Positions 1 through 64,000 of a stretch of 64,000 nucleotides of DNA are shown here, one piece after another. The stretch is from Patescibacteria group bacterium. GTDB taxonomy: Bacteria > Patescibacteriota > Patescibacteriia > UBA9934. The notes beneath the pieces are model-generated. The model saw nothing but the letters and a program-made list of their open reading frames with translations, had not been told where the DNA came from and did not search any database. The position numbers were made by a program, and so were the translations under genes. Location of the stretch: contig JAGORL010000001.1 of the NCBI GenBank assembly GCA_018062825.1, forward strand, positions 125,432 through 189,431. Reading direction: 5' to 3'. How positions within the stretch are numbered: position 1 is the first letter of the stretch; each line of letters starts with the position of its first letter.

Positions 1-1
1 A

Positions 2-985
2 GCCATGATTGAACTCGATGGCTCTGAGAACAAAAAGAATCTCGGAGCAAACGCTATTCTTGGTGTTTCCCTTGCTTTAGCTCATGCTGGAGCAAATAAA
101 GCCAAGATGCCGCTCTACTCGTATTTAAGAGATGCCTACGGTTTGTCATACAAGAAATTCTTACTACCAACACCGTTTTTAAATGTGTTTAATGGTGGTC
201 GGCACGCAGATACTAACCTCGACATGCAAGAGTTTATTATCGTGCCACACGGCCTAAAAACATTTTCCAAGAAGCTCCAGGCAGGAAGTGAGATTTTTCA
301 CGCACTCGGTGATGAGTTGCGGAAAGATGGTTTAGATACTGATGTAGGAAACGAAGGTGGCTATGCGCCAGACGTGGGTAAGACCGAGCAAGCGCTTGAA
401 TATCTCATGCGTGCCGTAAAGGCCGCAAAGTATAAACCGGAAAAAGAGATTAAGTTCGGTATCGATGTTGCGGCCAGTGAGTTTTTCGATGAACGAACTG
501 AGAAATACATTTTAAATACCGATCGTCGCAAGTTAACAGCCGATCAATTAATTGATCTGTACCGTGTCTGGATGAAGAAGTACCCAATGCTTTCCATTGA
601 AGACGGGCTCGCTGAAGATGAGTGGGAAAAGTGGCGTGAAATGACTGAGATCCTTGGTGAGGATTTGCTACTTGTTGGTGACGACCTTTTTGTTACCAAC
701 AAAGATCGTTTGCAAAAAGGTATCGATCTTGGCGTGGCAAATACTATTCTCATCAAGCCAAACCAGATAGGATCGCTGTCAGAGACCATTGAAACCATCG
801 TGCTAGCTCAAAAGAGTGGCTACGGCGTTGTGATCTCGCATCGTTCTGGGGAAACAACAGATACGACCATTGCCGATCTTGCCGTTGCGGTAAATGCTGA
901 GTACATCAAAACCGGTGCACCATCGCGTTCTGAGCGTTTGTGTAAGTACAATCGCTTGTTAGAAATTGAAGAAGAGCTCGGATAA
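2..985 (+). CDS. eno: enolase, C-terminal part (5' end lies upstream of window)
   Basis: ORF 5..985 ends with the enolase C-terminal signature (...SHRSGETTDTTIADLAVA...KTGAPSRSERL.KYNRLLEIEEEL); frame is open back to nt 2. Confidence 0.9.
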   Translation, partial: AMIELDGSENKKNLGANAILGVSLALAHAGANKAKMPLYSYLRDAYGLSYKKFLLPTPFLNVFNGGRHADTNLDMQEFIIVPHGLKTFSKKLQAGSEIFHALGDELRKDGLDTDVGNEGGYAPDVGKTEQALEYLMRAVKAAKYKPEKEIKFGIDVAASEFFDERTEKYILNTDRRKLTADQLIDLYRVWMKKYPMLSIEDGLAEDEWEKWREMTEILGEDLLLVGDDLFVTNKDRLQKGIDLGVANTILIKPNQIGSLSETIETIVLAQKSGYGVVISHRSGETTDTTIADLAVAVNAEYIKTGAPSRSERLCKYNRLLEIEEELG

Positions 986-995
986 CGAAATAGCT

Positions 996-1994
996 ATGGC
1001 AAATCTTGCGATTAACGGCTTTGGTCGTATTGGGCGTTGTGCGCTGCGCGTTGCTTGGAAAAATAAAGCAGTGCGTGTTGTTGGTATTAACGATCTCGGT
1101 TCGCCAGAGCAACTGGCTTACCTTTTAAAGTACGATTCAAATTACGGCACCTGGAATGCTGAGATTAAAGCTGAAGCTGGAGCGATCAGTATTGATGGCA
1201 TCAAGATTCCAGTTTTTGCTGAGAAAGAGCCGGCAAAATTGCCGTGGGCCAAGCTTGAGGTTGATGTTGTGCTTGAGTGTACGGGCGCGTTTCGTACCGA
1301 GGCCGCTGCGAGCGCGCATATTATGGCCGGCGCTAAACGGGTAGTGATCTCTGCTCCCGGTAAAGATGACAGTGTGCCAACATATGTGCGCGCCGTTAAT
1401 TGCGGGAAGGTAAAGGAAGAGAAGAAGGCCGTTATCAATAACGCTTCATGCACTACAAACTGCGTTGCTCCGGTAACAGCGGTTCTTGATGAAGTGTTTG
1501 GTATCGAGAAGGCGATCATGACTACAGTGCACGGCTATACCGCCTCCCAGGCGCTTGTTGATTCTGTGCGACCAGATTGGCGCGAGGGTCGAGCGGCTGC
1601 TGAAAATATGGTACCAACCACAACGGGTGCCGCTGTTGCCGTTACAAAAACCTTGCCGCAGTTGAAGGATCGTTTTCACGGCATCTCCATTCGCGTACCG
1701 CTTTCAACCGTCTCATTATCAGACATGGTTTTTCTCCTAAAAAAGAATGTCACTATTGATGAGGTCAATGCCGCGCTTGTGAAGGCATCAAAAACACCTC
1801 GCTTTAAAGGCGTGCTTGAAACGTCCGGGGAGCCACTCGTCTCTTCTGATTACATTGGTAACCCAGCATCAGCAACAGTGGATACGCAATTAACGCAGGT
1901 TGTTGACGGTAACCTCGTAAAGGTCGTTGCCTGGTACGACAACGAGTGGGGTTACGCCAATCGCCTGATCGAGATGGCGATCCTCGCGGCTTAG
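996..1994 (+). CDS. gap: glyceraldehyde-3-phosphate dehydrogenase
   Basis: ATG at 996 gives MANLAINGFGRIGR (NAD-binding GAPDH N-terminus); ASCTTNC active-site Cys motif; WYDNEWGY C-terminal motif; starts 11 nt after eno stop. Confidence 0.9.
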   Translation: MANLAINGFGRIGRCALRVAWKNKAVRVVGINDLGSPEQLAYLLKYDSNYGTWNAEIKAEAGAISIDGIKIPVFAEKEPAKLPWAKLEVDVVLECTGAFRTEAAASAHIMAGAKRVVISAPGKDDSVPTYVRAVNCGKVKEEKKAVINNASCTTNCVAPVTAVLDEVFGIEKAIMTTVHGYTASQALVDSVRPDWREGRAAAENMVPTTTGAAVAVTKTLPQLKDRFHGISIRVPLSTVSLSDMVFLLKKNVTIDEVNAALVKASKTPRFKGVLETSGEPLVSSDYIGNPASATVDTQLTQVVDGNLVKVVAWYDNEWGYANRLIEMAILAA

Positions 1995-2000
1995 GAAGCT

Positions 2001-2489
2001 ATGCGGGCACAGTCATCACTTAGTACGATTGCACGCACCGCACATGAGGGCGCCCTTGGCTTTTCACTTGTTGCAACGCGTGTCATGCTCGGACTTTCCT
2101 GCATAGCGCTTGGAAGCGGTATTGCATCAGCTTTTGCGAGCTCATGCTTTTGGCTACCAACACTTGTGAAGAGTTTAGATGCTTGTGGCGGGGTGGGGCT
2201 TGTATCAACCTCTGCATACCTGTGGTTAAGTGGCATGTTGCTTGTAGTGGGTCTCTTTGTACGACCGGTGAGTATCCTTTTGGGATTGAGTTTAATCGCT
2301 ATCCTTATCGCGCAAGTACTTAACCTCCCGCTTATTGCGGCGCCACAACTAGCGGATGCCTCATGGCTCATGGTGGTAGTGAGCGGGGTTATTGCTACCG
2401 GCGGCTCTGGAAACATTTACGGACTCAACGGCCTTTTGTACCGCAATATGCGGCGTCACACATTTTTGAGCCGTTTCTTTTTAGGCTAG
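2001..2489 (+). CDS. hypothetical polytopic membrane protein (possibly DoxX-like)
   Basis: 162 aa ORF with 4 hydrophobic helices; ends exactly where the next gene starts (2492). Confidence 0.4.
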   Translation: MRAQSSLSTIARTAHEGALGFSLVATRVMLGLSCIALGSGIASAFASSCFWLPTLVKSLDACGGVGLVSTSAYLWLSGMLLVVGLFVRPVSILLGLSLIAILIAQVLNLPLIAAPQLADASWLMVVVSGVIATGGSGNIYGLNGLLYRNMRRHTFLSRFFLG

Positions 2490-2491
2490 TT

Positions 2492-3718
2492 ATGAAAAAG
2501 TACCGCATGGTTGTTGTTGGCGGCGGTTTTGCTGGCCTGACATTGGCACGCACACTAGCGGCTGATGCAAAATGTGAAGTAACACTTATCGACGCAAGCG
2601 ATCATCAAGTCTATACACCATGGCTTTACGAGATCGTCGCAGGAGGATTAAAAAATGCCGAAAGTTACATTAAGAAACTCACACAGGGTGCACGCATTCC
2701 TTTAAAAAGCACGTGTCAGCAGTTTGGAATTAAATTTCGACAGGGGAGGGTGATAAGCGTAGACCGCGATCGAAAAGAGGTGCGCTTCCAGGATGGATTA
2801 ACGCTCGCATACGATACGCTTATTTTTGCTTGCGGGGTTCAAGCAGATGACTTTGGCATTGAAGGCGTGCAAGAGCATACGCTCATGTTAAAAAGCCTTG
2901 CGGATGCTACGAAAGCTCAGCACGCCGTAAGACTTTGCGCTCAAGAGGCGCTAGCTGGAAAGCCGCAAACGGTACTTGTGTGTGGCGCGGGGCCAAACGG
3001 CGTTGAATGTAGCGCAGAGATTGCGCATGCCGCTAAAGCTCTCGGTATAAGATCGCTCAGAGTGCTCCTTCTTGAAGGAGCAGATCGCCCACTAAAGAGT
3101 GCTGATCCAAAGCTAAGCGCCGATGCCCTGTGGCGCTTGAAGTCCTTGGGCGTGGAGGTGATATGCGGGGCAAGGTTAATGTCTTGCCGATCAAATCTTG
3201 CAATCGTAAAGAAAAACGATCAAGAATCGCATATTGCATTTGATACGTGTCTCTTTACTGCAGGTACTAAGCCGCATGATTTTGTTCGTAGTCTTGGCTT
3301 GGCGCTTTCCCCGCGCGGCAGAATTCTGACCGACGGCACATTTCAAGTGCAGGGAGAGGCGCATATATATGCACTTGGCGATTGCGCCGCGATGATGACT
3401 TCGGAAATAGATGCACTACCACAAACTGCGCAAGCCGCGCATGAGCAGGCATCGTTTTTTGGCCGTGAGCTCTTGCGCGCTGTGCGTGGCGGCACTATGC
3501 GCGTCTATCAACCGCCAAAACAGTGGTATGTAGCTGTTGCTGTCGGTGGAAAGTATGCCGTAGCTGATCTTAAAGTTTGGCGGACTTCAGGGTATTTAGG
3601 TTTCTTGCTTCGTCGTATCGCAGACGTGCGGTATTATTACGCTATCTTGCCGTGGCACGAGGCATCAATACGACTTATTCGTTCGCTGGCGCTTTACAAT
3701 AAAAATGATCACGCATAA
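2492..3718 (+). CDS. ndh: type II NADH dehydrogenase-like FAD/NAD(P)-binding oxidoreductase
   Basis: MKKYRMVVVGGGFAGLTLA Rossmann GxGxxG at the ATG (2492); second dinucleotide motif LVCGAGPNGVE; GDCA motif. Confidence 0.7.
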   Translation: MKKYRMVVVGGGFAGLTLARTLAADAKCEVTLIDASDHQVYTPWLYEIVAGGLKNAESYIKKLTQGARIPLKSTCQQFGIKFRQGRVISVDRDRKEVRFQDGLTLAYDTLIFACGVQADDFGIEGVQEHTLMLKSLADATKAQHAVRLCAQEALAGKPQTVLVCGAGPNGVECSAEIAHAAKALGIRSLRVLLLEGADRPLKSADPKLSADALWRLKSLGVEVICGARLMSCRSNLAIVKKNDQESHIAFDTCLFTAGTKPHDFVRSLGLALSPRGRILTDGTFQVQGEAHIYALGDCAAMMTSEIDALPQTAQAAHEQASFFGRELLRAVRGGTMRVYQPPKQWYVAVAVGGKYAVADLKVWRTSGYLGFLLRRIADVRYYYAILPWHEASIRLIRSLALYNKNDHA

Positions 3719-3722
3719 CGCT

Positions 3723-4859
3723 ATGAGTGAGCTTCCGGTGTGGAAAGAGAAGGTGCATGTAAGCGTCGGAACCCGCGTTATTTTACGTTTAGACCTCAAC
3801 TTACCGAAAGGAAGTACTGCGGCCATGAAGAAATCCTGGCGGTTGCAAAAAGCGCTAGAAGAGGTGCGTCGTTTGCAAAAAGCTAAGGCTCGTACGCTTA
3901 TCGTTGCGCATCTTGGTGATCCTGCTGGAAAAAAAGTTGCTGAACTTTCGTTAAAAAGTTTTGCGCCGTTACTAAAATCAGTCCTTAAAACACCAGTAAA
4001 ATTTGCCGAAGCCTATACCGGCAAGAAAAATACCGAAATCTTTGAGAGTCTTGAGGATGGCGGCGTGGCACTTGCTGAGAATCTTCGCTTCTTTTCCGGT
4101 GAAGAAAAAAACGATGATCGCTTTGCCTCGCAGTTGGCAAGTGGCGCTGAAGTCTACATAAACAACGCCTTTAGCGTATGTCACCGTAAGCATGCTTCGG
4201 TGTTTGCAATTACGAGGCACCTGCCAAGTTTTGCAGGTAGCTTGCTTATTGAAGAGATCGAGGCTCTAGTAAAGCCACTCAAGCACCCATTTGTTCTTGT
4301 CGTCGGTGGCGCTAAGATTGCAACCAAGTTACCACTCCTCGAGCGCTTGGGGCCGACGGCTGACAAGATTATTATCGGCGGCGGGCCGGCAACAAGCATG
4401 CTCACTGCAACCAAAGTGACGCTCCCAGCCTACCCAAAGGCCTTTATAACAGATGACGCATTGCGTTCGGCTGGGCGAATTTATCGTCGATTTTACAAAA
4501 AGATCGTGTTACCAATTGATCTTGTCGCCGATCCAGATAAGCAGATTATCTTTGATCATGGCCCTCTTTCCATAAAGGCTTTTACCGCTGCACTAAAGGG
4601 CGCAAAAACCGTTATTTGGAATGGGCCATTTGGAATCATTGAGAAAAAACAGGGAGAGGCAGCTACCCGAGCCTTTGCCCAGGCCCTAGCAAAGCAAAAG
4701 GGTCTTCAGGTGCTTGTAGGTGGGGGAGAGACGGTCGACGCCATTCTCGATGCTGGCGTTGAAAAAAAGATGACGCATCTTTCAACGGGCGGTGGGGCGA
4801 TGTTGGCGTTTTTAGCTGGTGATCCGCTTCCGGGCCTAGTGGCGCTTGATCAAGGGTAG
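3723..4859 (+). CDS. pgk: phosphoglycerate kinase
   Basis: PGK motifs (RLDLN.P, VAHLGDP, ENLRFF..E, GGGETV..., LSTGGGA.L); ATG at 3723. Confidence 0.9.
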   Translation: MSELPVWKEKVHVSVGTRVILRLDLNLPKGSTAAMKKSWRLQKALEEVRRLQKAKARTLIVAHLGDPAGKKVAELSLKSFAPLLKSVLKTPVKFAEAYTGKKNTEIFESLEDGGVALAENLRFFSGEEKNDDRFASQLASGAEVYINNAFSVCHRKHASVFAITRHLPSFAGSLLIEEIEALVKPLKHPFVLVVGGAKIATKLPLLERLGPTADKIIIGGGPATSMLTATKVTLPAYPKAFITDDALRSAGRIYRRFYKKIVLPIDLVADPDKQIIFDHGPLSIKAFTAALKGAKTVIWNGPFGIIEKKQGEAATRAFAQALAKQKGLQVLVGGGETVDAILDAGVEKKMTHLSTGGGAMLAFLAGDPLPGLVALDQG

Positions 4860-4902
4860 ACATTGCTTTTTTCATTTTTTCCTGGTAGTCTTTCTATCAT
4901 CT

Positions 4903-5529
4903 ATGCCTCTTTTTGGACGTTCGGGCACCGAAGCGCGGTCCGAAGCGCTTGAACGCGCTCTTGGGCCCGTTGGGGGAGCAATTGCAGTTTTTGTTCTAGA
5001 AATTGTACAAATTGCCGTACTAGCGCTCGCTATCATCATCCCGGTCCGCTATTTCTTGGTTCAGCCTTTCATTGTAAAGGGTGCATCAATGGAGCCGAAC
5101 TTTCACGAGAACGAGTACCTTATTATCGATGAACTCTCCTATCGATTCCGTGAGCCAATGCGCGGAGAGGTGGTGGTGTTCCATCCGCCAGGCAATGATG
5201 ACGTCTTTTATATCAAGCGTGTCATCGGTCTACCAGGAGAAACCGTCGAGATCAAAGACGGTGAAATCACTATTTCAAACAGCGAGTTTCCAAACGGGAT
5301 AGAGATCGACGAAGAATACATTGAAGACTTTACCTCTGGCTTGCAAGTCGTTACACTCGGCCCCGACGAATTCTATCTTCTTGGGGATAACCGAGACGCT
5401 AGTCTCGATAGCCGCTTTATCGGCGCTATTCCAAGGGATCATCTCACAGGTAGGGTATGGTTACGCGGCCTGCCGCTTGATAAGATCGGCTCCTTCTCAG
5501 TCCCTGATTACGAACTCCTCTCATTATGA
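4903..5529 (+). CDS. lepB: signal peptidase I
   Basis: S26 boxes: GASMEPN (Ser box), YIKRVIGLPGE (Lys box), GDNRDASLDSRFIG; N-terminal TM helix. Confidence 0.85.
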   Translation: MPLFGRSGTEARSEALERALGPVGGAIAVFVLEIVQIAVLALAIIIPVRYFLVQPFIVKGASMEPNFHENEYLIIDELSYRFREPMRGEVVVFHPPGNDDVFYIKRVIGLPGETVEIKDGEITISNSEFPNGIEIDEEYIEDFTSGLQVVTLGPDEFYLLGDNRDASLDSRFIGAIPRDHLTGRVWLRGLPLDKIGSFSVPDYELLSL

Positions 5530-6896
5530 GCATGAAAGCTCCAGCAAAGGTTGAAAAACCAAAGGTAGAAAAAGAAAAGCCGGCAAGTAAGAAGTCCAAG
5601 GTGCCAGAAACGCTCCGTGGCTTTCGTGATGTTCTGCCAGATGAGCAAAATGCCTGGGATGCCGCTGAGGCTTCCATGCGCTCTTTAAGTCGAGCCTACG
5701 GCTTTGGTCGTATTCGCTTGCCAGCCCTTGAGCAGACGGTACTTTTTGAGCGCGGTGTTGGTAAGGAGACCGATATCGTCGAAAAAGAAATGTTTACCTT
5801 TGTTGATCAAGGTGGAACACGCGTAACGCTTCGCCCTGAGGGTACCGCGCAAGTTGCTCGCGCATACATTGAGCACGGCATGCTCAATCAGCCACAGCCA
5901 GTAAAGCTCTGGTACGTTGAGCCAATGTTCCGCCACGAGCGCCCGCAAGCCGGTCGTTACCGCCAGTTTTGGCAGTTTGGTCTTGAGGCAATTGGGTCCG
6001 ATGATCCAATTCTTGACGCACAAATGATTCTTATCGCACACCGTTTCTGTAAGGATCTTGGTGTTGAAACAGTCATTAGCATCAATTCTTTAGGAACTGC
6101 AGCCTCACGTAAGGCGTATACAGCGGAGCTCGTAAAGTTCTTGAAAACGAACAAGAAAAAATTGTCAGATACTGATCAGAAGCGTCTCGCGCGCAACCCG
6201 CTACGCGTTCTTGACTCCAAGGAGCCAGGCATGGCTGAGCTACTTACTGAAGCTCCGCAGATCGTAGACTTCCTTGATGAGGATTCAAAGGCGCACTTCA
6301 TGCGTGTTCTGGAATATCTTGATGAAGCCGAGGTTCCATACCACTTAAATCCACATTTGGTGCGTGGTCTTGATTACTACACAAAAACAGTTTTTGAGGT
6401 GCTTCCGGTGCAAGGCGCAGATGAATCGGCCCAAACCGCTCTAGGTGGCGGAGGTCGCTATGATGGCCTTATTCAGCTCTTTGGTGGCCGCGAGAACACG
6501 AGCGCTGTAGGTTGTGCCATGGGCATCGAGCGCGTTATCAATGCAGCAAAGGCTGCGGGTAAGTCGCCTGAGAGCCGCCGACGTGCCGAGGTTTTCTTCT
6601 GTCAGCTAGGTGACGCCGCTCGCCGTAAAGGCATGAAGATTTACGAAGGCTTCCGTGAGGCCGGCGTAGACGTTGCCGAGGCTTTTGCCAAGGGTAACTT
6701 AAAGGGTCAGTTAGAAATTGCTGATAAGGTAAAGGCGCCAATTGCCGTTATCTTAGGGCAGAAAGAGGTTCTTGATGGTACGATTATCATCCGTGACATG
6801 GAATCCGGAGCTCAGGAAATCGTGGATGCCCAAAAGGTTGTGAGTATTGTGGCAAAACGCCTGCAGGACATGAAGGATAAAGCTAGGGGCATGTAG
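5526..6896 (+). CDS. hisS: histidyl-tRNA synthetase with Lys-rich N-terminal extension
   Basis: class II HisRS motifs (LRGFRDVLP, FRHERPQAGRYRQFWQ, GGGRYDGL); 4-nt overlap with lepB stop. Confidence 0.9.
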   Translation: MSMKAPAKVEKPKVEKEKPASKKSKVPETLRGFRDVLPDEQNAWDAAEASMRSLSRAYGFGRIRLPALEQTVLFERGVGKETDIVEKEMFTFVDQGGTRVTLRPEGTAQVARAYIEHGMLNQPQPVKLWYVEPMFRHERPQAGRYRQFWQFGLEAIGSDDPILDAQMILIAHRFCKDLGVETVISINSLGTAASRKAYTAELVKFLKTNKKKLSDTDQKRLARNPLRVLDSKEPGMAELLTEAPQIVDFLDEDSKAHFMRVLEYLDEAEVPYHLNPHLVRGLDYYTKTVFEVLPVQGADESAQTALGGGGRYDGLIQLFGGRENTSAVGCAMGIERVINAAKAAGKSPESRRRAEVFFCQLGDAARRKGMKIYEGFREAGVDVAEAFAKGNLKGQLEIADKVKAPIAVILGQKEVLDGTIIIRDMESGAQEIVDAQKVVSIVAKRLQDMKDKARGM

Positions 6897-6961
6897 CTTT
6901 ACAGGGTAAAAAGATTCTGATACACTGCCGCCAACCTAAAAAGGAAGGTGAAAAAAATACT

Positions 6962-7207
6962 GTGGCAACTCAAATTGAAGCAAAACGAAAGAAAGGGGAG
7001 AGCTTTGAGGCGTTATTCCGCCGTTTTTCCCGTCGTTTCCAGCAAAGCGGCAAGGCACTCGATGTGCGTGCTTCCCGTTTCTTTGCAAAGAAACCAAACC
7101 ACACCAAAGTCCAAGATAGCGCTATTCGCCGCTTGGAGATCGGTGAGAAGCGTGAATACATGCTAAAGACCGGTAAGATCCGTGAAGAAGATCTTCGCCG
7201 CCGCTAA
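6962..7207 (+). CDS. rpsU: 30S ribosomal protein S21 (GTG start)
   Basis: basic 81 aa protein ...FEALFRRFSRRFQQSGK... typical of S21; AGGAAGGTG Shine-Dalgarno 8 nt upstream. Confidence 0.8.
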   Translation: MATQIEAKRKKGESFEALFRRFSRRFQQSGKALDVRASRFFAKKPNHTKVQDSAIRRLEIGEKREYMLKTGKIREEDLRRR

Positions 7208-7210
7208 GAA

Positions 7211-7241
7211 AAAGTCCCGCTCCTGCGGGATTTTTTCTTTT
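7211..7241 (+). terminator. rho-independent terminator after rpsU
   Basis: GTCCCGCTCCTGCGGGAT hairpin followed by TTTTTTCTTTTCT. Confidence 0.7.
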
Positions 7242-7260
7242 CTGCTACAGTATTCTCACT

Positions 7261-7704
7261 ATGTCCCTCCACGCCAAACTCAAAGACGACATGAAAGTCG
7301 CCATGAAGGAAAAGAATGCTACGACACTCTCCGTTATTCGCATGGTGCTCGCCTCAATTACCAACAAGGCCATTGAGCTTGGTCACGAACTCGAAGATGC
7401 GGATATCATGGCTGTTATTAAAAGTGATGCAAAAAAGATTCAGGATTCATTTGAGTCATTTTCACAAAACGCTCGCGAGGACTTGGCTACCAAGGCTAAG
7501 GAAGAGTTAGATATTATTAAAAAGTATTTACCAGAACAGATAACAGACGGTGAATTAGAAAAGATCGTACGTGAAAAGTTAACTGAACTTTCAGTGAACG
7601 CTAAGGAGCAGGCCGGCAAAGCAATTGGCGTTATTATGAAAGAACTCCAAGGGAAGGCAGATGGCAGTCGGGTGAAAAAGATGATTGACGATATCCTAAA
7701 ATAA
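7261..7704 (+). CDS. yqeY: GatB/YqeY domain protein
   Basis: 147 aa, full-length match to YqeY family pattern (L..D.K.AMK.K......R.....I.N..IE...EL.D.....V...AKK...S...F..). Confidence 0.85.
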   Translation: MSLHAKLKDDMKVAMKEKNATTLSVIRMVLASITNKAIELGHELEDADIMAVIKSDAKKIQDSFESFSQNAREDLATKAKEELDIIKKYLPEQITDGELEKIVREKLTELSVNAKEQAGKAIGVIMKELQGKADGSRVKKMIDDILK

Positions 7705-7707
7705 ACT

Positions 7708-8829
7708 GTGCACCGCGCGATACTAGCTGATGTTGTTTCTTACAAGATGCCAAAAGAAGAGGCGCTTGTTCGCATGCGTGAACTTGATGAGCTCACGCGT
7801 ACGTACGGCGGCCTAACGGTTGTTGAATCCCTTCAGCGCCGAGCCCAGCCAGATCACCGGACGTTTATCGGTAAGGGAAAAGTTGACCTTCTTGTACAGC
7901 AAGCGCCAAAACTTGGCGCCACACTTTTGGTAGTCAATGAGATATTAAAGCCGCAACAAATCTTTAACCTAGAAGAGGCTTTTCGGCCCGTGAAGGTGCA
8001 GGTATGGGATCGTATTGATCTCATCTTGCATATCTTTGATCGTCATGCCACAAGCGCTGAAGCAAAGCTGCAGATCGAACTCGCTCGTTTGCGTCACATG
8101 GGTCCGCGTATTTACAACCTTGGAAGTCAGCTCGGTCGCCAACGCGGCGGCACGGGTACACGTGGTGGCTCGGGTGAGGGAAATACGGAGGCCATGAAGC
8201 GGCACATGAAAGAACAGGAGCGCCGTATTTTGCAGAAACTGCGTTCATACGAAAGCTTGCGTGGTGAGCAGCGCAAGAACCGCAAGCGTAATGATTTGCA
8301 AACCGTTGCGCTCGTTGGCTATACAAATGCCGGTAAAACCTCGCTTTTGAATGCGCTTACCAACAAGAAAGAGCTGGCGGAAGATAAGTTATTCGCAACT
8401 CTTGATACGCGTATTGGCGAGTTGTACCTGAAGTCACAAGCTCGCTCGGTACTGCTATCAGACACGATCGGTTTTATTCGCGACTTGCCACCTCAGCTCA
8501 TCGAAGCCTTTCGATCCACCCTCTCTGAGGCGGTGAATGCGGATCTGCTGCTGCACGTTATCGATGCTGCTGATCCGGAGCTTGAGGCCAAGATCGGTGT
8601 CGTTGAGGACGTACTTGGTCAATTACAAGTTTTAGAGCATCCGCGTTTGCGGATTTTGACCAAGGCCGATCTACTCACGCCTGCGCAAAAAAAGACGTTT
8701 AGTAAAGAGATTTTAGTCTCTTCAGTGACAGGTTCTGGATTTGATCGACTCGATAGTGCGATAAGTGATGCGTTGTCCCCAGTCCGAAACGGGGAAGTGC
8801 GCCAAGATTGGAGTAAAATAGAGGCGTAG
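7708..8829 (+). CDS. hflX: GTPase HflX
   Basis: HflX N-domain, glycine-rich GTGGGSGEGNTE loop, G1 VALVGYTNAGKTSLLNALT, G3 DTIGF; GTG start directly after yqeY stop. Confidence 0.85.
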   Translation: MHRAILADVVSYKMPKEEALVRMRELDELTRTYGGLTVVESLQRRAQPDHRTFIGKGKVDLLVQQAPKLGATLLVVNEILKPQQIFNLEEAFRPVKVQVWDRIDLILHIFDRHATSAEAKLQIELARLRHMGPRIYNLGSQLGRQRGGTGTRGGSGEGNTEAMKRHMKEQERRILQKLRSYESLRGEQRKNRKRNDLQTVALVGYTNAGKTSLLNALTNKKELAEDKLFATLDTRIGELYLKSQARSVLLSDTIGFIRDLPPQLIEAFRSTLSEAVNADLLLHVIDAADPELEAKIGVVEDVLGQLQVLEHPRLRILTKADLLTPAQKKTFSKEILVSSVTGSGFDRLDSAISDALSPVRNGEVRQDWSKIEA

Positions 8830-8856
8830 CACAACTCGTGCACGCCTCTTTTTTTG
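8821..8856 (+). terminator. hairpin + T7 overlapping hflX stop
   Basis: GAGGCGT-agcacaactcgtgc-ACGCCTC followed by TTTTTTT; sits only ~10 nt before the next gene start. Confidence 0.5.
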
Positions 8857-10640
8857 TACATCTTGTGAAAGCTCTCCATATTGGCGCCATCTTCATCTTT
8901 CTCGCACTCATAGCTGTTGCAGTTCCTGATCTTGTAGTGCATGCGCAATCGCAAGAAGCGCTCGAGGTCGCGCAGACTGCTGGTTTAGGAACCGGTCGTA
9001 GCCTGCCGCAAATTATCGGCACCATCATCAATGTCTTTCTAGGATTCCTAGGAGTCATCTTCCTTATTCTTGTTATTTACTCCGGTTTCCTCTGGATGAC
9101 CGCTGGCGGTGATGACGAGAAGGTGAATCGAGCCAAGCAAACCCTTATTCGTGGAGCAATCGGGCTTGCTATTGTATTAAGCGCCTTTGCTATCACGTCG
9201 TTTATCATGAATGCACTTCTTGGAGCTACGGGAATAAACTCCGGCAGTGGCCCTGGGGGTACGGTGGCTATTGAGCGTTTTTCTGGAGCGCTTGGCTCTG
9301 GTCCACTACGTGATCATTATCCACTACGCAACCAAACAGATGTTGCTCGCAATACGAATATCGTTGTTACGTTCAAAGATGCCATCAATCCAGCGGATGT
9401 AATTCTTGGCTACGACACAAATGGTACGCCAACTGATGCTTCGGATGACGTCGTTGCAACCGCAATCAACGCCGAGAATGTGCGCATATATCGCACTATT
9501 GATGGAGAAGAAGGGGCGATCGCAAATGTGTCAGTAGCTCTTACCGAGGACTTCAAGACCTTTGTCTTTAACCCGGCTGAGTATCTTGGTTCAGCTACGG
9601 AGGACGTTTCGTATTCGGTTTTCTTGTCGCCGGATATTCAAAATCTTGCTGGACAAGACGTGTTTGTTGGTGGAAATAATAGTGGATACCTATGGTCATT
9701 TGAAACAGGCACATTTATTGACGTTACAGCGCCAACGATTAAATCCGTAGTGCCTATGTCAGGCGCTACGTATGATCGAAACATCGCCATTCAAGTAACC
9801 TTTTCAGAAGCGGTAGATCCAACAGCAGCTTCAGGTATTCGTGAAGCGGCGAGTGGTTTCTCAAACATTCTTACCTCTGGAGGGTCGGGAATTTTATCTG
9901 GAACATACACACTTTCAAACGGATACAAGACAGTAACCTTCCTGACGGATGACGTTTGCGGCACTAATTCATGCGGTGAAACAATCTATTGCTTACCAGG
10001 TTCTCAGGCAATTAGCGTGGACGTTAAGGCGGCAACTCCGGGAGCAACGCCTCCACAAGTAGATACGTTCCCATACAACGGTATCGCGGACATGGCTGCC
10101 AACTCCCTGGATGGCAATGATGACGGCGTAGCAGGCGATGGTTACGTTTGGGGCTTTTCAACCACAAATGACATCAACCTCACCGGTCCAGCTATTGAAA
10201 GCATCAATCCAAATATTCTGGCTGAAGACGTGCCACTTGATCAGCCGATCACAGCGGTTTTCAATGATGTTTTGCTCGCAAATTCAATCTCATCAGATGA
10301 CATCTTCTTAACAAATATCGAGGTGAGCGGCGGCATGAGTCACGAGCAGTGGTATCGCTTTGACGTTGATTTCTTAGCAGCCGATGGCTCAGAATTATCA
10401 CCCGGCGTTGTTCCACAAAAAAGTGAGGTAACAATTGCGCACGGCACGTTCCTTGAATCGGTAAATGGCTTATCGTACCGCTACGGTGTTGAATTTACTG
10501 AAGGAGTGCGAAACGCATATCAGAATTGTTATGTACCGGCAAACGGGCCAACTGCAACGGGCGCTGCTTGTGGCGTAACTTCAGCTGCTCCGTACTGTTG
10601 TAATGGTTCGGCTTCAGCAGTTGCTTGTGATCTTTTCTAA
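8838..10640 (+). CDS. secreted surface protein with T4SS-pilin-like N-terminal two-helix domain and Ig-like repeats (probable start GTG 8865)
   Basis: signal peptide ...VVHA/Q; motif FLWMTAGGDDEKVNRAKQTLIRGAIGLAIVL; Ig-like repeats; Cys-rich C-terminus (CGVTSAAPYCCNGSASAVAC). Confidence 0.6.
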   Translation: MHASFFVHLVKALHIGAIFIFLALIAVAVPDLVVHAQSQEALEVAQTAGLGTGRSLPQIIGTIINVFLGFLGVIFLILVIYSGFLWMTAGGDDEKVNRAKQTLIRGAIGLAIVLSAFAITSFIMNALLGATGINSGSGPGGTVAIERFSGALGSGPLRDHYPLRNQTDVARNTNIVVTFKDAINPADVILGYDTNGTPTDASDDVVATAINAENVRIYRTIDGEEGAIANVSVALTEDFKTFVFNPAEYLGSATEDVSYSVFLSPDIQNLAGQDVFVGGNNSGYLWSFETGTFIDVTAPTIKSVVPMSGATYDRNIAIQVTFSEAVDPTAASGIREAASGFSNILTSGGSGILSGTYTLSNGYKTVTFLTDDVCGTNSCGETIYCLPGSQAISVDVKAATPGATPPQVDTFPYNGIADMAANSLDGNDDGVAGDGYVWGFSTTNDINLTGPAIESINPNILAEDVPLDQPITAVFNDVLLANSISSDDIFLTNIEVSGGMSHEQWYRFDVDFLAADGSELSPGVVPQKSEVTIAHGTFLESVNGLSYRYGVEFTEGVRNAYQNCYVPANGPTATGAACGVTSAAPYCCNGSASAVACDLF

Positions 10641-13600
10641 TCATCGTCTTGTGAAACGACTTCTCTCCTCACTTCTCATCGCTCTTTCCCTCGGCTTTGC
10701 GGGTAGTCTCGCCTGGCCGTCATTCGTGCCTGAAGTGCACGCTCAAGCCACAGCCGCTCTTGATGGGCTAGAGGAAACAAATGAGTCAATCGGGCTTGGT
10801 GATCAGCCACTCGAGATTATTATCGGAAACATCATCCGCGTTGCTCTCGGTTTCCTTGGTATTATTGCGGTTTGTATTATTCTCTACGGAGGATTCGTTT
10901 GGATGACTTCCGGTGGTAGTGAAGAGAAGGTGAGTAGAGCAAAGAAGATCTTAATTAATGGTGTTATTGGTTTAGGTTTAGTCATGACCTCGCTTGCAAT
11001 TGCAACGTTTGTCATGAATGCTATCTCCGGCGCTACCGGCAGTTCCGCAAATGGTGGTTCTACAGGTGGTGGAAACGGTGGCATTGGCCTTGGCGGTGGA
11101 TCATCAAGCACCTTTGAGGTCACGGCAATTTCCCCACAGGGTGAACTTGCTATTCGCAATGTCGTGGCACAGATCACTTTTTCAAAAAGCGTAGATGAGG
11201 AATCAGTTGCCGGTCGTATTGCGGTTACAAACGTGGTTACCGGCGAAGAGGTTCCAGGAACGCTCTCGGTTAGAAATAGTCGTGTGAGTTTTGTGCCAAG
11301 CACACCTTGCCCTGAGCCAAACGGTGATCGTTTCTGTTTTGATGCAAATACCCAGTATCGAGTTTCTGTCGAAAGCGGCGTAGAAAGCACAGGTGGCATT
11401 ACGCTAACCTGTACGGTTGCGAGCTGTTCAGGAGACTTTGTAACCGGTGAATTGGTAGATGTCGCGTCACCTGATGCGCTCGTCACCCTTCCTGATAACA
11501 ATGCTTCAGTATCAGTTGATGCGTTTATTGATACACAGGTACAGGCAACAGATGATGCTGGTTTGTCAGTTGTAGAGTTCCAGGTGGCAGATGTGCCATT
11601 TGATGCCATGCCAACGTCGGGTACCTCAGCGCTCGTTTCAAGCGTATGGGATACAACAAGCCTGGAGCTTGGTGCACGCTATCGTTTAACTGGCGTTGTT
11701 TTCGATCAAGCTGGAAACAGCGACGACGATACCGCGACAGTTACCGTGCGAGGCGAATGGTGTTTTAATGGCGTTCTTGATACCGATCAAGGTGAAACCG
11801 GTATCGATTGTGGTGGAGATTCGGGTAGTGCAAATTACTGTGGCTCTTGTGCCGGTTCATCATGTGAGGTGAATGCTGATTGTGGTTCCGGAGCAAGTTG
11901 TGTTACCGGTGTTTGTACGATCGTGCCAGAAATCACGAGCATTTCGCCAGATAACGCTGCGCCTGGATCGTTCGTTACTATTTCTGGAGATGGCTTTGGT
12001 CAGGCCGCTGGTTCAGTAACCTTTGGCTTTGGCTTAGCGGGTGAACTTACCGCGCCACTTGCTGCTTGTTCTGAAAACTGGTCACCTCGTCAAATTATCG
12101 TTGAGGTGCCGCAAGGTGGAGTAGATGGAGCAATTTTAGTTGCGGCGGCTTCTGGGCTCACTGACGCTACAAATGATGAGAATGGCATCAGTTTGAATGA
12201 TTTTGATGTTAACGATGTAAATCGTCCAGGCATCTGTGCTGTTACTCCAGATGCCGGTGTTGCAACCTCGGCGGTAGTGCTAACTGGCGCAGGCTTTGGC
12301 GCATCCCAAGGGGAAAGTGAAGTCTATTTTAATGAATCTATTGAGGCGGGAAGTTATGTTTCCTGGGCAGAGAGTGGCGCAAATATCACAGTGCCACCGC
12401 TTGCCGCGGGCGAATATCCAGTAACAGTTGTCGTAGATGGCGTGACATCAAATGCCGTAGCCTTTGATGTAGTAACCGAGGTTGATATTAATCCAGTGAT
12501 CACATCGGTAACGCCTGGTTCAGGTGGTATCGGTCAATACATCACCTTGCAAGGTGCCGATTTCGGCACAAGTATCGGCACGGTTTTTCTTGATAGCGTC
12601 GAGTCCGGTCGTCGAGCCATTGCTTCAATTGATTTTCCAGACGCCTGTGCTGATGATATTTGGTCCGAAACAGAAGTGACGGTCATTATTCCTGATGGCT
12701 ACAGCGATGGTGGCTTCGATTCGCTGGTGCCAGGAGCATATGAACTCACGCTCCAGTCTTCGCGTGGGGATCTTTCAAATACTGTCGCCTTCAATGTTAC
12801 GAGCGCGCAGCCAACGCCTGGCATCTGTGCTATCGATCCTTCACAGGGCGCTGCCGGAGACGTTGTAACGATCATTGGTGATAATTTTGGATCAACTGCT
12901 GGTACTGTAACGTTCTCCGCTGGCTTATCGGCTGTAAGTGGTGATTGGGAAGACGGTGAAATTTCAGTAACGGTTCCAGCGGGTACACAAACCGGTTCCG
13001 TGACCGTAGCTACAGAGGCGGGTGAGAGTAATGGCGTTACCTTTACGGTTGGCGCAAGCGCCACCGGCGCAGCTGCCCCAGTAACGGCAAGCTACGCCTG
13101 GATGTTCTCAACCGGTGAAATTCCGCAAACCCCGCAAGTAATCGTGACCTGTAGTGATACGCAGGTAAGCGGTGTACCAAACGCAACCTTTACGCAGGAG
13201 GTGTGTATTAATGCTGTTGTTTACGTCGAGTTTACTGCAGACATGAATCCAGCGACGCTTGATGACGCCCTAACCGTTGCTCGCTGTACAGCTGGCGGTG
13301 ATAACCCATGTGACACCACTGAAGTTATTAGCGGTTCGTACTCTGTTAATGATCACGCTGTACGATTCACCCCGGTCGACCTCTTGGCGCAAAGTTCAAC
13401 CTACGAAGTCCGAGTCAGTACTGCGGCGCAATCAGTAGACGCAGTTGCCCTTGATGAAGATGTATCTTGGGAATTCACCACCCGTTCTGATGCTACGCTT
13501 TGTAACATCGAGCGCGTTGTTGTAAGTCCGGTAACAAAAACCTTAACAGTAATTAATGACACCGCTCCATATCAGGCGTTACCAGTTACCGGTTGTGTAG

Positions 13601-16600
13601 TGACCGATCCGGAAAGCTATACCTGGTCCTGGGCAACGGATGAAAGCTACGCGCGTTTTAATAGTGCAGTAGATACATCATGTGTTGGCGGTACCTCATC
13701 ATGTGCCACAGTTGAAGCGCTTGCAGAAGGCGAGGCGCTGGTAACAGCTACCGAGGTATCTGAGTCCGTTGCTGGTATAAACGGTAGTGGTGAGTTGATC
13801 GTTAATTTTACCGATCCATACGTCACGCAAGCCTGGCCAAATTGTACGGAAGCTTGTACGAATGCAGAAATTGGAGCTCGTTTTAATACACCGATGAATC
13901 AGGTGTCCATTGAGGCTGCAGGCGCGGTGCGCCTTTATGCTTGTGCAAATGAACTGTGTACATCACTCACGCCAATTATTGGTGCAACAGCTAACTGTCT
14001 ATCTGATGACGCAGGAAACTGTATCGGTTTCGCCCTGGCTCCATTATCACTTTCACCAAGTGATTTCTACCGTGTCGTCATCTCTGAGAGCGTTGAGAGC
14101 ATGAGTGGCGTGCCGCTCATTCGTCCAAATTATGGAACAGACTACTCATGGACCTTCCGCGTACGAGAAGACGCAACGGTGTGTGCTATAGACCGCATCA
14201 CGGTTGAGCCTGCTGATGTTGTTGTAAATACCATTGGTGACACCCGTAATTACACTGGTACCGCCTACGGCGCTGCTGACAGTTGCTCAGTCTCTGGTCA
14301 ACGCTTGGCAGGATATGCCTACAATTGGGGCTGGACTGATCCAATTGAAGATGAAAATAACGATAATAACGCCGCAACTCGTGTAGCAAATTGGTATAAC
14401 AACGCTTCGGTTGATAGTGCTCCGGGAGATGTTGTACTTGGCTGTACCTCATCATGTGTGAGCGCTGGTAGTGCTCCGTATAGCGCAATTTGTGGTGATG
14501 GCTACCTTGATGTTGCAAATGGTGAGGAATGTGAGGATGGCAACGTTGCTTCGGGTGATGGTTGCTCATCGAGCTGTCTGCGTGAAGGTCGTGATACGTT
14601 CGGTGTTTGTGGTAACGAAGTTGTTGACCGAACTCCAGCTGGCGCTGGTGAGGATTGTGATGACGGTGCGCGTGTAAGTGGTGATGGTTGTTCGGCGGAT
14701 TGTTTGAGTGAAGGATCATCAGCCATCGGTGCTACGTGCGGCAATAACGACATCGCACGAAATGTAACAACCCTAGCAGGAGAGGAATGTGATGACGGTA
14801 ACGGTACAAACAACGATGGCTGTTCAGCGCAGTGTCTTAATGAGGGTTCGCCGACCTTAGCTTCGGTTGGTGGTGCAGTTTGTGGTGATGGCTCTGTTGA
14901 TAGCCCTGCGGAGAGCTGTGATGATGGAAATACCGTGAACGGCGATGGTTGCTCAGATTCCTGTCTTTTTGAAGGATCATCGTTAGCGTATAGCGTGGGT
15001 TCGGTATGTGGTGATGGTGTGATTGGTATTGGAGAAGAGTGCGAGGACGGCAATAGTAAGTCCGGTGACGGTTGTTCAAAGAAATGTACGCTCGAGGGAT
15101 CATCCTCTTCCTATGCTGCGCCTTCATTCTGCGGCGATGGCATTATCGGCGTTGGTGAAGTGAACGCTTGCGAGGTCGGCATGAATGGTGATGGTCGCAC
15201 GGATCCAGAGCAGATCGCTATCATTCCAGATGAAGCAGTATTTGAGGTAGATCCAGCAACAGATAAGGCGATTGCAACAATTGAAGTCTCTGAGGATTCA
15301 TCTGGATTGTCTGCAACAACTTCGTTAACGCTCACTTGTTCAGCTACATCAGACAACGACTGTCCAGATCCGTCTGTTTATGGCGTTGGCACGGGTAATT
15401 GCTGTATGGCGCGCCCAGAGGTAACGCTTTTCCCATCCGGTTCGAACATGTGCCGCAATACCGCCATCTACCTCGTTTCAAGCGAGGAGCTTGATTTGAA
15501 CACCTTCATGCAGTCAACAACCGGCGGAGCGGTTACCGTTACGACGCCACGCATGTACGCCAAGCTCGATCTTGTCGCAACAGGAGGTGTTTGTCCTACC
15601 TCACACACCACGCTCGCTCAGAACCACACCAAGAATATCTTTGTTCGCGCTTGGTGGTTTGTGCGCGACATCTTCTTTAAGAATGCTCAGGCAGATAGCG
15701 GTGACTGTGTGGTGCCAATTGTTGGTTACGAACAAACGCCAATGGGAGACGGTACCTTTAAGATCGCCATGAAATACGGCGCACTGCTTGAGCCAAATGT
15801 CGGTTACACAATTGTTGTTGAGGGGGATAATGTCGTTAGCGACGCGGTTGTTGATGGCGTACGTTCACGCTACGGAGTCGGTATCAATGGCACGCAGGAG
15901 ATCGTATTTAAAACAGGTCCAGACGCCTGCGCTCTTGATGCTGTTCAGGTTATTGATACCGAGGATGAAACGCCATATACCTTTACCTTCCTTGATGAAG
16001 AACATGAATACTCGGCAGCGGCGTATGCACTTCGTGGAGGAGTGACCGCTGAAATTCAATCGATTCCTGGCGTATACGCTTGGTCATGGAGTTCATGGCT
16101 TTCCGATGCTGAAGACCTCTTTAGCGCCACTCAAGGTTCTGGTGATGGTGACACGGCAACAATCATGACCGAGGGTCAAAATGGTGAGGCAACGATCGTG
16201 GCAATCGCAGAAGTAACTGATGACGAACTTGGTATTGGTGCAGGTGAGGTGAGCGGTACCGCACCAGCATACGCACTTTTGTGTGAAAACCCTTGGCCAA
16301 ATCCATCGGTCGCCTATCCGTTCACAGATACATCCGCTGGTATTCCAGTTGGCGCGGTTAACGCTGGGGGCTGGATGCGCTTTGCGCTTTCATATTGTCG
16401 TGATGCCGGTAACGCAGGCACAGCTGATGACCTTGGCGCACTCACGGCGGTAGTTGCACAAAATCCAGAAAGTGAGGGCGTGCTGAAGGAGTACCTCTTC
16501 CCAGTTGACGATGGCTCGGGCGATGCTATCGGTATTCGTGTAGTTAGTAACGTGAACTACCATGGCGCTCTTGCGTGGTATGAGGCTCAAGGTTTCGCCG

Positions 16601-19600
16601 GTAGCCCAAGCGAGATCGTCGTTGACGGCTTCCGTGCTGTTCGTGACGGTCGAACCGTCTATGTTATCGCACCAAATCTTCCAGGAGCGATCACCCCGTC
16701 AGCGCCAACAACCGGTTATGTGAATACATACGTATTGTCATACAACCAAGGCGCTAGCGATAGCACGGAAATGATCTTTGATCAGATTCTTGAAAACTTC
16801 ATGTTCGGTATCAATATCAGTGACGTTGGACTCTGTGTTGATAGCGGGGGAGACTTCGTGGTTGAGGATGACGGCACGGGTATGTCATGTTCAAGCGATC
16901 TTGAGTGTGGCGGCGTTGGCGGAGTCTGTGCTTCAGATAAGGCAAAGATTCGTCGTGATACGCAGCGTTTGACGGATATGAGTGACATTGCTGCACTTGT
17001 TAATGATTACGGCATTGAAAACGGTGCCTGTTCCGGTAGTCAGGCGCTGTGTTCTGCGGATAGTCAGTGTCCAGCAACAGAGACCTGCGATCCAATCGTT
17101 CCAACGTTGCCGTCGGGAACTTATATTGCCGGTCTTGCTACAAGTAGCTGGCCATCATGGGATTCCTTGCTCGGCGGCGCCCTTGGTGCAAATGCTCTTC
17201 CTGCCGATCCTTTGAACATGTATCAGTCATGTGGCGTTGGCACTGGCATGGCTGCCACATTTGATGCGCAAACCTGTGTTGATGAAGTACAGGGTAAGTA
17301 TGTGTGTCCGGTCGGTTCAAGCGTGTACCACTATCGCGCTGTCGGAAATCGCGACGCTGTACTTTACGCTGATCTTGAAGACGATTCCGTTGAATGGGCA
17401 GCTGATATTGATACAAGCGCTGCGGATACCGTAACAATTCAGATCGGAAACAGCTCATCAACCGCTGAAGGCTTTGGATCAACGCTTGTTTGTAACGATG
17501 CAGCAGTGGGTGACGCTTGGGGCTTCTCAGCTGTTTGTGGCGACGGCATCCTTGGCGCAACTGAGGTGTGTGAAGTTGGTGATGTCGGCGGATCTTCTAC
17601 GGCCTGCGATGCTGATGGTAACGGCACAATTGATGGCGTGCAGTCGCAGATCTGTAACAGCACGTGTAGCGGCTTTGTGAATAATCCAGCCGCCGCCTGT
17701 ATCGCACCAAGTTGCGGCGACGGCATTGTTGATGGCGGTGAAGAGTGTGATGACGGTTCATCAAATGGTCAGTACGGATTCTGTGGTTCTGACTGTTCTT
17801 ATGACACAGCATTCTATTGTGGCGATGGCTTACTTGCTGGTGGTGAGGTCTGTGACTGTGGCGCAGCGCCGCTCATGTCACCACTTGCTGATTCTCGAGC
17901 ATTCTCATCTGGTGCGGGTACGTGCTCGGGCTTAAACGGTGTTTATAACGCAAGCGCTACCGCAAGCTGCGCGTGGAATTGTGCTGGTCCTGCCGGTTTC
18001 TGTGGTGATAACACCGTACAAAGCGGTGAGCAGTGTGATGGTGAGGCGCAAACCTGGGCAGGTGAGTTGTGTACGTCAAATGCTGGCGATCGCAAGGGAT
18101 TGCCATGTACTGAAGACGCCTATTGTAAAGCCGGCGTTGGCGCTGCAGCCTCTGCGGTATGTGGTGGAACCGCTCCCGCACGTCAGGCGTGTCAGGTTGG
18201 TTACACACGTGTTCGTGAATGTGATAACGGTCCGGGTGGTAGCTGTACCTATGATGCCGGTTGGGTAGCTACAGCGTGTACAGAGATCGGATCTTGTGGT
18301 GATGGCGTTGTTGATCCAGATGAAATGTGTGATGACGGTAATACCGATAGTACTGATGGTTGTACCGCAACCTGTCAGGCAAATGTGTGTGGCGACGGCT
18401 TTGTTTACTCAGGAGAGGAAGAGTGTGATGAGGGCGCAGGAAACGGCGCAGCCTGTGATTCTGCCTACGGATCAACATGTACTTCCTGTACTACATCTTG
18501 TAGGTACACCGTTTCTTCTGGTGAGTTCTGTGGTGACGGTGTCAGAAACGGTAATGAATTCTGTGATGCGAGCGCTATTCCATACCGTTGGTTTGATACT
18601 ACGGTCAGCGGTTTGGGCTTTGTTACCGATATGACCCTAGGTGACACCTGTTACACCCTCGGCAGCACGAAAGTTGAAGGTGGAAAGACCTACACCTGCC
18701 GAAGCGTTGGTATCTGTAACGGCGGATCAAGCAATGGTCAGTACTGCACTGCATCTTCTATTCTGGGAACATTCGGTACCGATGTCGCTGACTGTGGCAG
18801 CGAGATCTTCTTGATAGATGGTGAGTCAAAAATAGGTAATGGTGAGTGTGTAAAACCAACCTGTTCCGGCACGTGTGGCAGCGCTTGCCCGTTCTCGTAC
18901 GCTAGCGCTTCATTACTCATGACGCCAAATCAACCAGGTGCGCCAGCTAGCTCCACCGTCTCGCTCTACTCGTTTAGCGACGACTCAACAGCGACCCTGC
19001 CAAACGCCGCTTCAATCACCATTCCTTCCTGTAACGCCGCCACCGGCCTCACGGCTACACTTGATACCTCGGGTATTGATCTGCCTGATACGTACGTTGT
19101 CTTCATTACTGACAGATCGGGATCGATGGCTACATCAGCTTTGTCTGGTGAGGGTATGAATGTTGCGAAGGATGTCGTCCAAGATGGTATCGAAACCTTA
19201 TTTGATGAGCTCGGCGAAGAGATGTTCATCTCACTTGTTGATTACAGCTCAACTGCCTCATCATTCCCAACTTCTGGTTTCTATGGACCTAATGATGAGA
19301 GTCTCTTACTTGCAGAAGTGGAGACATATGTGGCGAGTGGGTCAACGGAAACAGATGATGCGATCAATGCAGCGAAGACACGGCTAGATTCTGTCTTTGA
19401 TAATGGCAATATTCGTCGAGTAGCAATCTTGCTTTCAGACGGTGTGCCAAATTCTACTTCAGCAACAGATACGGCAGCTGAAGCCTTCAAAGATGCCGGC
19501 TACGAGCTCTACACGATCGCTCTCACAAACACCAGCAGTTTGATTGATAACATGAATGGCTGGTCATCAAATAATGAAAATTGGGACTCAGATGATGGTG

Positions 19601-19917
19601 ATGAGCCAAACGTCTACAATCCAGTTACGGGCATTGACTATGCCTATGATGGCGATACTTCGGGAGAGCTAGAAGATATCTACGATCAAATTATTGCTTC
19701 TATCGTTGGTATGGCGATTACGGTGGTAAGTGTGGACGGCGACGATACCGCACTTGATAGCGCTACAGTTACCGCTGGTTCAAATATCGCTTTGCCATGG
19801 CCTTCAAACTTTGAGTGCGATGGCATTGGGGAACAGACTGTGCCAATTCAGATCACCTTCGGTGGCCTTGGTCGGGTAGTGCTCAAGGATGTAAACGTCA
19901 ATTATTGCGCTCCGTAA
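10603..19917 (+). CDS. giant (about 3100 aa) secreted multidomain surface protein: T4SS-pilin-like N-term, IPT/TIG-like repeats, Cys-rich CGDG..EECDDGN..GDGCS repeats, C-terminal vWA/MIDAS domain (probable start GTG 10651)
   Basis: single uninterrupted ORF; N-terminus paralogous to the preceding gene (GTG-AAA start, signal peptide ending VHA/Q, FVWMTSGGSEEKVSRAKKIL); x4 I.SISP..G..G..VTI.G..FG; DRSGSM...ETDD...LLSDG vWA motifs near 19090-19720. Confidence 0.7.
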   Translation: MVRLQQLLVIFSNHRLVKRLLSSLLIALSLGFAGSLAWPSFVPEVHAQATAALDGLEETNESIGLGDQPLEIIIGNIIRVALGFLGIIAVCIILYGGFVWMTSGGSEEKVSRAKKILINGVIGLGLVMTSLAIATFVMNAISGATGSSANGGSTGGGNGGIGLGGGSSSTFEVTAISPQGELAIRNVVAQITFSKSVDEESVAGRIAVTNVVTGEEVPGTLSVRNSRVSFVPSTPCPEPNGDRFCFDANTQYRVSVESGVESTGGITLTCTVASCSGDFVTGELVDVASPDALVTLPDNNASVSVDAFIDTQVQATDDAGLSVVEFQVADVPFDAMPTSGTSALVSSVWDTTSLELGARYRLTGVVFDQAGNSDDDTATVTVRGEWCFNGVLDTDQGETGIDCGGDSGSANYCGSCAGSSCEVNADCGSGASCVTGVCTIVPEITSISPDNAAPGSFVTISGDGFGQAAGSVTFGFGLAGELTAPLAACSENWSPRQIIVEVPQGGVDGAILVAAASGLTDATNDENGISLNDFDVNDVNRPGICAVTPDAGVATSAVVLTGAGFGASQGESEVYFNESIEAGSYVSWAESGANITVPPLAAGEYPVTVVVDGVTSNAVAFDVVTEVDINPVITSVTPGSGGIGQYITLQGADFGTSIGTVFLDSVESGRRAIASIDFPDACADDIWSETEVTVIIPDGYSDGGFDSLVPGAYELTLQSSRGDLSNTVAFNVTSAQPTPGICAIDPSQGAAGDVVTIIGDNFGSTAGTVTFSAGLSAVSGDWEDGEISVTVPAGTQTGSVTVATEAGESNGVTFTVGASATGAAAPVTASYAWMFSTGEIPQTPQVIVTCSDTQVSGVPNATFTQEVCINAVVYVEFTADMNPATLDDALTVARCTAGGDNPCDTTEVISGSYSVNDHAVRFTPVDLLAQSSTYEVRVSTAAQSVDAVALDEDVSWEFTTRSDATLCNIERVVVSPVTKTLTVINDTAPYQALPVTGCVVTDPESYTWSWATDESYARFNSAVDTSCVGGTSSCATVEALAEGEALVTATEVSESVAGINGSGELIVNFTDPYVTQAWPNCTEACTNAEIGARFNTPMNQVSIEAAGAVRLYACANELCTSLTPIIGATANCLSDDAGNCIGFALAPLSLSPSDFYRVVISESVESMSGVPLIRPNYGTDYSWTFRVREDATVCAIDRITVEPADVVVNTIGDTRNYTGTAYGAADSCSVSGQRLAGYAYNWGWTDPIEDENNDNNAATRVANWYNNASVDSAPGDVVLGCTSSCVSAGSAPYSAICGDGYLDVANGEECEDGNVASGDGCSSSCLREGRDTFGVCGNEVVDRTPAGAGEDCDDGARVSGDGCSADCLSEGSSAIGATCGNNDIARNVTTLAGEECDDGNGTNNDGCSAQCLNEGSPTLASVGGAVCGDGSVDSPAESCDDGNTVNGDGCSDSCLFEGSSLAYSVGSVCGDGVIGIGEECEDGNSKSGDGCSKKCTLEGSSSSYAAPSFCGDGIIGVGEVNACEVGMNGDGRTDPEQIAIIPDEAVFEVDPATDKAIATIEVSEDSSGLSATTSLTLTCSATSDNDCPDPSVYGVGTGNCCMARPEVTLFPSGSNMCRNTAIYLVSSEELDLNTFMQSTTGGAVTVTTPRMYAKLDLVATGGVCPTSHTTLAQNHTKNIFVRAWWFVRDIFFKNAQADSGDCVVPIVGYEQTPMGDGTFKIAMKYGALLEPNVGYTIVVEGDNVVSDAVVDGVRSRYGVGINGTQEIVFKTGPDACALDAVQVIDTEDETPYTFTFLDEEHEYSAAAYALRGGVTAEIQSIPGVYAWSWSSWLSDAEDLFSATQGSGDGDTATIMTEGQNGEATIVAIAEVTDDELGIGAGEVSGTAPAYALLCENPWPNPSVAYPFTDTSAGIPVGAVNAGGWMRFALSYCRDAGNAGTADDLGALTAVVAQNPESEGVLKEYLFPVDDGSGDAIGIRVVSNVNYHGALAWYEAQGFAGSPSEIVVDGFRAVRDGRTVYVIAPNLPGAITPSAPTTGYVNTYVLSYNQGASDSTEMIFDQILENFMFGINISDVGLCVDSGGDFVVEDDGTGMSCSSDLECGGVGGVCASDKAKIRRDTQRLTDMSDIAALVNDYGIENGACSGSQALCSADSQCPATETCDPIVPTLPSGTYIAGLATSSWPSWDSLLGGALGANALPADPLNMYQSCGVGTGMAATFDAQTCVDEVQGKYVCPVGSSVYHYRAVGNRDAVLYADLEDDSVEWAADIDTSAADTVTIQIGNSSSTAEGFGSTLVCNDAAVGDAWGFSAVCGDGILGATEVCEVGDVGGSSTACDADGNGTIDGVQSQICNSTCSGFVNNPAAACIAPSCGDGIVDGGEECDDGSSNGQYGFCGSDCSYDTAFYCGDGLLAGGEVCDCGAAPLMSPLADSRAFSSGAGTCSGLNGVYNASATASCAWNCAGPAGFCGDNTVQSGEQCDGEAQTWAGELCTSNAGDRKGLPCTEDAYCKAGVGAAASAVCGGTAPARQACQVGYTRVRECDNGPGGSCTYDAGWVATACTEIGSCGDGVVDPDEMCDDGNTDSTDGCTATCQANVCGDGFVYSGEEECDEGAGNGAACDSAYGSTCTSCTTSCRYTVSSGEFCGDGVRNGNEFCDASAIPYRWFDTTVSGLGFVTDMTLGDTCYTLGSTKVEGGKTYTCRSVGICNGGSSNGQYCTASSILGTFGTDVADCGSEIFLIDGESKIGNGECVKPTCSGTCGSACPFSYASASLLMTPNQPGAPASSTVSLYSFSDDSTATLPNAASITIPSCNAATGLTATLDTSGIDLPDTYVVFITDRSGSMATSALSGEGMNVAKDVVQDGIETLFDELGEEMFISLVDYSSTASSFPTSGFYGPNDESLLLAEVETYVASGSTETDDAINAAKTRLDSVFDNGNIRRVAILLSDGVPNSTSATDTAAEAFKDAGYELYTIALTNTSSLIDNMNGWSSNNENWDSDDGDEPNVYNPVTGIDYAYDGDTSGELEDIYDQIIASIVGMAITVVSVDGDDTALDSATVTAGSNIALPWPSNFECDGIGEQTVPIQITFGGLGRVVLKDVNVNYCAP
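14491..15200 (+). repeat. tandem ~35-aa cysteine-rich repeats inside giant ORF (CGDG.{5,8}EECDDGN.{3,5}GDGCS..C..EG, about 7 copies); a second, looser block at ~17520-18560
   Basis: periodic repeat visible in the translation and as recurring tgtggtgatggc...gatgacggtaa...ggtgatggttgctc DNA. Confidence 0.8.
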
Positions 19918-19921
19918 TCTT

Positions 19922-20746
19922 ATGGTGGACTTCAACGATCAAGAATTCTTCGACCTCGAGCCGGCGTCACAAGCGTCGGCTCCATCCTGGCGCAAGCCAA
20001 AGATGCTCGCTGCTATTGGTGGAGCGATCGTTGGAGTCGTGCTGCTTGGAGGAATTGGTGTCTACGCCTGGAGCTTGCTTAGTTCAGGTGGCAATCAATT
20101 GCCACAAGGCACTGAGCGTACCGCTGAAGAGTTAGCGGCGCAGATGATGGAAAGCTGCGCAGACGATGACGCATCGTGTGTGAATCAGGCAAACGCTAAC
20201 GCCGCTAGAGAAGTGGGAGATATTACCGCCTGCGCAGAGGTTACCGGCGTTGCCTATGATGAATGTCTGTCAGTTATCGCTTTTGACCAAGGTGACGCTA
20301 CGTTATGTGAGCGAGTAAGTAATGATCGCCGCACGGCTTGTGCGGATAACGCTTGGATCAAGGCGGCGAGTTCTCAGAAAAAGTACGCCCTGTGTGCAAA
20401 TATCACCGATAATGATCGCCGTACCGCCTGTGAAGAAAATGTTGGCGTACAGGCAGCTTCGGCTAACAATTGCGCTGGGTTCGGTGCTCCAGAATCATAT
20501 TGTTCACAAAAGTTAGCGGTTGAGGCGGTGCTTATTGCGGGGGATCCCGCTGGCTGTCTCTCGCTCTCAGTTGAGGGGCGCATTGAATGCCAGGAGCTCT
20601 TCCCGGTACGAGACGATGATAGCGATGGGCTCACAAAAGAACAGGAGTTTGAGCTCGGAACATCCGATCAAATGGCAGATACGGATGGAGACGGGTACAA
20701 TGATGGGGAGGAAGTAGCAGGCGGGTATAATCCGCTTGCCCCATAA
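19922..20746 (+). CDS. single-pass membrane protein with Cys-repeat ectodomain and C-terminal DxDxDG calcium-binding (TSP3-like) repeats
   Basis: N-terminal cytoplasmic segment, TM helix (LAAIGGAIVGVVLLGGIGVYAW), repeated C..DNDRRTAC modules, C-terminal DDDSDGLTKEQEFELGTSDQMADTDGDGYNDGEEVAGGYNPL. Confidence 0.5.
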   Translation: MVDFNDQEFFDLEPASQASAPSWRKPKMLAAIGGAIVGVVLLGGIGVYAWSLLSSGGNQLPQGTERTAEELAAQMMESCADDDASCVNQANANAAREVGDITACAEVTGVAYDECLSVIAFDQGDATLCERVSNDRRTACADNAWIKAASSQKKYALCANITDNDRRTACEENVGVQAASANNCAGFGAPESYCSQKLAVEAVLIAGDPAGCLSLSVEGRIECQELFPVRDDDSDGLTKEQEFELGTSDQMADTDGDGYNDGEEVAGGYNPLAP

Positions 20747-20756
20747 GCGAATATCT

Positions 20757-21482
20757 ATGTTTGACGACAAGCAACCCGAAGACATCTTTGAAGGATCAGA
20801 CAAAGCTCCAGCGCCAATGAATCTTCCCGTTGAAGATCAACGCATTGCGCCAGCGCCTCGCCTGACGCCACCTACCACTCCATCAGCTAGTGCGAGCGCG
20901 ATGGGCTCTGCCCCAATGCAAGAAGAAGGGCACCCCATTGTCTCCGCAAAGGTTGTCTTGGTTGCTATCATCATTCTTGGTGTTATTGGCGCTACGATTG
21001 CGATCTCGTATAGCTTCATGTCGCAGCCTCAAGTATCGATGCCGCTCGCTGATCAGTCAGTAGAGGAGGATGAGAATGAAAATGACACTGATACTGAGGT
21101 AGTGCTAGATGATGAAGAAGGCAAAGGAGATGATGAGAACGAGCTAGATGGGCTTCCACAGACCGATCCAGCGGTTATTGTTATTGATAGTGACGGCGAT
21201 GGTCTCTCAAATGATGAAGAGATGGAGCTTGGAACGTCAATCAATAATCCTGATTCAGATAATGACGGCCTAGGAGATCGTGAGGAGATCCAGGTTTACA
21301 AAACAAATCCACTCAACCCAGATACTGACGGAGATACCTATTCAGACGGCGTTGAGGTGCAAGGCGGCTACAATCCAAACGGTGAAGGCAAATTGTTGCA
21401 AGTGCCAACGCCTCAAGAAGACTCATCTACAAGTATGGAATCCGATGTCATGGTGACTTCGGATGAAGAAGAAACGCTCTAG
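20757..21482 (+). CDS. paralogous single-pass membrane protein with acidic tail and DxDxDG repeats
   Basis: starts MFDDKQPED; TM helix VVLVAIIILGVIGATIAISY; DSDGDGLSNDEEMELGTSINNPDSDNDGLGDREEIQVYKTNPLNPDTDGDTYSDGVEVQGGYNPNG. Confidence 0.5.
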   Translation: MFDDKQPEDIFEGSDKAPAPMNLPVEDQRIAPAPRLTPPTTPSASASAMGSAPMQEEGHPIVSAKVVLVAIIILGVIGATIAISYSFMSQPQVSMPLADQSVEEDENENDTDTEVVLDDEEGKGDDENELDGLPQTDPAVIVIDSDGDGLSNDEEMELGTSINNPDSDNDGLGDREEIQVYKTNPLNPDTDGDTYSDGVEVQGGYNPNGEGKLLQVPTPQEDSSTSMESDVMVTSDEEETL

Positions 21483-21485
21483 TGT

Positions 21486-22436
21486 ATGTTCGACGATGCA
21501 AATAAAACACCAGGAACTTCAGCGGCTCCTGTGCCGGCTACTGGTCAACTGCCAAGGCAAGGCGCTCACGCTGAGGTCGTCATCCATGTGATGCCGAAAG
21601 ATTTTGCATCCAAAGAAGCTGTCATGAAGGACGCACCAAAGCCGGCTCCGGTTGTGACGCCTCCGCCAAAGCCTGCTCCGGCACCTATCCCGGCTCCAGC
21701 GCCAAGTTTCAAGCCAAAGCCGCGCCGTTCAGCGCTGCCGATAATTATCATTTTATTACTACTCGCAGTTATCGGTGGGGGAGTTGCTTATTACGCGCTC
21801 GTGATCATGCCAGCGCAGAATGTTGTTATTACTCCTCAGCCGGAACCAGAGCCAGAACCGGAACCAGAGCCAGAGCCGGAACCTGAGCCGGTTGAGCCGG
21901 GTCCGGGTGTTGATACCGATAGCGATGGCCTGACAAACGTTGAGGAATTGCTTTATGGCACGGATTTCCGTGATCCAGATACTGATGATGATACGTTCCT
22001 TGATGGTAATGAAGTCTTCCATCGTTACGATCCAAACGGCTTATCACCAAGCACGCTCCTTGATACTGGCGCAGTTCGTGTATACAGCTCGCTTGAGCCT
22101 GTCATGAACCTACATTACCCAACCTCCTGGACCCCGGCGGTCGGAGACGGGGAAGTGACATTCCGCTCACCAAGCACCGCCTCGGTATCGGTCGCCTGGC
22201 TCACAGCGGCTGAGTTTGCACAGTTCATTGAAGTATCAGATATCGATCTTGATGAATACACAGCAGGCACCACAAAGTCAGGCTTTGCTACCTCGGTGAG
22301 CGCAAACTCGCGTATTGTTTTCCTTGAAGCGGGCGACGTCACCTATGTGTTTACGTACAGTCTGAGTGAGGCGCAAAGCATCGAGTTCCTTCAGACGTTC
22401 CAAATGATGGTCAATAGCTTTGCCCTGACCCCATGA
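21486..22436 (+). CDS. paralogous single-pass membrane protein with PE-repeat linker and DxDxDG repeats
   Basis: starts MFDDANKTPG; Pro-rich cytoplasmic part, TM helix IIIILLLLAVIGGGVAYYALVI, (PE)9 linker, DTDSDGLTNVEELLYGTDFRDPDTDDDTFLDGNEVFHRYDPNG. Confidence 0.5.
   Translation: MFDDANKTPGTSAAPVPATGQLPRQGAHAEVVIHVMPKDFASKEAVMKDAPKPAPVVTPPPKPAPAPIPAPAPSFKPKPRRSALPIIIILLLLAVIGGGVAYYALVIMPAQNVVITPQPEPEPEPEPEPEPEPEPVEPGPGVDTDSDGLTNVEELLYGTDFRDPDTDDDTFLDGNEVFHRYDPNGLSPSTLLDTGAVRVYSSLEPVMNLHYPTSWTPAVGDGEVTFRSPSTASVSVAWLTAAEFAQFIEVSDIDLDEYTAGTTKSGFATSVSANSRIVFLEAGDVTYVFTYSLSEAQSIEFLQTFQMMVNSFALTP
21841..21891 (+). repeat. (CCNGAR)n microsatellite encoding PEPEPEPEPEPEPEPEP
   Basis: ccggaaccagagccagaaccggaaccagagccagagccggaacctgagccg. 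Confidence 0.9.
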
Positions 22437-22864
22437 TCACGTTTGATGTTGACCAATCACTAGTTCCGCGTGAGCACCGCTTGAAAAAGACGGTGCTCGC
22501 TCGCATTGGTGAAGAGTTAAGCAAAAGAGTGCCGTCACACCCTTCAGGCATCATGACGCTCGCCTTTGTGACCGATGAAGAAATTCGCCGACTTAACCGC
22601 ATGTATCGTGAAAAAGATAAGGTAACAGATGTGCTCTCTTTTGGAGCGGGGGAGAACGGCCAGCAGGGACTTCTCGGAGATGTTATTATTGCTTTTGGAC
22701 AAGCAAAGCGCCAGGCGCAAGCCGCTGATGGCGATCTCGCCCTTGAAATCGTGGATCTCGTCGTACACGGCGGACTCCATGTTCTTGGGTATGACCACGA
22801 AAAACCCGAGGACGCTCAAGAGATGTTTCCTTTACAAGATGCGATAGTTGCCGCTGTTTTATGA
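22433..22864 (+). CDS. ybeY: endoribonuclease YbeY (rRNA maturation factor)
   Basis: HGGLHVLGYDHE zinc-binding motif H...H.....H; 143 aa. Confidence 0.85.
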   Translation: MITFDVDQSLVPREHRLKKTVLARIGEELSKRVPSHPSGIMTLAFVTDEEIRRLNRMYREKDKVTDVLSFGAGENGQQGLLGDVIIAFGQAKRQAQAADGDLALEIVDLVVHGGLHVLGYDHEKPEDAQEMFPLQDAIVAAVL

Positions 22865-23262
22865 AGTCCATTAAGCAATTTCTTCGCAGTACTCGTCATG
22901 CGCTCCACGGAATCGCTACGCTTGCTAAAGCTGAGCGAAATTTTCGATTGCAGCTATTTATTGGCACAATCGTGCTTGTAGTGCAGGCTGTGCTGCCACT
23001 AGAGATTTGGGAGCGAATTATTGTTATACTTTTAATCGCAGGGGTACTAGTGCTCGAGCTTGGTAATAGCGTCATTGAACGTTTCGCGGATGCTGTGCAC
23101 CCGCGCATTCACCCCATTGTTCGTGAGGTAAAAGATATGATGGCAGGGGCGGTTTTAATAGCCGCAGTGACCGCTGCTGTCGTTGGTTTTCTGATTTTTT
23201 GGCCCCATGTGTACAACTTGGCTTGTGCTATACTTGCCCTCTGTACCGCGGTAGATGTATGA
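22861..23262 (+). CDS. dgkA: diacylglycerol kinase family membrane protein
   Basis: 3 TM helices and ELGNSVIERFADAV (DAGK_prokar E..NSAIE motif); classic ybeY-dgkA linkage. Confidence 0.7.
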   Translation: MKSIKQFLRSTRHALHGIATLAKAERNFRLQLFIGTIVLVVQAVLPLEIWERIIVILLIAGVLVLELGNSVIERFADAVHPRIHPIVREVKDMMAGAVLIAAVTAAVVGFLIFWPHVYNLACAILALCTAVDV

Positions 23263-23318
23263 CGATAATAGAAGTTGATGTTTATTCGTCTGAAATGCAG
23301 GCCTAACGCCGCGTTGCT

Positions 23319-24578
23319 ATGGCTGACGAGATCATTACTGGTTTAGATATAGGTTCTTCCATGATTCGGGTAGCGGTCTGCAAGATCGTCCCAGTGGAAG
23401 ATGGAAAGATACAGCTCCATGTCATTGGTGCTGTTTCTTCGCCGTCCCACGGTATGCATAAAGGCGCAGTATCTTCCATGGAAGATGCTGTTTCTGGTAT
23501 TTCAAAAGCCATAGAGCGCGCCGAGCGCATGACAGGCGTTGCTATGAATACCGCTTGGGTAGCGCTTGGCGGGCAGAGTATTGCTGTTCAGGAGAGTCGT
23601 GGCGCTATTGCAGTTGCGCGCCCAGAAGGGGAAATTACTGAGGATGATGTTGAGCGTGCTGTTGAGGCAGCGAAAACCGTTGCCATTCCCTCAAACTATG
23701 AAATCTTGCATACCCTGCCAAAAAGTTTTGCTGTAGATGGTCAGCGTGGCGTAAAGGATCCGGTTGGTATGAGCGGTGTGCGTCTTGAGGTAGATGCCGT
23801 CATTATTGAAGCACTATCATCGCACGTCAAAAATCTTACAAAGAGCGTCTATCGCACGGGCCTTGATATTGATGACGTTGTATACGGGTCATTGGCAACA
23901 GCTGAGGCTGTGCTCACCCAACGCCAGCGAGAATTAGGTTCCTGTGTAGTAAATATGGGTGCCGCCACCACGTCCGTTGCAGTTTTTGAAGAAGGTGATC
24001 TTCTCCATACCGCAGTTTTGCCATTTGGTGGCGATCACATCACGAATGATTTAGCCATCGGTCTTCGCACCTCAATTGAGATCGCTGAGCAAGTAAAATT
24101 AGCATACGGCCACGCAGTACCTGACGCGATCGATCGCAAACAGCAGTTTGCTCTCGCTGATTTCGGTGCCGCTACCGACGAAATCGTGAAACGCCGCTTT
24201 GTGGCAGAGGTTATTGAAGCGCGTCTTGAAGAGATCTTTGAGGCGGTGGACGCGGAACTGCGTAAAGTGGATCGTTCGGGCATGCTGCCGGTTGGTGTGG
24301 TGTTTACCGGTGGCGCCATGAAGCTTGAGGGCGCTCTAGAGGTCGCTAAGCGGGTTTTACGCCTGCCGTGCGCCATGGGAGTCCCATTGGGCATTACAAG
24401 CGTCATTGATGAAGCGCATGATCCAGCTTTTGCAACGGCAATTGGTCTCGCGATTCACGGGAAAGATATTCGGGAAATGTCCGGCAAGCGTCGAGGACTC
24501 GGATTTTCGCTAAAATTCCGCAGTACCACGAAAGTCGCCGATACCCTGAAGAAATGGATGCAGTCGCTTATCCCCTAA
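23319..24578 (+). CDS. ftsA: cell division protein FtsA
   Basis: actin-fold motifs (ITGLDIGSSMIRVAV, GAATTSVAVFEEG, FGGDHITNDLA, FTGGAMKLEGA); upstream of ftsZ. Confidence 0.9.
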   Translation: MADEIITGLDIGSSMIRVAVCKIVPVEDGKIQLHVIGAVSSPSHGMHKGAVSSMEDAVSGISKAIERAERMTGVAMNTAWVALGGQSIAVQESRGAIAVARPEGEITEDDVERAVEAAKTVAIPSNYEILHTLPKSFAVDGQRGVKDPVGMSGVRLEVDAVIIEALSSHVKNLTKSVYRTGLDIDDVVYGSLATAEAVLTQRQRELGSCVVNMGAATTSVAVFEEGDLLHTAVLPFGGDHITNDLAIGLRTSIEIAEQVKLAYGHAVPDAIDRKQQFALADFGAATDEIVKRRFVAEVIEARLEEIFEAVDAELRKVDRSGMLPVGVVFTGGAMKLEGALEVAKRVLRLPCAMGVPLGITSVIDEAHDPAFATAIGLAIHGKDIREMSGKRRGLGFSLKFRSTTKVADTLKKWMQSLIP

Positions 24579-24681
24579 AAGCGTGTTTTTTGCATTGACG
24601 AAGCGCTTTGCGAAGGTTAGGGTTGGCCTACGGAAAGGTGTGTTGAAATAAATGGTGTAACCTTTGCGACTTTTTCTTGCT

Positions 24682-25995
24682 ATGGCAGAAATCAAGCCCG
24701 ATATTGAAACAAGTGCCAAGATCAAAGTTATTGGTGTTGGCGGCGGCGGCGGCGCTGCTGTTAACCGCATGATGAAAGAAAAAGTGCGTGGTGTTGATTT
24801 TATTGCCGTAAATACCGATGCGCAAGCGCTTTATCATAACGCTGCACCGGTCAAAATTGCGATTGGTAAAGCGGTTACCCGTGGCCTTGGTGCTGGTATG
24901 AATCCTGAGATCGGCAAACGTGCCGCTGAGGAAAACGGTAATGATTTAAGAAACGCTCTTGCCGGCGCTGACATGGTCTTTTTGACCGCTGGCTTAGGCG
25001 GCGGAACCGGCTCCGGCGCAATTCCAGAACTTGCTAAGATCGCCAAAGATATTGGCGCCCTTACGGTTGCGGTAGTAACGAAGCCGTTCGCCTTTGAAGG
25101 CGCTCAGCGTCGCCGCATTGCAGAAGATGCGCACACAGATCTTGGTCAGCATGTTGATGCCATCATCACCATTTCAAACGATCGTGTTTTACAAATTGTT
25201 GATAAGAAAGCCTCAGTTGGTGACTCATTCCGTCTGATTGACGACGTCCTTCGCCAGGGTGTTCTTGGTATCGCTGAGGTTATTACAACCCACGGTGATA
25301 TTAACGTCGACTTCGCTGACGTGAAAGCTATCATGCAAAATGCCGGCAGTGCCATCATGGGTATTGGCCGTGCTTCTGGTGAAAATCGTGCTGTTGAAGC
25401 AGCTAAGATGGCAATCTCAAACGGACTACTAGAAATGTCGATGGATGGCGCTAAGGGCGTTCTCTTCACCGTTTCTGGCAACGATGTCGGCATGTATGAA
25501 CTTACGGAGGCCGCCAAGATTATCACCGGTAGTGCGGATGATGATGCTAAAGTGATTTTCGGTCTTATCAAAGATGAAAGCATTGGGGATGAGATCCGCA
25601 TCACTGTTGTTGCGACCGGTTTTGACTCGCGCAATCCTGCTCGTTCCATGGCGCGTCCAGATTCTGTTACAATTACACCAAAACAACCTTGGAAGTCTGA
25701 GGGTTCAGAGTTTAGCGCACCGCGCCGCCCAACTCACACGCCTCCACCATCTGCGTCCGCAGCTCCATCTGGTGAATCACCATTTGCTAAGCGCTCATTT
25801 AGTGCGCTTGATCAAGATGAGCCGATCGTTTCACCGTCCCGAGAAAGAGATCGAGAACGCGAGGAGCGTGAAGTGTCGAGCACGCCTGTTGCTCCGCCAC
25901 CAAAGCCGGTTGTGCAGAACCAGAATGACAAAGATAAAGATGACGACGGTGGCGATTTTGGCATCCCAGCCTTTATCCGTCGTCGCATGATGTAG
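24682..25995 (+). CDS. ftsZ: cell division GTPase FtsZ with long disordered C-terminal tail
   Basis: IKVIGVGGGGGAAVNRM, tubulin signature GGGTGSGAIP, T7 loop NVDFADV. Confidence 0.95.
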   Translation: MAEIKPDIETSAKIKVIGVGGGGGAAVNRMMKEKVRGVDFIAVNTDAQALYHNAAPVKIAIGKAVTRGLGAGMNPEIGKRAAEENGNDLRNALAGADMVFLTAGLGGGTGSGAIPELAKIAKDIGALTVAVVTKPFAFEGAQRRRIAEDAHTDLGQHVDAIITISNDRVLQIVDKKASVGDSFRLIDDVLRQGVLGIAEVITTHGDINVDFADVKAIMQNAGSAIMGIGRASGENRAVEAAKMAISNGLLEMSMDGAKGVLFTVSGNDVGMYELTEAAKIITGSADDDAKVIFGLIKDESIGDEIRITVVATGFDSRNPARSMARPDSVTITPKQPWKSEGSEFSAPRRPTHTPPPSASAAPSGESPFAKRSFSALDQDEPIVSPSRERDREREEREVSSTPVAPPPKPVVQNQNDKDKDDDGGDFGIPAFIRRRMM

Positions 25996-25999
25996 CGCT

Positions 26000-26479
26000 A
26001 TGCGCTGCCCAGTGTGTAATTTTAAGTCCACGCGCGTTATCGATTCGCGCTTGGCTACCGACGGTATGGCCGTGCGCCGCCGCCGTGAATGTGAACGCAC
26101 CCGGTGCGGTTTTCGTTTTTCAACGGTTGAGGAGATTGAGCTCATGGATGTCACTGTCGTAAAGCGCAATGGCCGCAAGGAGCCATACAAGCGTGAAAAG
26201 ATTGAAAACGGACTTCGTAAGGCGTTAGAGAAACGCCCGCATACCGATGCGCAATTTGTAGCGCTCGTGCACACCATGGAGCGAGATATTCAAAAAGTAA
26301 AAGGTGGAGAAATTACAAGCGCCGATATCGGTGAAATCGTCATGCGCCGCCTGAGGGATTTTGATACGGTTGCCTACATTCGCTTTGCATCCGTGTACCG
26401 TCAATTTGAAGATGTAGCCACGTTTGAGCAAGAGTTGCGCAAGCTAGAGGCTCCAAAGGGCAAGGCTAAGGTCGAGTAA
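26000..26479 (+). CDS. nrdR: transcriptional repressor NrdR
   Basis: MRCPVCN....RVIDSR...........RRREC..C..RF zinc ribbon + ATP-cone. Confidence 0.9.
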   Translation: MRCPVCNFKSTRVIDSRLATDGMAVRRRRECERTRCGFRFSTVEEIELMDVTVVKRNGRKEPYKREKIENGLRKALEKRPHTDAQFVALVHTMERDIQKVKGGEITSADIGEIVMRRLRDFDTVAYIRFASVYRQFEDVATFEQELRKLEAPKGKAKVE

Positions 26480-26497
26480 CTGGTATACTGTTGCGGT

Positions 26498-27910
26498 ATG
26501 GAGGATGCGCGCACACGAATCGTTTGTACGGTAGGGCCAGCTTCGGCCTCGCTTAGCGTTTTAACCCGCATGATGAAGGCGGGAATGGATGTCGCTCGCC
26601 TCAACTTTTCGCACGGCTCCCATGATGACCATGCCAAGCTTTTGAAAACTGTCCGTGCTGCGGCTCGCAAAGCTGATCGTACGGTCGCTATTTTGCAAGA
26701 CTTACAGGGCCCAAAAATCCGTATCGGTAATTTACCCGAGGACGGCGTCATGCTACATGACGGTGAAGTAGTGCAGTTTTCCGCAGACGTTAAAGAATAC
26801 GTGAAAGGCGGTCCGTTGCCAGTTTCCTACGCTAGGCTCGCGCTTGATGTAAAGCCTGGGCACCGTATTTTACTTGATGACGGCTATTTAGAAGTTGAAG
26901 CCCTAAGGGTGAAGGGAAAGATTGTATCTGCCGTGGTGAAGGTTGGGGGAGTGCTGAAGTCTCGCAAGGGCATGAACTTACCGGATTCAATCGTTACCGC
27001 GCCTCCGGTAACGCCAAAAGATAAAGAAGATCTTATTTTTGGCGTAGCTCATGGCGTTGATTGGGTCTGTTTGTCTTTTGTTACAAAGGCGGAAACACTC
27101 AAAGAGATCCGTAAGCTCGTGAATGCTGAGGCGCGCCGCTACCATGTTCGCCCGCCACTTATCATGGCCAAGGTTGAGCGCAAAGTGGCAGTAGAGCACA
27201 TGGACGAGATCATTGAGGCAGCTGACGGCATCATGCTTGGTCGTGGCGATCTTGGTGTTGAAATTGCCCCTGAACTTGTACCGGTTGTGCAAAAAGATAT
27301 TGCCGAACATTGTCGTCGTTTAGGTAAGCCGCTTATCGTTGCTACCCACATGCTTGAGAGCATGAAGGCCAACCCGCGCGCCACGCGCGCTGAGGTGTCT
27401 GATGTTGCTAACGCAGTTTTTGATCAAGTCGATGCCGTCATGTTGTCTGCAGAATCGGCTACCGGTCGTTATCCTTCGGTGACCGTACAGATGATGGCAA
27501 ATGTCATTCGAGAGGCCGAGGCCTCACGTTTTGACGAGCTCCACGCTCACGCTGGAGAGGTCGTTAGCGGTGTTGAGTCGTTTGCGTACACCGTTGCCCT
27601 CATGGCGCACCAGGGAATCATTTGTGCTGCCGTAGTAGCATCATCCGCAATCGGGGTGGGCTCCCGCATTAATATGTTCCGCCCCAAGGTGCCTATTATT
27701 GCCGCTGTTCCAGATGCCTCGGCTGCGCGCCAGGTTCGTTTGCGCGCCGGTTGCTATCCGGTAATCATTGACGATCATGCCGCATCTTTTGTTTCGCGTT
27801 TACATACTGAGGTTCGCGCCCGCATTCCAGGATCACGTGGTAAATCGGTTGCCTACATAACGCAAGGCGCTGACAGCTCCCTTTCGCTCTCCCTTGTTCC
27901 GATTCGCTAG
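26498..27910 (+). CDS. pyk: pyruvate kinase
   Basis: RTRIVCTVGPAS, NFSHGSH, DLQGPKIRIG, MLGRGDLGVEIAPE, MLESM motifs. Confidence 0.9.
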   Translation: MEDARTRIVCTVGPASASLSVLTRMMKAGMDVARLNFSHGSHDDHAKLLKTVRAAARKADRTVAILQDLQGPKIRIGNLPEDGVMLHDGEVVQFSADVKEYVKGGPLPVSYARLALDVKPGHRILLDDGYLEVEALRVKGKIVSAVVKVGGVLKSRKGMNLPDSIVTAPPVTPKDKEDLIFGVAHGVDWVCLSFVTKAETLKEIRKLVNAEARRYHVRPPLIMAKVERKVAVEHMDEIIEAADGIMLGRGDLGVEIAPELVPVVQKDIAEHCRRLGKPLIVATHMLESMKANPRATRAEVSDVANAVFDQVDAVMLSAESATGRYPSVTVQMMANVIREAEASRFDELHAHAGEVVSGVESFAYTVALMAHQGIICAAVVASSAIGVGSRINMFRPKVPIIAAVPDASAARQVRLRAGCYPVIIDDHAASFVSRLHTEVRARIPGSRGKSVAYITQGADSSLSLSLVPIR

Positions 27911-27913
27911 CCT

Positions 27914-28405
27914 ATGCGCCCGGTATCGCTCATGGTTTTTTCGCTCTTCGCCCTTATCTCCCTTGGTATTGGCTGTGCTGCTGCTCGTGATGCTCAGGAA
28001 GTTGAGGTAAGTAATCGCGATGGTGAGGTTTCGCAAGTAGCAAGCATTGATAACGCACCTGAAGCCCCACTTGTTTCGGATATAACATTTACCGCTGCTA
28101 TTGAAGAGATGGAGGTCACATCACCGGTGGATGTGCAGGTAGAAAGCCGAAAGCTCGCAGTAACTGACTTTGCCTTTACGCCAAATGTAATAACCGTTCC
28201 GGCGGATAAACTAATTGAGATCACGATCGATGTTCTTGAAGGTGAGCATACCTTTGTTGCGGAAGAGCTCGGTATCAATGAAGAGCTAACTTTAGGTGAA
28301 ATACTAAGCTTCACAAGCCCAAGCACACCCGGTCGCTACACATTTTATTGTGGCATCGGTCCAAACCGTGGATTAGGCATGGAGGGCGTTATAGTCGTTG
28401 AGTAA
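27914..28405 (+). CDS. cupredoxin-fold (plastocyanin/azurin-like) lipoprotein, copper ligand set apparently incomplete
   Basis: lipobox LISLGIGC; C-terminal F.F.P..ITVPA...I.I......HTF......G.YTFYCGIG...GM.G.IVVE pattern; no His between the Cys and Met. Confidence 0.45.
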   Translation: MRPVSLMVFSLFALISLGIGCAAARDAQEVEVSNRDGEVSQVASIDNAPEAPLVSDITFTAAIEEMEVTSPVDVQVESRKLAVTDFAFTPNVITVPADKLIEITIDVLEGEHTFVAEELGINEELTLGEILSFTSPSTPGRYTFYCGIGPNRGLGMEGVIVVE

Positions 28406-28423
28406 CGCTGTAAAAAAGACAAA

Positions 28424-28444
28424 GCCCGACGCATTGCGTCGGGC
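28424..28444 (-). terminator. hairpin GCCCGACGC-aat-GCGTCGGGC with A-run on + strand (T-run on -); terminates the minus-strand small gene
   Basis: perfect 9-bp stem, TAAAAAAGA immediately 5' on + strand. Confidence 0.6.
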
Positions 28445-28452
28445 CGAGGGGC

Positions 28453-28653
28453 CTAGCGGCGGCCACGAGGAGGGTGGCTCTCGATGATCTCACCGAGTGC
28501 GTCGAAGTAGCAGTCATCATGAACCGGCTTGTCGTCGATCAGGTGACCGCTCTCACCGCTACCGGTAATCGGCAGGTTGCACTGCTCGCACTGCTGAGGC
28601 TCTGCGGGCGCAAGAACTCCGGCGGGCGTTGAAAGGAACGTACGGACATTCAT
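28453..28653 (-). CDS. small (66 aa) Cys/His-containing hypothetical protein in a GC-rich patch
   Basis: ATG at 28653 preceded by GGAGG + 5 nt; CEQC...HDDC; own terminator; local GC clearly above flanks. Confidence 0.35.
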   Translation of the reverse strand: MNVRTFLSTPAGVLAPAEPQQCEQCNLPITGSGESGHLIDDKPVHDDCYFDALGEIIESHPPRGRR

Positions 28654-28712
28654 TGATGCCTCCAGGGTGAAGGTAGGGTAGCAGTAGCAGTAGCGCCTAG
28701 CAAGGTAAAACA

Positions 28713-28736
28713 AAACAACGCCGTGAGGCGTTGTTT
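28713..28736 (-). terminator. terminator hairpin, member 1 of a repeated hairpin family (AAACAACGCC-gtga-GGCGTTGTTT)
   Basis: 10-bp perfect stem directly 3' of the lectin-like gene stop, followed on minus strand by TTTTGTTTTACC. Confidence 0.7.
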
Positions 28737-28742
28737 GAGTTA

Positions 28743-30734
28743 CTAGCGAGCGAACTTCTTAAACAGCGTAACATCGATATCCATAACAAGGTCAGCCCAA
28801 TCGGCGCCAAAACGTTCCTGTGCCGCTTCCTCGCTGGTAATGTACTCAAGCATCGGTCCGGCGGATCCGGTAATGACATGGAATACCTCAGGTTTGCTTT
28901 GTATCTTTACGAGCGATCCAGGCTTTGGAAGCGCAGGCGAGCCCATGGGGATAGTGGCTAGGGTAGCGTCGGTTACCGTATGAACTGCATCAAAATCAGC
29001 AAACCACGTGAAGTAAATGGCGGATGTCATGAACGGTCGGCGAGTGCCGTTCTCAAGAAGGTAGACGGCGTCAAAGTGCTCGCCCTTGATAAGAAGCATG
29101 CCTGTCACGTTCGTAATCGGTTCAATTTCACCATTCCATGGCGATGGCCCGGTGAGCTCCGTTGTTTGCTCGGCTTCCTCATCAACCACCTCTTCATCGA
29201 TAATAGTCTCTTCTGGGCAGTTAGGTGCAGTGATTGAGGCAGTTGCTGAGAGCGTTACTCGAGTGCCCGAGCTGTTGCGAAGAAGAGCGTAGGCAGTTAC
29301 CGACCCGTTCTGCTCTTGAAACGTCCACGGCACAGTTACTGAACCGTCCGTGAGAGAACTCCAGGTACCGCTTGAAAATAATGCATCATGAGCAAGCGTG
29401 TATTCGGTCGCTCCAGGGGCGCTAATGGTCACCATGCCACTTGGGGCAGCGCCTGTACACGAGGTAGCTAAATCAGTAATTCCCATCGTCGCGCCTGTGA
29501 TTGGCGTGATGATCGTTGAGGAAGACGATCGTTCAGTTGTAAAAGTCCAAGCTGTATTACTCGTAATACCAGCAAAGCTACCTCCGGTAGTTGCATCAAA
29601 GGCAGTAGCATCAATGCGTACATATACTTCAGTGCCGCCAGGAAGTGAGACTGTTGGATTGATGGTGATAGTATCGGTGCCGTCTCCTGTTACCTGGCCG
29701 CTCGTCACGTTGATGGTGGTAAGTACGGCGTCATTACTTACGCGATAGATCGTGATATTTCCCGTTTCAACATTAACTGCTTGATCAAAAGTGATAACAA
29801 GATTTTCATTGCGATCAATATCTACGGCGCTGTCGGTTGGAGAAATAGTATCGATAACAGGCGCTTCGTATGTGGTGATGGTGAATTCGTTACCTGCCGT
29901 TTCCGGAAGATCGCCGTCAGCTCCGAACTCAACAACATAGCCTTGAAGCATGGTGCCGGAGCAGGGAAGATCATTCCAAAGGCCAGTTCCGCCAGAGAGG
30001 AATTGCCCACAATCTTCACCAGCGCCGTGTTCATTTGGTTCTCCAGAGCTCCAGTTTTCATACTCGCCAGGAACGACGGTGCCGTTACCAACCCCAACCC
30101 AGAAAAGATCGCCACTTTCAGGGCCGGTAACCCAGCGCCAGTCGCCTTCAACACTGGCATCACTTGCACCCATCCAGCCCGCGCCAGCTAGGCGATCAGC
30201 GACGAAATCATTTTCTTCTTCAGAAGTGATGGTCGTAAGGTATCCCGTTGAACCGTAACGCGAAAGAAGTTCAGCTGCTGCTTCTGCCGCAACCCAATCG
30301 ATATCACCAGGAACCGAAATGTATTCGTAAAGGTGACCATTGTCTGAAAAGAAGACTTCACCAGACTCAACAAGTGAGACTTCAAGCGCATCAGCTCCGG
30401 TTGAATTGCGGGTATAGGTCAGCGTAGCAAGCGCGTCGTTTACATCCTCATAATCTCCTGAGAAGTAAATTTCAGCTCCGGTGGATGGTCCGTCAAATGT
30501 TAGGCCGGTAGTGGTACTCATAGCGAGAGTTCCGTGCGTAACAAGAAGCTTAACAGGAATTACGCCTGTACTACCGGTAATTTCAAGATCAGGGAAAGTA
30601 AAAGCCACGCCTTCGGTAGCCTCTAAGTTATCGGTACCGGTAATTTCCCACGGACTATCAGCGTGAACGGCAGGGGCATGAAAGAGTGATCCGAAAAGAA
30701 CTAAAGCAATCGCTAAGGCGAATATTTTTTTCAT
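28743..30734 (-). CDS. secreted protein with Ig-like domains and a C-type lectin-like domain
   Basis: signal peptide MKKIFALAIALVLFGSLFHAPAVHA; CTLD pattern WMGASD..VEGDWRWVTG......W...NG......ENWSSGEPN.HGAGEDCGQFL.....LWNDLPC......YVVEF. Confidence 0.6.
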   Translation of the reverse strand: MKKIFALAIALVLFGSLFHAPAVHADSPWEITGTDNLEATEGVAFTFPDLEITGSTGVIPVKLLVTHGTLAMSTTTGLTFDGPSTGAEIYFSGDYEDVNDALATLTYTRNSTGADALEVSLVESGEVFFSDNGHLYEYISVPGDIDWVAAEAAAELLSRYGSTGYLTTITSEEENDFVADRLAGAGWMGASDASVEGDWRWVTGPESGDLFWVGVGNGTVVPGEYENWSSGEPNEHGAGEDCGQFLSGGTGLWNDLPCSGTMLQGYVVEFGADGDLPETAGNEFTITTYEAPVIDTISPTDSAVDIDRNENLVITFDQAVNVETGNITIYRVSNDAVLTTINVTSGQVTGDGTDTITINPTVSLPGGTEVYVRIDATAFDATTGGSFAGITSNTAWTFTTERSSSSTIITPITGATMGITDLATSCTGAAPSGMVTISAPGATEYTLAHDALFSSGTWSSLTDGSVTVPWTFQEQNGSVTAYALLRNSSGTRVTLSATASITAPNCPEETIIDEEVVDEEAEQTTELTGPSPWNGEIEPITNVTGMLLIKGEHFDAVYLLENGTRRPFMTSAIYFTWFADFDAVHTVTDATLATIPMGSPALPKPGSLVKIQSKPEVFHVITGSAGPMLEYITSEEAAQERFGADWADLVMDIDVTLFKKFAR

Positions 30735-30800
30735 ACAATTGCAAAAAGTATAGCATGCAGCGTGAGCGATAAAGTAGTGAAATTTGAACAATATCTAGAT

Positions 30801-30833
30801 AACAAAACAACCCCGCGAAGGGTTGCTTTGTTG
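30801..30833. repeat. hairpin AACAAAACAACCCC-gcgaa-GGGGTTGCTTTGTT, variant of the repeated hairpin family
   Basis: 13/14 bp stem; shares the AACAAAACAAC arm with hairpins at 28713, 31711 and 32069. Confidence 0.5.
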
Positions 30834-30927
30834 CTTACTCCAGGGCAACTTTGCTCATAAAATAGTCCTCCGTGGTTCGAATACAATTTTCGATCCCAGT
30901 TTATGCTCGCTAGGTTTTAAAAAAAAT

Positions 30928-30956
30928 GAGACCCCAGACGCTTGGCGCGGGGTCTC
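30928..30956 (-). terminator. rho-independent terminator of HD-like gene
   Basis: GAGACCCC-n13-GGGGTCTC preceded on + strand by A8 (T8 after hairpin on minus strand). Confidence 0.7.
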
Positions 30957-31002
30957 GGTGAGTGCAGCCTTGAAGCGGCGCTCGAGCATCTGGTAGGTCT
31001 GG

Positions 31003-31617
31003 CTAGGCTCGACAGCGTCTGGCACCAGGCCAGGGATCGCTGTCCGACAGGGGGTGATCGAACCACAGTCGCGCACTGGCGACGTCGCACATGTGCGCGA
31101 CTGCCGCGAGCGGACCCATCCGGCGCTCACGCGGCGAATAGTCATTGATCTCACCCTCGGCGTACCGCAGGCCATTCTCCTGTTCGGGCGTGAGCACGAT
31201 TCCGTACTCGCTCAGCTTCTTCATGCGGAAGGCTTGGTGGTCCTCCTTCCTTTCCATGCCAACACGATGCTGGAGCTGACCATCGTTCCCCAGCTCGTAC
31301 TTCCAGGGCTTCTCGACGTCGTGGAGGTACACGACGAGCAGAAGGTCAGAGAGCGAGAAGGGGAGCGGACGCAGCGCGCTCAGAGTCTCGTACTGCACCA
31401 CAGCCAGGTTCATGATCTCCTGAACGTGGTCGTGGTAGCCACCTTGCCAGGCTTGGTGGTTATTGGTCGAGCCCTGCACCGTCTGGAACAGGGCGAGGTT
31501 GTCCTTGAGAATGCTCTGACAGGCTGAGCGGTTGGGCTCATCCATCATGCCGAGCATGCTGTCGATTGAATGGTATTCCGGCACGGTACCTCCAGTAATC
31601 ATGACATCACAATCCAT
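31003..31617 (-). CDS. hypothetical protein, possible HD-domain phosphohydrolase (GC-rich gene)
   Basis: 204 aa; GGYHDHVQEIMNL ... VVYLHDVEKP resembles H..HD...D metal-binding pattern; about 60% GC versus about 50% flanks. Confidence 0.35.
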   Translation of the reverse strand: MDCDVMITGGTVPEYHSIDSMLGMMDEPNRSACQSILKDNLALFQTVQGSTNNHQAWQGGYHDHVQEIMNLAVVQYETLSALRPLPFSLSDLLLVVYLHDVEKPWKYELGNDGQLQHRVGMERKEDHQAFRMKKLSEYGIVLTPEQENGLRYAEGEINDYSPRERRMGPLAAVAHMCDVASARLWFDHPLSDSDPWPGARRCRA

Positions 31618-31710
31618 CTTGGAAGTGATTATTAATTATAATGAGATTTTTCAAAAAAGTCAATATATCAGGGCGGCTAATTTTCATATATTGCTTGACA
31701 TATTGCAAAA

Positions 31711-31738
31711 CAAAACAACGCCCTGAAGCGTTGTTTTG
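31711..31738 (-). terminator. terminator hairpin, family member (CAAAACAACGC-cctgaa-GCGTTGTTTTG)
   Basis: 11-bp stem directly 3' of GIY-YIG gene stop on minus strand; 17-mer CAAAACAAAACAACGCC identical to the 28707 copy. Confidence 0.7.
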
Positions 31739-31785
31739 TATCGATAAGGTCCTGTGGATTGCTCTCCCACTAGGATAGTACTGGT

Positions 31786-32052
31786 CTATGTAAGACTCTC
31801 TTTGATACGTCGTAGTAACGGCACTGAGATCGAGCCACTCTTTTTTACCGAAGATTCACGAAGCCGAGCCGTCAGCTCATTTGTATAGGCCTCATAATAA
31901 ACTAGACGAAATGGTCGATAAGGCCGAGTTGAGTCAACTTCGCCCGTATTATGTTGGTGTAAACGTCTTTCCAGATCGTTCGTGGAGCCCTTGTAGAAAT
32001 AGTTACCCTCCTTCATGCTTTGTAAAACATAGAAGAACCACCATTTTTTCAT
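31786..32052 (-). CDS. GIY-YIG nuclease superfamily protein (88 aa, stand-alone)
   Basis: FFYVLQS.KEGNYFYKGSTNDLERRLHQHN matches the GIY-(10)-YIG + R + E/N core. Confidence 0.7.
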   Translation of the reverse strand: MKKWWFFYVLQSMKEGNYFYKGSTNDLERRLHQHNTGEVDSTRPYRPFRLVYYEAYTNELTARLRESSVKKSGSISVPLLRRIKESLT

Positions 32053-32068
32053 ATAGTTCTATGATAGC

Positions 32069-32094
32069 AAAATAACGCCTAAGGCGTTATTTTG
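32069..32094 (-). terminator. terminator hairpin, family member (CAAAATAACGCC-ta-GGCGTTATTTTG) downstream of tRNA-Asp
   Basis: 12-bp stem, U-rich 3' flank on minus strand. Confidence 0.6.
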
Positions 32095-32163
32095 CTTCAT
32101 CTCGGTGCGACTTTGTGACCCGTATGCTACTTGCATGGCGGGCCACGTCGGTCGCGACCGACG

Positions 32164-32240
32164 TGGCGGGACGGACGGGACTCGAACCCGCAACTTCTGC
32201 CGTGACAGGGCAGTGCTCTAACCAATTGAACTACCGTCCC
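32164..32240 (-). tRNA. tRNA-Asp (anticodon GUC), CCA encoded
   Basis: reverse complement GGGACGGTAGTTCAATTGGTTAGAGCACTGCCCTGTCACGGCAGAAGTTGCGGGTTCGAGTCCCGTCCGTCCCGCCA folds as cloverleaf: 7-bp acceptor, D-arm GTTC/GAGC, anticodon stem CTGCC/GGCAG loop CTGTCAC, T-loop TTCGAGT. Confidence 0.85.
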
Positions 32241-32357
32241 AGATAGTTATTTCGGAGCGGCGTTATAGTATCAAGTCGTAAAAACCTTGGCAAGACAAGA
32301 TATCGGCAAGAAAAACCCTCAGAAAAAGGCCGAAATTATGCTACCATGCGGCCATCT

Positions 32358-32801
32358 ATGCACGTCATTCTTTTGCGAGGTATCTCAGGATCAGGAAAAT
32401 CTACCTGGATCAAGAATAATCAGCCACAGGCCACGGTGGTTTCCGCTGATCATCTATTTATACAGCCAGACGGTTCTTATAAGTTCGATCAAACTCGCCT
32501 GGGGGAGGCGCATCAGAAGTGCTTTAAAGCATTCATTGAGGCTCTGCAAAAAGGCAGTGAGCTAATTATTGTTGATAACACCAACGTTACCGCTTGGGAG
32601 ATGAGCCCTTATATTATCGGCGCGCGAGCCTTTGGTGCCACGGTAGAGATAATGACCTTTGATTGTGATCCGGAAGTGGCGATTGCTCGCAAGGATTGGG
32701 TGCCGGCTGATAAAGTTCGTCAGATCGCTAAAATACTGGCGGTAGAAGAAAAGAATCTTCCACGCTTCATGCAGGAGATTCATAAGAAGATATCGTGTTA
32801 A
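32358..32801 (+). CDS. P-loop NTPase, polynucleotide-kinase-like (AAA_33-type) small kinase
   Basis: Walker A LLRGISGSGKST at N-terminus, Walker B-like IIVDNTN; 147 aa. Confidence 0.55.
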   Translation: MHVILLRGISGSGKSTWIKNNQPQATVVSADHLFIQPDGSYKFDQTRLGEAHQKCFKAFIEALQKGSELIIVDNTNVTAWEMSPYIIGARAFGATVEIMTFDCDPEVAIARKDWVPADKVRQIAKILAVEEKNLPRFMQEIHKKISC

Positions 32802-32810
32802 ATAAAAAAC

Positions 32811-32846
32811 CGCCCGTCCGTCCGTGAAGACTTTGGGGCGGTGACG
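32811..32846 (-). terminator. GC-rich hairpin + T7 ending the minus-strand GC-rich operon; contains 11-mer CCCGTCCGTCC also present in tRNA-Asp 3' end
   Basis: ACCGCCC-n20-GGGCGGT with AAAAAA 5' on + strand. Confidence 0.5.
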
Positions 32847-32907
32847 GTTGGGCAAGGGACACCTCCTAAGGCCGGGCCTTGGATTGAGTTTTGTCGATGT
32901 ATCGTGA

Positions 32908-33279
32908 TCAGTTCGCGCGTGCCTCGAGAACCTGGATGAGCTCCGGGCGGGAGCTGAGGCTCGTGAGGTACAGGCGTTCGTCGGTCTGCACCACGTATCC
33001 CCAGAGCAGGGACTCGTGAACGACCGGATTCGCATGCTGGATGCTCTCCCAGCCTTCGAGGGTTTCGATGCGGCTGAGGCCTCGGAGTGGCTCGATCAGT
33101 CCACCGTAGTAGACCTGATCCAGGCACACGCTGGAGAAGAACCCCAGCATGATGCCGATGAGAAGGAAGAACGTCGCAACGTCCTTATCCTCGGTGCGGG
33201 TGCGGGTAGCGATGCGGGAGATGAGGCTGGACATGGTGTCCTCCTGCGGGGTGGGAACGGGGAAGGAGCGTAGGTACAA
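32908..33279 (-). CDS. small hypothetical membrane protein (GC-rich segment)
   Basis: one TM helix FFLLIGIMLGFFSSV; last gene of the GC-rich minus-strand string. Confidence 0.35.
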   Translation of the reverse strand: MYLRSFPVPTPQEDTMSSLISRIATRTRTEDKDVATFFLLIGIMLGFFSSVCLDQVYYGGLIEPLRGLSRIETLEGWESIQHANPVVHESLLWGYVVQTDERLYLTSLSSRPELIQVLEARAN

Positions 33280-33361
33280 GAGTAATCATAGCAAATTTGA
33301 GCCATTTTGTCAATCAAAAACCCCACGTCATCTTGCGATGCGTGGGGGACGTTTTAGCCTG

Positions 33362-33724
33362 CTAGAGGCTGAAGATACGCTCGAACTCATCGATGCCCAC
33401 CGGCTTCGAGACCGCGTGAGCGTTCAACCGCTGCAGCTCTCGATAGTCAGCATGGTGGACGTCGCCCGAGTTCGCGATGAACAAGGGCGAAGGGTTGAGG
33501 CTCTGCGTAATCCGGTAGATATCAAGGGCGGTTGCGCCCGGGAAGTTGATGTCGCACACGACCACATCGAAGTGCTCGCTGCGCAAGAGGCGCATGGCTT
33601 CCACGCCCTCCGTCGTGTGCACGACGTTCAGGCGCTTGCCTAGTCGCGCGAAGATTCGAGGGAAGAGTTGTACGTAGACGGTGCCGAGTGCGGCATCATC
33701 TTCCACGATCAGCATCTTCTGCAT
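33362..33724 (-). CDS. stand-alone response-regulator receiver (CheY-like) protein, copy 1
   Basis: MLIVEDD...FDVVVCDINFPG...SKP receiver motifs; no output domain. Confidence 0.6.
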   Translation of the reverse strand: MQKMLIVEDDAALGTVYVQLFPRIFARLGKRLNVVHTTEGVEAMRLLRSEHFDVVVCDINFPGATALDIYRITQSLNPSPLFIANSGDVHHADYRELQRLNAHAVSKPVGIDEFERIFSL

Positions 33725-33825
33725 GCCTGAAAGCCTATCCACGAAACCTCCGGTGAGAAAGGAAAAGGGACCAGAGGTCATTGCTGACTTGGTCCCCACG
33801 TTTGCCGTCAGGTCGAGCCTGGCAG

Positions 33826-35151
33826 CTACTTGTTGTCGGTGTCCGCTTCGGTGCGGACCGGTTCGAAGTTGCCGCCTTCGTCGACGGTGATCGTCGGCTC
33901 GACGTCTTCGATGAACTCGGCGAACTGCGGCGGTTTCGGGCTGCACGTGGGCTGCCCGTCACCGTTCGTCTGACCCAGGCCCCAGCACCGAGCGATCGCG
34001 CCCGACGTGGAGGGGAGGGTCGTGTAGGAGCCACCACTGACGACGATCACCTCCTTGAGGTTGATCGTCACGCCGTCGCCATCGCCAGCGACGAGCACGT
34101 GCCCACCGTTGTCACCCGCCGGACCCTTGCGCAGGTCCGGGGCGCAGACCTCCCACCTCTCGTAGTGAGAGAGGTTGGGCCAGTCGAGCTGCACGCTTTC
34201 GAGGGCGCGCTTCTCGTACTCGATGATCGTGCACTTCTGAGCCACGCCCTCGACCTCGACGGTCGCGAGCACGGTGTCGCCGGAGACGGCCACGTAGTAC
34301 TCGTGGCTCACGCTGCTCTCTCCGGGATCCGGCACGGTGGCCGGCACCACCGCGACCGGCTCGGAGCCGATCGTGGCGTTGTCACCACCGGTCGTGAGTG
34401 CGTACAGCCCGATCCCGCCGCCCGTGAAGGCGACGAACCCGAGCACACACACGAGGACCACGGCCATGACGGCCACAGCCCCGATCAGCGGTCGGTGGTT
34501 GCTCGACGCCCGGGCGACGGGGATGTCATCCTCGTCATCCGGCTCGTACTGCACCTCGGCCACCATGGGCGGCTTGGTGTCCCCGAACCACGCTCGATCG
34601 TCGACGTCGGTCGGCCCCGGCGTATTCACGGGGGGCGGCGGCGCTGCCGTCGGCTGAGGCGGCTTCAGGGAGAGCGGCGGGGGCGGGGCATCGGAAGGGG
34701 CGTCGTCCGCCTCCTCCTCCGCTCGCCTGGCCATCTCTTCCTTGGTGAACACGCCGGTTCCATCGCTCGGGTCCGGCGGGGGGAAGACCGGCTGCCTGCT
34801 GATCGTTCCCCCACGCGCACTCGGTCGCGGCGCAGGGCGCGGGTTCGGTCCCGCCCTGAGGGACTCGGGACCGACGCTCGTCGCCGGGAAGGCGACCCGC
34901 GTGCTGGATCCGCGCTCGGTGCTCGGCCCGGGGAGATCCCCGAGCGACTCGTCGAGCATGTCACCACCGACCGGTTCGAGATCTTGTCCCGACAGGTCGA
35001 TGATGGGCTCGTGAGCCCTGCTGCTCGGAACCGTCGCGACCGGAGCGGGGCGAACGGCGGGCGTGGGACGCCCCTCGTCGCTGCTCCTGTCGGCCTCGTC
35101 ACTCATGTCGTCGTCCATCGGACGACCGTCCTGTTCGTCTCCGCCCATCAT
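33826..35151 (-). CDS. single-pass membrane protein, long Pro/Asp-rich cytoplasmic N-region + 4-Cys extracytoplasmic domain (cassette copy 1)
   Basis: RBS GGAGG-5nt-ATGATG at 35151; TM helix LIGAVAVMAVVLVCVLGFVAF; C-domain ...CTIIEYEK...LDWPN.S..ERWEVC..DL......G..L.......I.L.EVI...G.YT.L.ST.GA.ARCWG.GQ.NGDGQP.C.PKP shared with the copy at 35768. Confidence 0.5.
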   Translation of the reverse strand: MMGGDEQDGRPMDDDMSDEADRSSDEGRPTPAVRPAPVATVPSSRAHEPIIDLSGQDLEPVGGDMLDESLGDLPGPSTERGSSTRVAFPATSVGPESLRAGPNPRPAPRPSARGGTISRQPVFPPPDPSDGTGVFTKEEMARRAEEEADDAPSDAPPPPLSLKPPQPTAAPPPPVNTPGPTDVDDRAWFGDTKPPMVAEVQYEPDDEDDIPVARASSNHRPLIGAVAVMAVVLVCVLGFVAFTGGGIGLYALTTGGDNATIGSEPVAVVPATVPDPGESSVSHEYYVAVSGDTVLATVEVEGVAQKCTIIEYEKRALESVQLDWPNLSHYERWEVCAPDLRKGPAGDNGGHVLVAGDGDGVTINLKEVIVVSGGSYTTLPSTSGAIARCWGLGQTNGDGQPTCSPKPPQFAEFIEDVEPTITVDEGGNFEPVRTEADTDNK

Positions 35152-35314
35152 GAGGGCCTCCAGTGCTGGTGGAAGGTGCATGTCACGAACAAAGATGCCC
35201 AAGGAGGGCAAGATCGTCGTCGACCGCGAACTATAGCCAAAAATAAGAAAAACGTCAAGCAAAGGCAGAAAAGAAACACCCGCCACATTCCGGTAAGGGA
35301 TGGGCGGGTACGTG

Positions 35315-35683
35315 CTAGGTAAGTCCGAAGGCCGCGGCAAGTGCCTGGGGGCCATACGGTTTATAGAGGACCGTGACCCCGCGCTCCTTGAGCGTGGTCA
35401 CGTCGGCATGATTGGGATTGCCCGTATTGGCTACGAAGAGCGCTTGGGGCGAGGCTTGTCCCACAAGGTCATGCACCTCGACCGAATTCCCGTGAGGAAA
35501 CTCGATGTCAGACAAGACGTAGTCGAACTTCTTGGTCATGATCGCCTTCCTGGCCTCGTGGCCGTCGGCAGCGATCGTGATGACGGTCGTGTGACCGGCA
35601 TTTGCGAACAGTCGAGCGCAGGTGCGCTGAGCCGCCCGCTGCAAGAGATCGTTATCCTCCACGATCAGGACAAAGTATTCCAC
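35315..35683 (-). CDS. stand-alone response-regulator receiver (CheY-like) protein, copy 2 (GTG start)
   Basis: VLIVEDND...FDYVLSDIEFP...YKP; RBS GGAGA upstream. Confidence 0.65.
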   Translation of the reverse strand: MEYFVLIVEDNDLLQRAAQRTCARLFANAGHTTVITIAADGHEARKAIMTKKFDYVLSDIEFPHGNSVEVHDLVGQASPQALFVANTGNPNHADVTTLKERGVTVLYKPYGPQALAAAFGLT

Positions 35684-35767
35684 ACCACTCTCCTATAAAA
35701 GATGAGAGGGGACCGACGCACAGCATGGCTGATTGTCGATCCCCTCGAGGGTTGCTGCGAAGTACTG

Positions 35768-36412
35768 CTACTTCGCGGCGGCGTTCTGGGCGACCACGTT
35801 GGCGGGCGCGGCGGGCTTCGGCGTGCAGGCGGGCTGCCCGTCACCGTTGACCTGGCCAGCACCCCAGCAGCGCGCGAGCGCTCCGGGGGTGGAGACGAGG
35901 GCGGTATAGTCGCCGGTGGTCGTGATGACCTCCGACAACTTGATCCGCTTCCCGCCGACCGTGAGCACCATCGCGCCGTGGGCATCGGCGGCCTCCTTCT
36001 TCAGGTCGGTGCCGCAGATCTCCCACCGCTCCTTGGAGCTCTTGTTCGGCCAGGTCAGGTCGACGCCCTCGATCAGGTCCTTCTCGAAGGTCACGATGGC
36101 ACACAGGTGATCCTGGCGCTTGATCGTGACCGGGGCGAGGCGGACGTCGTCGTTGACGGCGACCGTGATCGGACCGGGGGTGATGGTCACCGCGAGCGGC
36201 GTCTCGCCGGGGTCGCTGGTCTCCTCGGCCACCACCACGGTCGGCTGGTTGCCGACGGCGGGGGTGCGCGACATGTAGCCGACGCCGATCATGAGGATGA
36301 CCATGAGCACGCCGAGAAAACCGGCGATCATGAGGGGGTTGTAGCCCCCTTGGTCGTTCTTGACCTCGCTCGTGTGGGTGGTGGTCTCGGTCGTGATGGA
36401 CGGCTCGGACAT
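35768..36412 (-). CDS. single-pass membrane protein with the same 4-Cys extracytoplasmic domain (cassette copy 2)
   Basis: RBS GGAGG-4nt-ATG at 36412; MSEPSITTE...; TM LMIAGFLGVLMVILMIGVGY; C-domain ...CAIVTFEK...LTWPNKSSKERWEICGTDL...ARCWGAGQVNGDGQPACTPKP. Confidence 0.5.
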   Translation of the reverse strand: MSEPSITTETTTHTSEVKNDQGGYNPLMIAGFLGVLMVILMIGVGYMSRTPAVGNQPTVVVAEETSDPGETPLAVTITPGPITVAVNDDVRLAPVTIKRQDHLCAIVTFEKDLIEGVDLTWPNKSSKERWEICGTDLKKEAADAHGAMVLTVGGKRIKLSEVITTTGDYTALVSTPGALARCWGAGQVNGDGQPACTPKPAAPANVVAQNAAAK

Positions 36413-36537
36413 GGTGCCTCCAGAGGCGTGGGAAGGTGCGTGTCGCGATAAGTGAAGCCGTTGTGGCCTACCGATCGCTGACCAACTATAATAGCAGAAA
36501 AACCCTGTTTCGTCAAGGTTGCTGATTGCAAGAACAA

Positions 36538-36568
36538 ACAAAAACACCGCTAATTTTAGCGGTGTTTT
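36538..36568 (-). terminator. rho-independent terminator downstream of rplT (possibly bidirectional)
   Basis: AAAAACACCGCTAA-ttt-TAGCGGTGTTTTT perfect 13-bp stem flanked by A/T runs. Confidence 0.8.
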
Positions 36569-36576
36569 TGATCTGC

Positions 36577-36921
36577 TTACTTAGCAGACTCAACGATCTT
36601 TTTGAAGATTGCTGGCTGATGTTCTGCAATCTGGGCCAAAACCTTACGATCCAAGCTGATCTTTGCCTTCTTAAGGTTGGCAATGAAAGCGGAGTAGGTG
36701 GTGCCAAGTTCACGCACAGCGGCGTTGATCTTAAGGGTCCAGAGGTTGCGGAAGGTGCGCTTCTTAGCACGGCGGTCGCGGAAAGCGTAAACACCGGCTT
36801 TAAGCATAGCTGGGCGAGCAAGGCGGATCTTGCTCTTTCGGCCCCAGCGGTAGCCTTTCACGCGCTTCAAGAGGTTCTTGCGGCGCTTTGTATGTTGTGT
36901 ACCGCGTTTGACGCGTGGCAT
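36577..36921 (-). CDS. rplT: 50S ribosomal protein L20
   Basis: MPRVKRGTQHTKRRKNLLKRVKGYRWGRK... canonical L20. Confidence 0.9.
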   Translation of the reverse strand: MPRVKRGTQHTKRRKNLLKRVKGYRWGRKSKIRLARPAMLKAGVYAFRDRRAKKRTFRNLWTLKINAAVRELGTTYSAFIANLKKAKISLDRKVLAQIAEHQPAIFKKIVESAK

Positions 36922-36924
36922 AGC

Positions 36925-37122
36925 TTAGGAGGAATACGGCAAAAGTGCCTTAACAGTCTTCACGAAACGATCAGAAACAGTGATATCAGTACGCTTGTTG
37001 CGGGTGGTATTTCCACTCTCACGAGAGTTGAAATGATCCTGACCGGCCTTGCGCTTGGTCACCTTACCAGACTTCGTGATTTTAACACGCTTGGCAAGGG
37101 CCTTATAGGTTTTCATGGCCAT
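36925..37122 (-). CDS. rpmI: 50S ribosomal protein L35
   Basis: MAMKTYKALAKRVKITKSGKVTKRKAGQDH... L35 pattern; in infC-rpmI-rplT order. Confidence 0.8.
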   Translation of the reverse strand: MAMKTYKALAKRVKITKSGKVTKRKAGQDHFNSRESGNTTRNKRTDITVSDRFVKTVKALLPYSS

Positions 37123-37194
37123 AATTTGCGAATAAAAAGACGGCGGTATTGTACGGGAACCCACCTGTTACGTCAAGCGGGAAACGGGGATTCT

Positions 37195-37752
37195 TTAGGA
37201 TGCCCGGGCAATGATCATGTTAAAGCGACCATTCTGACCCTTAAACGGCGACTCAATCTTGAGTGGATAATGCGTCTGCAAACGGGTGATATAGGTATCG
37301 GTAACCTGCTTCGCAAGGTCAACGTGAGCACGCTCACGACCACGCAAGATCATTTCAATACGGATTTTATCCCCCTGTTCAAGGAATTTCTTACCTTGAT
37401 CAACGCGGATATTAAGGTCGCCCTCGCCAATACGTACAGAAAGACGAATACCCTTAACCTCAACCTCCTTGCTCTGAGCGCGCTGTTTGCGTGCTTCCTT
37501 CTCCTTTTGGTACTTGAACTGACTAAAATCACCCAAGCGGCAAACTGGTGGGTTAGCCTTTGGTGAAACCTCAATAAGATCAAGGCTGCGCTCCTGAGCT
37601 ATCGCTAGCGCCTTCTCAATGGTGAGAACACCAATGATGGCATCATTTTCATCGATCACGCGCACTTCAGGTGCATCGATCTTATCGTTGAAGCGATATT
37701 CTTGTGGACTGAATTTCGGTTTCTGAAACCGACGGTGACGGTGTATGCGCAT
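37195..37752 (-). CDS. infC: translation initiation factor IF-3
   Basis: APEVRVIDENDAIIGVLTIEKALAIAQERSLDLIEVSPKANPPVCRLGDF...IRLSVRIGEGDLNIRV...; no SD upstream, as is typical for infC. Confidence 0.85.
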   Translation of the reverse strand: MRIHRHRRFQKPKFSPQEYRFNDKIDAPEVRVIDENDAIIGVLTIEKALAIAQERSLDLIEVSPKANPPVCRLGDFSQFKYQKEKEARKQRAQSKEVEVKGIRLSVRIGEGDLNIRVDQGKKFLEQGDKIRIEMILRGRERAHVDLAKQVTDTYITRLQTHYPLKIESPFKGQNGRFNMIIARAS

Positions 37753-37849
37753 GGCAGTGGGGTTAGTAAGTAAACAGGAGATTAAAGAGTAAAGATTAAA
37801 GAGGAAAGTCTGCTTCTTTAATCTTAACCCTTTAATCTTTAATCTCACT

Positions 37850-38261
37850 TGGTGGACTTGAGGAGAGTTGAACTCCTGTCCGGTCAGCCGCCCGATAGTG
37901 ATTATTCCAAGCTCATGCACGCTTGAGAGTACGACCAGAGCGCTAAAGGCGTGCCGTAAATGCGCTCGTGAAGATCCTTTCGCCAGAGGTCACGTTGCCG
38001 GAAAAGATAACAGCAACGTCAATCCTAGATAGATATAACACCTGTGATTCTTACTCTAGGCAGCAAGAGACAGATGGTTGCAGGCTTTATTAAGCGGCAA
38101 CAAACGCGAATGAAGGTGTAGCAAATGCCGAAGCAAGTGCGGCCTTAGCGCGTGAGAATACGTTGGCAGGTATTCGAATTGCATCATTGGGTTGCGGGGT
38201 AATGGTGCACCCCCGGCTTGATCATCTATCGTTTGTACTGCCGTCGATTCCCGGCAAGCCC
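37850..38261 (-). ncRNA. ssrA: tmRNA (ssrA), about 412 nt
   Basis: 5' GGGCUUGCCGGGAAUCGACGG (tmRNA 5' consensus GG.UUCGACGG); 3' AGGAG-UUCAACU-CUCCU-CAAGUCC-ACCA; acceptor GGGCUUG/CAAGUCC with G3:U70; internal ORF ending GCG UUU GUU GCC GCU UAA UAA; 12 nt downstream of smpB stop. Confidence 0.7.
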
Positions 38262-38273
38262 ACAAACGGTTGG

Positions 38274-38717
38274 TTATTCGTGCATGTTGGCGCGAATTTC
38301 GCGCTCAACGTCACGCTTTTTGAGGGCGTCGCGCTTTTCATGGGCCTTTTTGCCCCGAGCTAGCGCAAACTCCACCTTTACCAAACCGCGACGATTATAC
38401 AAGGAAAGGGGCACGATGGTCAATCGCTCCGCATCTTGTTTTCCGCGAAGATAACCCAACTCCTTTTTTGAAACGAGCACCTTTCTACCAGTACGAGTGT
38501 CTGCGCCGTCCTTTGGCTGGCCGGCGGGGAGGTAGTGACCAATGTGCATGTTCTTCAAAAAGAGTTCACCATTCTCAATACGCAAAAACGCTCCCTTTAA
38601 GGAGGTATTGCCAGCACGAATAGATTTCACCTCAGCACCAGAGAGCATTAAGCCACCCTCAAAGGTTTGAAGGATTTCGTACTCATGACGTGCCGATCGA
38701 TTGATGGCGTACGACAT
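38274..38717 (-). CDS. smpB: SsrA-binding protein SmpB
   Basis: MSYAINRSARHEYEILQTFEGGLMLSGAEVKSIRAGNTSLKGAFLRIENGELFL... SmpB family. Confidence 0.85.
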   Translation of the reverse strand: MSYAINRSARHEYEILQTFEGGLMLSGAEVKSIRAGNTSLKGAFLRIENGELFLKNMHIGHYLPAGQPKDGADTRTGRKVLVSKKELGYLRGKQDAERLTIVPLSLYNRRGLVKVEFALARGKKAHEKRDALKKRDVEREIRANMHE

Positions 38718-38745
38718 ATGGATGAATGGTACAATATCTGTAGAT

Positions 38746-39789
38746 ATGGCGGAACGCAAAGAGCCGCAAACCCGAATGATCTCGATCTCAACCGGAACAA
38801 TCTTCCGCACGATCGTTATTTTACTCGTCTTGGGGTTCCTTTATTTCATTAGAGATATTGTCGCGCTCGTACTAGCCGGGCTCTTTTTGGCGATCTTGAT
38901 TGATCCGTTTGCTGACTTTTTAGAGCGTTACCGTATGCCACGTTCTTTGGCGGCGGTTGTGGTCTACGCTGTTGGTCTCACGCTCGTCTTTGGCGCCTTG
39001 GTTCTTGTGCTACCGCCGGTACTTGCTGAATTAAAAAACTTCTTCGCCGTTTTTGCGCCAGTACTCACGGCAGTTGGCGGTGAAGGCGTTGCACAGCAAT
39101 CAGTGAATGCTACGGATGACTGGATGCTACGTTTTGATGCTGCCTGGAGTTCAGTGCAGGCCTCAGGCGTTTCGGCAGCTGTGCCACAAGTGGTGTCATC
39201 GGCGTCAGCGGCATTTTCAGGAATCACGGCCGCTATCGTGGTACTGATTTTGGCGTTTTATCTTGTTGCTGAAAAAAATGTCTTATTGCGTGTTATTGCG
39301 GGCGCTACGCCTGAGGAGTATCAGCCGTTTGTGATGCAGGTAGCAGGGAAGGTGAGGGATCGTCTTGGGTATTGGTTGCGTGGTCAGTTGCTCCTCATGG
39401 TCGTCATCTTTGTCCTCACTTATATTGCACTTCTTATTATTGGGGTGCCATATGCGCTTATCTTGGCGCTTATCGCAGGTCTTCTTGAGATCGTGCCACT
39501 TGTGGGGCCGCTTATGTCAGGCGTGCCGGCGGTGATCTTAGCGCTCACCATTTCGCCAGTGCACGCTTTAGTCACTGCGGGCGCCTATATCCTTATTCAA
39601 GTCGTTGAGGGTAATGTGCTCGTACCAAAGGTGATGCAGAAAGCTACGGGTATTAATCCGATCATTAGTTTGATCGCTGTCTTGATCGGTTGGCGTATTG
39701 GCGGTATGGTTGGTGCCATTTTATCAATCCCGCTTGCTAATGCCGCCGCCGTCTTTATTGGAGAAATTACTAAAGCACAACGAACATAA
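38746..39789 (+). CDS. AI-2E family transporter (PerM/UPF0118-type membrane protein)
   Basis: 8 TM helices and the family's conserved ...GQLLLMVVIFVLTY...LLEIVPLVGP... region; start chosen to avoid overlap with divergent smpB. Confidence 0.65.
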   Translation: MAERKEPQTRMISISTGTIFRTIVILLVLGFLYFIRDIVALVLAGLFLAILIDPFADFLERYRMPRSLAAVVVYAVGLTLVFGALVLVLPPVLAELKNFFAVFAPVLTAVGGEGVAQQSVNATDDWMLRFDAAWSSVQASGVSAAVPQVVSSASAAFSGITAAIVVLILAFYLVAEKNVLLRVIAGATPEEYQPFVMQVAGKVRDRLGYWLRGQLLLMVVIFVLTYIALLIIGVPYALILALIAGLLEIVPLVGPLMSGVPAVILALTISPVHALVTAGAYILIQVVEGNVLVPKVMQKATGINPIISLIAVLIGWRIGGMVGAILSIPLANAAAVFIGEITKAQRT

Positions 39790-39799
39790 TCTATCTTTT

Positions 39800-40159
39800 A
39801 TGCAACGACATTGGCTTCCAGCGATTGTTATCGGGCTAACCGTGCTTCTAGCGGTCGTGTTTGCAGTGGTCATCAAGATGAATCCAAAGGAGGCGCCACC
39901 GGTGCCGCTACCTGTTGAAGCGCCAGTAACACAGGCTTCATATCAAGAAGCGGTAACCGCAATTCTCACGCAGTATCAGGACGATCAAAATGAGAAGGCT
40001 GCCTATGACGCGCTTGTTGTTGTGCGTGTGCCAAATGAAGATCAGCAGTTGCACCTTGATCTTGTGATCGCCTTTGGCAAATTGCTCGGCGGCGATGAAG
40101 AAGATGGTGAAGCTCGCCTTGCCGCGCTACGCGCTCAACACACCTGGCTTCCTCTGTGA
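39800..40159 (+). CDS. hypothetical membrane-anchored protein
   Basis: ATG at 39800, N-terminal TM helix, 119 aa. Confidence 0.3.
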   Translation: MQRHWLPAIVIGLTVLLAVVFAVVIKMNPKEAPPVPLPVEAPVTQASYQEAVTAILTQYQDDQNEKAAYDALVVVRVPNEDQQLHLDLVIAFGKLLGGDEEDGEARLAALRAQHTWLPL

Positions 40160-40920
40160 TCTTATTGCACCGCGCAACACCCATGTTCATCGGGCTCCTG
40201 ACGTTTGCGGGGTATGTTTTGATTACGCTTGCTCCGTTTACGCTAGCGCCACTAGCACTCGCTCTATTCATTATCATTCCATTTCTATTCGCCAACCTGC
40301 TCGGGTTTGAAATGCGGCGGCCGGCGTTTTGGGTATTCCTCGGAACCCCGCTTCTTTTTCTTGTCACAAGTCTCGGCTTCTTTTTATTGGCCGAGGCTGA
40401 CGCGAGTAAGTGGGCGCTAACTATTGTTGTCACAATCGGTCTGGCGCTCTACGCAGAAAATCTTTTTGCTTTTTACCACTTGCCAAGCACGTATCAGGCG
40501 TACTCACTCGAGTACCTGTCGCTCATGCTCTATATTGGCAGTTCGTTCTTCTTAGCAAGTGGCCTGTACCTTGCGCAGCTCTTCTTGGAAGTTCCGCTAC
40601 CTGTTTCTGCAGTGATCATTTTCTTTGTTGTTTTCTTCTCATCACTTGCCGAGTATTGGGTAAGTAAGATCGGTTTTGAAACAGCGCTCCCGTTCGTTGT
40701 AACGGGCGCTGTGCTTCTTACGCAGTTCTACGTAGCGCTCTCGCTTTTGCCAACCGGGTACACCACAAACGCCGCCGCCTTTGCGATCGGTTTATATGTG
40801 TATTACGGCTTGTCGCGTGCTATGGTGCTTGAGAAGTTAACAGGAACAGTTCTACGTCGGTACGCAGGATTTGGCGCAATCCTACTTGTCGGCGTGCTCA
40901 TTACCGCCTTGTGGTCATAA
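40156..40920 (+). CDS. hypothetical polytopic membrane protein
   Basis: 254 aa, about 8 hydrophobic helices; translationally coupled to flanking genes. Confidence 0.4.
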   Translation: MILLHRATPMFIGLLTFAGYVLITLAPFTLAPLALALFIIIPFLFANLLGFEMRRPAFWVFLGTPLLFLVTSLGFFLLAEADASKWALTIVVTIGLALYAENLFAFYHLPSTYQAYSLEYLSLMLYIGSSFFLASGLYLAQLFLEVPLPVSAVIIFFVVFFSSLAEYWVSKIGFETALPFVVTGAVLLTQFYVALSLLPTGYTTNAAAFAIGLYVYYGLSRAMVLEKLTGTVLRRYAGFGAILLVGVLITALWS

Positions 40921-40923
40921 TCT

Positions 40924-42039
40924 ATGCCTGAACAAAAATCTTCCATTTTCCCATTCGGATTCCTTCTACTGGCTGTAACGCTAAGCGCGGCTACGGCAGT
41001 TATTGCCGCTGTTAGTGTTTCAAATAGCCTTGATCGTTATGCAGCGACGCTCCTTGATGATCGCCGCTTTGCAGCACTTGCGCCACAAAAAGCGAGCCCA
41101 ATTCCAGGAACATATGAGGAAGCGTTGCAGCGTGTTCGAGAAAAAACCTATCCTGCTTACGCTCTGATTTTTGAAAAAGGGGCAACCACGGTTTACCCAG
41201 ATCTCTTTGTGGCAGACGCTGAAGCGTTAGCTCGCGGCATGGTGATCACCTCAGATGGCTGGATCATGACGGCATCCACGGCTGCGTTTGAGGCTGATGA
41301 GATCTCCATTGCTATTGAAGGGAAGTGGTACGTGGTGGCGCAGGTTGTGCAAGATATCGATTCGCCATACGTGCTCATGAAGGTTGCTGAGGCTTCGGGG
41401 TTAGCAACGATCGGGTTTGGTGATTCAGCTCAGATGCGCGCTGGAGAGATGGCGTTTGCTCTTACAGCTGACCGCGCAATCGAGCCTTTATCAATTGTAA
41501 ATATCGCGCCGGCAAACGGCGCAGCTCCGGAAGAGGCTGAGCGTGTGACAGACGTTTTTACGTCATCATTAAGTCTTGAGGCTGGCACTCCAGTTGTAAA
41601 TGGTTCAGGTGACGTAATCGGTTTTGCGATCGGAGAAGATGCTATTGCGCCACTACATCAAGCAACCCTCTTTGCTCGTGACGTTGTTCGCGGTCGCGAC
41701 GTAGTAGCGGCGGGGCTTGGTGTATACGTGAGTGAAGTTTCTCGTATTATAAATATCGATCCAGTTCTCGCGCAGGGACAGGTAGCGGGCGCGCTCATTG
41801 GTGCGCCTGTGCGTGGGGGAGTGGCGGTTGTTCCTGGTAGTCCCGCGGCAAACGCTGGTCTTTTAGCGAAAGATATCATTGTAGCGGTAGATGGCACGCC
41901 GCTTACGGCAGATACCTCACTTGCTGAGATGTTGCAGTTATATGATCCAGGCGAAAGCGCTCGCCTGTCATTAATGCGCTCAAACGAGCGTATCGAGGTA
42001 ACAGTTACCTTTATTGATAGCGCACAGATTGAGTACTAA
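40924..42039 (+). CDS. membrane-anchored HtrA-like protein with C-terminal PDZ domain; protease catalytic motifs degenerate
   Basis: N-terminal TM, trypsin-like core without GNSGGP, C-terminal PDZ (GAPVRGGVAVVPGSPAANAGLLAKDIIVAVDGTPL). Confidence 0.45.
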   Translation: MPEQKSSIFPFGFLLLAVTLSAATAVIAAVSVSNSLDRYAATLLDDRRFAALAPQKASPIPGTYEEALQRVREKTYPAYALIFEKGATTVYPDLFVADAEALARGMVITSDGWIMTASTAAFEADEISIAIEGKWYVVAQVVQDIDSPYVLMKVAEASGLATIGFGDSAQMRAGEMAFALTADRAIEPLSIVNIAPANGAAPEEAERVTDVFTSSLSLEAGTPVVNGSGDVIGFAIGEDAIAPLHQATLFARDVVRGRDVVAAGLGVYVSEVSRIINIDPVLAQGQVAGALIGAPVRGGVAVVPGSPAANAGLLAKDIIVAVDGTPLTADTSLAEMLQLYDPGESARLSLMRSNERIEVTVTFIDSAQIEY

Positions 42040-42060
42040 AAGATATACCCAATAAGTGGA

Positions 42061-42086
42061 AAAACCGGCTTGACGTGCCGGTTTTT
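42061..42086 (+). terminator. rho-independent terminator
   Basis: AAAACCGGC-ttgacgtg-CCGGTTTTT. Confidence 0.8.
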
Positions 42087-42241
42087 GCTTTGTTAAGGTC
42101 GGCCTGACCTCGATTTCGGGGACTTCGTGGAACGGTCGTGACGTCTCCTCCTCGTCGCGATTCGCGCCCGCGAAGTCTCCAAAGCCGAGGTCATTTTTAT
42201 TGAAAAATTGCTAGTTTTAGCCAAGGAATGACAGGGAAATC

Positions 42242-42270
42242 TTGACATTTCCCGTATTTTTTGCTACTAT
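42242..42270 (+). promoter_or_regulatory. near-consensus sigma70-type promoter (TTGACA-17-TACTAT) driving the GC-rich gene pair
   Basis: cTTGACAtttcccgtattttttgcTACTATagactg. Confidence 0.55.
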
Positions 42271-42458
42271 AGACTGTTCGAGAAAGCAGCCAAATGAACG
42301 GTATTCCCTCGGCTCAATTGCGTTCCACTCCTCCAGGGACGCAGTTGAGCCACGGGAGTGCCGTTCGGGCGCTACCACAGAACGGGCCTCGCCCGAACAC
42401 CACGCGTCCTTTCCACTCACTGTCAGTTTGCCGCTTTCACTAGCGGCTGGAGGATCCG

Positions 42459-43391
42459 ATGATCAAGCTCATCTCCCTGTTCGCCCTCGCCGCTTTCGCC
42501 CCGGTCGCCATGGCCGACGCCCCGCCCGAGTGCGTGACGCCGTGCCCCCCGGGCCCGACGGTCACGAGCGGCAGCAACTCCGCGGAGGCCGTCCAGGCCG
42601 ACGTGCAGCAGCTCCGCAGCGACCTCCGGCGCCTCAAGGCGCGGGTGGTCACGCTCGAAGGCCAGCAGGCCACCGACGAGGCCACCCGCCTCGCCGAGAT
42701 CGAGCGCCGCCTGTCGGTGCTCGAAGGCAAGATGGACGCCCTCGACCCCGCCGCCGTCAAGGTGGAGCTCACCTCGCTCCGCAGCGACCTCACCGCCCTC
42801 ACCGGGCGCGTGGCGGCGCTCGAGGAGGACATGCGTCTCATCAAGGATCGCGTCACCGCCCTCGAGGTGGCACGGGTCGCGGAGGTCATCATGCCCCGCC
42901 TCGTCACCTTCGCGACCAGCGTCGGTGCCAGCGGTTTCGCGGCCAACGGCCACGACGTCGTCTCCGACGACATGGTGTTCCACGCCTCTCCGTCCGCGGG
43001 TGGCGCGTTCGACCTCTCGGTCGGCGTGCTCGTGCGGCCCGAGGAGATCCCGATGTACTTCGGTGCCAGCGTCGCCCCGCGCCTCTCGTTCGACGAAGGG
43101 TACGGCGGCTCGCTCATCGGACGCGTCGGCGGAACGCTGGGGCCGGCCAAGGGGATGGAGCTCGGCTTGCTCGGTGGCGTGGACTTCTTCCACGACCCGA
43201 ACCTGCAGGCTCCGGACTGGATGCCCAACCCCATCCGGCAGAGCTGGCGTGGGCTGGTCGGCGCCGAGTACAACTACATCTTCTTCCGGAGTGATTCCGG
43301 ACAGGAGATCGGACTCGGTGTCGAAGCCAGCGTCCTGCCCGGTCGCGAGATCGAGGGACGGTTCCTGGGTGCGGTCAAGGCTCGGTTCTAA
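42459..43391 (+). CDS. secreted protein: signal peptide + coiled coil + beta-rich C-terminal domain ending in Phe (GC-rich)
   Basis: RBS GGAGGA; MIKLISLFALAAFAPVAMA signal; heptad-rich 60-150; alternating hydrophobic strands; C-terminal ...GAVKARF. Confidence 0.5.
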   Translation: MIKLISLFALAAFAPVAMADAPPECVTPCPPGPTVTSGSNSAEAVQADVQQLRSDLRRLKARVVTLEGQQATDEATRLAEIERRLSVLEGKMDALDPAAVKVELTSLRSDLTALTGRVAALEEDMRLIKDRVTALEVARVAEVIMPRLVTFATSVGASGFAANGHDVVSDDMVFHASPSAGGAFDLSVGVLVRPEEIPMYFGASVAPRLSFDEGYGGSLIGRVGGTLGPAKGMELGLLGGVDFFHDPNLQAPDWMPNPIRQSWRGLVGAEYNYIFFRSDSGQEIGLGVEASVLPGREIEGRFLGAVKARF

Positions 43392-43619
43392 CCTCTCTGG
43401 TCAGTGACTTCGGTCGCTGATCGGACAGGTCGTGGCGCTGTGTGACATACGAAAGTATGTTGCATGGCGCCTATTCGTTTACCAAAAAATTGACGAAAAT
43501 AGAAAAATAGGCTACGGTACGGCGTCACTTTTCAAAGCTACCAAGAGTTGCACTTGCGGCATTTCTTGGGAGACTTGAAGAGGAATTGGCCTCTCAAGCT
43601 CACACATTCTGGAGGGAAC

Positions 43620-44714
43620 ATGTTCGGGTCGTGGTTTGCGGTTCTCGTCGGGCTCTTGGAGGCTCCGGCCTTCGCAGCAGACGGTTCGCTCGTCAGTGCT
43701 CCACCGTCGGTGGATCGCATGAGGAGCGACTTGGAGACCCACGCGGGTCTCATCGAGGCGCTCAACAAGCGCGTCGAGACGCTCGCGCTGCAGGTTCCGA
43801 ACCTGCAGCAGGGGCCGCGCACGGTTCCGTCCGCGACGCGCATCGCCGAGCTCACCGAGTTCAGGAGTCGCCTGAAGTACCTCGAGGAGAACGGCGCGAG
43901 CGACGAAGAGCTCGCCGCGCTCGCAACGCGCGTCGACGCCTTCACGGCCAACATCGGTGCACTGGAGGGACGCATCGGTGTGGTGGAGCGCGGCCTCAGC
44001 ACGAACGCCACGATCGACGCCGAGCAGAGCATCGCGATCGCGAAGCTCCAGGTAGAGGTCGAAAACCTTCATCGGGCCGACGTCTACCTCACGGCGGAAA
44101 TCGTGGATGTCGACGTCAGGCAACGCTCATCGGGAGCTGGCGACATGGACCGGCTGCCGGTCAGCATGGAGCTCCTGTTCATCTCTGGCCAGGAGATGGG
44201 TGGCGGCAAGTACTACGAGTACCTCAGCGAGGACGTGGTCTGGCAGCGTTACCCGAACACGGCAACGCTCCTTGGTGGAGGTTTCGGCCTTCACTTCACC
44301 CCCAAGAAGCAGAAGCGGGAGCAGCTCTTCGGCTTCGGCATCGAGGCTCGAGGCATGTATGCCCCCGCGGGCGGCGCCTCGTTCGAGGCCCTGCTCTTGC
44401 CGACCGCCTTCGTCGATCCGCGCCGCCGCGCGAGTGTCGGCATGCTGCTCGGCTACCAGCTCCGAGCGATCGATCGCGCACAGAATGCCCCGAGCTTCGC
44501 GCGTGAGCGTCAGATCGAAGCGTACACCGACCACGGTCTCGTCGTCGGCGCCGCGATCGGGATCACGGTGATCGGATACGGGACCTCCTCGGGGCAAACC
44601 CCGGGCGAGCTCGTGCTCCGGCCCGAGATCAAGGTCGGCATCGCGAAGACTGCCAGCTACGGGTCCGTCGGCATGGCGGTCTTGTGGAGGATCGGGATTC
44701 CGAAGGACGAGTAG
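43620..44714 (+). CDS. paralogous secreted coiled-coil + beta-rich protein (GC-rich)
   Basis: RBS GGAGGG-3nt-ATG; signal MFGSWFAVLVGLLEAPAFAA; shared motif MRSDLETH versus LRSDLRRL with preceding gene; beta-strand-like C-terminus. Confidence 0.5.
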   Translation: MFGSWFAVLVGLLEAPAFAADGSLVSAPPSVDRMRSDLETHAGLIEALNKRVETLALQVPNLQQGPRTVPSATRIAELTEFRSRLKYLEENGASDEELAALATRVDAFTANIGALEGRIGVVERGLSTNATIDAEQSIAIAKLQVEVENLHRADVYLTAEIVDVDVRQRSSGAGDMDRLPVSMELLFISGQEMGGGKYYEYLSEDVVWQRYPNTATLLGGGFGLHFTPKKQKREQLFGFGIEARGMYAPAGGASFEALLLPTAFVDPRRRASVGMLLGYQLRAIDRAQNAPSFARERQIEAYTDHGLVVGAAIGITVIGYGTSSGQTPGELVLRPEIKVGIAKTASYGSVGMAVLWRIGIPKDE

Positions 44715-44738
44715 GAATCACTGATCACAAGGCGTACC

Positions 44739-44779
44739 GCCCCATCGTTGCATACGTGCAATGGTGGGGCCGTTTTTTT
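44739..44779 (+). terminator. rho-independent terminator (14-bp stem + T7)
   Basis: GCCCCATCGTTGCA-tacg-TGCAATGGTGGGGC-CGTTTTTTT. Confidence 0.8.
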
Positions 44780-46058
44780 ACTCATGATCAAAATGCCACC
44801 CGCTTGTACGTGCATGAAACGTAGTGCCAAGGGTGGAGGCACGCCGACAAACGCCAAATCCATAGCGCTCCGCTAGGCTATCAAGAGCCTGAGTGGCGCG
44901 CTCTTTCTTTTTATAAGCCGGAAGAAATGAACTGTTACTTTTTAAGCTCCATAGACCGCTAACCGAGATGCCAATAAGGCGAACCCCTTCATACAAAGGT
45001 AATTTTTCTTTAAGAATATCCCAAGCGTTTTCAAGAAGTTCGGCGCCATCAAAAAAGGGTTCTTTAAGATGTTTGCTTCCACCGTACCCGTGCATATCAG
45101 CGCCCCGGGCATAGACCTGCAGATGCGTCGCTGCTTGCTGAGATTTGCGCATACGCCAACAGACGCGATCACAAAGAGCAAGTAGGTTCTGCCGGATCTC
45201 AGAAGGCTCATGAAGATTGTGAGGGAAGGTATAGGAATGTCCGTAGGAGATTTGCTGATCTTGTGAAGTGTCGGTTACCACGTCATCACCAAGGCCACGC
45301 GCCGCTTGAAAAAGAAAGTGACCATAGCTTTTAAACTCCGCCAGTAAAACAGTCAGAGGAATGTTGCGAAGTGTAGCAACGGAGGTGGCGCCAAGGTGCT
45401 CAAGATGGCGTTCGGTTCTAAAACCAATGCCAGCAAAGGCAGCAAGCGGTTGCCCAAGAACAAAATCAGATACCTCATGTGGAGTAACAAGGGTGAGTCC
45501 ATCTGGTTTCATAGATTCTGAGGCAAGCTTGGCAACAAGTTTGTTGGGGGCAATGCCAATAGAAACGGTGCAGGCAACGCCGCAGGCTTTTCTGACATCG
45601 TTCTTAATGCGCTGAGCAAGAATGGTGGCGCCAAAATAATCGCCGCCAGAAGCAAGCGTAATGTCAGCAAAGGCTTCGTCGGTGCTGAATTGCTCAACGG
45701 CATCCGCGTGTTGGCGCAGAACCGTTAAAAAGCGTTTAGTAATTTCACTATACTTTAAAGGGTCTCCTGGAATGATGATCAGTTCCGGGCAAATCTTCTT
45801 TGCCTCAAAAGTATTCATGGCAGTTTTCACGCCACGACGCTTTGCTTCTTTGGAGGCCGTTGTAACTACAGATCGTCGGTGCTGAAGGCTATGAAGGGAT
45901 TGGCGATTGTTTGGAAGATCGCTTACTCCGCCAGCATCAAGAGGATCGCGGCCTTTGCCGGCAACGGCAATGGGCTGGCCTCGTAGCCGAGGGTTAGCCT
46001 GTTGTTCAACAGAAGCAAAGTAAGAATTGAAATCCATGTGCAGAATGATTCTGCCCAT
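44778..46058 (-). CDS. dinB: Y-family DNA polymerase (DinB/Pol IV-like)
   Basis: ILHMDFNSYFASVEQ...QPIAV; SIDEAF-type catalytic motif (FSTDEAFADI); little-finger region. Confidence 0.85.
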   Translation of the reverse strand: MGRIILHMDFNSYFASVEQQANPRLRGQPIAVAGKGRDPLDAGGVSDLPNNRQSLHSLQHRRSVVTTASKEAKRRGVKTAMNTFEAKKICPELIIIPGDPLKYSEITKRFLTVLRQHADAVEQFSTDEAFADITLASGGDYFGATILAQRIKNDVRKACGVACTVSIGIAPNKLVAKLASESMKPDGLTLVTPHEVSDFVLGQPLAAFAGIGFRTERHLEHLGATSVATLRNIPLTVLLAEFKSYGHFLFQAARGLGDDVVTDTSQDQQISYGHSYTFPHNLHEPSEIRQNLLALCDRVCWRMRKSQQAATHLQVYARGADMHGYGGSKHLKEPFFDGAELLENAWDILKEKLPLYEGVRLIGISVSGLWSLKSNSSFLPAYKKKERATQALDSLAERYGFGVCRRASTLGTTFHARTSGWHFDHE

Positions 46059-46067
46059 AGGTGATTG

Positions 46068-46451
46068 TTAGGCGCTGGCAAACTCAACGAGTCGCCATTC
46101 CAGAGTCTCCGTATCAAGTCGTAGTTTCATAAAGTCGTTATGATGCGAAACAGAGAAGTAAAAAACCCGCTTGTAACCCTCACGTGCACCATGCACGAGA
46201 TTAACCGAAGTGATGTCATACACCCTTGATCCCCAGCGCACATGGCGCGGACGAATCTTGGCCCCCGCAAAATCAACAGCAACGTCAACAGGATCGTTCA
46301 GATAGTCGTGCATAGGGGCGGTTGAGGCGTGAGAAGAGCGGTGCGTGCGCCTTATATGTTTGGCGCGCTTTGCAAGGAACGCGCGTAAGGCGCGGGAGCA
46401 CGAGGCGGATGGCGCGACGAATTTTGCGGAGCGTGAGCGGGTTTTTTCCAT
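46068..46451 (-). CDS. small hypothetical protein between lexA and dinB (possible YolD/UmuD-like accessory factor; positional inference only)
   Basis: ORF 127 aa with Arg/Ser-rich N-terminus; alternative ATG at about 46313 gives 81 aa. Confidence 0.3.
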   Translation of the reverse strand: MEKTRSRSAKFVAPSASCSRALRAFLAKRAKHIRRTHRSSHASTAPMHDYLNDPVDVAVDFAGAKIRPRHVRWGSRVYDITSVNLVHGAREGYKRVFYFSVSHHNDFMKLRLDTETLEWRLVEFASA

Positions 46452-46548
46452 ACAATGTTTTCGTTTTAGTCAATTCAATGGTTGCAATTGGTTTCAGGAA
46501 AACAACCGTGCTTGATGCAAGGGAAGACATAGAATTGTGGTAAGGGGA

Positions 46549-47172
46549 TTAAATTCTTGAGAACTTGCGAAGCACGGCGCGGACAATACCTTGAATGTTG
46601 ATGTCACCTTTGATGATGATTGGCTGCATGGTGCTATTGGCTGGCTGTAAACGGATATGATCTTTTTCCCGGTAGAAGCGTTTTAAGGTAGCGTAAGCGT
46701 TATTGAGAAGCGCGACGACGATATCCCCATTTTTCGGACTAGGATTTCTCTCTACAATGACGTAGTCACCGTCAAAGATGCCGTCTTCAATCATGGATCT
46801 ACCTTTGACCTTGAGAACATACGAATTAAGAGGATCAACCACGAAGTCTGATGGCACTGCAAAGGCTTCGGCATCCTCAATGGCTTCGATTGGTTCTCCG
46901 GCGGTGATAAGTCCGGCAAGTGGCAGCATGACGCTCATGGGTGTTAAGGGCTCAGCCTCGACAAGTTCAATGGATCTTGCGACGCCATGTTCTCCGGTAT
47001 TGATGATTCCTTTCTCACACAGCGCTTTGATATGCTGGTGAACCGTGGCTGGAGAGGAGAGGCCCAGCCTTTCAGCGATCTCTCGATACGAGGGCGTGTA
47101 GCCATTCTCTCTCACGAGTTCTTCTATGCAGGCGAGAACTTCACGTTGCTTTTTGGTGAGTGGTGGAAGCAT
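46549..47172 (-). CDS. lexA: LexA repressor
   Basis: wHTH N-domain, cleavage-site region, S24 peptidase Ser (GRSM) and Lys (KRF) motifs. Confidence 0.9.
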   Translation of the reverse strand: MLPPLTKKQREVLACIEELVRENGYTPSYREIAERLGLSSPATVHQHIKALCEKGIINTGEHGVARSIELVEAEPLTPMSVMLPLAGLITAGEPIEAIEDAEAFAVPSDFVVDPLNSYVLKVKGRSMIEDGIFDGDYVIVERNPSPKNGDIVVALLNNAYATLKRFYREKDHIRLQPANSTMQPIIIKGDINIQGIVRAVLRKFSRI

Positions 47173-47192
47173 AGGGGAGGTTATGCCGTTAC

Positions 47193-47221
47193 TATATACG
47201 AACAAAAACCGAACGCAAGAA
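47193..47221 (-). promoter_or_regulatory. putative lexA-operon promoter (-35 TTCTTG, 17 nt, -10 TATATA) containing a GTTC-N7-GTTC candidate SOS box (47200..47214)
   Basis: minus-strand reading TTCTTGcGTTCggtttttGTTCgTATATA, about 20 nt upstream of lexA ATG. Confidence 0.4.
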
Positions 47222-47302
47222 TATCCTGGGGATAAGCTGGTCTGCTAGTTCCTACTGCCTACTTCCTACTCTCTAATCAATCCGCTACACTCCGCACAAG
47301 CT

Positions 47303-48331
47303 ATGTGGAAAGTTGTTGAAGCCCCGCTCTCCGGGCACCCGGATAAAGTCTGTGATTTGATCGTCGAATCCGTTGTCGACGAGTATTTGAGGCGTGATCC
47401 GATGTCGAAAATGGACATTCAAGCCCTGGGTGCAAACGGTATGGTGGTTGTTGGTGGGGCGGTGGAATCGAAAGCCGATTTTGACGTGACTGAAATTGCG
47501 CGTCGAGCCTATGCCTCAGTTGGTTATTCGGACGAGGTTGAGTTTTTTGTAAATGTTGAAAAGCCGCGTGAGGAGCCGAGTCGAGATGTGAAATCAAGAG
47601 GTGCGCAGGGTACTGCGATTGTGTACGGCTACGCCACGCGCGAAACCCGAGAGATGCTGCCGCGTTCTGTTGTCTATGCACAGGCACTGGCGCGTCGCAT
47701 TGATGAACTACGTCAAGGTGATGAGCGATTCTCATGGTTGCGCCCAGACGGAAAAGTGCAGTTGGCCATGGAAGGTGATCGTATTGTGCATGCCGCAATA
47801 ATTGCAGCGCACACACAAGAAGTAGATGCCGCTCAAGTACAAGCGCTTCTTTTTGATCATGCGGTCACGCCAGTCCTTGGACCGTGTGAGGGTGTAAAGG
47901 TATTTGTGAATCCGGTTGGCGGCTTTACGACCGGTGGTTTTTGTATGAATGCTGGGGTTAGTGGTCGTAAGGTGCTTGCCGATATGTACGGTGGACTATT
48001 GCCGCATGGCGGCATGGCACTTGCGGGCAAGGATCCAGTAAAGCCAACGAGAGCCGGTACGTACATGGCTCGTTTTGCCGCACGCGCTGCGGTGCAAGAG
48101 GGGTTAGCAAATAATGTTTTGATCAATGCGGTGTACACCGTTGGCTTGGCAGAGCCGGTGTATTTAGTTGCTCGCGGTGGTGATGGCACAGATGTAACCG
48201 CCTGGGTTCAGGAGCATTTTGATTTTCGACCCGAAGCAATCGTGGAGCGTTTGAACTTACGTCGACCAATGTACGCCAGGGCTTCTGAGTACGGAATGTT
48301 CGGCAAAGAGGGCGTGCCTTGGGAGGAGTAA
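47303..48331 (+). CDS. metK: S-adenosylmethionine synthetase (short form, 342 aa)
   Basis: LSGHPDKVCD N-terminus, GGGAFSGKD-like GGMALAGKDPVKPTRAGTYMAR motif; shorter than typical bacterial MetK. Confidence 0.8.
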   Translation: MWKVVEAPLSGHPDKVCDLIVESVVDEYLRRDPMSKMDIQALGANGMVVVGGAVESKADFDVTEIARRAYASVGYSDEVEFFVNVEKPREEPSRDVKSRGAQGTAIVYGYATRETREMLPRSVVYAQALARRIDELRQGDERFSWLRPDGKVQLAMEGDRIVHAAIIAAHTQEVDAAQVQALLFDHAVTPVLGPCEGVKVFVNPVGGFTTGGFCMNAGVSGRKVLADMYGGLLPHGGMALAGKDPVKPTRAGTYMARFAARAAVQEGLANNVLINAVYTVGLAEPVYLVARGGDGTDVTAWVQEHFDFRPEAIVERLNLRRPMYARASEYGMFGKEGVPWEE

Positions 48332-48398
48332 GGTGCTTGACGAAGCATGCGTCGAGTGATACTCTTATTTTCGCTTTACTCAGATTTTTTTCTGGTTT

Positions 48399-48582
48399 GG
48401 AGTGACTGACAGCGTTCGGTATTGCGGCTTTGGGGGAGCTGCAGTCCTAGCGCGGGACCATGACACCGAGCGAACACACGGCATTGGGCATGTGTGTTGG
48501 TAGCGATTGCGTAAAGACTGCGGGTTTGGGCGGACCTTGCAGTTACACGGTTTACGAGTCAGTACATTCTGTCAGTCACTCC
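48399..48582. other. candidate structured RNA element: 14-bp perfect long-range inverted repeat (GGAGTGACTGACAG / CTGTCAGTCACTCC) enclosing about 155 nt with internal hairpins
   Basis: lies in a 370-nt gene-free interval between metK and a small ORF. Confidence 0.25.
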
Positions 48583-48703
48583 TCGCACTTCGTTGTTCGT
48601 TTCTCGTGCTCCACGTACGCCTCTGCGTCACGTGGAGTTTTCTTTATGCTATACTTATTTCATCAGGAAATTAATTGATTCATGTAACAAGATCTTTGGA
48701 GGT

Positions 48704-48958
48704 ATGCCTGCCAAGCCAGCCGTAAAAAAAGCGACAACAATTCGTAAGACAGCATCTGCACGTCCACCAATGCATTCTCATGGCGGTGGCGCTTGCACGT
48801 CATGTAATGCTTTGCCAACAGGCAGCATGGAACTACTTGGCCTGATGCTCGTTCTCGTTTTCTCACTGACCGCGGTACTACTTACCTCGGTATACGCATT
48901 GAATTTAGAAGCTGCTAAGGTTGCACAGCTAGAAACAGCTCTTGCTCACGCCGAGTAA
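48704..48958 (+). CDS. small hypothetical membrane protein
   Basis: GGAGG-3nt-ATG; basic N-terminus, one TM helix LLGLMLVLVFSLTAVLLTSVYAL. Confidence 0.3.
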   Translation: MPAKPAVKKATTIRKTASARPPMHSHGGGACTSCNALPTGSMELLGLMLVLVFSLTAVLLTSVYALNLEAAKVAQLETALAHAE

Positions 48959-49057
48959 GTAAAGAAATCGCCCTAAGTTTATCAAGGGGCGATTTTGTAT
49001 TCTAGGCAAAATTAAGAAATAGAGTAGAATAGTTGGGAAGAATCTTTGCTTGAACAT

Positions 49058-49720
49058 ATGTCTGTCTTGCGTTTCTCCTTTATTGCTGCTATGAGTTTGC
49101 TGCTTCTCGGAGCTGGCTGCTCAGTTTCATCAGATGGCTCATCAATGGGTCTTGATACTGGGTTAGGTGGTCTAGTCTCGGGGCAGGGTGATACAAATAA
49201 CTCCAATGAAAATAGTATGGACGAACAAAAAACATGGTCATTTCCAGGTACACTCAGCGAAGAAAAGATTGAAGGGAAAAAGGTTCGCATCGCAACCGAG
49301 CAGGGAGATATCGTGATCGAGCTTTTTAATAAGACGGCGCCACTGACGGTTTCTAACTTTGTTTACCTTGCTGAGGGTGGTTTTTACGACGGCATTGCGT
49401 TCCATCGCCGCGAGGAAGGATTTGTTTTGCAAGGTGGAGATCCACAAACAAAGACTTTGCCAATCACTGATCGTATGATCGGTACCGGTGGCCCAGGTTA
49501 CCGTTTCGCAGATGAGCTTGATGACGAGTACGATTACGATCGTGGCATTGTTGCTATGGCAAACTCCGGAGCAAATACAAACGGTAGTCAGTTCTTCATC
49601 ATGCTCTCTGATTATCCTCTACCAAAAAGCTACAGTATCTTTGGTCGTGTAGTTGAAGGTATGGAGATCGTTGATGCACTTCAGCGCGGAGCAGTGATGC
49701 AGAAGGTAACTGTTGAATAA
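49058..49720 (+). CDS. ppiB: peptidyl-prolyl cis-trans isomerase, cyclophilin type, lipoprotein
   Basis: lipobox LLLGAGCS; cyclophilin motifs FHRREEGFVLQGGDP, MANSGANTNGSQFFI. Confidence 0.85.
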   Translation: MSVLRFSFIAAMSLLLLGAGCSVSSDGSSMGLDTGLGGLVSGQGDTNNSNENSMDEQKTWSFPGTLSEEKIEGKKVRIATEQGDIVIELFNKTAPLTVSNFVYLAEGGFYDGIAFHRREEGFVLQGGDPQTKTLPITDRMIGTGGPGYRFADELDDEYDYDRGIVAMANSGANTNGSQFFIMLSDYPLPKSYSIFGRVVEGMEIVDALQRGAVMQKVTVE

Positions 49721-49798
49721 GGGGACTACAAAAAGAGCCGAGGCTCTTTTTGTGTTCTATGGAAAGCTCGCGTATTGTGCTTTTGTTACACTATCCCT

Positions 49799-51193
49799 AT
49801 GCCAACTCTCGCCCCCATCACTAAGCAAGCATTCTATCAGTACCTGAAGTGCCCATCTTGGATTGCGCATGCCGCTAAGGTCAATCATCGTGAGGATGAT
49901 TTACGTTTTCGTTTACAGCAAGATGGGCTTCTACAGGAGGTGGAAAGAGAGATCCTTAAAAAGCGTGGTCAGATTGTTGAGGTAGAAAATAGCGACCCTG
50001 AAGAGATGGTCGGTAAGACGCTAGAGCTGATGCGAGAGGGTGTGAAAACAATTTACGCCGGTGCACTTGTGCATGGTCGTTATATTGCTCGGCCCGATAT
50101 GCTAGAGCGCGTTGAAGGCAAGTCAAAGTTTGGCGAGTACTACTATGTAACCTGTGACATTAAGCGCAGTCGTCACCTCAAAGAGGAATACATGTTTCAA
50201 GGGGCTTTTTATGCGGATGTTTTAGAGAAAATCCAAGGAGTTCGCCCGGTGCGTAGCTATATCATGAACCCAAAAGGTGAGATTCAGGCCTATGACATCG
50301 CGGATGTTGAGGTGAAATATCGACTAACGCTTGATAGCATTGAGCGTATTCTTGATGGCGAGGAGGAGCCGCATTTTCTCACCTCTGATTGCAAGCAGTC
50401 TCCATGGTTTGCAAAATGCGTGGCTCACGCTGAAGGCTGCGACGATCTGTCGCGTCTCAATCGTTTATGGCGATCAGAAGCCGATGCGCTACGTGAGAGC
50501 GGTATCCGCACTGTAGAAGAATTGGCTAAGGCGGGCGAGGCAGAGATTAACGCGCGCATCAGCGGCATTACTGCTGAACGTTTGCATTACGTACATCTGC
50601 AGGCTCGAGCCCTTGTTGAAAAACGAGCATTCAGACTATCCGAGCCACAACTGTCTGATGACCGAGTGGCGCTTGTTATTGATATCGAAAGCGATCCTCT
50701 ACGAGACCTGCATTATCTCTTTGGTGTCTTAGAAGTAAATGGCGATCAAGCAGTTTTTCGTAAGTTCCTTGCTCGCACTCCACAAGAAGAGAAAGCTGCT
50801 TGGGAAGAATTTTGTGCCTACATACGCGGGTTCATCGGTACGCCAATGTATCACTACGGCTGGTATGAACAGGATGTTTTTCGTGTGATGGCAGAGCGAC
50901 ATGGCGCGCCAGAGGTAGTGCGTTCCATGCTCGTTGAGCAGGGGATTGATCTTTTAACGATAATTCGCGATAGTGTGATCTTGCCGCTATCGTTCTACTC
51001 ATTAAAAGATATCGCCAAGTACGCAGGTTTTTCATGGAGACATGATGACGCCTCGGGATTGAATTCGGTCTTGTGGTATGAAGAGTTTCTCAAAACCGGT
51101 GATGAAGCTGTCTTACAAGACATCGTTCATTACAATGAGGATGACGTGCTCGCTACATGGCATGTACGAAAGTGGCTAACAAGCATAAGATAA
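49799..51193 (+). CDS. RecB-family nuclease (TM0106-like): Cas4-like PD-(D/E)xK N-domain with Cys cluster + RNase H-like C-domain
   Basis: YYYVTCDIKRSRH (D..K core), C....C....C cluster SDCKQSPWFAKCVAHAEGC, C-terminal DIESDPL...YLFG exonuclease-like segment. Confidence 0.5.
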   Translation: MPTLAPITKQAFYQYLKCPSWIAHAAKVNHREDDLRFRLQQDGLLQEVEREILKKRGQIVEVENSDPEEMVGKTLELMREGVKTIYAGALVHGRYIARPDMLERVEGKSKFGEYYYVTCDIKRSRHLKEEYMFQGAFYADVLEKIQGVRPVRSYIMNPKGEIQAYDIADVEVKYRLTLDSIERILDGEEEPHFLTSDCKQSPWFAKCVAHAEGCDDLSRLNRLWRSEADALRESGIRTVEELAKAGEAEINARISGITAERLHYVHLQARALVEKRAFRLSEPQLSDDRVALVIDIESDPLRDLHYLFGVLEVNGDQAVFRKFLARTPQEEKAAWEEFCAYIRGFIGTPMYHYGWYEQDVFRVMAERHGAPEVVRSMLVEQGIDLLTIIRDSVILPLSFYSLKDIAKYAGFSWRHDDASGLNSVLWYEEFLKTGDEAVLQDIVHYNEDDVLATWHVRKWLTSIR

Positions 51194-51197
51194 GTGT

Positions 51198-52076
51198 ATG
51201 CCTTCCACGCAAAAGTCAGTAAGTAAATCACGTATTCCAGCCTGGCCGCTGGCTCTTTTTGGTGTTGTTGTAGCATTTGCCATCGGATTGCGCGTCTACG
51301 AGGTTTTTAATCCGACTGATCCTCGCGTACAGGTGCCGTCTGCTACCTACATGGAGGTCATGCAGCAGCTTGAAGAAGAGCGTCTCGCGCAGGAAGCTGC
51401 GAACGCCGCAGCTGCCGCGCAAGCTGACAACGCTCCCGTTGAGGTTCCTGATGAACCGGTCGTTGATGAGCCGATTGAGGCAGAGCCTGTCATACCAAAG
51501 GAGCTACCAACCGAGTTTAATCTTGCAGTTCCGTTTACATCGCAAGCGCCAAACGGTGTTTGGGATGTGATCCATGAAGATACCTGTGAAGAGGCGTCAT
51601 GGCTTATGGTGCGCGAATATTACGCAGGTAATACTGTGGCAACCCTTGATCCAGCCAAGGCTGATCCGGAGTTGATCGCCATGGTAGATAGCCAAACAGC
51701 ACAGGGCCTCGAGATGAGTGTCACCGCTAGTGAACTTGTCACCTGGATGGAGGGATATGACGACGTAGATGCGCGTATTATTGAAAATCCAACCATCGAG
51801 CAGATGAAGCGTTTACTAGTTGAGGAAGGAAAGCCGATTATTGTACCGATGGCTGGTCGTGAATTAGGAAATCCTTACTTTTCGGGGGAGGGTCCCGTGT
51901 ACCACATGCTTGTTATCCGCGGCTACACGGCTAACGGTTTTATTACCAATGAGCCAGGAACACGCATGGGCGAGAACTACTTCTACAGCTACGACGTCGT
52001 TATGAATGCGATGGGCGACTGGGAGGGCAAGGATCCTGCAAATGGCGCAAAACGCATTATCGTGGTAGAGCCATAG
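51198..52076 (+). CDS. membrane-anchored peptidase C39-like (papain-fold) domain protein
   Basis: N-terminal TM; FTSQAPNGVWDVIHEDTCEEASWLMVREYY (Q...C catalytic region of C39-like domains) and later conserved His (YHMLVIRGY). Confidence 0.45.
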   Translation: MPSTQKSVSKSRIPAWPLALFGVVVAFAIGLRVYEVFNPTDPRVQVPSATYMEVMQQLEEERLAQEAANAAAAAQADNAPVEVPDEPVVDEPIEAEPVIPKELPTEFNLAVPFTSQAPNGVWDVIHEDTCEEASWLMVREYYAGNTVATLDPAKADPELIAMVDSQTAQGLEMSVTASELVTWMEGYDDVDARIIENPTIEQMKRLLVEEGKPIIVPMAGRELGNPYFSGEGPVYHMLVIRGYTANGFITNEPGTRMGENYFYSYDVVMNAMGDWEGKDPANGAKRIIVVEP

Positions 52077-52079
52077 GGT

Positions 52080-53363
52080 ATGGAACTGCCACAAAGCATT
52101 CGCGTTTCAGAATATCTGGGCCTTGTTAATTTTGCTTTGCGCGAGGTTATTCATGAGGGCATATACATTGAAGGAGAGGTTGCGCAATATAAAGTATCTC
52201 AAGGAAAGTGGGTGTATTTTGATTTGAAAGATGAAGAGTCGGGGGAATTGTTGCCGTGTTTTAGCACCATGTTTACGCCCGGAATGAATGTTATTGCAGA
52301 CGGCATGCGTATTCGTGTTCGCGGTTACGCCAAAATCTACGAAAAGAACGGACGATTTTCCCTCACGGTGCAAGAAGCAATTCCTTCCGGAGAGGGTGCA
52401 TTACGTAAGGCGTTTGAACAGCTACGCGATCGGCTAGAAAGAGAAGGGCTATTCAGCGCGGATCGCAAGCGCGCCATTCCACGTTTTCCTGAAAGAATTG
52501 GACTTATCACTTCAAAAGATGCTGCTGCTTACGGAGATTTTCTGCGCGTACTCAACAATCGCTGGGGAGGTGTAAAAATCATACACGCGCATGCTCAAGT
52601 GCAAGGAGCGCAAGCAGTGCAAACTATCTGCGCCGCTCTTGAAGCGTTTCAGCGCATGCCAAGCGCGCAAGCGCCAGAGGTGCTTGTTGTGACGCGTGGT
52701 GGCGGCAGTATGGAAGAGTTGCAGGCTTTTAATGACGAGCGGGTAGTACGTGCTATCTATGCGTCGCGCATCCCGGTTGTGGTCGGTGTCGGGCACGAGC
52801 GCGATGAAACGCTCGCTGACTACGTTGCTGACGTTCGCGCTTCAACGCCGTCAAATGCTGCCGAACGTGTTGTGCCAAAGCGTGAAGAGGTTGCTCGAGA
52901 CCTATCGCAAACTATAGCGTTCATGGAGAGCTACCTAAGTCACGGCGTAGAGATCGCTTTGCAAAAGGTTACGCAGCACACAAGGCAGTCCGAGCTTTCG
53001 GTGGAGCGTATGCTCGCACGTGCGCAAACAGCACTTGAACGATTCATGTACGGAGCGGATAAGTATCGATCACGCGTGGCCTTAATGCGTGAATCACTAG
53101 CTCGTTACATGATCGAGCTGGAACACGCCTTGCATACACATTTACAAAAAACGCGCAGTATAATCGGTGAGTATGAAGCGTATCTGCGAGGATTAGATCC
53201 AAAGCGTGTACTGGCACGCGGTTACGCAATTGTACGCAGTAAAGAGAGGGTGGTTAGAAATGCGAAAGAGATGCGCGAGGGAGATGTGGTAACGATTGAA
53301 GTCGCTCACGGTGAAATTGGTGCTCAAATTATAAAAAAGTATCAGCAATCAACGCTGTTATAA
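52080..53363 (+). CDS. xseA: exodeoxyribonuclease VII large subunit
   Basis: OB-fold N-terminus (GEVAQYKVSQGKWVYFDLKDE), RGGGS.EEL.AFN catalytic region. Confidence 0.9.
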   Translation: MELPQSIRVSEYLGLVNFALREVIHEGIYIEGEVAQYKVSQGKWVYFDLKDEESGELLPCFSTMFTPGMNVIADGMRIRVRGYAKIYEKNGRFSLTVQEAIPSGEGALRKAFEQLRDRLEREGLFSADRKRAIPRFPERIGLITSKDAAAYGDFLRVLNNRWGGVKIIHAHAQVQGAQAVQTICAALEAFQRMPSAQAPEVLVVTRGGGSMEELQAFNDERVVRAIYASRIPVVVGVGHERDETLADYVADVRASTPSNAAERVVPKREEVARDLSQTIAFMESYLSHGVEIALQKVTQHTRQSELSVERMLARAQTALERFMYGADKYRSRVALMRESLARYMIELEHALHTHLQKTRSIIGEYEAYLRGLDPKRVLARGYAIVRSKERVVRNAKEMREGDVVTIEVAHGEIGAQIIKKYQQSTLL

Positions 53364-53368
53364 TCACT

Positions 53369-53587
53369 ATGGCAAAAAAACAGACCTTTCAGGAGGCTAT
53401 GACTGAACTTGAAGAGATCTCCTCCTGGTTTTCCCAGGAAGAAACTGATCTTGATGAAGGTATTAAAAAGTTTGCTCGTGGCCTAGAGCTTGCTGCCATG
53501 TGTCGATCAAAGTTAAGTGAAGTAGAAAACACCGTCACAAAACTCAAAGAACAATTCGCAACCGAATCTGATGAGTCAGGAGAATAA
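53369..53587 (+). CDS. xseB: exodeoxyribonuclease VII small subunit
   Basis: FQEAMTELEEISSWFSQEETDLDEGIKKFARGLELAAMCRSKL typical XseB. Confidence 0.85.
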   Translation: MAKKQTFQEAMTELEEISSWFSQEETDLDEGIKKFARGLELAAMCRSKLSEVENTVTKLKEQFATESDESGE

Positions 53588-53649
53588 GAGGCGCATGCTC
53601 ACATTCCTGGCCACTACTTCCTACTAACTACTTCCTACCCCTTCACCCT

Positions 53650-54006
53650 ATGAAACTCCTTCTTCGTTGGCTTATCAATGCGTTGGCACTTCTTGCTGCC
53701 ACACAGTTTATTTCAGGATTTGAAGTGAGCACATTCTACGCGGCACTCATCGCGGCTCTTGTTCTTGGGCTTCTCAATGCCGTAGTACGTCCAATCCTCG
53801 TTATTCTCACGCTGCCAATTAACATTATCACGCTCGGGCTCTTTATTTTTGTGATTAACGGCGTGCTCGTGTGGTTTATGTCCACCTTTATCAAGGGCGT
53901 CACGGTTGACGGCTTCTTGCCTGCGCTTCTTGTGGCGATCTTCTTGTGGGCTGTGAGCGTAGTAACAAATTGGTTCCTCAAAACCGACGATGCTACCAAG
54001 CGATAA
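53650..54006 (+). CDS. YvlD-like small membrane protein (phage holin family 4_2-like)
   Basis: 118 aa, 4 TM; ...LLNAVVRPILVILTLPINIITLGLF... family pattern. Confidence 0.5.
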   Translation: MKLLLRWLINALALLAATQFISGFEVSTFYAALIAALVLGLLNAVVRPILVILTLPINIITLGLFIFVINGVLVWFMSTFIKGVTVDGFLPALLVAIFLWAVSVVTNWFLKTDDATKR

Positions 54007-55087
54007 CGGTTTGTAAAAAACGCAGCGCTAAACTAAGGATCGGATTAGCAAAATGGGTAACGATCGGACTCGTAGTTTGAGTTTCTTGAAAAAGAATGGA
54101 TCCAGTTGTGTGACTCAAAAGTTCTCGATCACTAACGCGTCGTAGCTCCTGAAGGCTGCGACGTTTTGGTAACCACGTCTGCCAGGCCTCGGCAGTAAAC
54201 CAATAGCGATAGGCCTTTAGGCGTTCAGGAAGCCAGCCTCCACGCCACGCAAAAACAAAAAGTGCTAACTCGGTGCACAAAAGAAGCGGTGCTAGGAGGA
54301 GAAGAGTTGGAAGCTTGTAGGTGATCAAAAGAAATGCAAAACGATTTCGTTCCATGAAGTAATACTTGTTCATGGAGCGTGAAAATTCGTAGTGATGATA
54401 GGCAACTGCGCTTGGCACAAGGACGCTGCGATACCCAAGCATGCGAAGGCGCACTGAGTACTCAAGGTCCTCATGGTACATAAAAAAAGCATGCTCAAGC
54501 CCGCCATGCTTCTTAACAAGCTCAAGACGCATAAGAACTGCTGCGCCACTAGCAAAGCCGATGTCAGTAATAGTTGACGGCGCTTGCGTGACAGGGGAGA
54601 GATAGTAATTGCAGTAACCAAAGCCAAGAAAATGAACAGCATTACCGGCGCTATTTATTTTTGTTCGTTCCGGATCAAGAACGATAAGCGGTTGCGCTAC
54701 ACCAATTGATGGATCGGTTTCAAGGGCCTCCACGAGTCGGGTAATGGATTGAGGGTGAAGAGAGGCGTCGTTATTAAGAAGAAGCGCATACGTACAGTTG
54801 CGCTCTATAGCGTCATCAAGACCGGCCTGATTACCACGGGCAAACCCAAGATTTTCCGCCTGCTCAAGGATGGTGACCTGGGGGAGAGTTAGGCCACTTT
54901 GCGGCAAGAGGTGTTCACGGATAGTTGGAGCGTACGACCCTTGCGTAGCATGTGGATTAACAACTACGATAAATTCTAAAAGCTCTTTCGGATAGTGAAG
55001 AGCGGCAATGCTGTCAGCGGCTGCGGTAAGAAAAGAAAGGTCGTGGTAGTACGCAAGATAAACGATGGCAACTTTAGGCTTTGTCAT
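53993..55087 (-). CDS. glycosyltransferase family 2
   Basis: VAIVYLAYYHD...NNDASL...DxD-like, C-terminal TM helices. Confidence 0.65.
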   Translation of the reverse strand: MTKPKVAIVYLAYYHDLSFLTAAADSIAALHYPKELLEFIVVVNPHATQGSYAPTIREHLLPQSGLTLPQVTILEQAENLGFARGNQAGLDDAIERNCTYALLLNNDASLHPQSITRLVEALETDPSIGVAQPLIVLDPERTKINSAGNAVHFLGFGYCNYYLSPVTQAPSTITDIGFASGAAVLMRLELVKKHGGLEHAFFMYHEDLEYSVRLRMLGYRSVLVPSAVAYHHYEFSRSMNKYYFMERNRFAFLLITYKLPTLLLLAPLLLCTELALFVFAWRGGWLPERLKAYRYWFTAEAWQTWLPKRRSLQELRRVSDRELLSHTTGSILFQETQTTSPIVTHFANPILSLALRFLQTVIAW

Positions 55088-55916
55088 ACGATCGGTGATT
55101 GCCAAGCCACTTCCACAAATACTGAAGCCAGCTGCGAATATGTAAGCGGGCAAGCTTATTTTTTAATAGACCACGTAGCGCTCCCGAGACTTTTGAAGAT
55201 CCGCGTTCATGCTTGTGGTGAATGACGATGTCATGCACGTAATGTACCTCGCGGCCAGAATGCCAGACGCTATGACAAAGGTCGCAATCTTCAATGTAAA
55301 GAAAATAGCGTTCATCAAAAAAACCAAGCTGAGCTACCGCTTCATGACGAATGAAAAGCGCAGCGCCGAGGATCCAGTCAACTGGGCGAGTATAGGTGCG
55401 ATCAAAGTCTTTCATGAGAAGCGCGTCAGCAGCGCGCTTAAGTGCCGGAATACGCGCATGAGCCTTAAGATGACGAATCGGCTTAATGAGCATGGACTGT
55501 AGGTTGAATCGAAACGATGACTGCTGTGTTGAGCCATCTGGATTGAGAAGTCTTGGACCAATAACACCAGCTTCCGGGTGCTCCTCCATGTAGCGTACGA
55601 GATTATTAATAACGTTTGCGCCATCTGGAATAAGTGTGTCGGGATTGATCGCGAGGTAATAGTTAGCAGGATAGGCGCGAAAAGCCGCATTATTACCAGC
55701 GCCAAAACCAACGTTCCCACCCGCGTCAAGATAACGCACGCTTGGAAAGAGTTCAGCGACCGCTTCCCGAACCCCATCACGGTTTTCTGAATTATCAACA
55801 ACTACCACGGTAACCTCGTGCGAAGCTAGAGGGATATCCTTAAAAAGCGTCGTAAGCGACGCAAGGATATCCTGACGCATATTGTAGTTAACATAAACTA
55901 CGGTTACTGCGGCCAT
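55074..55916 (-). CDS. glycosyltransferase family 2
   Basis: VTVVYVNYN...VVDNSENRDG...LAINPDT (DxD-like)...YIEDCDLC. Confidence 0.7.
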   Translation of the reverse strand: MAAVTVVYVNYNMRQDILASLTTLFKDIPLASHEVTVVVVDNSENRDGVREAVAELFPSVRYLDAGGNVGFGAGNNAAFRAYPANYYLAINPDTLIPDGANVINNLVRYMEEHPEAGVIGPRLLNPDGSTQQSSFRFNLQSMLIKPIRHLKAHARIPALKRAADALLMKDFDRTYTRPVDWILGAALFIRHEAVAQLGFFDERYFLYIEDCDLCHSVWHSGREVHYVHDIVIHHKHERGSSKVSGALRGLLKNKLARLHIRSWLQYLWKWLGNHRSYDKA

Positions 55917-55961
55917 ACGGGCTAACCTTAGCGCATTTTATCCTGTTCGCCAAGCACAGGC

Positions 55962-57146
55962 CTAGCGCACCAGGTTCAAGCGGAAAACCTGATTGTTTTC
56001 AGGTGTTTCCGTGAGGTAATGAAGCGCGCGGCCGTTATCCTCAACGCCCACGGTAACAATGCCCAAATCCTCAGTAAGGGTAGTGAAGAGTCGAGAGGTA
56101 TAGCTATTGCGATCAACCGCCTGAATACTGGTGCTCGTTGTTAAAAAGAATGCATCACCGGTTGGATGCCAATCAATATCAAGTACCGGCATGCTTTGCC
56201 GAGTAATAAATGTTTTTTCCTGAGATTCGGCTAAATACAAAGAAACTTCACTGCCATCTGTCCAAAGAAGTGCATGTTCTTCAGGAAGCCAGTCGTAAGC
56301 CGCCAGACGCGTTGAAAGATCAACAACGGCATCCTGCTCGAGGCTAACGATAAATGGAACGTCTCGAGAGTTCGTGATAATCGCGAACCGGTCGTCTCGT
56401 TCAAGAACGGTATAGGTATCGAGTGGCAGAAGGCCGATAAGAGTTTTGGTATCAGAGCGTCGGACTTCAATGTTGGACCCGTTATCCTCCAGTGTGATTT
56501 CCGGAATGCCGCCAAGAAGCAGGGTAGTGATAATTTCTGGCGAGATAGTAATGCCAGCAACGTCAATAACCTCTTCCTGAGTGGAATCGTTAATAATGAA
56601 GCTATTTTCTTGCGCAGTAGCCAGAATGCGTAAAGATGCCTGCTCAAAAGACGTAGTAGTGAGCGATCGATCTTCAAGAGTGAGTACGTCAAACACACGA
56701 ATGATCGCCTGATTTCCACGAGTAAGTCCGTACGCTACATAGCGACCAGAACGATCAAACGTTGGCGCTAGTATGCCGCTTGATTCCATAACAACAGTAG
56801 GTTCGGCATCAGCAAAAAGTAATGCAGACATGTAGCTTGTCTTGCCGGCGCTAACATCGGTCTGTTGGGTAAACGAGTGGTACCCGCGCTTGCTCATGGT
56901 GACGGTAACGGGGCCCGGTAAGAGTCGTTGCATGACAAGAGGCGTACGACTTTTCTGAGTAATGCCGTTAATAACAACGTCAGCCCCCCTAGGCGAGGTA
57001 GCAAGCGCTAGCGCTCCGGTCTGCTGAACGCGATTATTATTCAGGTTGATGCGGTAGCCGGCGGTATACAAAACAGCCAGTGGCGCAGAAACCACAAAAA
57101 TTGCTGAGAAAAAGTAGAAAACAAATGATCGATACGCGGTATGCAT
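55962..57146 (-). CDS. membrane-anchored PEGA-domain protein with beta-propeller-like C-region
   Basis: TM helix, PEGA-like segment SPRGADVVINGITQKSRTPLVMQRLLPGPVTVTMSKRGY. Confidence 0.45.
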   Translation of the reverse strand: MHTAYRSFVFYFFSAIFVVSAPLAVLYTAGYRINLNNNRVQQTGALALATSPRGADVVINGITQKSRTPLVMQRLLPGPVTVTMSKRGYHSFTQQTDVSAGKTSYMSALLFADAEPTVVMESSGILAPTFDRSGRYVAYGLTRGNQAIIRVFDVLTLEDRSLTTTSFEQASLRILATAQENSFIINDSTQEEVIDVAGITISPEIITTLLLGGIPEITLEDNGSNIEVRRSDTKTLIGLLPLDTYTVLERDDRFAIITNSRDVPFIVSLEQDAVVDLSTRLAAYDWLPEEHALLWTDGSEVSLYLAESQEKTFITRQSMPVLDIDWHPTGDAFFLTTSTSIQAVDRNSYTSRLFTTLTEDLGIVTVGVEDNGRALHYLTETPENNQVFRLNLVR

Positions 57147-57210
57147 AGCTATAGCATAGCAAACTATCACGCTTTGTCTTTGAATGCCATCGTGCTACAC
57201 TGTCATCTGT

Positions 57211-58455
57211 ATGTCATTTGAGAAAAAAGAGTCGTTATCGCCGTTATCTGGTGTATTGCGAGCCTTGTGTTTAACCGGCTTTGCTACCGCGCTTTTTTTA
57301 GCCGGTTACACGCTTGGTAAGGCTCCAGCAGCCTACAGTGAAAACGGCGTTCCCGGTGAAGGAGGCGTAGCCGGTATCGGTGATACCCCGGCTTGGCTAT
57401 CCCAGGATGTTGACTTCCGTATGTTTTGGGAGGTGTGGAAATTGGTTGAGAACTCGTATGTTGACCAGCCGGTATCTGAAAAGTCACTCTACTATGGGTC
57501 GCTTATCGGCATGCTTGGTGGCTTGGGAGATCAGTACTCGCAGTTTTTTGACCCTGAAATGGCTGAAGCTTTCAATCAACAGATTGAAGGTACGTTTTAC
57601 GGCATTGGTGCTGAGCTTGGCTTGAATGAGGCCGGCGCTATCGTAGTCATTGCGCCATTTAATGACGCCCCAGCTGGACGAGCAGGTATTTTGGCAGGTG
57701 ATGCTATTGCTAAGATTGATGGCGTCGAGACCGTTGGTATGACAGTTAATGAAGCCGTGCAGCGCATTCGTGGAGAACTCGGAACTCCGGTAACGCTTAC
57801 AATCGTCAGGTCTGGAGGTACTGCTTTTGACGTAGCTATTACTCGTGACGAAATTAAAATTGATAGCGTCAAGCACGAGATTCGTGAAGATGGTGTTGGT
57901 GTGATTGAGATCGCTATGTTCAATGACGATACCGTGTACCTATTTGAGCAGGCTGCGCAAGAAATGGTGCAAGAAGGAGTAACCGATCTTGTTATTGATC
58001 TTCGCAACAACCCGGGTGGGTACTTTGATGGAGCTATTGATCTTGCGGCGTACTGGATTGAGGATCAAACCGCTGTTATGGAAGAGATTCGTGGCGTACG
58101 TACCGAATTCAAGGCAGATGGTATACCTCGTTTGAAGGATATGAATACCGTCGTCCTTGTAAATGGCGGTTCAGCCTCTGCCGCCGAGATTTTAGCCGGC
58201 GCCTTGCAGGATTATGGCTTTGCTACCTTGATCGGTGAGAAGACATTTGGAAAAGGTTCGGTTCAGGAGTACCATGAATTACCAGATGGGAGTGCAGTGA
58301 AAATTACCGTAGCGCGCTGGTTAACGCCGCTCGGTCGTTCGATTGAAAAGAACGGTATTACCCCTGATGTTGTAGTTGAATTCACCCTAGAAGATTTCAA
58401 TGCCGGGCAAGATCCCCAACTCGAAGAGGCGCTCGATATCCTCGCGTCGCAATAA
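57211..58455 (+). CDS. ctpA: carboxyl-terminal processing protease (S41)
   Basis: PDZ domain, IDLRNNPGG, LVNGGSASAAEILAGAL, GEKTFGKGSVQ catalytic motifs. Confidence 0.85.
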   Translation: MSFEKKESLSPLSGVLRALCLTGFATALFLAGYTLGKAPAAYSENGVPGEGGVAGIGDTPAWLSQDVDFRMFWEVWKLVENSYVDQPVSEKSLYYGSLIGMLGGLGDQYSQFFDPEMAEAFNQQIEGTFYGIGAELGLNEAGAIVVIAPFNDAPAGRAGILAGDAIAKIDGVETVGMTVNEAVQRIRGELGTPVTLTIVRSGGTAFDVAITRDEIKIDSVKHEIREDGVGVIEIAMFNDDTVYLFEQAAQEMVQEGVTDLVIDLRNNPGGYFDGAIDLAAYWIEDQTAVMEEIRGVRTEFKADGIPRLKDMNTVVLVNGGSASAAEILAGALQDYGFATLIGEKTFGKGSVQEYHELPDGSAVKITVARWLTPLGRSIEKNGITPDVVVEFTLEDFNAGQDPQLEEALDILASQ

Positions 58456-58960
58456 TGGCGGCCGCGAGCGTCACCGTATTGAGGTGTCCGCAGGCGGACT
58501 CGTGTTTCGTCGTACCCGTGAAGGACTATTTTTCGCCATGGTCATCGATTCATACGGGAAGTGGGCCTTTCCTAAGGGTCATGTCCGCGCCGGTGAAAGA
58601 TACAAAGATGCCGCCACACGTGAGATTCTGGAAGAGATGGGAATTTCCGGACTGCGATTCGTAGCTCGCCTAGAAACGATCGATATCTGGTTTAGGGACA
58701 GGTTTGTCCACAAGGGGCAGCTGATCCATAAATACATCCACTACTTTTTGTTTGAGGCGCCAAAAGACGCCGCATTACGCAAACCCGAGCCTCGAGATGC
58801 TGGTGAAAACATTCAAGGCGTAGCCTGGATTCCTGCTCAGGAGCTTCTGAAAACTTCCAGCTATCGAGATATGGTCGTTATAATAAAGAAGGCACTACGT
58901 ATATGCAGGTCGTCCTCCTCGAAGATGTCAAAGCCCTTGGTCGCCAAGGTGAGCTCGTAG
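58400..58960 (+). CDS. NUDIX hydrolase (true start probably downstream of 58400, overlapping ctpA end)
   Basis: Nudix box GHVRAGERYKDAATREILEEMGI. Confidence 0.7.
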   Translation: MPGKIPNSKRRSISSRRNNGGRERHRIEVSAGGLVFRRTREGLFFAMVIDSYGKWAFPKGHVRAGERYKDAATREILEEMGISGLRFVARLETIDIWFRDRFVHKGQLIHKYIHYFLFEAPKDAALRKPEPRDAGENIQGVAWIPAQELLKTSSYRDMVVIIKKALRICRSSSSKMSKPLVAKVSS

Positions 58961-59331
58961 AAGTACCCGATGGGTACGCTACGCATTTTCTGTTTCCGCA
59001 GCACATGGCTGTAGAATCAACAGGCAAACCGGCTGACGCTGACGAAAAAGAAGTAAGTACCACACAAAAGAAAGAAGAAGAGCGTGAGCGAGCACTTGCC
59101 ACAGAGATCGATGGCCTAGAAGTTACTATTCCGGTTCGTGTTGAGGAGGGTGAGGTGCTAGAACCAGTGACTTCTACACAGCTGCGGGCTGCACTCAAAG
59201 ACCAAGGTGTGGTAATAGAGAAGAAGCTTTTGCAGTTCAAGCCACTAACGGATCTTGGACGGCATGAGGTCTTTCTTGAATTCCCGTCAGGTTTTGAAGC
59301 AACATTGACGGTCAATGTAGAGGCTGCGTAA
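58903..59331 (+). CDS. rplI: 50S ribosomal protein L9
   Basis: MQVVLLEDVKALGRQGELVEVPDGYATHFLFPQ canonical L9 N-domain. Confidence 0.85.
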   Translation: MQVVLLEDVKALGRQGELVEVPDGYATHFLFPQHMAVESTGKPADADEKEVSTTQKKEEERERALATEIDGLEVTIPVRVEEGEVLEPVTSTQLRAALKDQGVVIEKKLLQFKPLTDLGRHEVFLEFPSGFEATLTVNVEAA

Positions 59332-59335
59332 AACT

Positions 59336-60958
59336 ATGGCTGAACGCCGATATCTGTTCGTGGTTGGGGGAGTGATGAGTGGTGTGGGAAAGGGTACCTG
59401 TGCGGCGTCTTTAGGCGCCGTCCTTCAGGGCCTGGGATATTCGGTGACTGCCGTAAAAATCGACCCGTATATCAACGTCGATGCCGGAACAATGAATCCA
59501 GTGGAACACGGAGAAGTGTTCGTAACTGCCGATGGTGATGAAACAGACCAAGACATCGGCAATTATGAACGCTTTTTGAATAGGGATATCTTGTCAGTCA
59601 ACTACATGACGACCGGTCGGGTGTATCTCTCCGTTATTGAGAAAGAGCGTAATTTAGCATACGGCGGTCGCACAGTGCAGGTAGTGCCTGATGTTCCAGA
59701 AGAAGTGATTAGTCGAATTGAAAAAGCAGCTGAAGAAGCTGACGCTGAATTTACGCTTGTTGAGATCGGCGGAACCGTTGGTGAGTACGAGAACATCCTT
59801 TTCCTAGAAGCCGCGCGTTTGCTTCAGCATAAATACCCAGATCGTGTTCGTAATATTCTCGTAAGTTACTTACCGGTGCCTAGTGCGGTTGGTGAAATGA
59901 AAACCAAGCCAACGCAGCAGGCGGTGCGCCTGATGATGACTGCCGGACTCATGCCCCACTTTGTCATTGGCCGTGCAGATACCGCCATTGATGAGCCGCG
60001 TAAGCGTAAGCTTGCCATGTTTAGTAACGTGCAGGCAGAGAGCGTCATCGCTTCACCAAATGTATCCTCGGTTTATGAAGTGCCGCTAATTTTTGACGAT
60101 CAACAGTTTGGTCAAAAAGTTTTACAGTCATTTGGTCTAGTAGCAAAAGGGGAGGGAATTGCTCCGTGGCGAAATTTTGTTGAGCAGATTAAAGGGGTTA
60201 AGACCGAAGTGAAGATTGGCGTTTTAGGAAAGTATTTCTCAACCGGCAATTTTACGTTATCCGATGCCTATATTTCAGTTATCGAGGCGTTGAAGCACGC
60301 TGCTTGGTCGGTGGGCAAGAAGCCGGCGCTTGTTTGGTTGAATAGTGAAGAGTACGAGTCGCATCCCGAAAAGCTTGAAGAGCTTCGCGGTTTGCATGGC
60401 GTCGTTGTTCCGGGTGGCTTTGGCTCGCGTGGTATTGAAGGCAAAATCGCTGCTATTCGCTTCTGTCGTGAAAACAAGATTCCATACCTTGGCCTATGTT
60501 ACGGCATGCAGTGTGCTGTTATTGAGTACGCGCGTAACGTTGCCGGCCTAGCGGGCGCTCATACAACAGAGATCGATCAAAAATCTCCACACCCCGTAAT
60601 TGATTTCATGTCAGGTCAGGAAGAAAACATAGAGAACAAAAAGTATGGCGGCACCATGCGTTTAGGTTCATACGCCTGCGCGCTCACGCCGGGTTCTATA
60701 GCGGCTAGCGCTTACGCTAAGGATCTCATTCACGAGCGCCACCGTCACCGCTACGAGTTCAATAATGCCTATAGGGAGCAATTGGCAAAGGCTGGTCTTG
60801 TCTTCTCGGGCGTGAACCCGGATCGCGACCTTGTTGAGATCGTTGAGCTCAAAGATCATCCATTTTTCGTGGGTGTTCAGTTTCATCCAGAATTTCTTTC
60901 TCGACCACTCCATCCACATCCACTCTTTGTCGCCTTTATTCGTGCCATGAAGATCTAG
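59336..60958 (+). CDS. pyrG: CTP synthase
   Basis: YLFVVGGVMSGVGKG...DPYINVDAGTM; glutamine amidotransferase GLCYGMQ ... H.E catalytic residues. Confidence 0.95.
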   Translation: MAERRYLFVVGGVMSGVGKGTCAASLGAVLQGLGYSVTAVKIDPYINVDAGTMNPVEHGEVFVTADGDETDQDIGNYERFLNRDILSVNYMTTGRVYLSVIEKERNLAYGGRTVQVVPDVPEEVISRIEKAAEEADAEFTLVEIGGTVGEYENILFLEAARLLQHKYPDRVRNILVSYLPVPSAVGEMKTKPTQQAVRLMMTAGLMPHFVIGRADTAIDEPRKRKLAMFSNVQAESVIASPNVSSVYEVPLIFDDQQFGQKVLQSFGLVAKGEGIAPWRNFVEQIKGVKTEVKIGVLGKYFSTGNFTLSDAYISVIEALKHAAWSVGKKPALVWLNSEEYESHPEKLEELRGLHGVVVPGGFGSRGIEGKIAAIRFCRENKIPYLGLCYGMQCAVIEYARNVAGLAGAHTTEIDQKSPHPVIDFMSGQEENIENKKYGGTMRLGSYACALTPGSIAASAYAKDLIHERHRHRYEFNNAYREQLAKAGLVFSGVNPDRDLVEIVELKDHPFFVGVQFHPEFLSRPLHPHPLFVAFIRAMKI

Positions 60959-60965
60959 GGTATAT

Positions 60966-60995
60966 AAAAACGAGACTCTTGTGAGTCTCGTTTTT
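60966..60995. terminator. bidirectional rho-independent terminator between pyrG (+) and rpmA (-)
   Basis: AAAAACGAGACTC-ttgt-GAGTCTCGTTTTT. Confidence 0.85.
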
Positions 60996-61012
60996 ATTGT
61001 GCCGTGTTTGTG

Positions 61013-61285
61013 TTAAACAACGGAAACGTAGGTGCGCAGCTTGAGCGCGCCAATGAAGTTTGGTGAGCGCTTCTTCATGAACTTCACAACGCCTACCTTG
61101 GTAGCGTAAATAGTGAAATCCTTACCAGCGAGAACACCAGTACCTGGATGAACCTTAGATCCACGCTGACGAATGATGATTTCGCCAGTCTGAACCTTTT
61201 GGCCATCAGAGCGCTTAACGCCCAGGCGCTTGGCCTGCGAGTCGCGCCCGTTTCGTGTAGATCCTTGGGCTAATTTTGTTGCCAT
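61013..61285 (-). CDS. rpmA: 50S ribosomal protein L27
   Basis: [25 protein letters not shown]...[13 protein letters not shown] canonical L27. Confidence 0.85.
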
Positions 61286-61331
61286 ACAGAGAATTCTAGA
61301 GCCGCCAAAAGAGGGCGACCGAACGGCGGGT

Positions 61332-61360
61332 AGAGTACCGTTTTCCCGAAAATTCGTCAA
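61332..61360 (-). promoter_or_regulatory. putative rpmA promoter (TTGACG-17-TACTCT)
   Basis: minus strand cTTGACGaattttcgggaaaacggTACTCT about 45 nt upstream of rpmA ATG. Confidence 0.4.
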
Positions 61361-61369
61361 GGATTAGCC

Positions 61370-61399
61370 TTGTAGCAAGTGGGGAAAACGGGGTATACT
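61370..61399 (+). promoter_or_regulatory. putative promoter (TTGTAG-18-TATACT) ending 5 nt before the nifU-like ATG (possible leaderless mRNA)
   Basis: TTGTAGcaagtggggaaaacggggTATACTacccATG. Confidence 0.3.
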
Positions 61400-61403
61400 A
61401 CCC

Positions 61404-61640
61404 ATGTCTATGCGCGAAAAGGTAGAAGCGGTACTTGAAGATGTGCGCAAAGCCTTGCGTTTACACGCTGGCGGCATTGAGCTCGTTTCCCTGGATGAGG
61501 CGGCTGGTCGGGTTGAGGTGCGCCTAACGGGCACCTGCGACGGCTGTGCGCTAGCTAAGGTAACTCTAAAGCAAGGGGTAGAGACAGCCCTAGCTCGAGC
61601 TATTCCAGAGATTCGAGAGGTGGTGGCTCAAAACGTTTAG
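61404..61640 (+). CDS. NifU-like (Nfu C-terminal domain) Fe-S cluster protein
   Basis: GGIELVSLDEAAGRVEVRLTGTCDGCA...TLKQGVE (C..C motif). Confidence 0.8.
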   Translation: MSMREKVEAVLEDVRKALRLHAGGIELVSLDEAAGRVEVRLTGTCDGCALAKVTLKQGVETALARAIPEIREVVAQNV

Positions 61641-61641
61641 C

Positions 61642-62022
61642 ATGATCAAGACAACATCTTTCGCAAAAGAGCTTGTCGCAACACCTGTTCGCAGGGTGTC
61701 ACTTGGTGTTTCTTTGGTTTTGCTTGTTATTTCCGGGGCGGTGCCGGCATGGCGTATCTTGCCAATAGTGCAAGGCAGGGAAGCGGTGCCGCTTCACTAT
61801 AACGTGCACATCGGTGTTGATTGGATTGGGCCGTGGTGGTTTATCTTTACCCCTGTGGTGACCGGTGCGCTTTTCATGATTATTAACATCATTGCCATAC
61901 GCCTTGTTTGGCGCAAGGAGCCGCAGCTTGCTAGTTTGATCGCTGTGCAGACCATGGTTGTGCAGTTACTCCTCCTCATCGCTTCAATATTCGTTGTCCT
62001 TTTGAATGTCTCATATGGTTGA
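61642..62022 (+). CDS. hypothetical membrane protein
   Basis: 126 aa, 3-4 hydrophobic helices, tightly packed between nifU-like and mraY. Confidence 0.3.
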   Translation: MIKTTSFAKELVATPVRRVSLGVSLVLLVISGAVPAWRILPIVQGREAVPLHYNVHIGVDWIGPWWFIFTPVVTGALFMIINIIAIRLVWRKEPQLASLIAVQTMVVQLLLLIASIFVVLLNVSYG

Positions 62023-63070
62023 TCCTTTGTCCCTCATTAAAATACTCACGCTGACCACGCTTGCTTTCGTGGTGGCGGTTATTTGGACGCCGGTACTTAC
62101 CCACATTTTGTATAAGTATCGCCTAGGAAAAAGCATCAGAAGCGCGGTCACCGCGCCTATGTTTGCTGAACTCCATAAAAAGAAAGCTGGAGTACCAACA
62201 ATGGGGGGTGTTCTTATTTGGATTACGGTACTTGTTCTTGGCGTGGTCTTTGCGGCAATCGCAGCTCTTTTTCCGGAGTCGCCAATTGCATCATTAAATT
62301 TCCTCACGCGTTCACAGACCTGGTTGCCACTTGGCGCGCTCGTTGCTGCTGGTGTTGTTGGACTTGCAGATGACTTCATGAACGTTTTTAAGATTGGCCC
62401 GCAGGGTGGAGGTGTGCACTTCCGTATTCGCCTGCTCCTGTACGCGATTATTGCTGCAATTGGGGCGTGGTGGTTCTTTGTAAAGTTGGAGTGGAATACG
62501 CTCGCCATTCCTTTATATGGAGATGTTAGTATCGGTTGGCTATACATCCCATTTTTCATCCTTGTTATTGTGGGTACGTCGTTTTCAGTTAATCAAACCG
62601 ACGGTCTTGATGGCTTGGCCGGCGGCACCCTTGCTAGTGCCTTTGCCGCCTTTGCCATCATCGCGCTCATGCAGGGTAGGTATGATCTCGCCGCTTTCTG
62701 TGGCGTGATCGTTGGCGCTCTCTTAGCATTTCTCTGGTTCAATATTTACCCAGCACGTTTCATCATGGGAGATACGGGCGCGATGAGTATGGGGGTTACT
62801 CTTGGCATTGTGGCAATGCTCACAAATTCAGCCCTCTTGCTGCCGATTATCGGTTTTGTTTTTGTTATTGAAACGGTCACCACATTTATCCAGATCTTCT
62901 CAAAGAAGGTTTTTGGAAAGAAGGTCTTTCTCATTGCGCCCATTCATCACCACTTTGAGGCAAAGGGCTGGCCTGAGCCTAAGGTGGTCATGCGTTTCTG
63001 GGTTATTTCCTGGATTGGTGCTGGACTTGGATTAATCGTAGCGCTCCTTGATTTAGCGCTTCGCGGATAG
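62006..63070 (+). CDS. mraY: phospho-N-acetylmuramoyl-pentapeptide transferase
   Basis: GLADDFMNV, NQTDGLDGLAGG, MGDTGAMSMG, PIHHHFE motifs. Confidence 0.9.
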   Translation: MSHMVDPLSLIKILTLTTLAFVVAVIWTPVLTHILYKYRLGKSIRSAVTAPMFAELHKKKAGVPTMGGVLIWITVLVLGVVFAAIAALFPESPIASLNFLTRSQTWLPLGALVAAGVVGLADDFMNVFKIGPQGGGVHFRIRLLLYAIIAAIGAWWFFVKLEWNTLAIPLYGDVSIGWLYIPFFILVIVGTSFSVNQTDGLDGLAGGTLASAFAAFAIIALMQGRYDLAAFCGVIVGALLAFLWFNIYPARFIMGDTGAMSMGVTLGIVAMLTNSALLLPIIGFVFVIETVTTFIQIFSKKVFGKKVFLIAPIHHHFEAKGWPEPKVVMRFWVISWIGAGLGLIVALLDLALRG

Positions 63071-63072
63071 CT

Positions 63073-64000
63073 ATGCGAGATGGAGGACGCAATTGGCCAG
63101 ATCTACCATTTGCTGCGCTCGCTGGCGCGCTCGTGCTTTTTGGTCTGATCATGCTTACTTCAGCTTCATGGCCACTAGGCTTTGATCGCTTCCACGACGG
63201 CGCGTATTTCGTAAAACATCAAATCCTTTTCGGTCTTTTACCGGGACTTGTTGGCTTCACTGCCGCGTACATGATCCCGTATCAGCAGTATCGCAAGTGG
63301 GCTTTGCCACTGTTTGCCTTTTCGGTCTTGCTCTTGCTCCTTGTGTTTGTGCCGGGCGTTGGTGCTGAATTCGGTACTTCTCGTAGTTGGATTTCTATCG
63401 CTGGCATCTCTGCTCAGCCGTCAGAGATCGTAAAGCTGACCTTTCTGATTTATTTGGCGGCCTGGTCGGAAAGTCGAGCAGGAAATGCCATGCGCGATAG
63501 GGAAGCGAGCCTTATTCCTTTCGTGCTCTCGCTTGGTGCTATTGTGGCACTGCTTCTTGCGCAGCCAGATACCGGGTCAATGCTCATTATCGCCTGTATG
63601 GCGATGGCGGTATATTTTGTGGCCGGGGCACCGGTTGGTCGTTTTATTGGATTCTCGGCCATCGCGGCTCTTGGCGGATTGTTGCTCTACAAAATTTCTC
63701 CCTACCGTGCCGCGCGTTTTACAACGTTCCTGCACCCAGAATTAGACCCACAAGGTATTGGCTATCATATTAACCAGGCACTTCTTGCTATTGGTTCAGG
63801 TGGAGTATTTGGCCGAGGATATGGGCACAGCTTGCAGAAGTTCCAGTACTTACCAGAAGTTGCAGGAGATTCAATCTTTGCGGTTATCGCCGAAGAGCTT
63901 GGTTTTTTCCTGACAGCCGGATTTATAGCTCTCTATGTCGCGTTTCTTTTTGCGGGCATCAGGATTGCTGAGCGCGCCCCGGATCTATTTGGAAGATTCT
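63073..64000 (+). CDS. ftsW: SEDS-family peptidoglycan polymerase FtsW/RodA (3' end beyond window; not in supplied ORF track because no stop is reached)
   Basis: manual translation from ATG 63073: MRDGGRNWPDLPFAALAGALVLFGLIMLTSAS...PSEIVKL...GIGYHINQALLAIGSGGVFGRGYGHSLQKFQYLPEVAGDSIFAVIAEELGF. Confidence 0.85.
   Translation, partial: MRDGGRNWPDLPFAALAGALVLFGLIMLTSASWPLGFDRFHDGAYFVKHQILFGLLPGLVGFTAAYMIPYQQYRKWALPLFAFSVLLLLLVFVPGVGAEFGTSRSWISIAGISAQPSEIVKLTFLIYLAAWSESRAGNAMRDREASLIPFVLSLGAIVALLLAQPDTGSMLIIACMAMAVYFVAGAPVGRFIGFSAIAALGGLLLYKISPYRAARFTTFLHPELDPQGIGYHINQALLAIGSGGVFGRGYGHSLQKFQYLPEVAGDSIFAVIAEELGFFLTAGFIALYVAFLFAGIRIAERAPDLFGRF

What the first reader, a model, noticed from the sequence alone, without database searches (positions are those of the whole stretch)
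8838..19917. Tandem paralogous surface proteins with T4SS-pilin-like N-terminal module, including a 3104-aa multidomain giant with a C-terminal vWA domain
Two consecutive genes start with the same unusual architecture. Each has a GTG-AAA start, no recognisable Shine-Dalgarno and a signal peptide ending VHA|Q. A two-helix module follows, with the motif (F/V)WMT(A/S)GG..EKV.RAK(Q/K).L. I recall this module as the T4SS-pilin-like domain reported mainly from CPR/Patescibacteria and not seen on canonical adhesins (established knowledge, recalled from memory). The second ORF runs uninterrupted for 9.3 kb. Along it I see in order: a Gly-rich linker, four IPT/TIG-like repeats (I.SISP..G..G..VTI.G..FG), Ig-like segments, a block of about seven tandem 35-aa Cys repeats (CGDG...EECDDGN...GDGCS..C..EG) resembling the myxobacterial-type cysteine-rich repeat, a second looser Cys-repeat block, and a C-terminal vWA domain with an intact MIDAS (DRSGSM ... 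T ... D). In eukaryotes this combination resembles integrin-ligand/ECM proteins. In a reduced genome, a protein this size (about 15% of this window) with a metal-dependent adhesion domain at its distal end is a strong candidate for host/partner-cell attachment. A hairpin+T7 terminator lies about 10 nt upstream of the first gene and neither gene has an SD, so their expression mechanism is unclear.
Basis: partly seen in the sequence, partly recalled or inferred. Interest (0 to 1): 0.7.

Follow-up and report, generated by a model that had tools for sequence, protein, structure and literature searches.

The report
Pilin-anchored giant surface protein pair
Two neighbouring genes of an ultra-small (Uhrbacteria/CPR) bacterium encode a 591-aa and a 3,088-aa surface protein that each start with a complete conjugation-type (VirB2-like) pilin module; the pair is conserved gene-for-gene in hundreds of related species and is the best candidate so far for an adhesin attached to this group's enigmatic pilins.

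Summary
Gene A (8865-10640, 591 aa) and gene B (10651-19917, 3,088 aa) both begin GTG-AAA. Each has a signal peptide ending VHA|Q and a Pfam T4SS_pilin (PF18895) module scoring above threshold. B also carries Ig-like domains, 4 TIG domains, two DUF4215/TIGR02232 Cys-repeat blocks and a C-terminal VWA with an intact MIDAS.

New here: this is a deeply conserved cassette, not a one-off or an assembly artefact. At least 565 species genomes, mostly Ca. Uhrbacteria, encode A. In 72 of 72 loci with room downstream, a B-like giant follows directly. B aligns end to end with its orthologues at 40-50% identity, and 116 of 129 cysteines are conserved. The pilin hairpin is among the best-conserved parts, and its consensus matches the lineage's stand-alone pilins. 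The distal VWA is the least conserved part and is replaced in distant clades.

The missing Shine-Dalgarno is genome-wide, and the hairpin+T7 is a local, non-conserved hflX terminator.

Best reading: Sec-exported surface proteins held by a pilin hairpin, with conserved stalks and an exchangeable binding tip. They are analogous to modular type IV pilins but built on a VirB2-type pilin. Adhesion and incorporation into a pilus are inferred, not shown. No T4SS machinery lies nearby.

The parts
8820..8855 (+). Hairpin (8820-8849) plus T-run. It overlaps the hflX stop codon (TAG, 8827-8829) and looks like an intrinsic terminator of hflX, 9 nt upstream of gene A.
   Evidence: -27.6 kcal/mol, z = -5.7. 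It is not conserved upstream of A orthologues: only 16 of 71 loci have any weak hairpin+T, at varying distances. The consensus scanner missed it.
8865..10640 (+). Gene A: a 591-aa pilin-anchored Ig-like surface protein (GTG start).
   Evidence: An identical protein, P0121, is in NCBI as 'Ig-like domain-containing protein [Patescibacteria group bacterium]'. At least 400 homologues, those listed being 560-624 aa and 50-84% identical, nearly all PF13205+PF18895. AF2 model pLDDT 87, pTM 0.74.
8865..8945 (+). A signal/leader peptide (aa 1-27), ending VHA|Q.
   Evidence: AxA|Q column conserved; hydrophobic segment 1-29. Pairwise identity is only 0.30 across orthologues.
8994..9227 (+). A VirB2-type pilin module (aa 44-121). 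Two long hydrophobic helices are joined by the short basic loop TAGGDDEKVNRAKQ.
9282..10637 (+). A ectodomain (aa 140-591): a string of Ig-like beta-sandwich domains (Big_5 x3) plus a Cys-rich C-terminus ending ...CCNG....C.LF.
10651..19917 (+). Gene B: a 3,088-aa pilin-anchored giant (GTG start). The ORF list gives 3,104 aa from ATG 10603, which lies inside gene A.
   Evidence: It aligns end to end in a single HSP with orthologues at 40-50% identity. 116 of 129 Cys are at least 90% conserved.
10651..10743 (+). B signal/leader peptide (aa 1-31), ending VHA|Q.
   Evidence: Pairwise identity 0.20.
10807..11034 (+). B VirB2-type pilin module (aa 53-128).
   Evidence: PF18895, 33.2-37.9 bits. Of the 120 closest relatives listed, 118 are shorter than 200 aa and nearly all are stand-alone PF18895 pilins of Patescibacteria. 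Pairwise identity 0.55, the joint highest region of B. The consensus is the same as that of the stand-alone pilins.
11035..11106 (+). Gly/Ser-rich flexible linker (aa 129-152).
   Evidence: The equivalent linker in the A model has pLDDT below 50.
11107..11925 (+). Big_5/Big_7 Ig-like domains and a small Cys-knot segment (aa 153-425).
   Evidence: Cysteines conserved.
11926..13050 (+). Four IPT/TIG domains (aa 426-800; repeats start at 428, 528, 617 and 725).
   Evidence: PDB sequence hits fall on the TIG-like domain of cyclodextrin glycosyltransferases.
13051..14460 (+). Big_5 and other Ig-like domains (aa 801-1270).
14491..15210 (+). Cys-rich acidic repeat block 1 (aa 1281-1520): 5 full copies plus 1 degenerate copy.
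   Evidence: DUF4215 and TIGR02232. Copy count. No DNA tandem repeat. Pairwise identity 0.55.
15211..16497 (+). Central beta-rich region with no family match (aa 1521-1949).
   Evidence: no Pfam hit. Conserved across orthologues at 0.38.
16498..17430 (+). Conserved ~310-aa module of unknown function (aa 1950-2260). It is also found at the N-terminus of smaller secreted CPR proteins.
   Evidence: At least 1,305 clusters at 50% identity match at E<=1e-3. There is no Pfam or PDB match and the AF2 model is unreliable at pLDDT 49.
17536..18630 (+). Cys-rich repeat block 2 (aa 2296-2660): 7 loose CGDG...C repeats.
   Evidence: Cysteines invariant.
19096..19620 (+). VWA domain with MIDAS (aa 2816-2990; D2821-x-S-x-S, T, D of SDG).
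   Evidence: PF00092, 44-49 bits; PF13519. MIDAS is mostly kept in the VWA-bearing clade. This is the least conserved region at 0.32. It is absent or replaced in distant clades. It has no close PDB relative.
19621..19914 (+). C-terminal domain ending ...NYCAP (aa 2991-3088).
   Evidence: The C-terminal motif is conserved in the VWA-bearing clade. There is no LPXTG sorting signal and no RTX repeat.
19922..22436 (+). Three tightly packed genes for small single-pass membrane proteins with bacterial TSP3 (Ca-binding) repeats. They are probably part of the same cassette.
   Evidence: The first one follows B in other genomes: it is called as TSP3_bac in L001 and L003, and a TSP3 motif was found in 23 of 35 loci, most of the others being cut by the locus end before the C-terminal repeat.

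Best explanation
A and B are surface proteins held at the cell by a conjugation-type (VirB2-like) pilin module.

**Proposed steps.**
1. Each protein is exported by Sec.
2. Its long leader is removed after AxA by signal peptidase I, as happens for VirB2/TraA propilins.
3. The two hydrophobic helices insert as a hairpin, with the short basic loop on the cytoplasmic side. The C-terminal fusion therefore ends up outside.
4. A flexible Gly/Ser linker follows. A then displays a short stalk of Ig-like domains. B displays a ~3,000-residue, strongly acidic, disulfide-rich chain of about 25-30 domains.
5. The far end of B is an exchangeable binding module. In this genome it is a VWA domain with a metal-ion-dependent adhesion site. 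It attaches the cell to a partner cell or to a particle.

The fused module is indistinguishable in sequence from the lineage's stand-alone pilins. I therefore expect it to dock into the same pilin assembly, as a rare subunit or tip subunit or at its base, rather than to be a mere anchor.

**Shown:** the gene models, the domain content, the predicted hairpin fold of A's module (B's inferred from its sequence), the conservation, the synteny and the conservation gradient.

**Inferred:** leader cleavage, membrane topology, surface display, adhesion, and any relation to a pilus.
For: **Domains and fold.**
- Pfam and NCBIfam domain calls.
- A leader ending AxA|Q is conserved in the aligned orthologues.
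- The only hydrophobic segments in A are the leader and two N-terminal helices; B has the same three plus one weak segment near its C-terminus (3010-3028). Neither has a C-terminal sorting signal.
- AF2 of A (pLDDT 87) gives a helical hairpin at 47-78/84-121, a disordered linker and Ig-like domains. Fold matches are to Ig-like stalks and S-layer proteins, and for the hairpin a conjugative pilin.

**The pilin module is conserved beyond what an anchor would need.**
- Pairwise identity in the hairpin is 0.66 in A and 0.55 in B, against 0.20-0.30 for the leaders.
- The consensus of the fused modules matches the stand-alone pilins position for position, including the mature N-terminal GLGT.D segment.
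- The closest relatives of B's module are 115-150-aa pilins of Patescibacteria, including Uhrbacteria, and these lie in 4-5-gene arrays.

**The cassette is conserved.**
- At least 565 species genomes encode A.
- 72 of 72 loci with room downstream have B next to A.
- B is collinear end to end with its orthologues.
- 116 of 129 Cys are conserved.
- 80 of the 82 giants of at least 2,800 aa that share B's central module carry the N-terminal pilin module.

**The tip varies while the stalk is kept.**
- VWA is the least conserved region at 0.32.
- MIDAS is mostly kept where VWA exists.
- VWA is replaced by CarboxypepD_reg-like or fn3 modules in distant clades.

**Literature.**
- Patescibacteria carry VirB2-like pilins, often in arrays. 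No PrgB-type adhesin was detected in them (PMC12102498).
- The pilin array is essential in Southlakia (PMC10633639).
- T4SS pilins are among the highly expressed genes in Patescibacteria-methanogen cultures (PMC10936435).
- The same design, a pilin module with a grafted vWA adhesin, is experimentally established for the type IV pilin PilB (PMC8179133).
Against: - No VirB4, VirB6 or any other T4SS gene lies in the 64-kb window. The neighbours are housekeeping genes.
- The Uhrbacteria stand-alone pilin arrays I inspected have no Pfam-detectable VirB4 within 10 kb. A pilus is therefore not demonstrated for this lineage.
- Very high conservation, constant length and a housekeeping neighbourhood would equally suit a structural envelope component.
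- Fold hits include S-layer proteins.
- A 3,000-aa C-terminal load on every subunit is sterically incompatible with a helical VirB2 filament. At best these are sparse or tip subunits.
- Some ABY1-class CPR, the class to which Uhrbacteria belong in GTDB (recalled from memory), appear unattached to other cells (PMC9166423).
- No ligand, expression or localisation data exist.
- The VWA has no close solved relative.
Confidence: 0.55

Rival explanations
1. A and B form a constitutive envelope or coat component, not an adhesin. The pilin hairpin has been co-opted purely as a membrane anchor. A and B build a fixed surface layer, spacer or fibril coat that every cell of the lineage needs, like an S-layer or glycocalyx scaffold. 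The VWA and Cys repeats would mediate self-association or Ca/metal cross-linking, possibly with the downstream TSP3 proteins.
For: - The cassette is present in all 72 loci tested, has nearly constant length and sits in fixed synteny among housekeeping genes.
- The ectodomain of A is as conserved as core proteins, at 0.56-0.70.
- Fold matches include the S-layer proteins SbsC, EA1 and Sap.
- B is extremely acidic, with D+E 410 against K+R 100.
- Ca-binding TSP3 proteins are encoded directly downstream and are conserved there.
Against: - The hairpin keeps the full pilin sequence signature, which a generic anchor would not need.
- A 3,088-aa protein is an expensive building block for an abundant coat in a genome of about 1 Mb.
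- The distal module is exchanged between clades, which is typical of ligand-binding tips.
- No SLH or other lattice-forming domain was found.
Confidence: 0.22
2. A and B are true modular T4SS pilins. They are polymerised through their VirB2-like module into, or at the tip of, a pilus made of the stand-alone pilins and assembled by the Patescibacterial T4SS. This would give that pilus a built-in 600-aa adaptor and a 3,000-aa adhesin. This is the strong form of the best explanation and is scored on its own.
For: - The fused and stand-alone modules share the same consensus.
- Each is a single-copy gene, against 4-5 stand-alone pilin genes, as expected for minor versus major subunits.
- There is a flexible linker between module and ectodomain.
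- The hairpin matches a conjugation pilin structure.
- There is precedent in type IV pili, where PilB is probably located at the pilus tip (PMC8179133).
- From memory: the C-terminus of F-pilin lies on the outside of the F pilus and tolerates peptide fusions.
Against: - No T4SS ATPase or channel genes are near A-B or near the pilin arrays inspected.
- No pilus of this type has been visualised in Uhrbacteria.
- The structural match is no better than to designed helical hairpins.
- VirB2 filaments pack tightly together with lipid.
Confidence: 0.3
3. The 9.3-kb ORF is an assembly artefact, a chimera or a decaying gene.
For: MAG-derived sequence. A few orthologues in other MAGs are interrupted by a stop or a frameshift: L007 and L031.
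Against: - The reading frame is uninterrupted.
- Dozens of independent assemblies give the same collinear 3,050-3,500-aa protein.
- There is no DNA-level repeat that could collapse.
- GC content matches the surrounding sequence.
- Cysteines and domain order are conserved.
Confidence: 0.01

Closest known systems
VirB2/TrbC-type T4SS pilins of Patescibacteria (Pfam PF18895 T4SS_pilin; arrays described in PMC12102498 and PMC10633639)
   Same: - The N-terminal ~125 aa of A and B match the family above threshold.
- They have the cleavable leader, the two-helix hairpin with a basic loop and the WMTAGG signature.
- Their consensus is the same as that of stand-alone pilins of the same lineage.
   Different: - Known members are roughly 80-230 aa, mostly 115-150 aa and stand-alone. 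They often lie in variable arrays near virB4, with mean identity 25% within arrays (PMC12102498).
- A and B carry ectodomains of 450 and 2,950 aa.
- A and B are single-copy and strongly conserved. They sit among housekeeping genes with no T4SS gene nearby.
Modular type IV pilins, e.g. Streptococcus sanguinis PilB (pilin module + vWA/MIDAS adhesin; PMC8179133)
   Same: The design principle is the same: an N-terminal pilin module, a short linker and a grafted adhesive module. The module is even the same kind, a vWA with MIDAS. The expected role is a rare or tip subunit that gives a filament its binding specificity.
   Different: - The filament system is unrelated. Type IV pilins have a class III signal peptide and a single alpha1 helix and are processed by prepilin peptidase.
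- A and B have no such motif.
- A and B have a Sec-type leader and a two-helix VirB2-type hairpin.
- B is about six times larger than PilB-type modular pilins. The largest example cited in that paper is 860 aa.
Giant non-fimbrial adhesins (T1SS RTX adhesins such as SiiE, LapA and MpIBP; Gram-positive LPXTG giants such as Embp or the Mobiluncus adhesin)
   Same: Multi-kilodalton chains of Ig-like domains that project a distal ligand-binding region. They are acidic and depend on Ca or other metals.
   Different: - B has no RTX repeats, no T1SS signal and no C-terminal LPXTG signal.
- It is anchored at the N-terminus by a pilin hairpin.
- Its domains are not tandem copies of one repeat. It is a fixed, non-repetitive order conserved across species. 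Typical giant adhesins vary in repeat number.
Sortase-pilus tip adhesins with vWA domains (RrgA, GBS104; named in PMC8179133 for RrgA)
   Same: A vWA/MIDAS domain is presented at the far end of a surface fibre in a single-membrane (monoderm) cell.
   Different: There is no sortase signal and no pilin-motif or isopeptide architecture. Attachment is through a membrane hairpin at the opposite (N-terminal) end.

Membership tests
T4SS_pilin (PF18895; VirB2/TrbC-like) | Profile match above the curated threshold | tested here: met
   A scores 34.1 bits and B 33.2 bits (37.9 on the N-terminal segment), against a cut-off of 26.6. NCBIfam NF045849 (Mbov_0395 pilin-like) scored 36.1 and 26.6 bits, below its cut-off of 40.
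T4SS_pilin (PF18895; VirB2/TrbC-like) | Cleavable Sec-type leader followed by two hydrophobic helices joined by a short basic loop | tested here: met
   The leader ends VHA|Q and the AxA|Q column is conserved. Hydrophobic segments are 1-29, 46-82 and 92-122 in A. AF2 gives helices at 47-78 and 84-121. Cleavage itself was not tested.
T4SS_pilin (PF18895; VirB2/TrbC-like) | Small stand-alone subunit (about 70-150 aa) | tested here: not met
   A is 591 aa and B is 3,088 aa. Of the 120 closest relatives of the module listed, 118 are shorter than 200 aa, mostly 115-150 aa.
T4SS_pilin (PF18895; VirB2/TrbC-like) | Encoded with T4SS machinery (VirB4, VirB6, VirB3/8) | tested here: not met
   None was found among the larger ORFs of the 64-kb window that were scanned. 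None lies in the conserved flanks of the orthologues. The rest of the genome is not available.
T4SS_pilin (PF18895; VirB2/TrbC-like) | Polymerises into an extracellular pilus | not testable with these tools
VWA domain with MIDAS (PF00092) | Profile match above threshold | tested here: met
   44.2 bits on the whole protein and 49.4 bits on the segment, against a cut-off of 23.8. VWA_2 scored 28-32.6 bits.
VWA domain with MIDAS (PF00092) | MIDAS residues DxSxS ... T ... D | tested here: met
   D2821-R-S-G-S, the T of GSTET and the D of LSDG are present in the window protein. They are mostly conserved in orthologues that have the domain (DxSxS or DxSxT, GT.T, SDG/TDG). Metal binding was not tested.
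IPT/TIG (PF01833) | Profile match; tandem Ig-like domains | tested here: met
   77.1 bits in 4 stretches. Repeats start at 428, 528, 617 and 725.
Cysteine-rich acidic repeat (DUF4215 PF13948 / TIGR02232 myxo_disulf_rpt) | Profile match; spaced Cys pattern in tandem copies | tested here: met
   PF13948 scored 98.6 bits and TIGR02232 160.2 bits in 6 stretches. There are 5+1 copies in block 1 and 7 loose copies in block 2. The cysteines are invariant across orthologues.
Modular type IV pilins (PilB type) | Class III signal peptide / prepilin-peptidase motif and a single N-terminal alpha1 helix | tested here: not met
   The leaders are Sec-type and the module is a two-helix hairpin. No G|F-T-L-x-E motif was found on a real gene in the window or in the 85 loci. 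This is an analogy only.
LPXTG/sortase-anchored surface proteins | C-terminal LPXTG followed by a hydrophobic tail | tested here: not met
   The C-termini are ...ACDLF and ...NYCAP. The only LPxTG is internal, at B residue 977, and has no tail.
RTX/T1SS giant adhesins | GGxGxD nonapeptide repeats and a C-terminal T1SS signal | tested here: not met
   No GGxGxD motif and no HemolysinCabind hit.
S-layer proteins | SLH or another cell-wall-binding/lattice domain; very high abundance | tested here: inconclusive
   No SLH domain was found. The Ig-like domains of A do resemble those of SbsC, EA1 and Sap. Abundance is unknown.

The most novel reading that the evidence does not exclude
A and B would be the first modular VirB2-type pilins. 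They would be incorporated, through an intact conjugative-pilin module, at the tip or base of a pilus built from the lineage's stand-alone pilins. The Patescibacterial 'T4SS pilus' would then carry its own covalently attached adaptor (A) and a ~100-nm adhesin (B) with an exchangeable binding head. This would supply the adhesin that surveys of Patescibacterial T4SSs reported as missing. It would also explain what these essential but relaxase-less pilin systems are for, namely catching a partner.
Probability: 0.3. Interest if true: 0.8.

Novelty: new variant of a known kind. Interest (0 to 1): 0.6.

Why it matters
Patescibacteria (CPR) make up a large share of bacterial diversity. Most are thought to live attached to other cells, yet the molecules that make contact are almost unknown outside a few Saccharibacteria.

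Their VirB2-like pilins are an acknowledged puzzle. They are unique among single-membrane bacteria, essential in the one genetically tractable species, lack relaxases, and have no identified adhesin (PMC12102498, PMC12857230, PMC10633639).

This locus shows the same pilin module covalently joined to a 600-aa and a 3,100-aa adhesin-like ectodomain. The pair is conserved across an entire order, in at least 565 species genomes and at least 80 clusters of giants at 50% identity. That gives concrete targets:
- a defined protein pair to look for by cryo-ET or proteomics;
- a swappable distal module (VWA here) to test for ligand and host specificity;
- a natural experiment on whether VirB2-type pilins can carry cargo.

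It also shows that a bacterium with a genome of about 1 Mb keeps roughly 1% of it for one non-repetitive, disulfide-rich protein under purifying selection.

Tried and rejected
1. **Type IV pilin head in B.** I suspected that B residues ~2096-2250 (KAKI.RD..RL...Y..NG...P.L..GT...S.WPSW...DP.N...Y.Y...Y.L.A.LE) form a type IV pilin/GspG-like head domain. This was not supported.
   - A 34-sequence profile searched against all PDB sequences gave nothing relevant.
   - A Pfam scan of all 34 members gave only weak Cys-motif noise.
   - A single-sequence Pfam scan at E<=10 gave nothing.
Its Foldseek hits were all above E = 1e-3 and included no pilin.
2. **MSA for the B-module model.** I tried to use orthologue sequences taken from the fetched loci.
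3. **Homologue search with B's central 811 aa.** The word-index search returned only 5 hits and no giants. The exhaustive representative search was needed instead.
4. **Exact look-up of A (P0121).** Nothing was on record in the contig index.
5. **T4SS ATPase next to stand-alone pilin arrays.** The two unannotated proteins beside the L084 array (806 and 496 aa) have no meaningful Pfam match. The flanking 750-875-aa proteins in L084-L086 have no Walker A motif and carry several central hydrophobic (predicted TM) segments. They might be VirB6-like, but this was not tested.
6. **Upstream hairpin as a conserved regulatory element.** Rejected, because it is not conserved in orthologous loci.
7. **Missing SD as a peculiarity of these genes.** Rejected, because it is genome-wide.
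8. **Repeat collapse or assembly artefact.** Rejected.
9. **PDB sequence searches.** A found nothing. B found only TIG-type and Cys-repeat-type matches.
10. **Sigma-70 promoter scan.** No plus-strand candidate upstream of A or B. This is uninformative for CPR.

Full report
**What is there**

The window is a housekeeping stretch of a roughly 50% GC genome. The gene order is eno, gap, pgk, lepB, hisS, yqeY, hflX, then the two genes in question, then three small membrane proteins, then ybeY, dgk, ftsA, ftsZ, nrdR and pyk.

The ORF list gives 8838..10640 and 10603..19917 on the + strand.
- For A this is also NCBI's call. The 591-aa product is identical to P0121, 'Ig-like domain-containing protein [Patescibacteria group bacterium]', on a 406-kb contig.
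- For B, a start at 10651 leaves a 10-nt gap after A, as in the orthologous loci.

Both proteins begin with a hydrophobic leader ending VHA|Q. Two long hydrophobic helices follow, joined by a short basic loop that contains (F/V)WMT(A/S)GG..EKV.RAK.

**Domain content**

- T4SS_pilin PF18895 is present in both proteins: 34.1 and 33.2 bits, or 37.9 on B's N-terminal segment, against a cut-off of 26.6.
- A also has three Big_5 domains.
- B also has Big_5/Big_7, four TIG domains, DUF4215 (98.6 bits) and TIGR02232 (160 bits), and a C-terminal VWA (44-49 bits).
- The MIDAS triad is intact in the sequence.

Two corrections apply.
- The first Cys block has 5 full copies plus 1 degenerate copy at 40-48-aa spacing. 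The second block has 7 loose copies.
- A and B are paralogous only over the leader, the pilin module and the first Ig-like domain, at about 55% identity.

B residues ~1521-2290 match no Pfam family.

Neither protein has a C-terminal LPXTG signal or RTX repeats. Apart from the three N-terminal segments, the only hydrophobic stretch is one weak segment near B's C-terminus (3010-3028). B is very acidic, with 410 D+E against 100 K+R, and has 129 Cys.

**Not an artefact**

TRF finds no DNA tandem repeat anywhere in 8800-20000, and GC content matches the flanks.

The decisive point is that independent assemblies give the same protein. B aligns in a single collinear HSP over all 3,088 residues with orthologues at 40-50% identity. 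It aligns over about 85% of its length with the most distant orthologues at 28-32%. A few 'short' versions in other MAGs are interrupted by a stop or a frameshift (L007, L031). Two are genuinely shorter variants of about 1,880 aa (L072, L083).

**A conserved cassette**

This is the main addition to the finding.
- A has at least 400 homologues in the protein collection. Those listed are 560-624 aa, 50-84% identical, and nearly all PF13205+PF18895.
- A scan of one genome per species found at least 565 genomes with a relative. The named ones are mostly Candidatus Uhrbacteria.
- In all 72 loci that extend at least 1.5 kb beyond A, a B-like gene follows directly. Where complete, it is typically 3,050-3,500 aa, with the pilin motif near residue 80-125 in nearly all.
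- The neighbourhood lepB-hisS-(S21)-yqeY-hflX-A-B-TSP3 protein is kept in genomes where A is only 52-58% identical. The ~275-aa TSP3 protein after B recurs across loci.
- An exhaustive search with B's central module found 1,305 clusters at 50% identity. Of the best 150, 82 are at least 2,800 aa (up to 4,177), and 80 of those carry an N-terminal pilin-HMM match.

**Conservation pattern**

Across 34 B orthologues, identity is an even ~44% along the whole chain, and 116 of 129 cysteines are at least 90% conserved. Pairwise identities by region are as follows.
- Leaders: 0.20-0.30.
- Pilin hairpin: 0.66 in A and 0.55 in B, the joint highest region of B.
- Cys repeats: 0.55.
- VWA: 0.32, the lowest.

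MIDAS is mostly retained where a VWA is present. In distant clades the distal end is a different module, CarboxypepD_reg-like or fn3.

The consensus of the fused pilin modules (A, B and other giants) is essentially the same as that of the stand-alone 115-150-aa pilins. This includes the mature N-terminal GLGT.D segment and LYGGF.WMTAGG..EKV..AKKI. The closest relatives of B's module are such stand-alone pilins, including ones from Uhrbacteria. Those pilins lie in arrays of 4-5 genes.

**Structure**

AF2 of A with 120 homologues is confident, with pLDDT 87 and pTM 0.74. It shows a leader helix, a helical hairpin at 47-78/84-121, a disordered Gly/Ser linker, and then Ig-like beta-sandwich domains with pLDDT above 90.
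- The model of B's central module was unreliable at pLDDT 49 and yielded nothing.

**The expression puzzle**

The hairpin+T7 is real (8820-8855; -27.6 kcal/mol, z = -5.7). It overlaps the hflX stop codon. It is not conserved upstream of A in other genomes, so it is best read as a local hflX terminator.

At most 2 of the 35 window genes checked have even a 4-nt SD-like match, pgk, hisS, ftsZ and pyk having none. The absence of an SD is therefore a property of the genome, not of these genes.

**How it most likely works**

Shown: the gene models, the domains, the predicted hairpin fold of A's module (B's inferred from sequence), the cassette conservation and the stalk-versus-tip conservation gradient.

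Inferred:
- Sec export and leader cleavage after AxA. Cleavage of VirB2/TraA propilins by signal peptidase I is established knowledge, recalled here.
- An N-out/loop-in/C-out hairpin, following the positive-inside rule applied to the loop DEKVNRAK.
- Display of the C-terminal chain outside the cell.
- Metal-dependent binding by the distal VWA.

The pilin module is conserved well beyond what a hydrophobic anchor needs and is indistinguishable from the stand-alone pilins. I therefore think it docks into the same pilin assembly as a rare or tip subunit. This is the logic experimentally established for the modular type IV pilin PilB, a pilin module plus a vWA adhesin (PMC8179133).

It would also fill a reported gap. 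Patescibacteria carry VirB2-like pilins, unique among monoderms and essential in Southlakia, but 'no adhesins, such as PrgB, were detected' (PMC12102498; PMC12857230; PMC10633639).

**What speaks against it**

- No T4SS gene is near A-B.
- The Uhrbacteria pilin arrays I inspected have no detectable VirB4 within 10 kb. The large neighbours there have several central hydrophobic segments (predicted TM) and no Walker A motif.
- Constant length, a housekeeping neighbourhood and S-layer-like fold matches fit a structural coat just as well.
- Some ABY1-class CPR appear unattached to other cells or sit on lake snow (PMC9166423). Uhrbacteria belong to ABY1 in GTDB (recalled from memory). The target could therefore be particles or polymers rather than a host cell.

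My estimates are:
- about 0.55 for a pilin-anchored adhesin;
- about 0.3 for genuine pilus incorporation, which is a subset of the first;
- about 0.2 for a non-adhesive envelope component;
- about 0.01 for an artefact.

**Novelty**

The proteins are in public databases under generic names ('Ig-like domain-containing protein', 'pilin', 'Type IV secretion system pilin/Bacterial Ig-like domain'). I found no paper that describes VirB2-type pilin modules fused to large ectodomains, or this conserved cassette (PMC12102498 treats all PF18895 hits as pilins).

The components and the design principle are known. The combination is new: a VirB2-type module, a fixed non-repetitive 3,000-aa stalk and order-wide conservation. 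I rate it a new variant of a known kind, with interest 0.6.

Noticed in passing
window 33800-36500 and 42200-44700: Two islands of 63-66% GC in a genome of about 50% GC. They have long overlapping ORFs on both strands, Arg- or Pro-rich translations and no Pfam match. They could be foreign DNA, unusual low-complexity genes or a chimeric assembly.
   Followed up: no
window 28743-30791 (-): A 682-aa secreted protein with C-type lectin and Big_5 domains. Its signal peptide also ends VHA| (VHA|D). It has no pilin module, so it is a second, differently anchored candidate surface-binding protein.
   Followed up: partly
window 19922-22436 (+): Three tightly packed genes for single-pass membrane proteins with bacterial TSP3 Ca-binding repeats lie directly after B. 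The first one is conserved after B in other genomes, so the cassette is probably A-B-TSP3.
   Followed up: partly
window 16498-17430 (B residues 1950-2260): A ~310-aa module (IGIRV.PN..HYS..WY..QGF.GSP...VDGY.AI.DGRTVYV ... KAKI.RD..RL ... S.WPSW ... DP.N ... Y.Y ... LE) occurs in at least 1,305 clusters at 50% identity. It sits internally in pilin-anchored giants and at the N-terminus of 300-1,300-aa secreted CPR proteins that lack a pilin module. Its function is unknown and it matches nothing in Pfam or the PDB.
   Followed up: yes
whole window (35 gene starts): Shine-Dalgarno motifs are essentially absent upstream of all genes, and TTG/GTG starts are frequent. This lineage evidently initiates translation without SD pairing.
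   Followed up: partly
window 37850-38261 (-): A tmRNA gene with the tag peptide ANVFSRAKAALASAFATPSFAFVAA. tRNA-Asp lies at 32164-32240 (-).
   Followed up: no
L084 9114-11395; L085 8861-11241; L086 8908-11274: Uhrbacteria stand-alone pilin arrays (4-5 genes) sit in a conserved context: NTP_transferase, a solute-binding protein (SBP_bac_1), the pilins, and a 750-875-aa protein with several central hydrophobic segments (predicted TM) and no Walker A motif. That protein could be an extended VirB6-like component. The first gene of each array is an intermediate-length (169-251 aa) pilin-like protein with a Cys-containing N-terminal extension; two of the three (L084, L085) match PF18895.
   Followed up: partly
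loci L004-L083 (record titles): Many public MAG records that carry this Patescibacterial cassette are titled 'uncultured Gammaproteobacteria bacterium', and one is titled 'Candidatus Kapaibacterium'. These are evidently placeholder or mis-binned taxonomic labels.
   Followed up: no
window 44778-47205 (-): The SOS-type genes lexA and dinB are adjacent in this reduced genome.
   Followed up: no
L072 11638-17289; L083 11864-17503: These are shorter (~1,880 aa) pilin-anchored variants. They keep the pilin module, TIG-type repeats and central parts but carry fn3 domains in their C-terminal part (residues ~1550-1720) and no VWA. L037 and L042 lack about two TIG repeats.
   Followed up: partly

What the first reader, a model, noticed from the sequence alone, without database searches (positions are those of the whole stretch)
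19922..22436. Three tandem paralogous single-pass membrane proteins with acidic DxDxDG calcium-binding tails immediately downstream of the giant adhesin
Genes at 19922, 20757 and 21486 (the last two both begin MFDD...) each encode a short cytoplasmic head, one TM helix and an extracytoplasmic acidic region. That region ends in repeated D.D.DG..D..E loops, which are thrombospondin-type-3/dockerin/EF-hand-like Ca-binding motifs (DSDGDGLSNDEEMELG, DSDNDGLGDREE, DTDGDTYSDGVEVQGGYNPNG, DTDSDGLTNVEELLYGTDFRDPDTDDDTFLDGNEV). The first paralog adds a Cys-repeat ectodomain (C..DNDRRTAC x3). The third adds a (PE)9 spacer encoded by a CCNGAR microsatellite, which could vary in length. Three consecutive paralogs in a streamlined genome, directly 3' of the vWA-terminated giant protein (vWA/MIDAS binds acidic ligands through a metal), suggests a functional unit. 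A possible model is a membrane-anchored Ca-binding docking or receptor partner for the giant protein, or an S-layer-like anchoring system. This pairing is inference from adjacency and chemistry, not a described system.
Basis: inference. Interest (0 to 1): 0.6.

Follow-up and report, generated by a model that had tools for sequence, protein, structure and literature searches.

The report
Calcium-loop membrane proteins beside giant adhesin
Three small membrane proteins with calcium-binding loops sit in a fixed position after a 3,104-residue surface protein in a whole lineage of ultra-small (Patescibacteria) bacteria; they probably anchor or organise that surface protein, but this is untested.

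Summary
The three genes are real: A 19922-20746, B 20757-21482, C 21486-22436. Each encodes a cytoplasmic head, one TM helix and an acidic ectodomain with bacterial thrombospondin-type-3 (TSP3) calcium loops. Pfam PF18884 scores 27 (A) and 48 bits (B), above the cut-off of 25; C scores 14, below it.

- A carries six conserved Cys pairs in a helical-repeat domain.
- The spacer is (PE)8, not (PE)9.
- Only B and C are true paralogs.

In 54 of 54 informative Uhrbacteria/Magasanikbacteria-type loci, two or three such genes directly follow a Cys-rich ORF of at least 900 aa. They are just as constantly followed by ybeY-dgkA-ftsA-ftsZ.

The vWA-docking idea is not supported. Distant giants show no Pfam vWA match in their last 399 residues, yet keep the TSP3 genes. 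One lineage keeps a B-type gene with only a small pilin-like gene nearby.

Best reading (about 0.4): calcium-stiffened transmembrane partners of the pilin-anchored giant surface protein, a monoderm analogue of Myxococcus TraA/TraB. Conserved cytoplasmic peptide motifs point to an unknown inner partner. I found no description of this cluster. Interest is moderate.

The parts
19922..20746 (+). Gene A: 274-aa bitopic protein with a cytoplasmic head, TM helix, Cys-stapled helical-repeat ectodomain and two TSP3 loops.
   Evidence: ORF. Single TM at residues 29-47. PF18884 27.3 bits. Ortholog alignment A2.
19922..20005 (+). A cytoplasmic head (residues 1-28) with the conserved acidic-aromatic motif D..(Q/E)(F/Y)(F/Y).L (here DFNDQEFFDLEP).
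   Evidence: The motif is conserved in the 26-sequence alignment A2. K/R residues flank the N-side of the TM.
20123..20599 (+). A ectodomain (residues 68-226): all-helical repeat with six Cx6-11C pairs about 27 aa apart.
20612..20743 (+). A TSP3 Ca-loop module (loops at residues 231 and 253), ending GYNPLAP.
   Evidence: Orthologs carry 2 or 3 loops.
20757..21482 (+). Gene B: 241-aa bitopic protein with a disordered cytoplasmic head bearing three short motifs, a TM helix, an acidic spacer and three TSP3 loops.
   Evidence: ORF. PF18884 48 bits, 3 stretches. TM at residues 66-84 and net charge -42 on the C-side.
20757..20951 (+). B cytoplasmic head (residues 1-65) with motifs MFDD, PEDIFEG and MNLPVE.
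   Evidence: MFD[DE], P.NLP. and EPED[IM]F.G recur in B-position proteins of most of the 42 loci inspected, including the most distant.
21186..21377 (+). B TSP3 module (loops at residues 144, 166 and 189).
21486..22436 (+). Gene C: 316-aa bitopic protein with a cytoplasmic head, TM helix, Pro/Glu spacer, a double TSP3 loop and a PsbP/Mog1-like domain. Its stop overlaps the ybeY start.
   Evidence: ORF. 345 homologs found, with the listed best hits aligning over most or all of the length. Alignment A1. AF2 model.
21576..21605 (+). C cytoplasmic motif VVIHVMPKDF (family consensus VVIHxMPKEFxG; distant form EPEIxxIPDxFYG).
   Evidence: P37 is invariant and M36 nearly invariant in A1. Distant forms seen. 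The motif is unique to this ORF in the window.
21838..21891 (+). (PE)8 spacer, coded by an imperfect CCNGAR repeat.
   Evidence: TRF: period 6 x 6.8 copies at 80% match; period 18 x 2.8 copies. (PE)8 at residues 119-134. Spacer sequence and length vary among homologs. An independent contig, L080, ends inside it.
21912..22076 (+). C TSP3 double loop plus flank (residues 143-197), the most conserved stretch of the protein.
   Evidence: 32 of the 44 invariant columns of A1 lie in residues 143-197. PF18884 is below threshold here (14.2 bits), but 24 of 34 family members hit.
22074..22433 (+). C C-terminal PsbP/Mog1-like alpha/beta domain (residues 197-316).
10603..19917 (+). Giant 3104-aa surface protein: signal peptide, VirB2-like TM hairpin (T4SS_pilin, residues 69-137), TIG/Big_5 Ig-like domains, Cys-rich DUF4215/TIGR02232 repeats and a C-terminal VWA (residues 2832-2977, DRSGS MIDAS motif).
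   Evidence: Pfam and NCBIfam. MIDAS motif. Syntenic giants in relatives.
8838..10640 (+). Second pilin-like surface protein (600 aa; T4SS_pilin + Big_5), directly upstream of the giant.
   Evidence: Pfam. Its N-terminus is homologous to the 165-aa pilin-like gene near the B-type gene in L078 (E 1e-10).
22433..25995 (+). Constant downstream neighbours, possibly in the same transcript: ybeY 22433-22864, dgkA 22861-23262, ftsA 23319-24578, ftsZ 24664-25995.
   Evidence: Pfam. Conserved order in relatives. The scan of 7000-26500 found no excess of terminator-like sites over shuffled sequence.

Best explanation
A, B and C are three co-transcribed type-II (N-in, C-out) bitopic envelope proteins of a Uhrbacteria-like member of the Patescibacteria (CPR).

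Shared architecture. Each has a short or disordered cytoplasmic head with a family-specific conserved peptide motif. This is followed by one TM helix, a flexible acidic or Pro/Glu spacer, and a module of bacterial thrombospondin-type-3 loops that should bind Ca2+ outside the cell.

Extra domains. A adds a disulfide-stapled helical-repeat (TPR-like) domain. C adds a PsbP/Mog1-like domain. Both folds are typical protein-binding scaffolds.

Proposed role. Together they most likely form the Ca2+-stiffened, membrane-proximal partner or anchor set for the giant Cys-rich surface protein encoded just upstream, and for its 600-aa sibling. Both of those proteins are held in the membrane by a VirB2-like hairpin. 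The arrangement would be a monoderm analogue of the way the TSP3-containing TraB partners the Cys-rich-repeat receptor TraA in Myxococcus. The cytoplasmic motifs would tie the assembly to an unidentified cytoplasmic partner.

Shown here: gene structure, topology signals, TSP3 family match, the two predicted folds, family-wide conservation and synteny.
Inferred, not shown: Ca2+ binding, physical contact with the giant protein, and any anchoring or organising role.
For: - TSP3 family: PF18884 above threshold for A and B. The strict loop motif is found only in these ORFs of the window.
- Extracytoplasmic location of the C-sides: 12 conserved paired Cys in A, K/R residues on the N-side of the helices in A and C, and acidic Ca loops.
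- Constraint beyond metal binding: the TSP3 region of C holds 32 of the 44 invariant columns of the family alignment.
- Synteny: 54 of 54 informative loci have a giant ORF directly upstream. 43 loci have three TSP3 bitopic genes and 11 have two. 102 of the 107 small ORFs between the giant and C combine a TM segment with TSP3 loops.
- Tight gene spacing of 3-10 nt.
- When the block is broken (L065, Komeilibacteria), the TSP3 genes stay with the large upstream ORFs and ybeY-dgkA, and ftsA/ftsZ are gone.
- In L078, a B-type gene still lies two genes from a pilin-like gene homologous to the 600-aa protein's N-terminus.
- In two of two other CPR contigs examined, unrelated N-terminal-TM TSP3 proteins open operons holding PrgI/VirB3, TraC-like and VirB4 genes.
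- Precedent: TraA (Cys-rich repeat stalk) and TraB (TSP3-containing) are encoded in one operon and form 1:1 complexes (PMC12045341). The giant here carries 8 TIGR02232 repeats, E 7e-48.
Against: - No direct evidence of contact; no multimer prediction or co-evolution analysis could be run.
- Synteny with ybeY-dgkA-ftsA-ftsZ is as constant as synteny with the giant: 65 of 68 and 67 of 68 loci. The whole array from 7261 to 28405 is co-directional with small gaps, so adjacency is weak evidence within one clade.
- L078 shows a B-type gene can exist without any giant.
- The TSP3 segments are modelled with low confidence, pLDDT 45-60.
- C's TSP3 match is below Pfam's threshold.
- Unlike TraB, these proteins show no detectable peptidoglycan-binding domain, and I found no way they could attach to the wall.
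- The conserved cytoplasmic motifs are not explained by a purely extracellular anchoring role.
Confidence: 0.4

Rival explanations
1. Division- or envelope-growth-associated bitopic proteins. The conserved cytoplasmic peptides (MFDD, NLPxEP, EPEDIF, VVIHxMPKxF) would bind FtsA, FtsZ or another cytoplasmic divisome part. The ectodomains would act in the wall at the septum, filling roles that FtsN, FtsQ or ZipA-type proteins play elsewhere. Adjacency to the giant gene would be incidental.
For: - ftsA lies within five ORFs downstream in 67 of 68 loci.
- In L078, a more distant lineage (FtsA 45% identical), the order B-type gene, ybeY, dgkA, ftsA, ftsZ is kept although no giant is present.
- The N-in bitopic architecture with short conserved cytoplasmic peptides resembles known divisome linkers (my own knowledge).
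- The motifs are conserved across the deepest divergences sampled.
Against: - ybeY and dgkA always intervene, and they form their own widespread unit.
- In L065 the TSP3 genes stay with the large upstream ORFs while ftsA/ftsZ are absent from the next 9 kb.
- There is no sequence similarity to any NCBIfam divisome family.
Confidence: 0.17
2. General Ca2+-dependent envelope scaffold. The three proteins would be wall-zone spacers or S-layer/wall organisers of these monoderm cells. They would use Ca2+-rigidified TSP3 modules on flexible stalks and have no specific relationship to the giant protein.
For: - TSP3 repeats serve as linkers in envelope proteins such as OmpA-family proteins and TraB (PMC12045341). 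OmpA-TSP3 proteins also appear among the hits.
- The spacers are variable in sequence and length, as expected for stalks.
- The family is large: 773 clusters at 50% identity score E<=1e-30 against the C profile, although some of these are long multi-TSP3 proteins.
- The genomic position is housekeeping-like.
Against: - The perfect positional linkage to the giant gene in 54 of 54 loci would then be coincidence or only clade inheritance.
- The near-invariant surface of C's TSP3 module and the dedicated binding folds of A and C suggest specific partners.
Confidence: 0.2
3. One reading: the acidic DxDxDG tails are ligands of the C-terminal vWA/MIDAS domain of the giant protein and dock to it through a shared metal ion.
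For: - The window's vWA has an intact DxSxS motif (DRSGS).
- vWA-terminated giants and the 12-Cys A family co-occur in the same loci (L001-L042, L051, L058) and are both undetected in the distant loci.
Against: - Pfam finds no VWA in the last 399 residues of nine distant giants, nor in the 1142-aa L065 ORF, while B- and C-type genes persist.
- DxSxS is kept in only about 22 of 33 aligned relatives.
- The Asp side chains of a TSP3 loop are expected to be occupied by their own Ca2+ (inference).
- The co-occurrence of vWA with A is one clade-level event.
Confidence: 0.08
4. Assembly factors of a type-IV-secretion-derived machine. The TSP3 bitopic proteins would help insert, polymerise or export VirB2-like-domain proteins rather than anchor the finished product.
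For: - Both upstream proteins carry T4SS_pilin domains.
- In L077 and L079, an N-terminal-TM TSP3 protein is the first gene of operons with PrgI/VirB3, TraC-like and VirB4 genes.
- CPR genomes broadly keep T4SS genes and VirB2-like arrays (bioRxiv 10.1101/2025.01.22.634366).
Against: - The L077/L079 proteins share only the TSP3 loops with A, B and C.
- No T4SS ATPase or channel gene was found among the window ORFs scanned.
- No pilin-like Pfam hit was found in the L077/L079 operon partners.
Confidence: 0.1

Closest known systems
Myxococcus xanthus TraA/TraB outer-membrane-exchange pair
   Same: A surface receptor whose stalk is made of Cys-rich repeats (TIGR02232; the giant here scores E 7e-48 with 8 stretches) is encoded in one operon with a partner containing TSP3 repeats predicted to bind Ca2+. 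TraA and TraB form 1:1 complexes, and TraB anchors TraA (PMC12045341).
   Different: - TraB is an outer-membrane beta-barrel with an OmpA peptidoglycan-binding domain. A, B and C are single-pass cytoplasmic-membrane proteins with no OmpA or barrel domain.
- There are three partners here, not one.
- The adhesin is anchored by a VirB2-like hairpin, not a MYXO-CTERM tag.
- The host is a monoderm CPR bacterium.
- No interaction has been shown here.
Bacterial TSP3-repeat proteins (Pfam PF18884), e.g. OmpA-family proteins with TSP3 linkers and Myxococcus CglD and MtsD
   Same: DxDxDGxxDxxE loops in tandem, located in an envelope protein. A and B pass the Pfam threshold. There are weak NCBIfam alignments to the TSP3 parts of CglD and MtsD.
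   Different: - There is no intra-repeat disulfide. B and C have no Cys at all in the ectodomain, whereas the solved OmpA TSP3 structure is described as disulfide-dependent (title cited in PMC12045341).
- The surrounding architecture is different.
- Scores are far below the CglD and MtsD family cut-offs.
PsbP/Mog1-like fold proteins (PsbP, Mog1, mycobacterial LpqN/Apa/MTC28, T6SS immunity proteins Tsi3/TplEi, BT_1490)
   Different: Sequence identity is only 9-18%. Pfam PsbP is below threshold and a PDB sequence-profile search finds nothing. This is a shared fold, not membership of any of those functional families.
VirB2-like pilin arrays and T4SS loci of Patescibacteria
   Same: T4SS_pilin (PF18895) domains are widespread in CPR, often in arrays, and are thought to serve host contact (bioRxiv 10.1101/2025.01.22.634366). 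The window has two such proteins in tandem.
   Different: That work does not mention thrombospondin, calcium, ftsA or ftsZ. Here the pilin-like domain anchors proteins of 600 and 3104 aa, and no virB4 is nearby in the window.

Membership tests
Bacterial TSP3 repeat (Pfam PF18884) | Profile match at or above the gathering score (25 bits) | tested here: met
   A scores 27.3 bits and B 48.0 bits with 3 stretches. C is the exception: 14.2 bits on its own, with 24 of 34 family members matching at E<=0.1 and a best E of 1.3e-4.
Bacterial TSP3 repeat (Pfam PF18884) | Tandem acidic loops of the form DxDxDGxxDxxE | tested here: met
   Loops at A 231 and 253; B 144, 166 and 189; C 143 and 163-176. The loop Asp, Gly and Glu residues are invariant in the A and C family alignments.
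Bacterial TSP3 repeat (Pfam PF18884) | Ca2+ binding by the loops | not testable with these tools
   Needs biochemistry. The AF2 models of these segments have low confidence without metal.
OmpA-type TSP3 (disulfide-dependent subtype) | Intra-repeat disulfide bond | tested here: not met
   There is no Cys in or between the loops. The ectodomains of B and C contain no Cys at all.
TraA/TraB-like adhesin-partner system | Adhesin with TIGR02232 Cys-rich repeats encoded next to a TSP3-containing partner | tested here: met
   The giant scores E 7.1e-48 against TIGR02232 with 8 stretches. The three TSP3 genes start 4 nt after its stop.
TraA/TraB-like adhesin-partner system | Partner has an outer-membrane beta-barrel and an OmpA peptidoglycan-binding domain; the adhesin has a MYXO-CTERM tag | tested here: not met
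   Pfam and NCBIfam find no OmpA, barrel or MYXO-CTERM match in A, B, C or the giant.
TraA/TraB-like adhesin-partner system | Physical complex of adhesin and partner | not testable with these tools
   No multimer prediction was available. Only window sequences and proteins returned by the search for homologous proteins could be submitted for structure prediction.
PsbP/Mog1-like fold | Alpha/beta sandwich that superposes on PsbP/Mog1-type structures | tested here: met
PsbP family (Pfam PF01789 / PF18933) | Sequence-profile match above threshold | tested here: not met
   PsbP_2 E 0.12, 12.8 bits against a cut-off of 27. PsbP hits appear in 8 of 34 members, best E 1.1e-3.
Dockerin / EF-hand | Pfam dockerin or EF-hand profile match | tested here: not met
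   Neither family is listed at E<=1 for A, B or C. The A-family profile gives only weak loop-level hits to calmodulins, E 8e-4 to 0.04.
FtsQ/DivIB-type divisome protein | POTRA plus beta domain after the TM helix | tested here: not met
   No VWA in 10 of 10 distant loci checked (the last 399 residues of nine giants, and the whole 1142-aa L065 ORF). DxSxS is kept in about 22 of 33 relatives.

The most novel reading that the evidence does not exclude
The pilin-like 600-aa protein, the giant protein and A, B and C together form a previously undescribed envelope apparatus fixed across this group of Patescibacteria (records named Uhrbacteria, Magasanikbacteria and Komeilibacteria). It would consist of a VirB2-like-anchored giant surface fibre held by a three-subunit, Ca2+-dependent transmembrane base. 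The conserved cytoplasmic peptides of that base would couple the surface structure to a cytoplasmic partner, possibly the FtsA/FtsZ machinery encoded just downstream. Host or surface attachment would then be positioned or regulated from inside the cell.
Probability: 0.2. Interest if true: 0.7.

Novelty: new variant of a known kind. Interest (0 to 1): 0.45.

Why it matters
Patescibacteria are abundant, mostly uncultured, and thought to live attached to other cells. How their envelope holds the very large surface proteins they encode is unknown.

This work defines a conserved five-gene module: two pilin-anchored surface proteins plus three Ca-loop bitopic proteins. Two of the three carry distinct binding folds (A and C), and all three carry conserved cytoplasmic peptides. 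The module sits at one fixed chromosomal position in every sampled relative.

That gives concrete, clonable targets for testing Ca2+-dependent anchoring: small ectodomains and short peptides. It also points to a possible inside-outside link next to ftsA/ftsZ, and provides a monoderm counterpart to the TraA/TraB principle.

If it turns out to be only a set of generic wall spacers, the result is an ordinary annotation improvement.

Tried and rejected
- Full-length paralogy of A, B and C: rejected for A. Pairwise BLASTP aligns only the TSP3 module.
- Dockerin or EF-hand assignment: no Pfam support.
- Sequence relatives with solved structures: none for C. For A, only Ca-loop-level hits.
- Word-based homolog search for A, as a single sequence and as a profile: flooded by TSP3 proteins, yielding only 8 full-length family members.
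A was modelled from 8 sequences only.
- Literature: no paper was found on this cluster, or on TSP3 proteins in Patescibacteria. The CPR T4SS preprint does not mention it.
- Pilin-like domains in the L077/L079 T4SS operons that begin with a TSP3 protein: none found.
- T4SS genes in the rest of the window: none among the ORFs scanned.
- Promoter and terminator scan: no more sites than in shuffled sequence, so it is uninformative about operon limits.
- PE-repeat length variation between strains: it could not be tested. The only independent contigs are 100% identical, and one stops inside the repeat.
- L070-L076 (archaeal, Verrucomicrobiota, Actinomycetota): TSP3-only matches, or no significant match at all (L075), not relatives of the family.

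Full report
**1. The observation**

The window is a roughly 50% GC genome piece from a Patescibacteria (CPR) bacterium. Protein A is identical to NCBI KBC55_00790, 'Patescibacteria group bacterium'.

On the + strand the gene order is:
- enolase, GAPDH, PGK, S26 signal peptidase, HisRS, YqeY, HflX;
- a 600-aa T4SS_pilin + Big_5 protein (8838-10640);
- a 3104-aa protein (10603-19917) with T4SS_pilin, TIG, Big_5, DUF4215/TIGR02232 Cys-rich repeats and a C-terminal VWA domain;
- the three ORFs of the finding;
- YbeY, DgkA, FtsA, FtsZ, NrdR and pyruvate kinase.

The three ORFs are A 19922-20746 (274 aa), B 20757-21482 (241 aa) and C 21486-22436 (316 aa). They are separated by 4, 10 and 3 nt, and C overlaps the ybeY start.

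Each has one and only one hydrophobic helix and a strongly acidic C-side. A and C have K/R residues on the N-side of the helix.

The strict Ca-loop motif D.D.D[GN]..[DN]..E occurs four times in the window, all in these ORFs. Pfam TSP3_bac is above its threshold for A (27.3 bits) and B (48 bits), and below it for C (14.2 bits). Of 34 C-family members, 24 hit at E<=0.1. So the core observation stands.

**2. Corrections**

- The spacer in C is (PE)8, encoded by an imperfect repeat. In homologs this spacer varies freely in sequence (PE, PT, TT) and in length, as expected for a stalk.
- Within this genome the three proteins align only over the TSP3 module.
- In some deeper lineages (L044, L045, L048, L055), the B-position protein has the B-type N-terminus and also carries the C-type domain. 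In L044 it is 34% identical to its neighbour over 179 aa, E 4e-28. B and C are therefore true paralogs, and the window's B is the short form. A is a separate family.

**3. Conserved cytoplasmic peptides**

All three heads carry short conserved motifs:
- A: D..(Q/E)(F/Y)(F/Y).L.
- B: MFD[DE], P.NLP. and EPED[IM]F.G, kept in most of the 42 loci inspected, including the most distant.
- C: MF[DE]D and VVIHxMPKEFxG, or EPEIxxIPDxFYG in distant forms.

None of these motifs recurs in any other credible ORF of the window. Their conservation in otherwise disordered, fast-evolving heads implies a cytoplasmic binding partner. Its identity is unknown.

**4. Relatives and synteny**

C belongs to a large family. 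345 word-based hits were found, and the best hits listed are mostly full-length at 37-55% identity. The family profile matches 773 clusters at 50% identity with E<=1e-30, and most of the top 150 are proteins of 300-350 aa covered end to end.

A scan of species-representative genomes gave 68 distinct loci. All are from Patescibacteria, in records named Uhrbacteria, Magasanikbacteria or Komeilibacteria, or in unnamed or mislabelled MAGs.

Mapping window proteins and calling ORFs in these loci gave these counts:
- All 54 loci with enough upstream sequence have an ORF of at least 900 aa directly upstream. It is usually cut by the 10-kb flank at more than 2500 aa, is Cys-rich in most, and is homologous to the window's giant in most.
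- 43 loci have three TSP3 bitopic genes and 11 have two.
- 102 of the 107 small ORFs between the giant and C combine a TM segment with TSP3 loops.
- ybeY follows within two ORFs in 65 of 68 loci.
- ftsA follows within five ORFs in 67 of 68 loci.

Three long metagenome contigs show the same order, with giants of 3067-3114 aa. T4SS_pilin hits are on record for two of them.

**5. Which neighbour matters?**

Within this clade the whole block is frozen, so synteny alone cannot decide. The informative cases are few.

- In L065 (Komeilibacteria), large upstream ORFs, then B, C, ybeY and dgkA are kept, but ftsA/ftsZ are not downstream.
- In L078, a more distant lineage with FtsA 45% identical, the same S26-HisRS neighbourhood holds a 165-aa T4SS_pilin gene. 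That gene is homologous to the N-terminus of the window's 600-aa protein (E 1e-10). It is followed by rpsU, then a B-type TSP3 protein (PPNLP head, four loops), then ybeY-dgkA-ftsA-ftsZ. There is no giant.
- Two of two other CPR contigs examined start their PrgI/VirB3, TraC-like and VirB4 operons with an N-terminal-TM TSP3 protein of a different family.

Together these cases suggest the deep association is between TSP3 bitopic proteins and VirB2/T4SS-type envelope proteins. The link to ftsA/ftsZ cannot be dismissed.

**6. The vWA idea**

The window's vWA has an intact DRSGS motif. However, only about 22 of 33 aligned relatives keep DxSxS. Pfam finds no VWA in the last 399 residues of nine distant giants, nor anywhere in the 1142-aa L065 ORF, while the TSP3 genes persist in those loci. 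vWA-acidic tail docking is therefore not the conserved logic.

The 12-Cys A family and the vWA terminus do co-occur, but that is a single clade-level event.

**7. Comparison with known systems**

The best functional analogue I found is Myxococcus TraA/TraB. TraA's stalk is built of Cys-rich repeats. TraB carries TSP3 repeats predicted to bind Ca2+ between a beta-barrel and an OmpA domain. The two are encoded together, form 1:1 complexes, and TraB anchors TraA (PMC12045341).

The giant here carries the same repeat family (TIGR02232, E 7e-48). The differences are that A, B and C lack barrel and OmpA domains, are cytoplasmic-membrane bitopic proteins, number three rather than one, and have cytoplasmic motifs.

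They pass the TSP3_bac membership test (A and B). They fail the tests for dockerin/EF-hand, FtsQ-type, the PsbP sequence family and TraB proper.

I found no paper describing this cluster.

**8. Verdict**

The finding is a real, lineage-wide gene module. The most likely mechanism (about 0.4) is a Ca2+-stiffened set of transmembrane partners for the pilin-anchored giant surface protein, with an unknown cytoplasmic contact.

Rivals are a generic wall scaffold (0.2), a division-linked role (0.17), T4SS-type assembly factors (0.1) and vWA docking (0.08).

Novelty: a new variant of a known kind, namely TSP3 envelope partners of Cys-rich adhesins. Interest is moderate at 0.45. The module is conserved and testable in vitro, but everything about function is inferred and the organisms are uncultured.

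Noticed in passing
window 34001-36000 and 42001-44000: Two high-GC islands (0.66 and 0.63) sit in a window of about 50% GC. Long ORFs on both strands there (33781-35322 +, 33826-35355 -, 42242-43294 +, 43548-44714 +) have no significant Pfam family. They could be foreign DNA or compositionally odd genes.
   Followed up: partly
window 21838-21891; L080 1-2512: An independent assembly contig (Logan SRR11088367) is 100% identical to window 19354-21865 and ends inside the PE-coding repeat of gene C. This may be an assembly break at the repeat, possibly from length heterogeneity.
   Followed up: partly
window about 6990-7200 (+): A small unlisted ORF between HisRS and YqeY looks like ribosomal protein S21 (..GESFEALFRRFSRRFQQSGK..). 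In L078, rpsU lies between the pilin-like gene and the B-type TSP3 gene.
   Followed up: partly
window 8838-10640 (+): A second pilin-like surface protein (600 aa; T4SS_pilin + Big_5) lies directly upstream of the giant. By ORF call its end overlaps the giant's start by 38 nt.
   Followed up: partly
window 28743-30791 (-): A 682-aa protein with C-type lectin and Big_5 domains on the opposite strand is another candidate surface or attachment protein.
   Followed up: no
L077 10001-20784; L079 5509-16474: In two of two other CPR contigs examined, an N-terminal-TM protein with two TSP3 loops and a helical domain of about 200 aa is the first gene of a T4SS-type operon (PrgI/VirB3, TraC-like, VirB4). 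In both it follows uvrD and rsmA. I found no description of this in the CPR T4SS preprint.
   Followed up: partly
L043, L052-L054, L056, L057, L059-L061: In these distant relatives, the first and second TSP3 proteins usually end in a conserved NP(L/R)G.G.C....C Cys pair (L061 was not inspected). Four of the ten distant C-termini scanned show a CarboxypepD_reg-like match, only one of them above Pfam's cut-off, and none shows vWA.
   Followed up: no
L067 1-9516; L069 2-9328: In the two most divergent loci, the giant proteins themselves contain 6-7 DxDxD[GN] loops.
   Followed up: no
window 37850-38261 (-), 32164-32240 (-): A tmRNA (tag ANVFSRAKAALASAFATPSFAFVAA) and a tRNA-Asp.
   Followed up: no
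L004, L008, L010 and many other loci: Many of the related genome records are titled 'uncultured Gammaproteobacteria bacterium', and one 'Candidatus Kapaibacterium'. Their gene content here is that of Uhrbacteria-like Patescibacteria, so the record names appear to be mislabelled.
   Followed up: no
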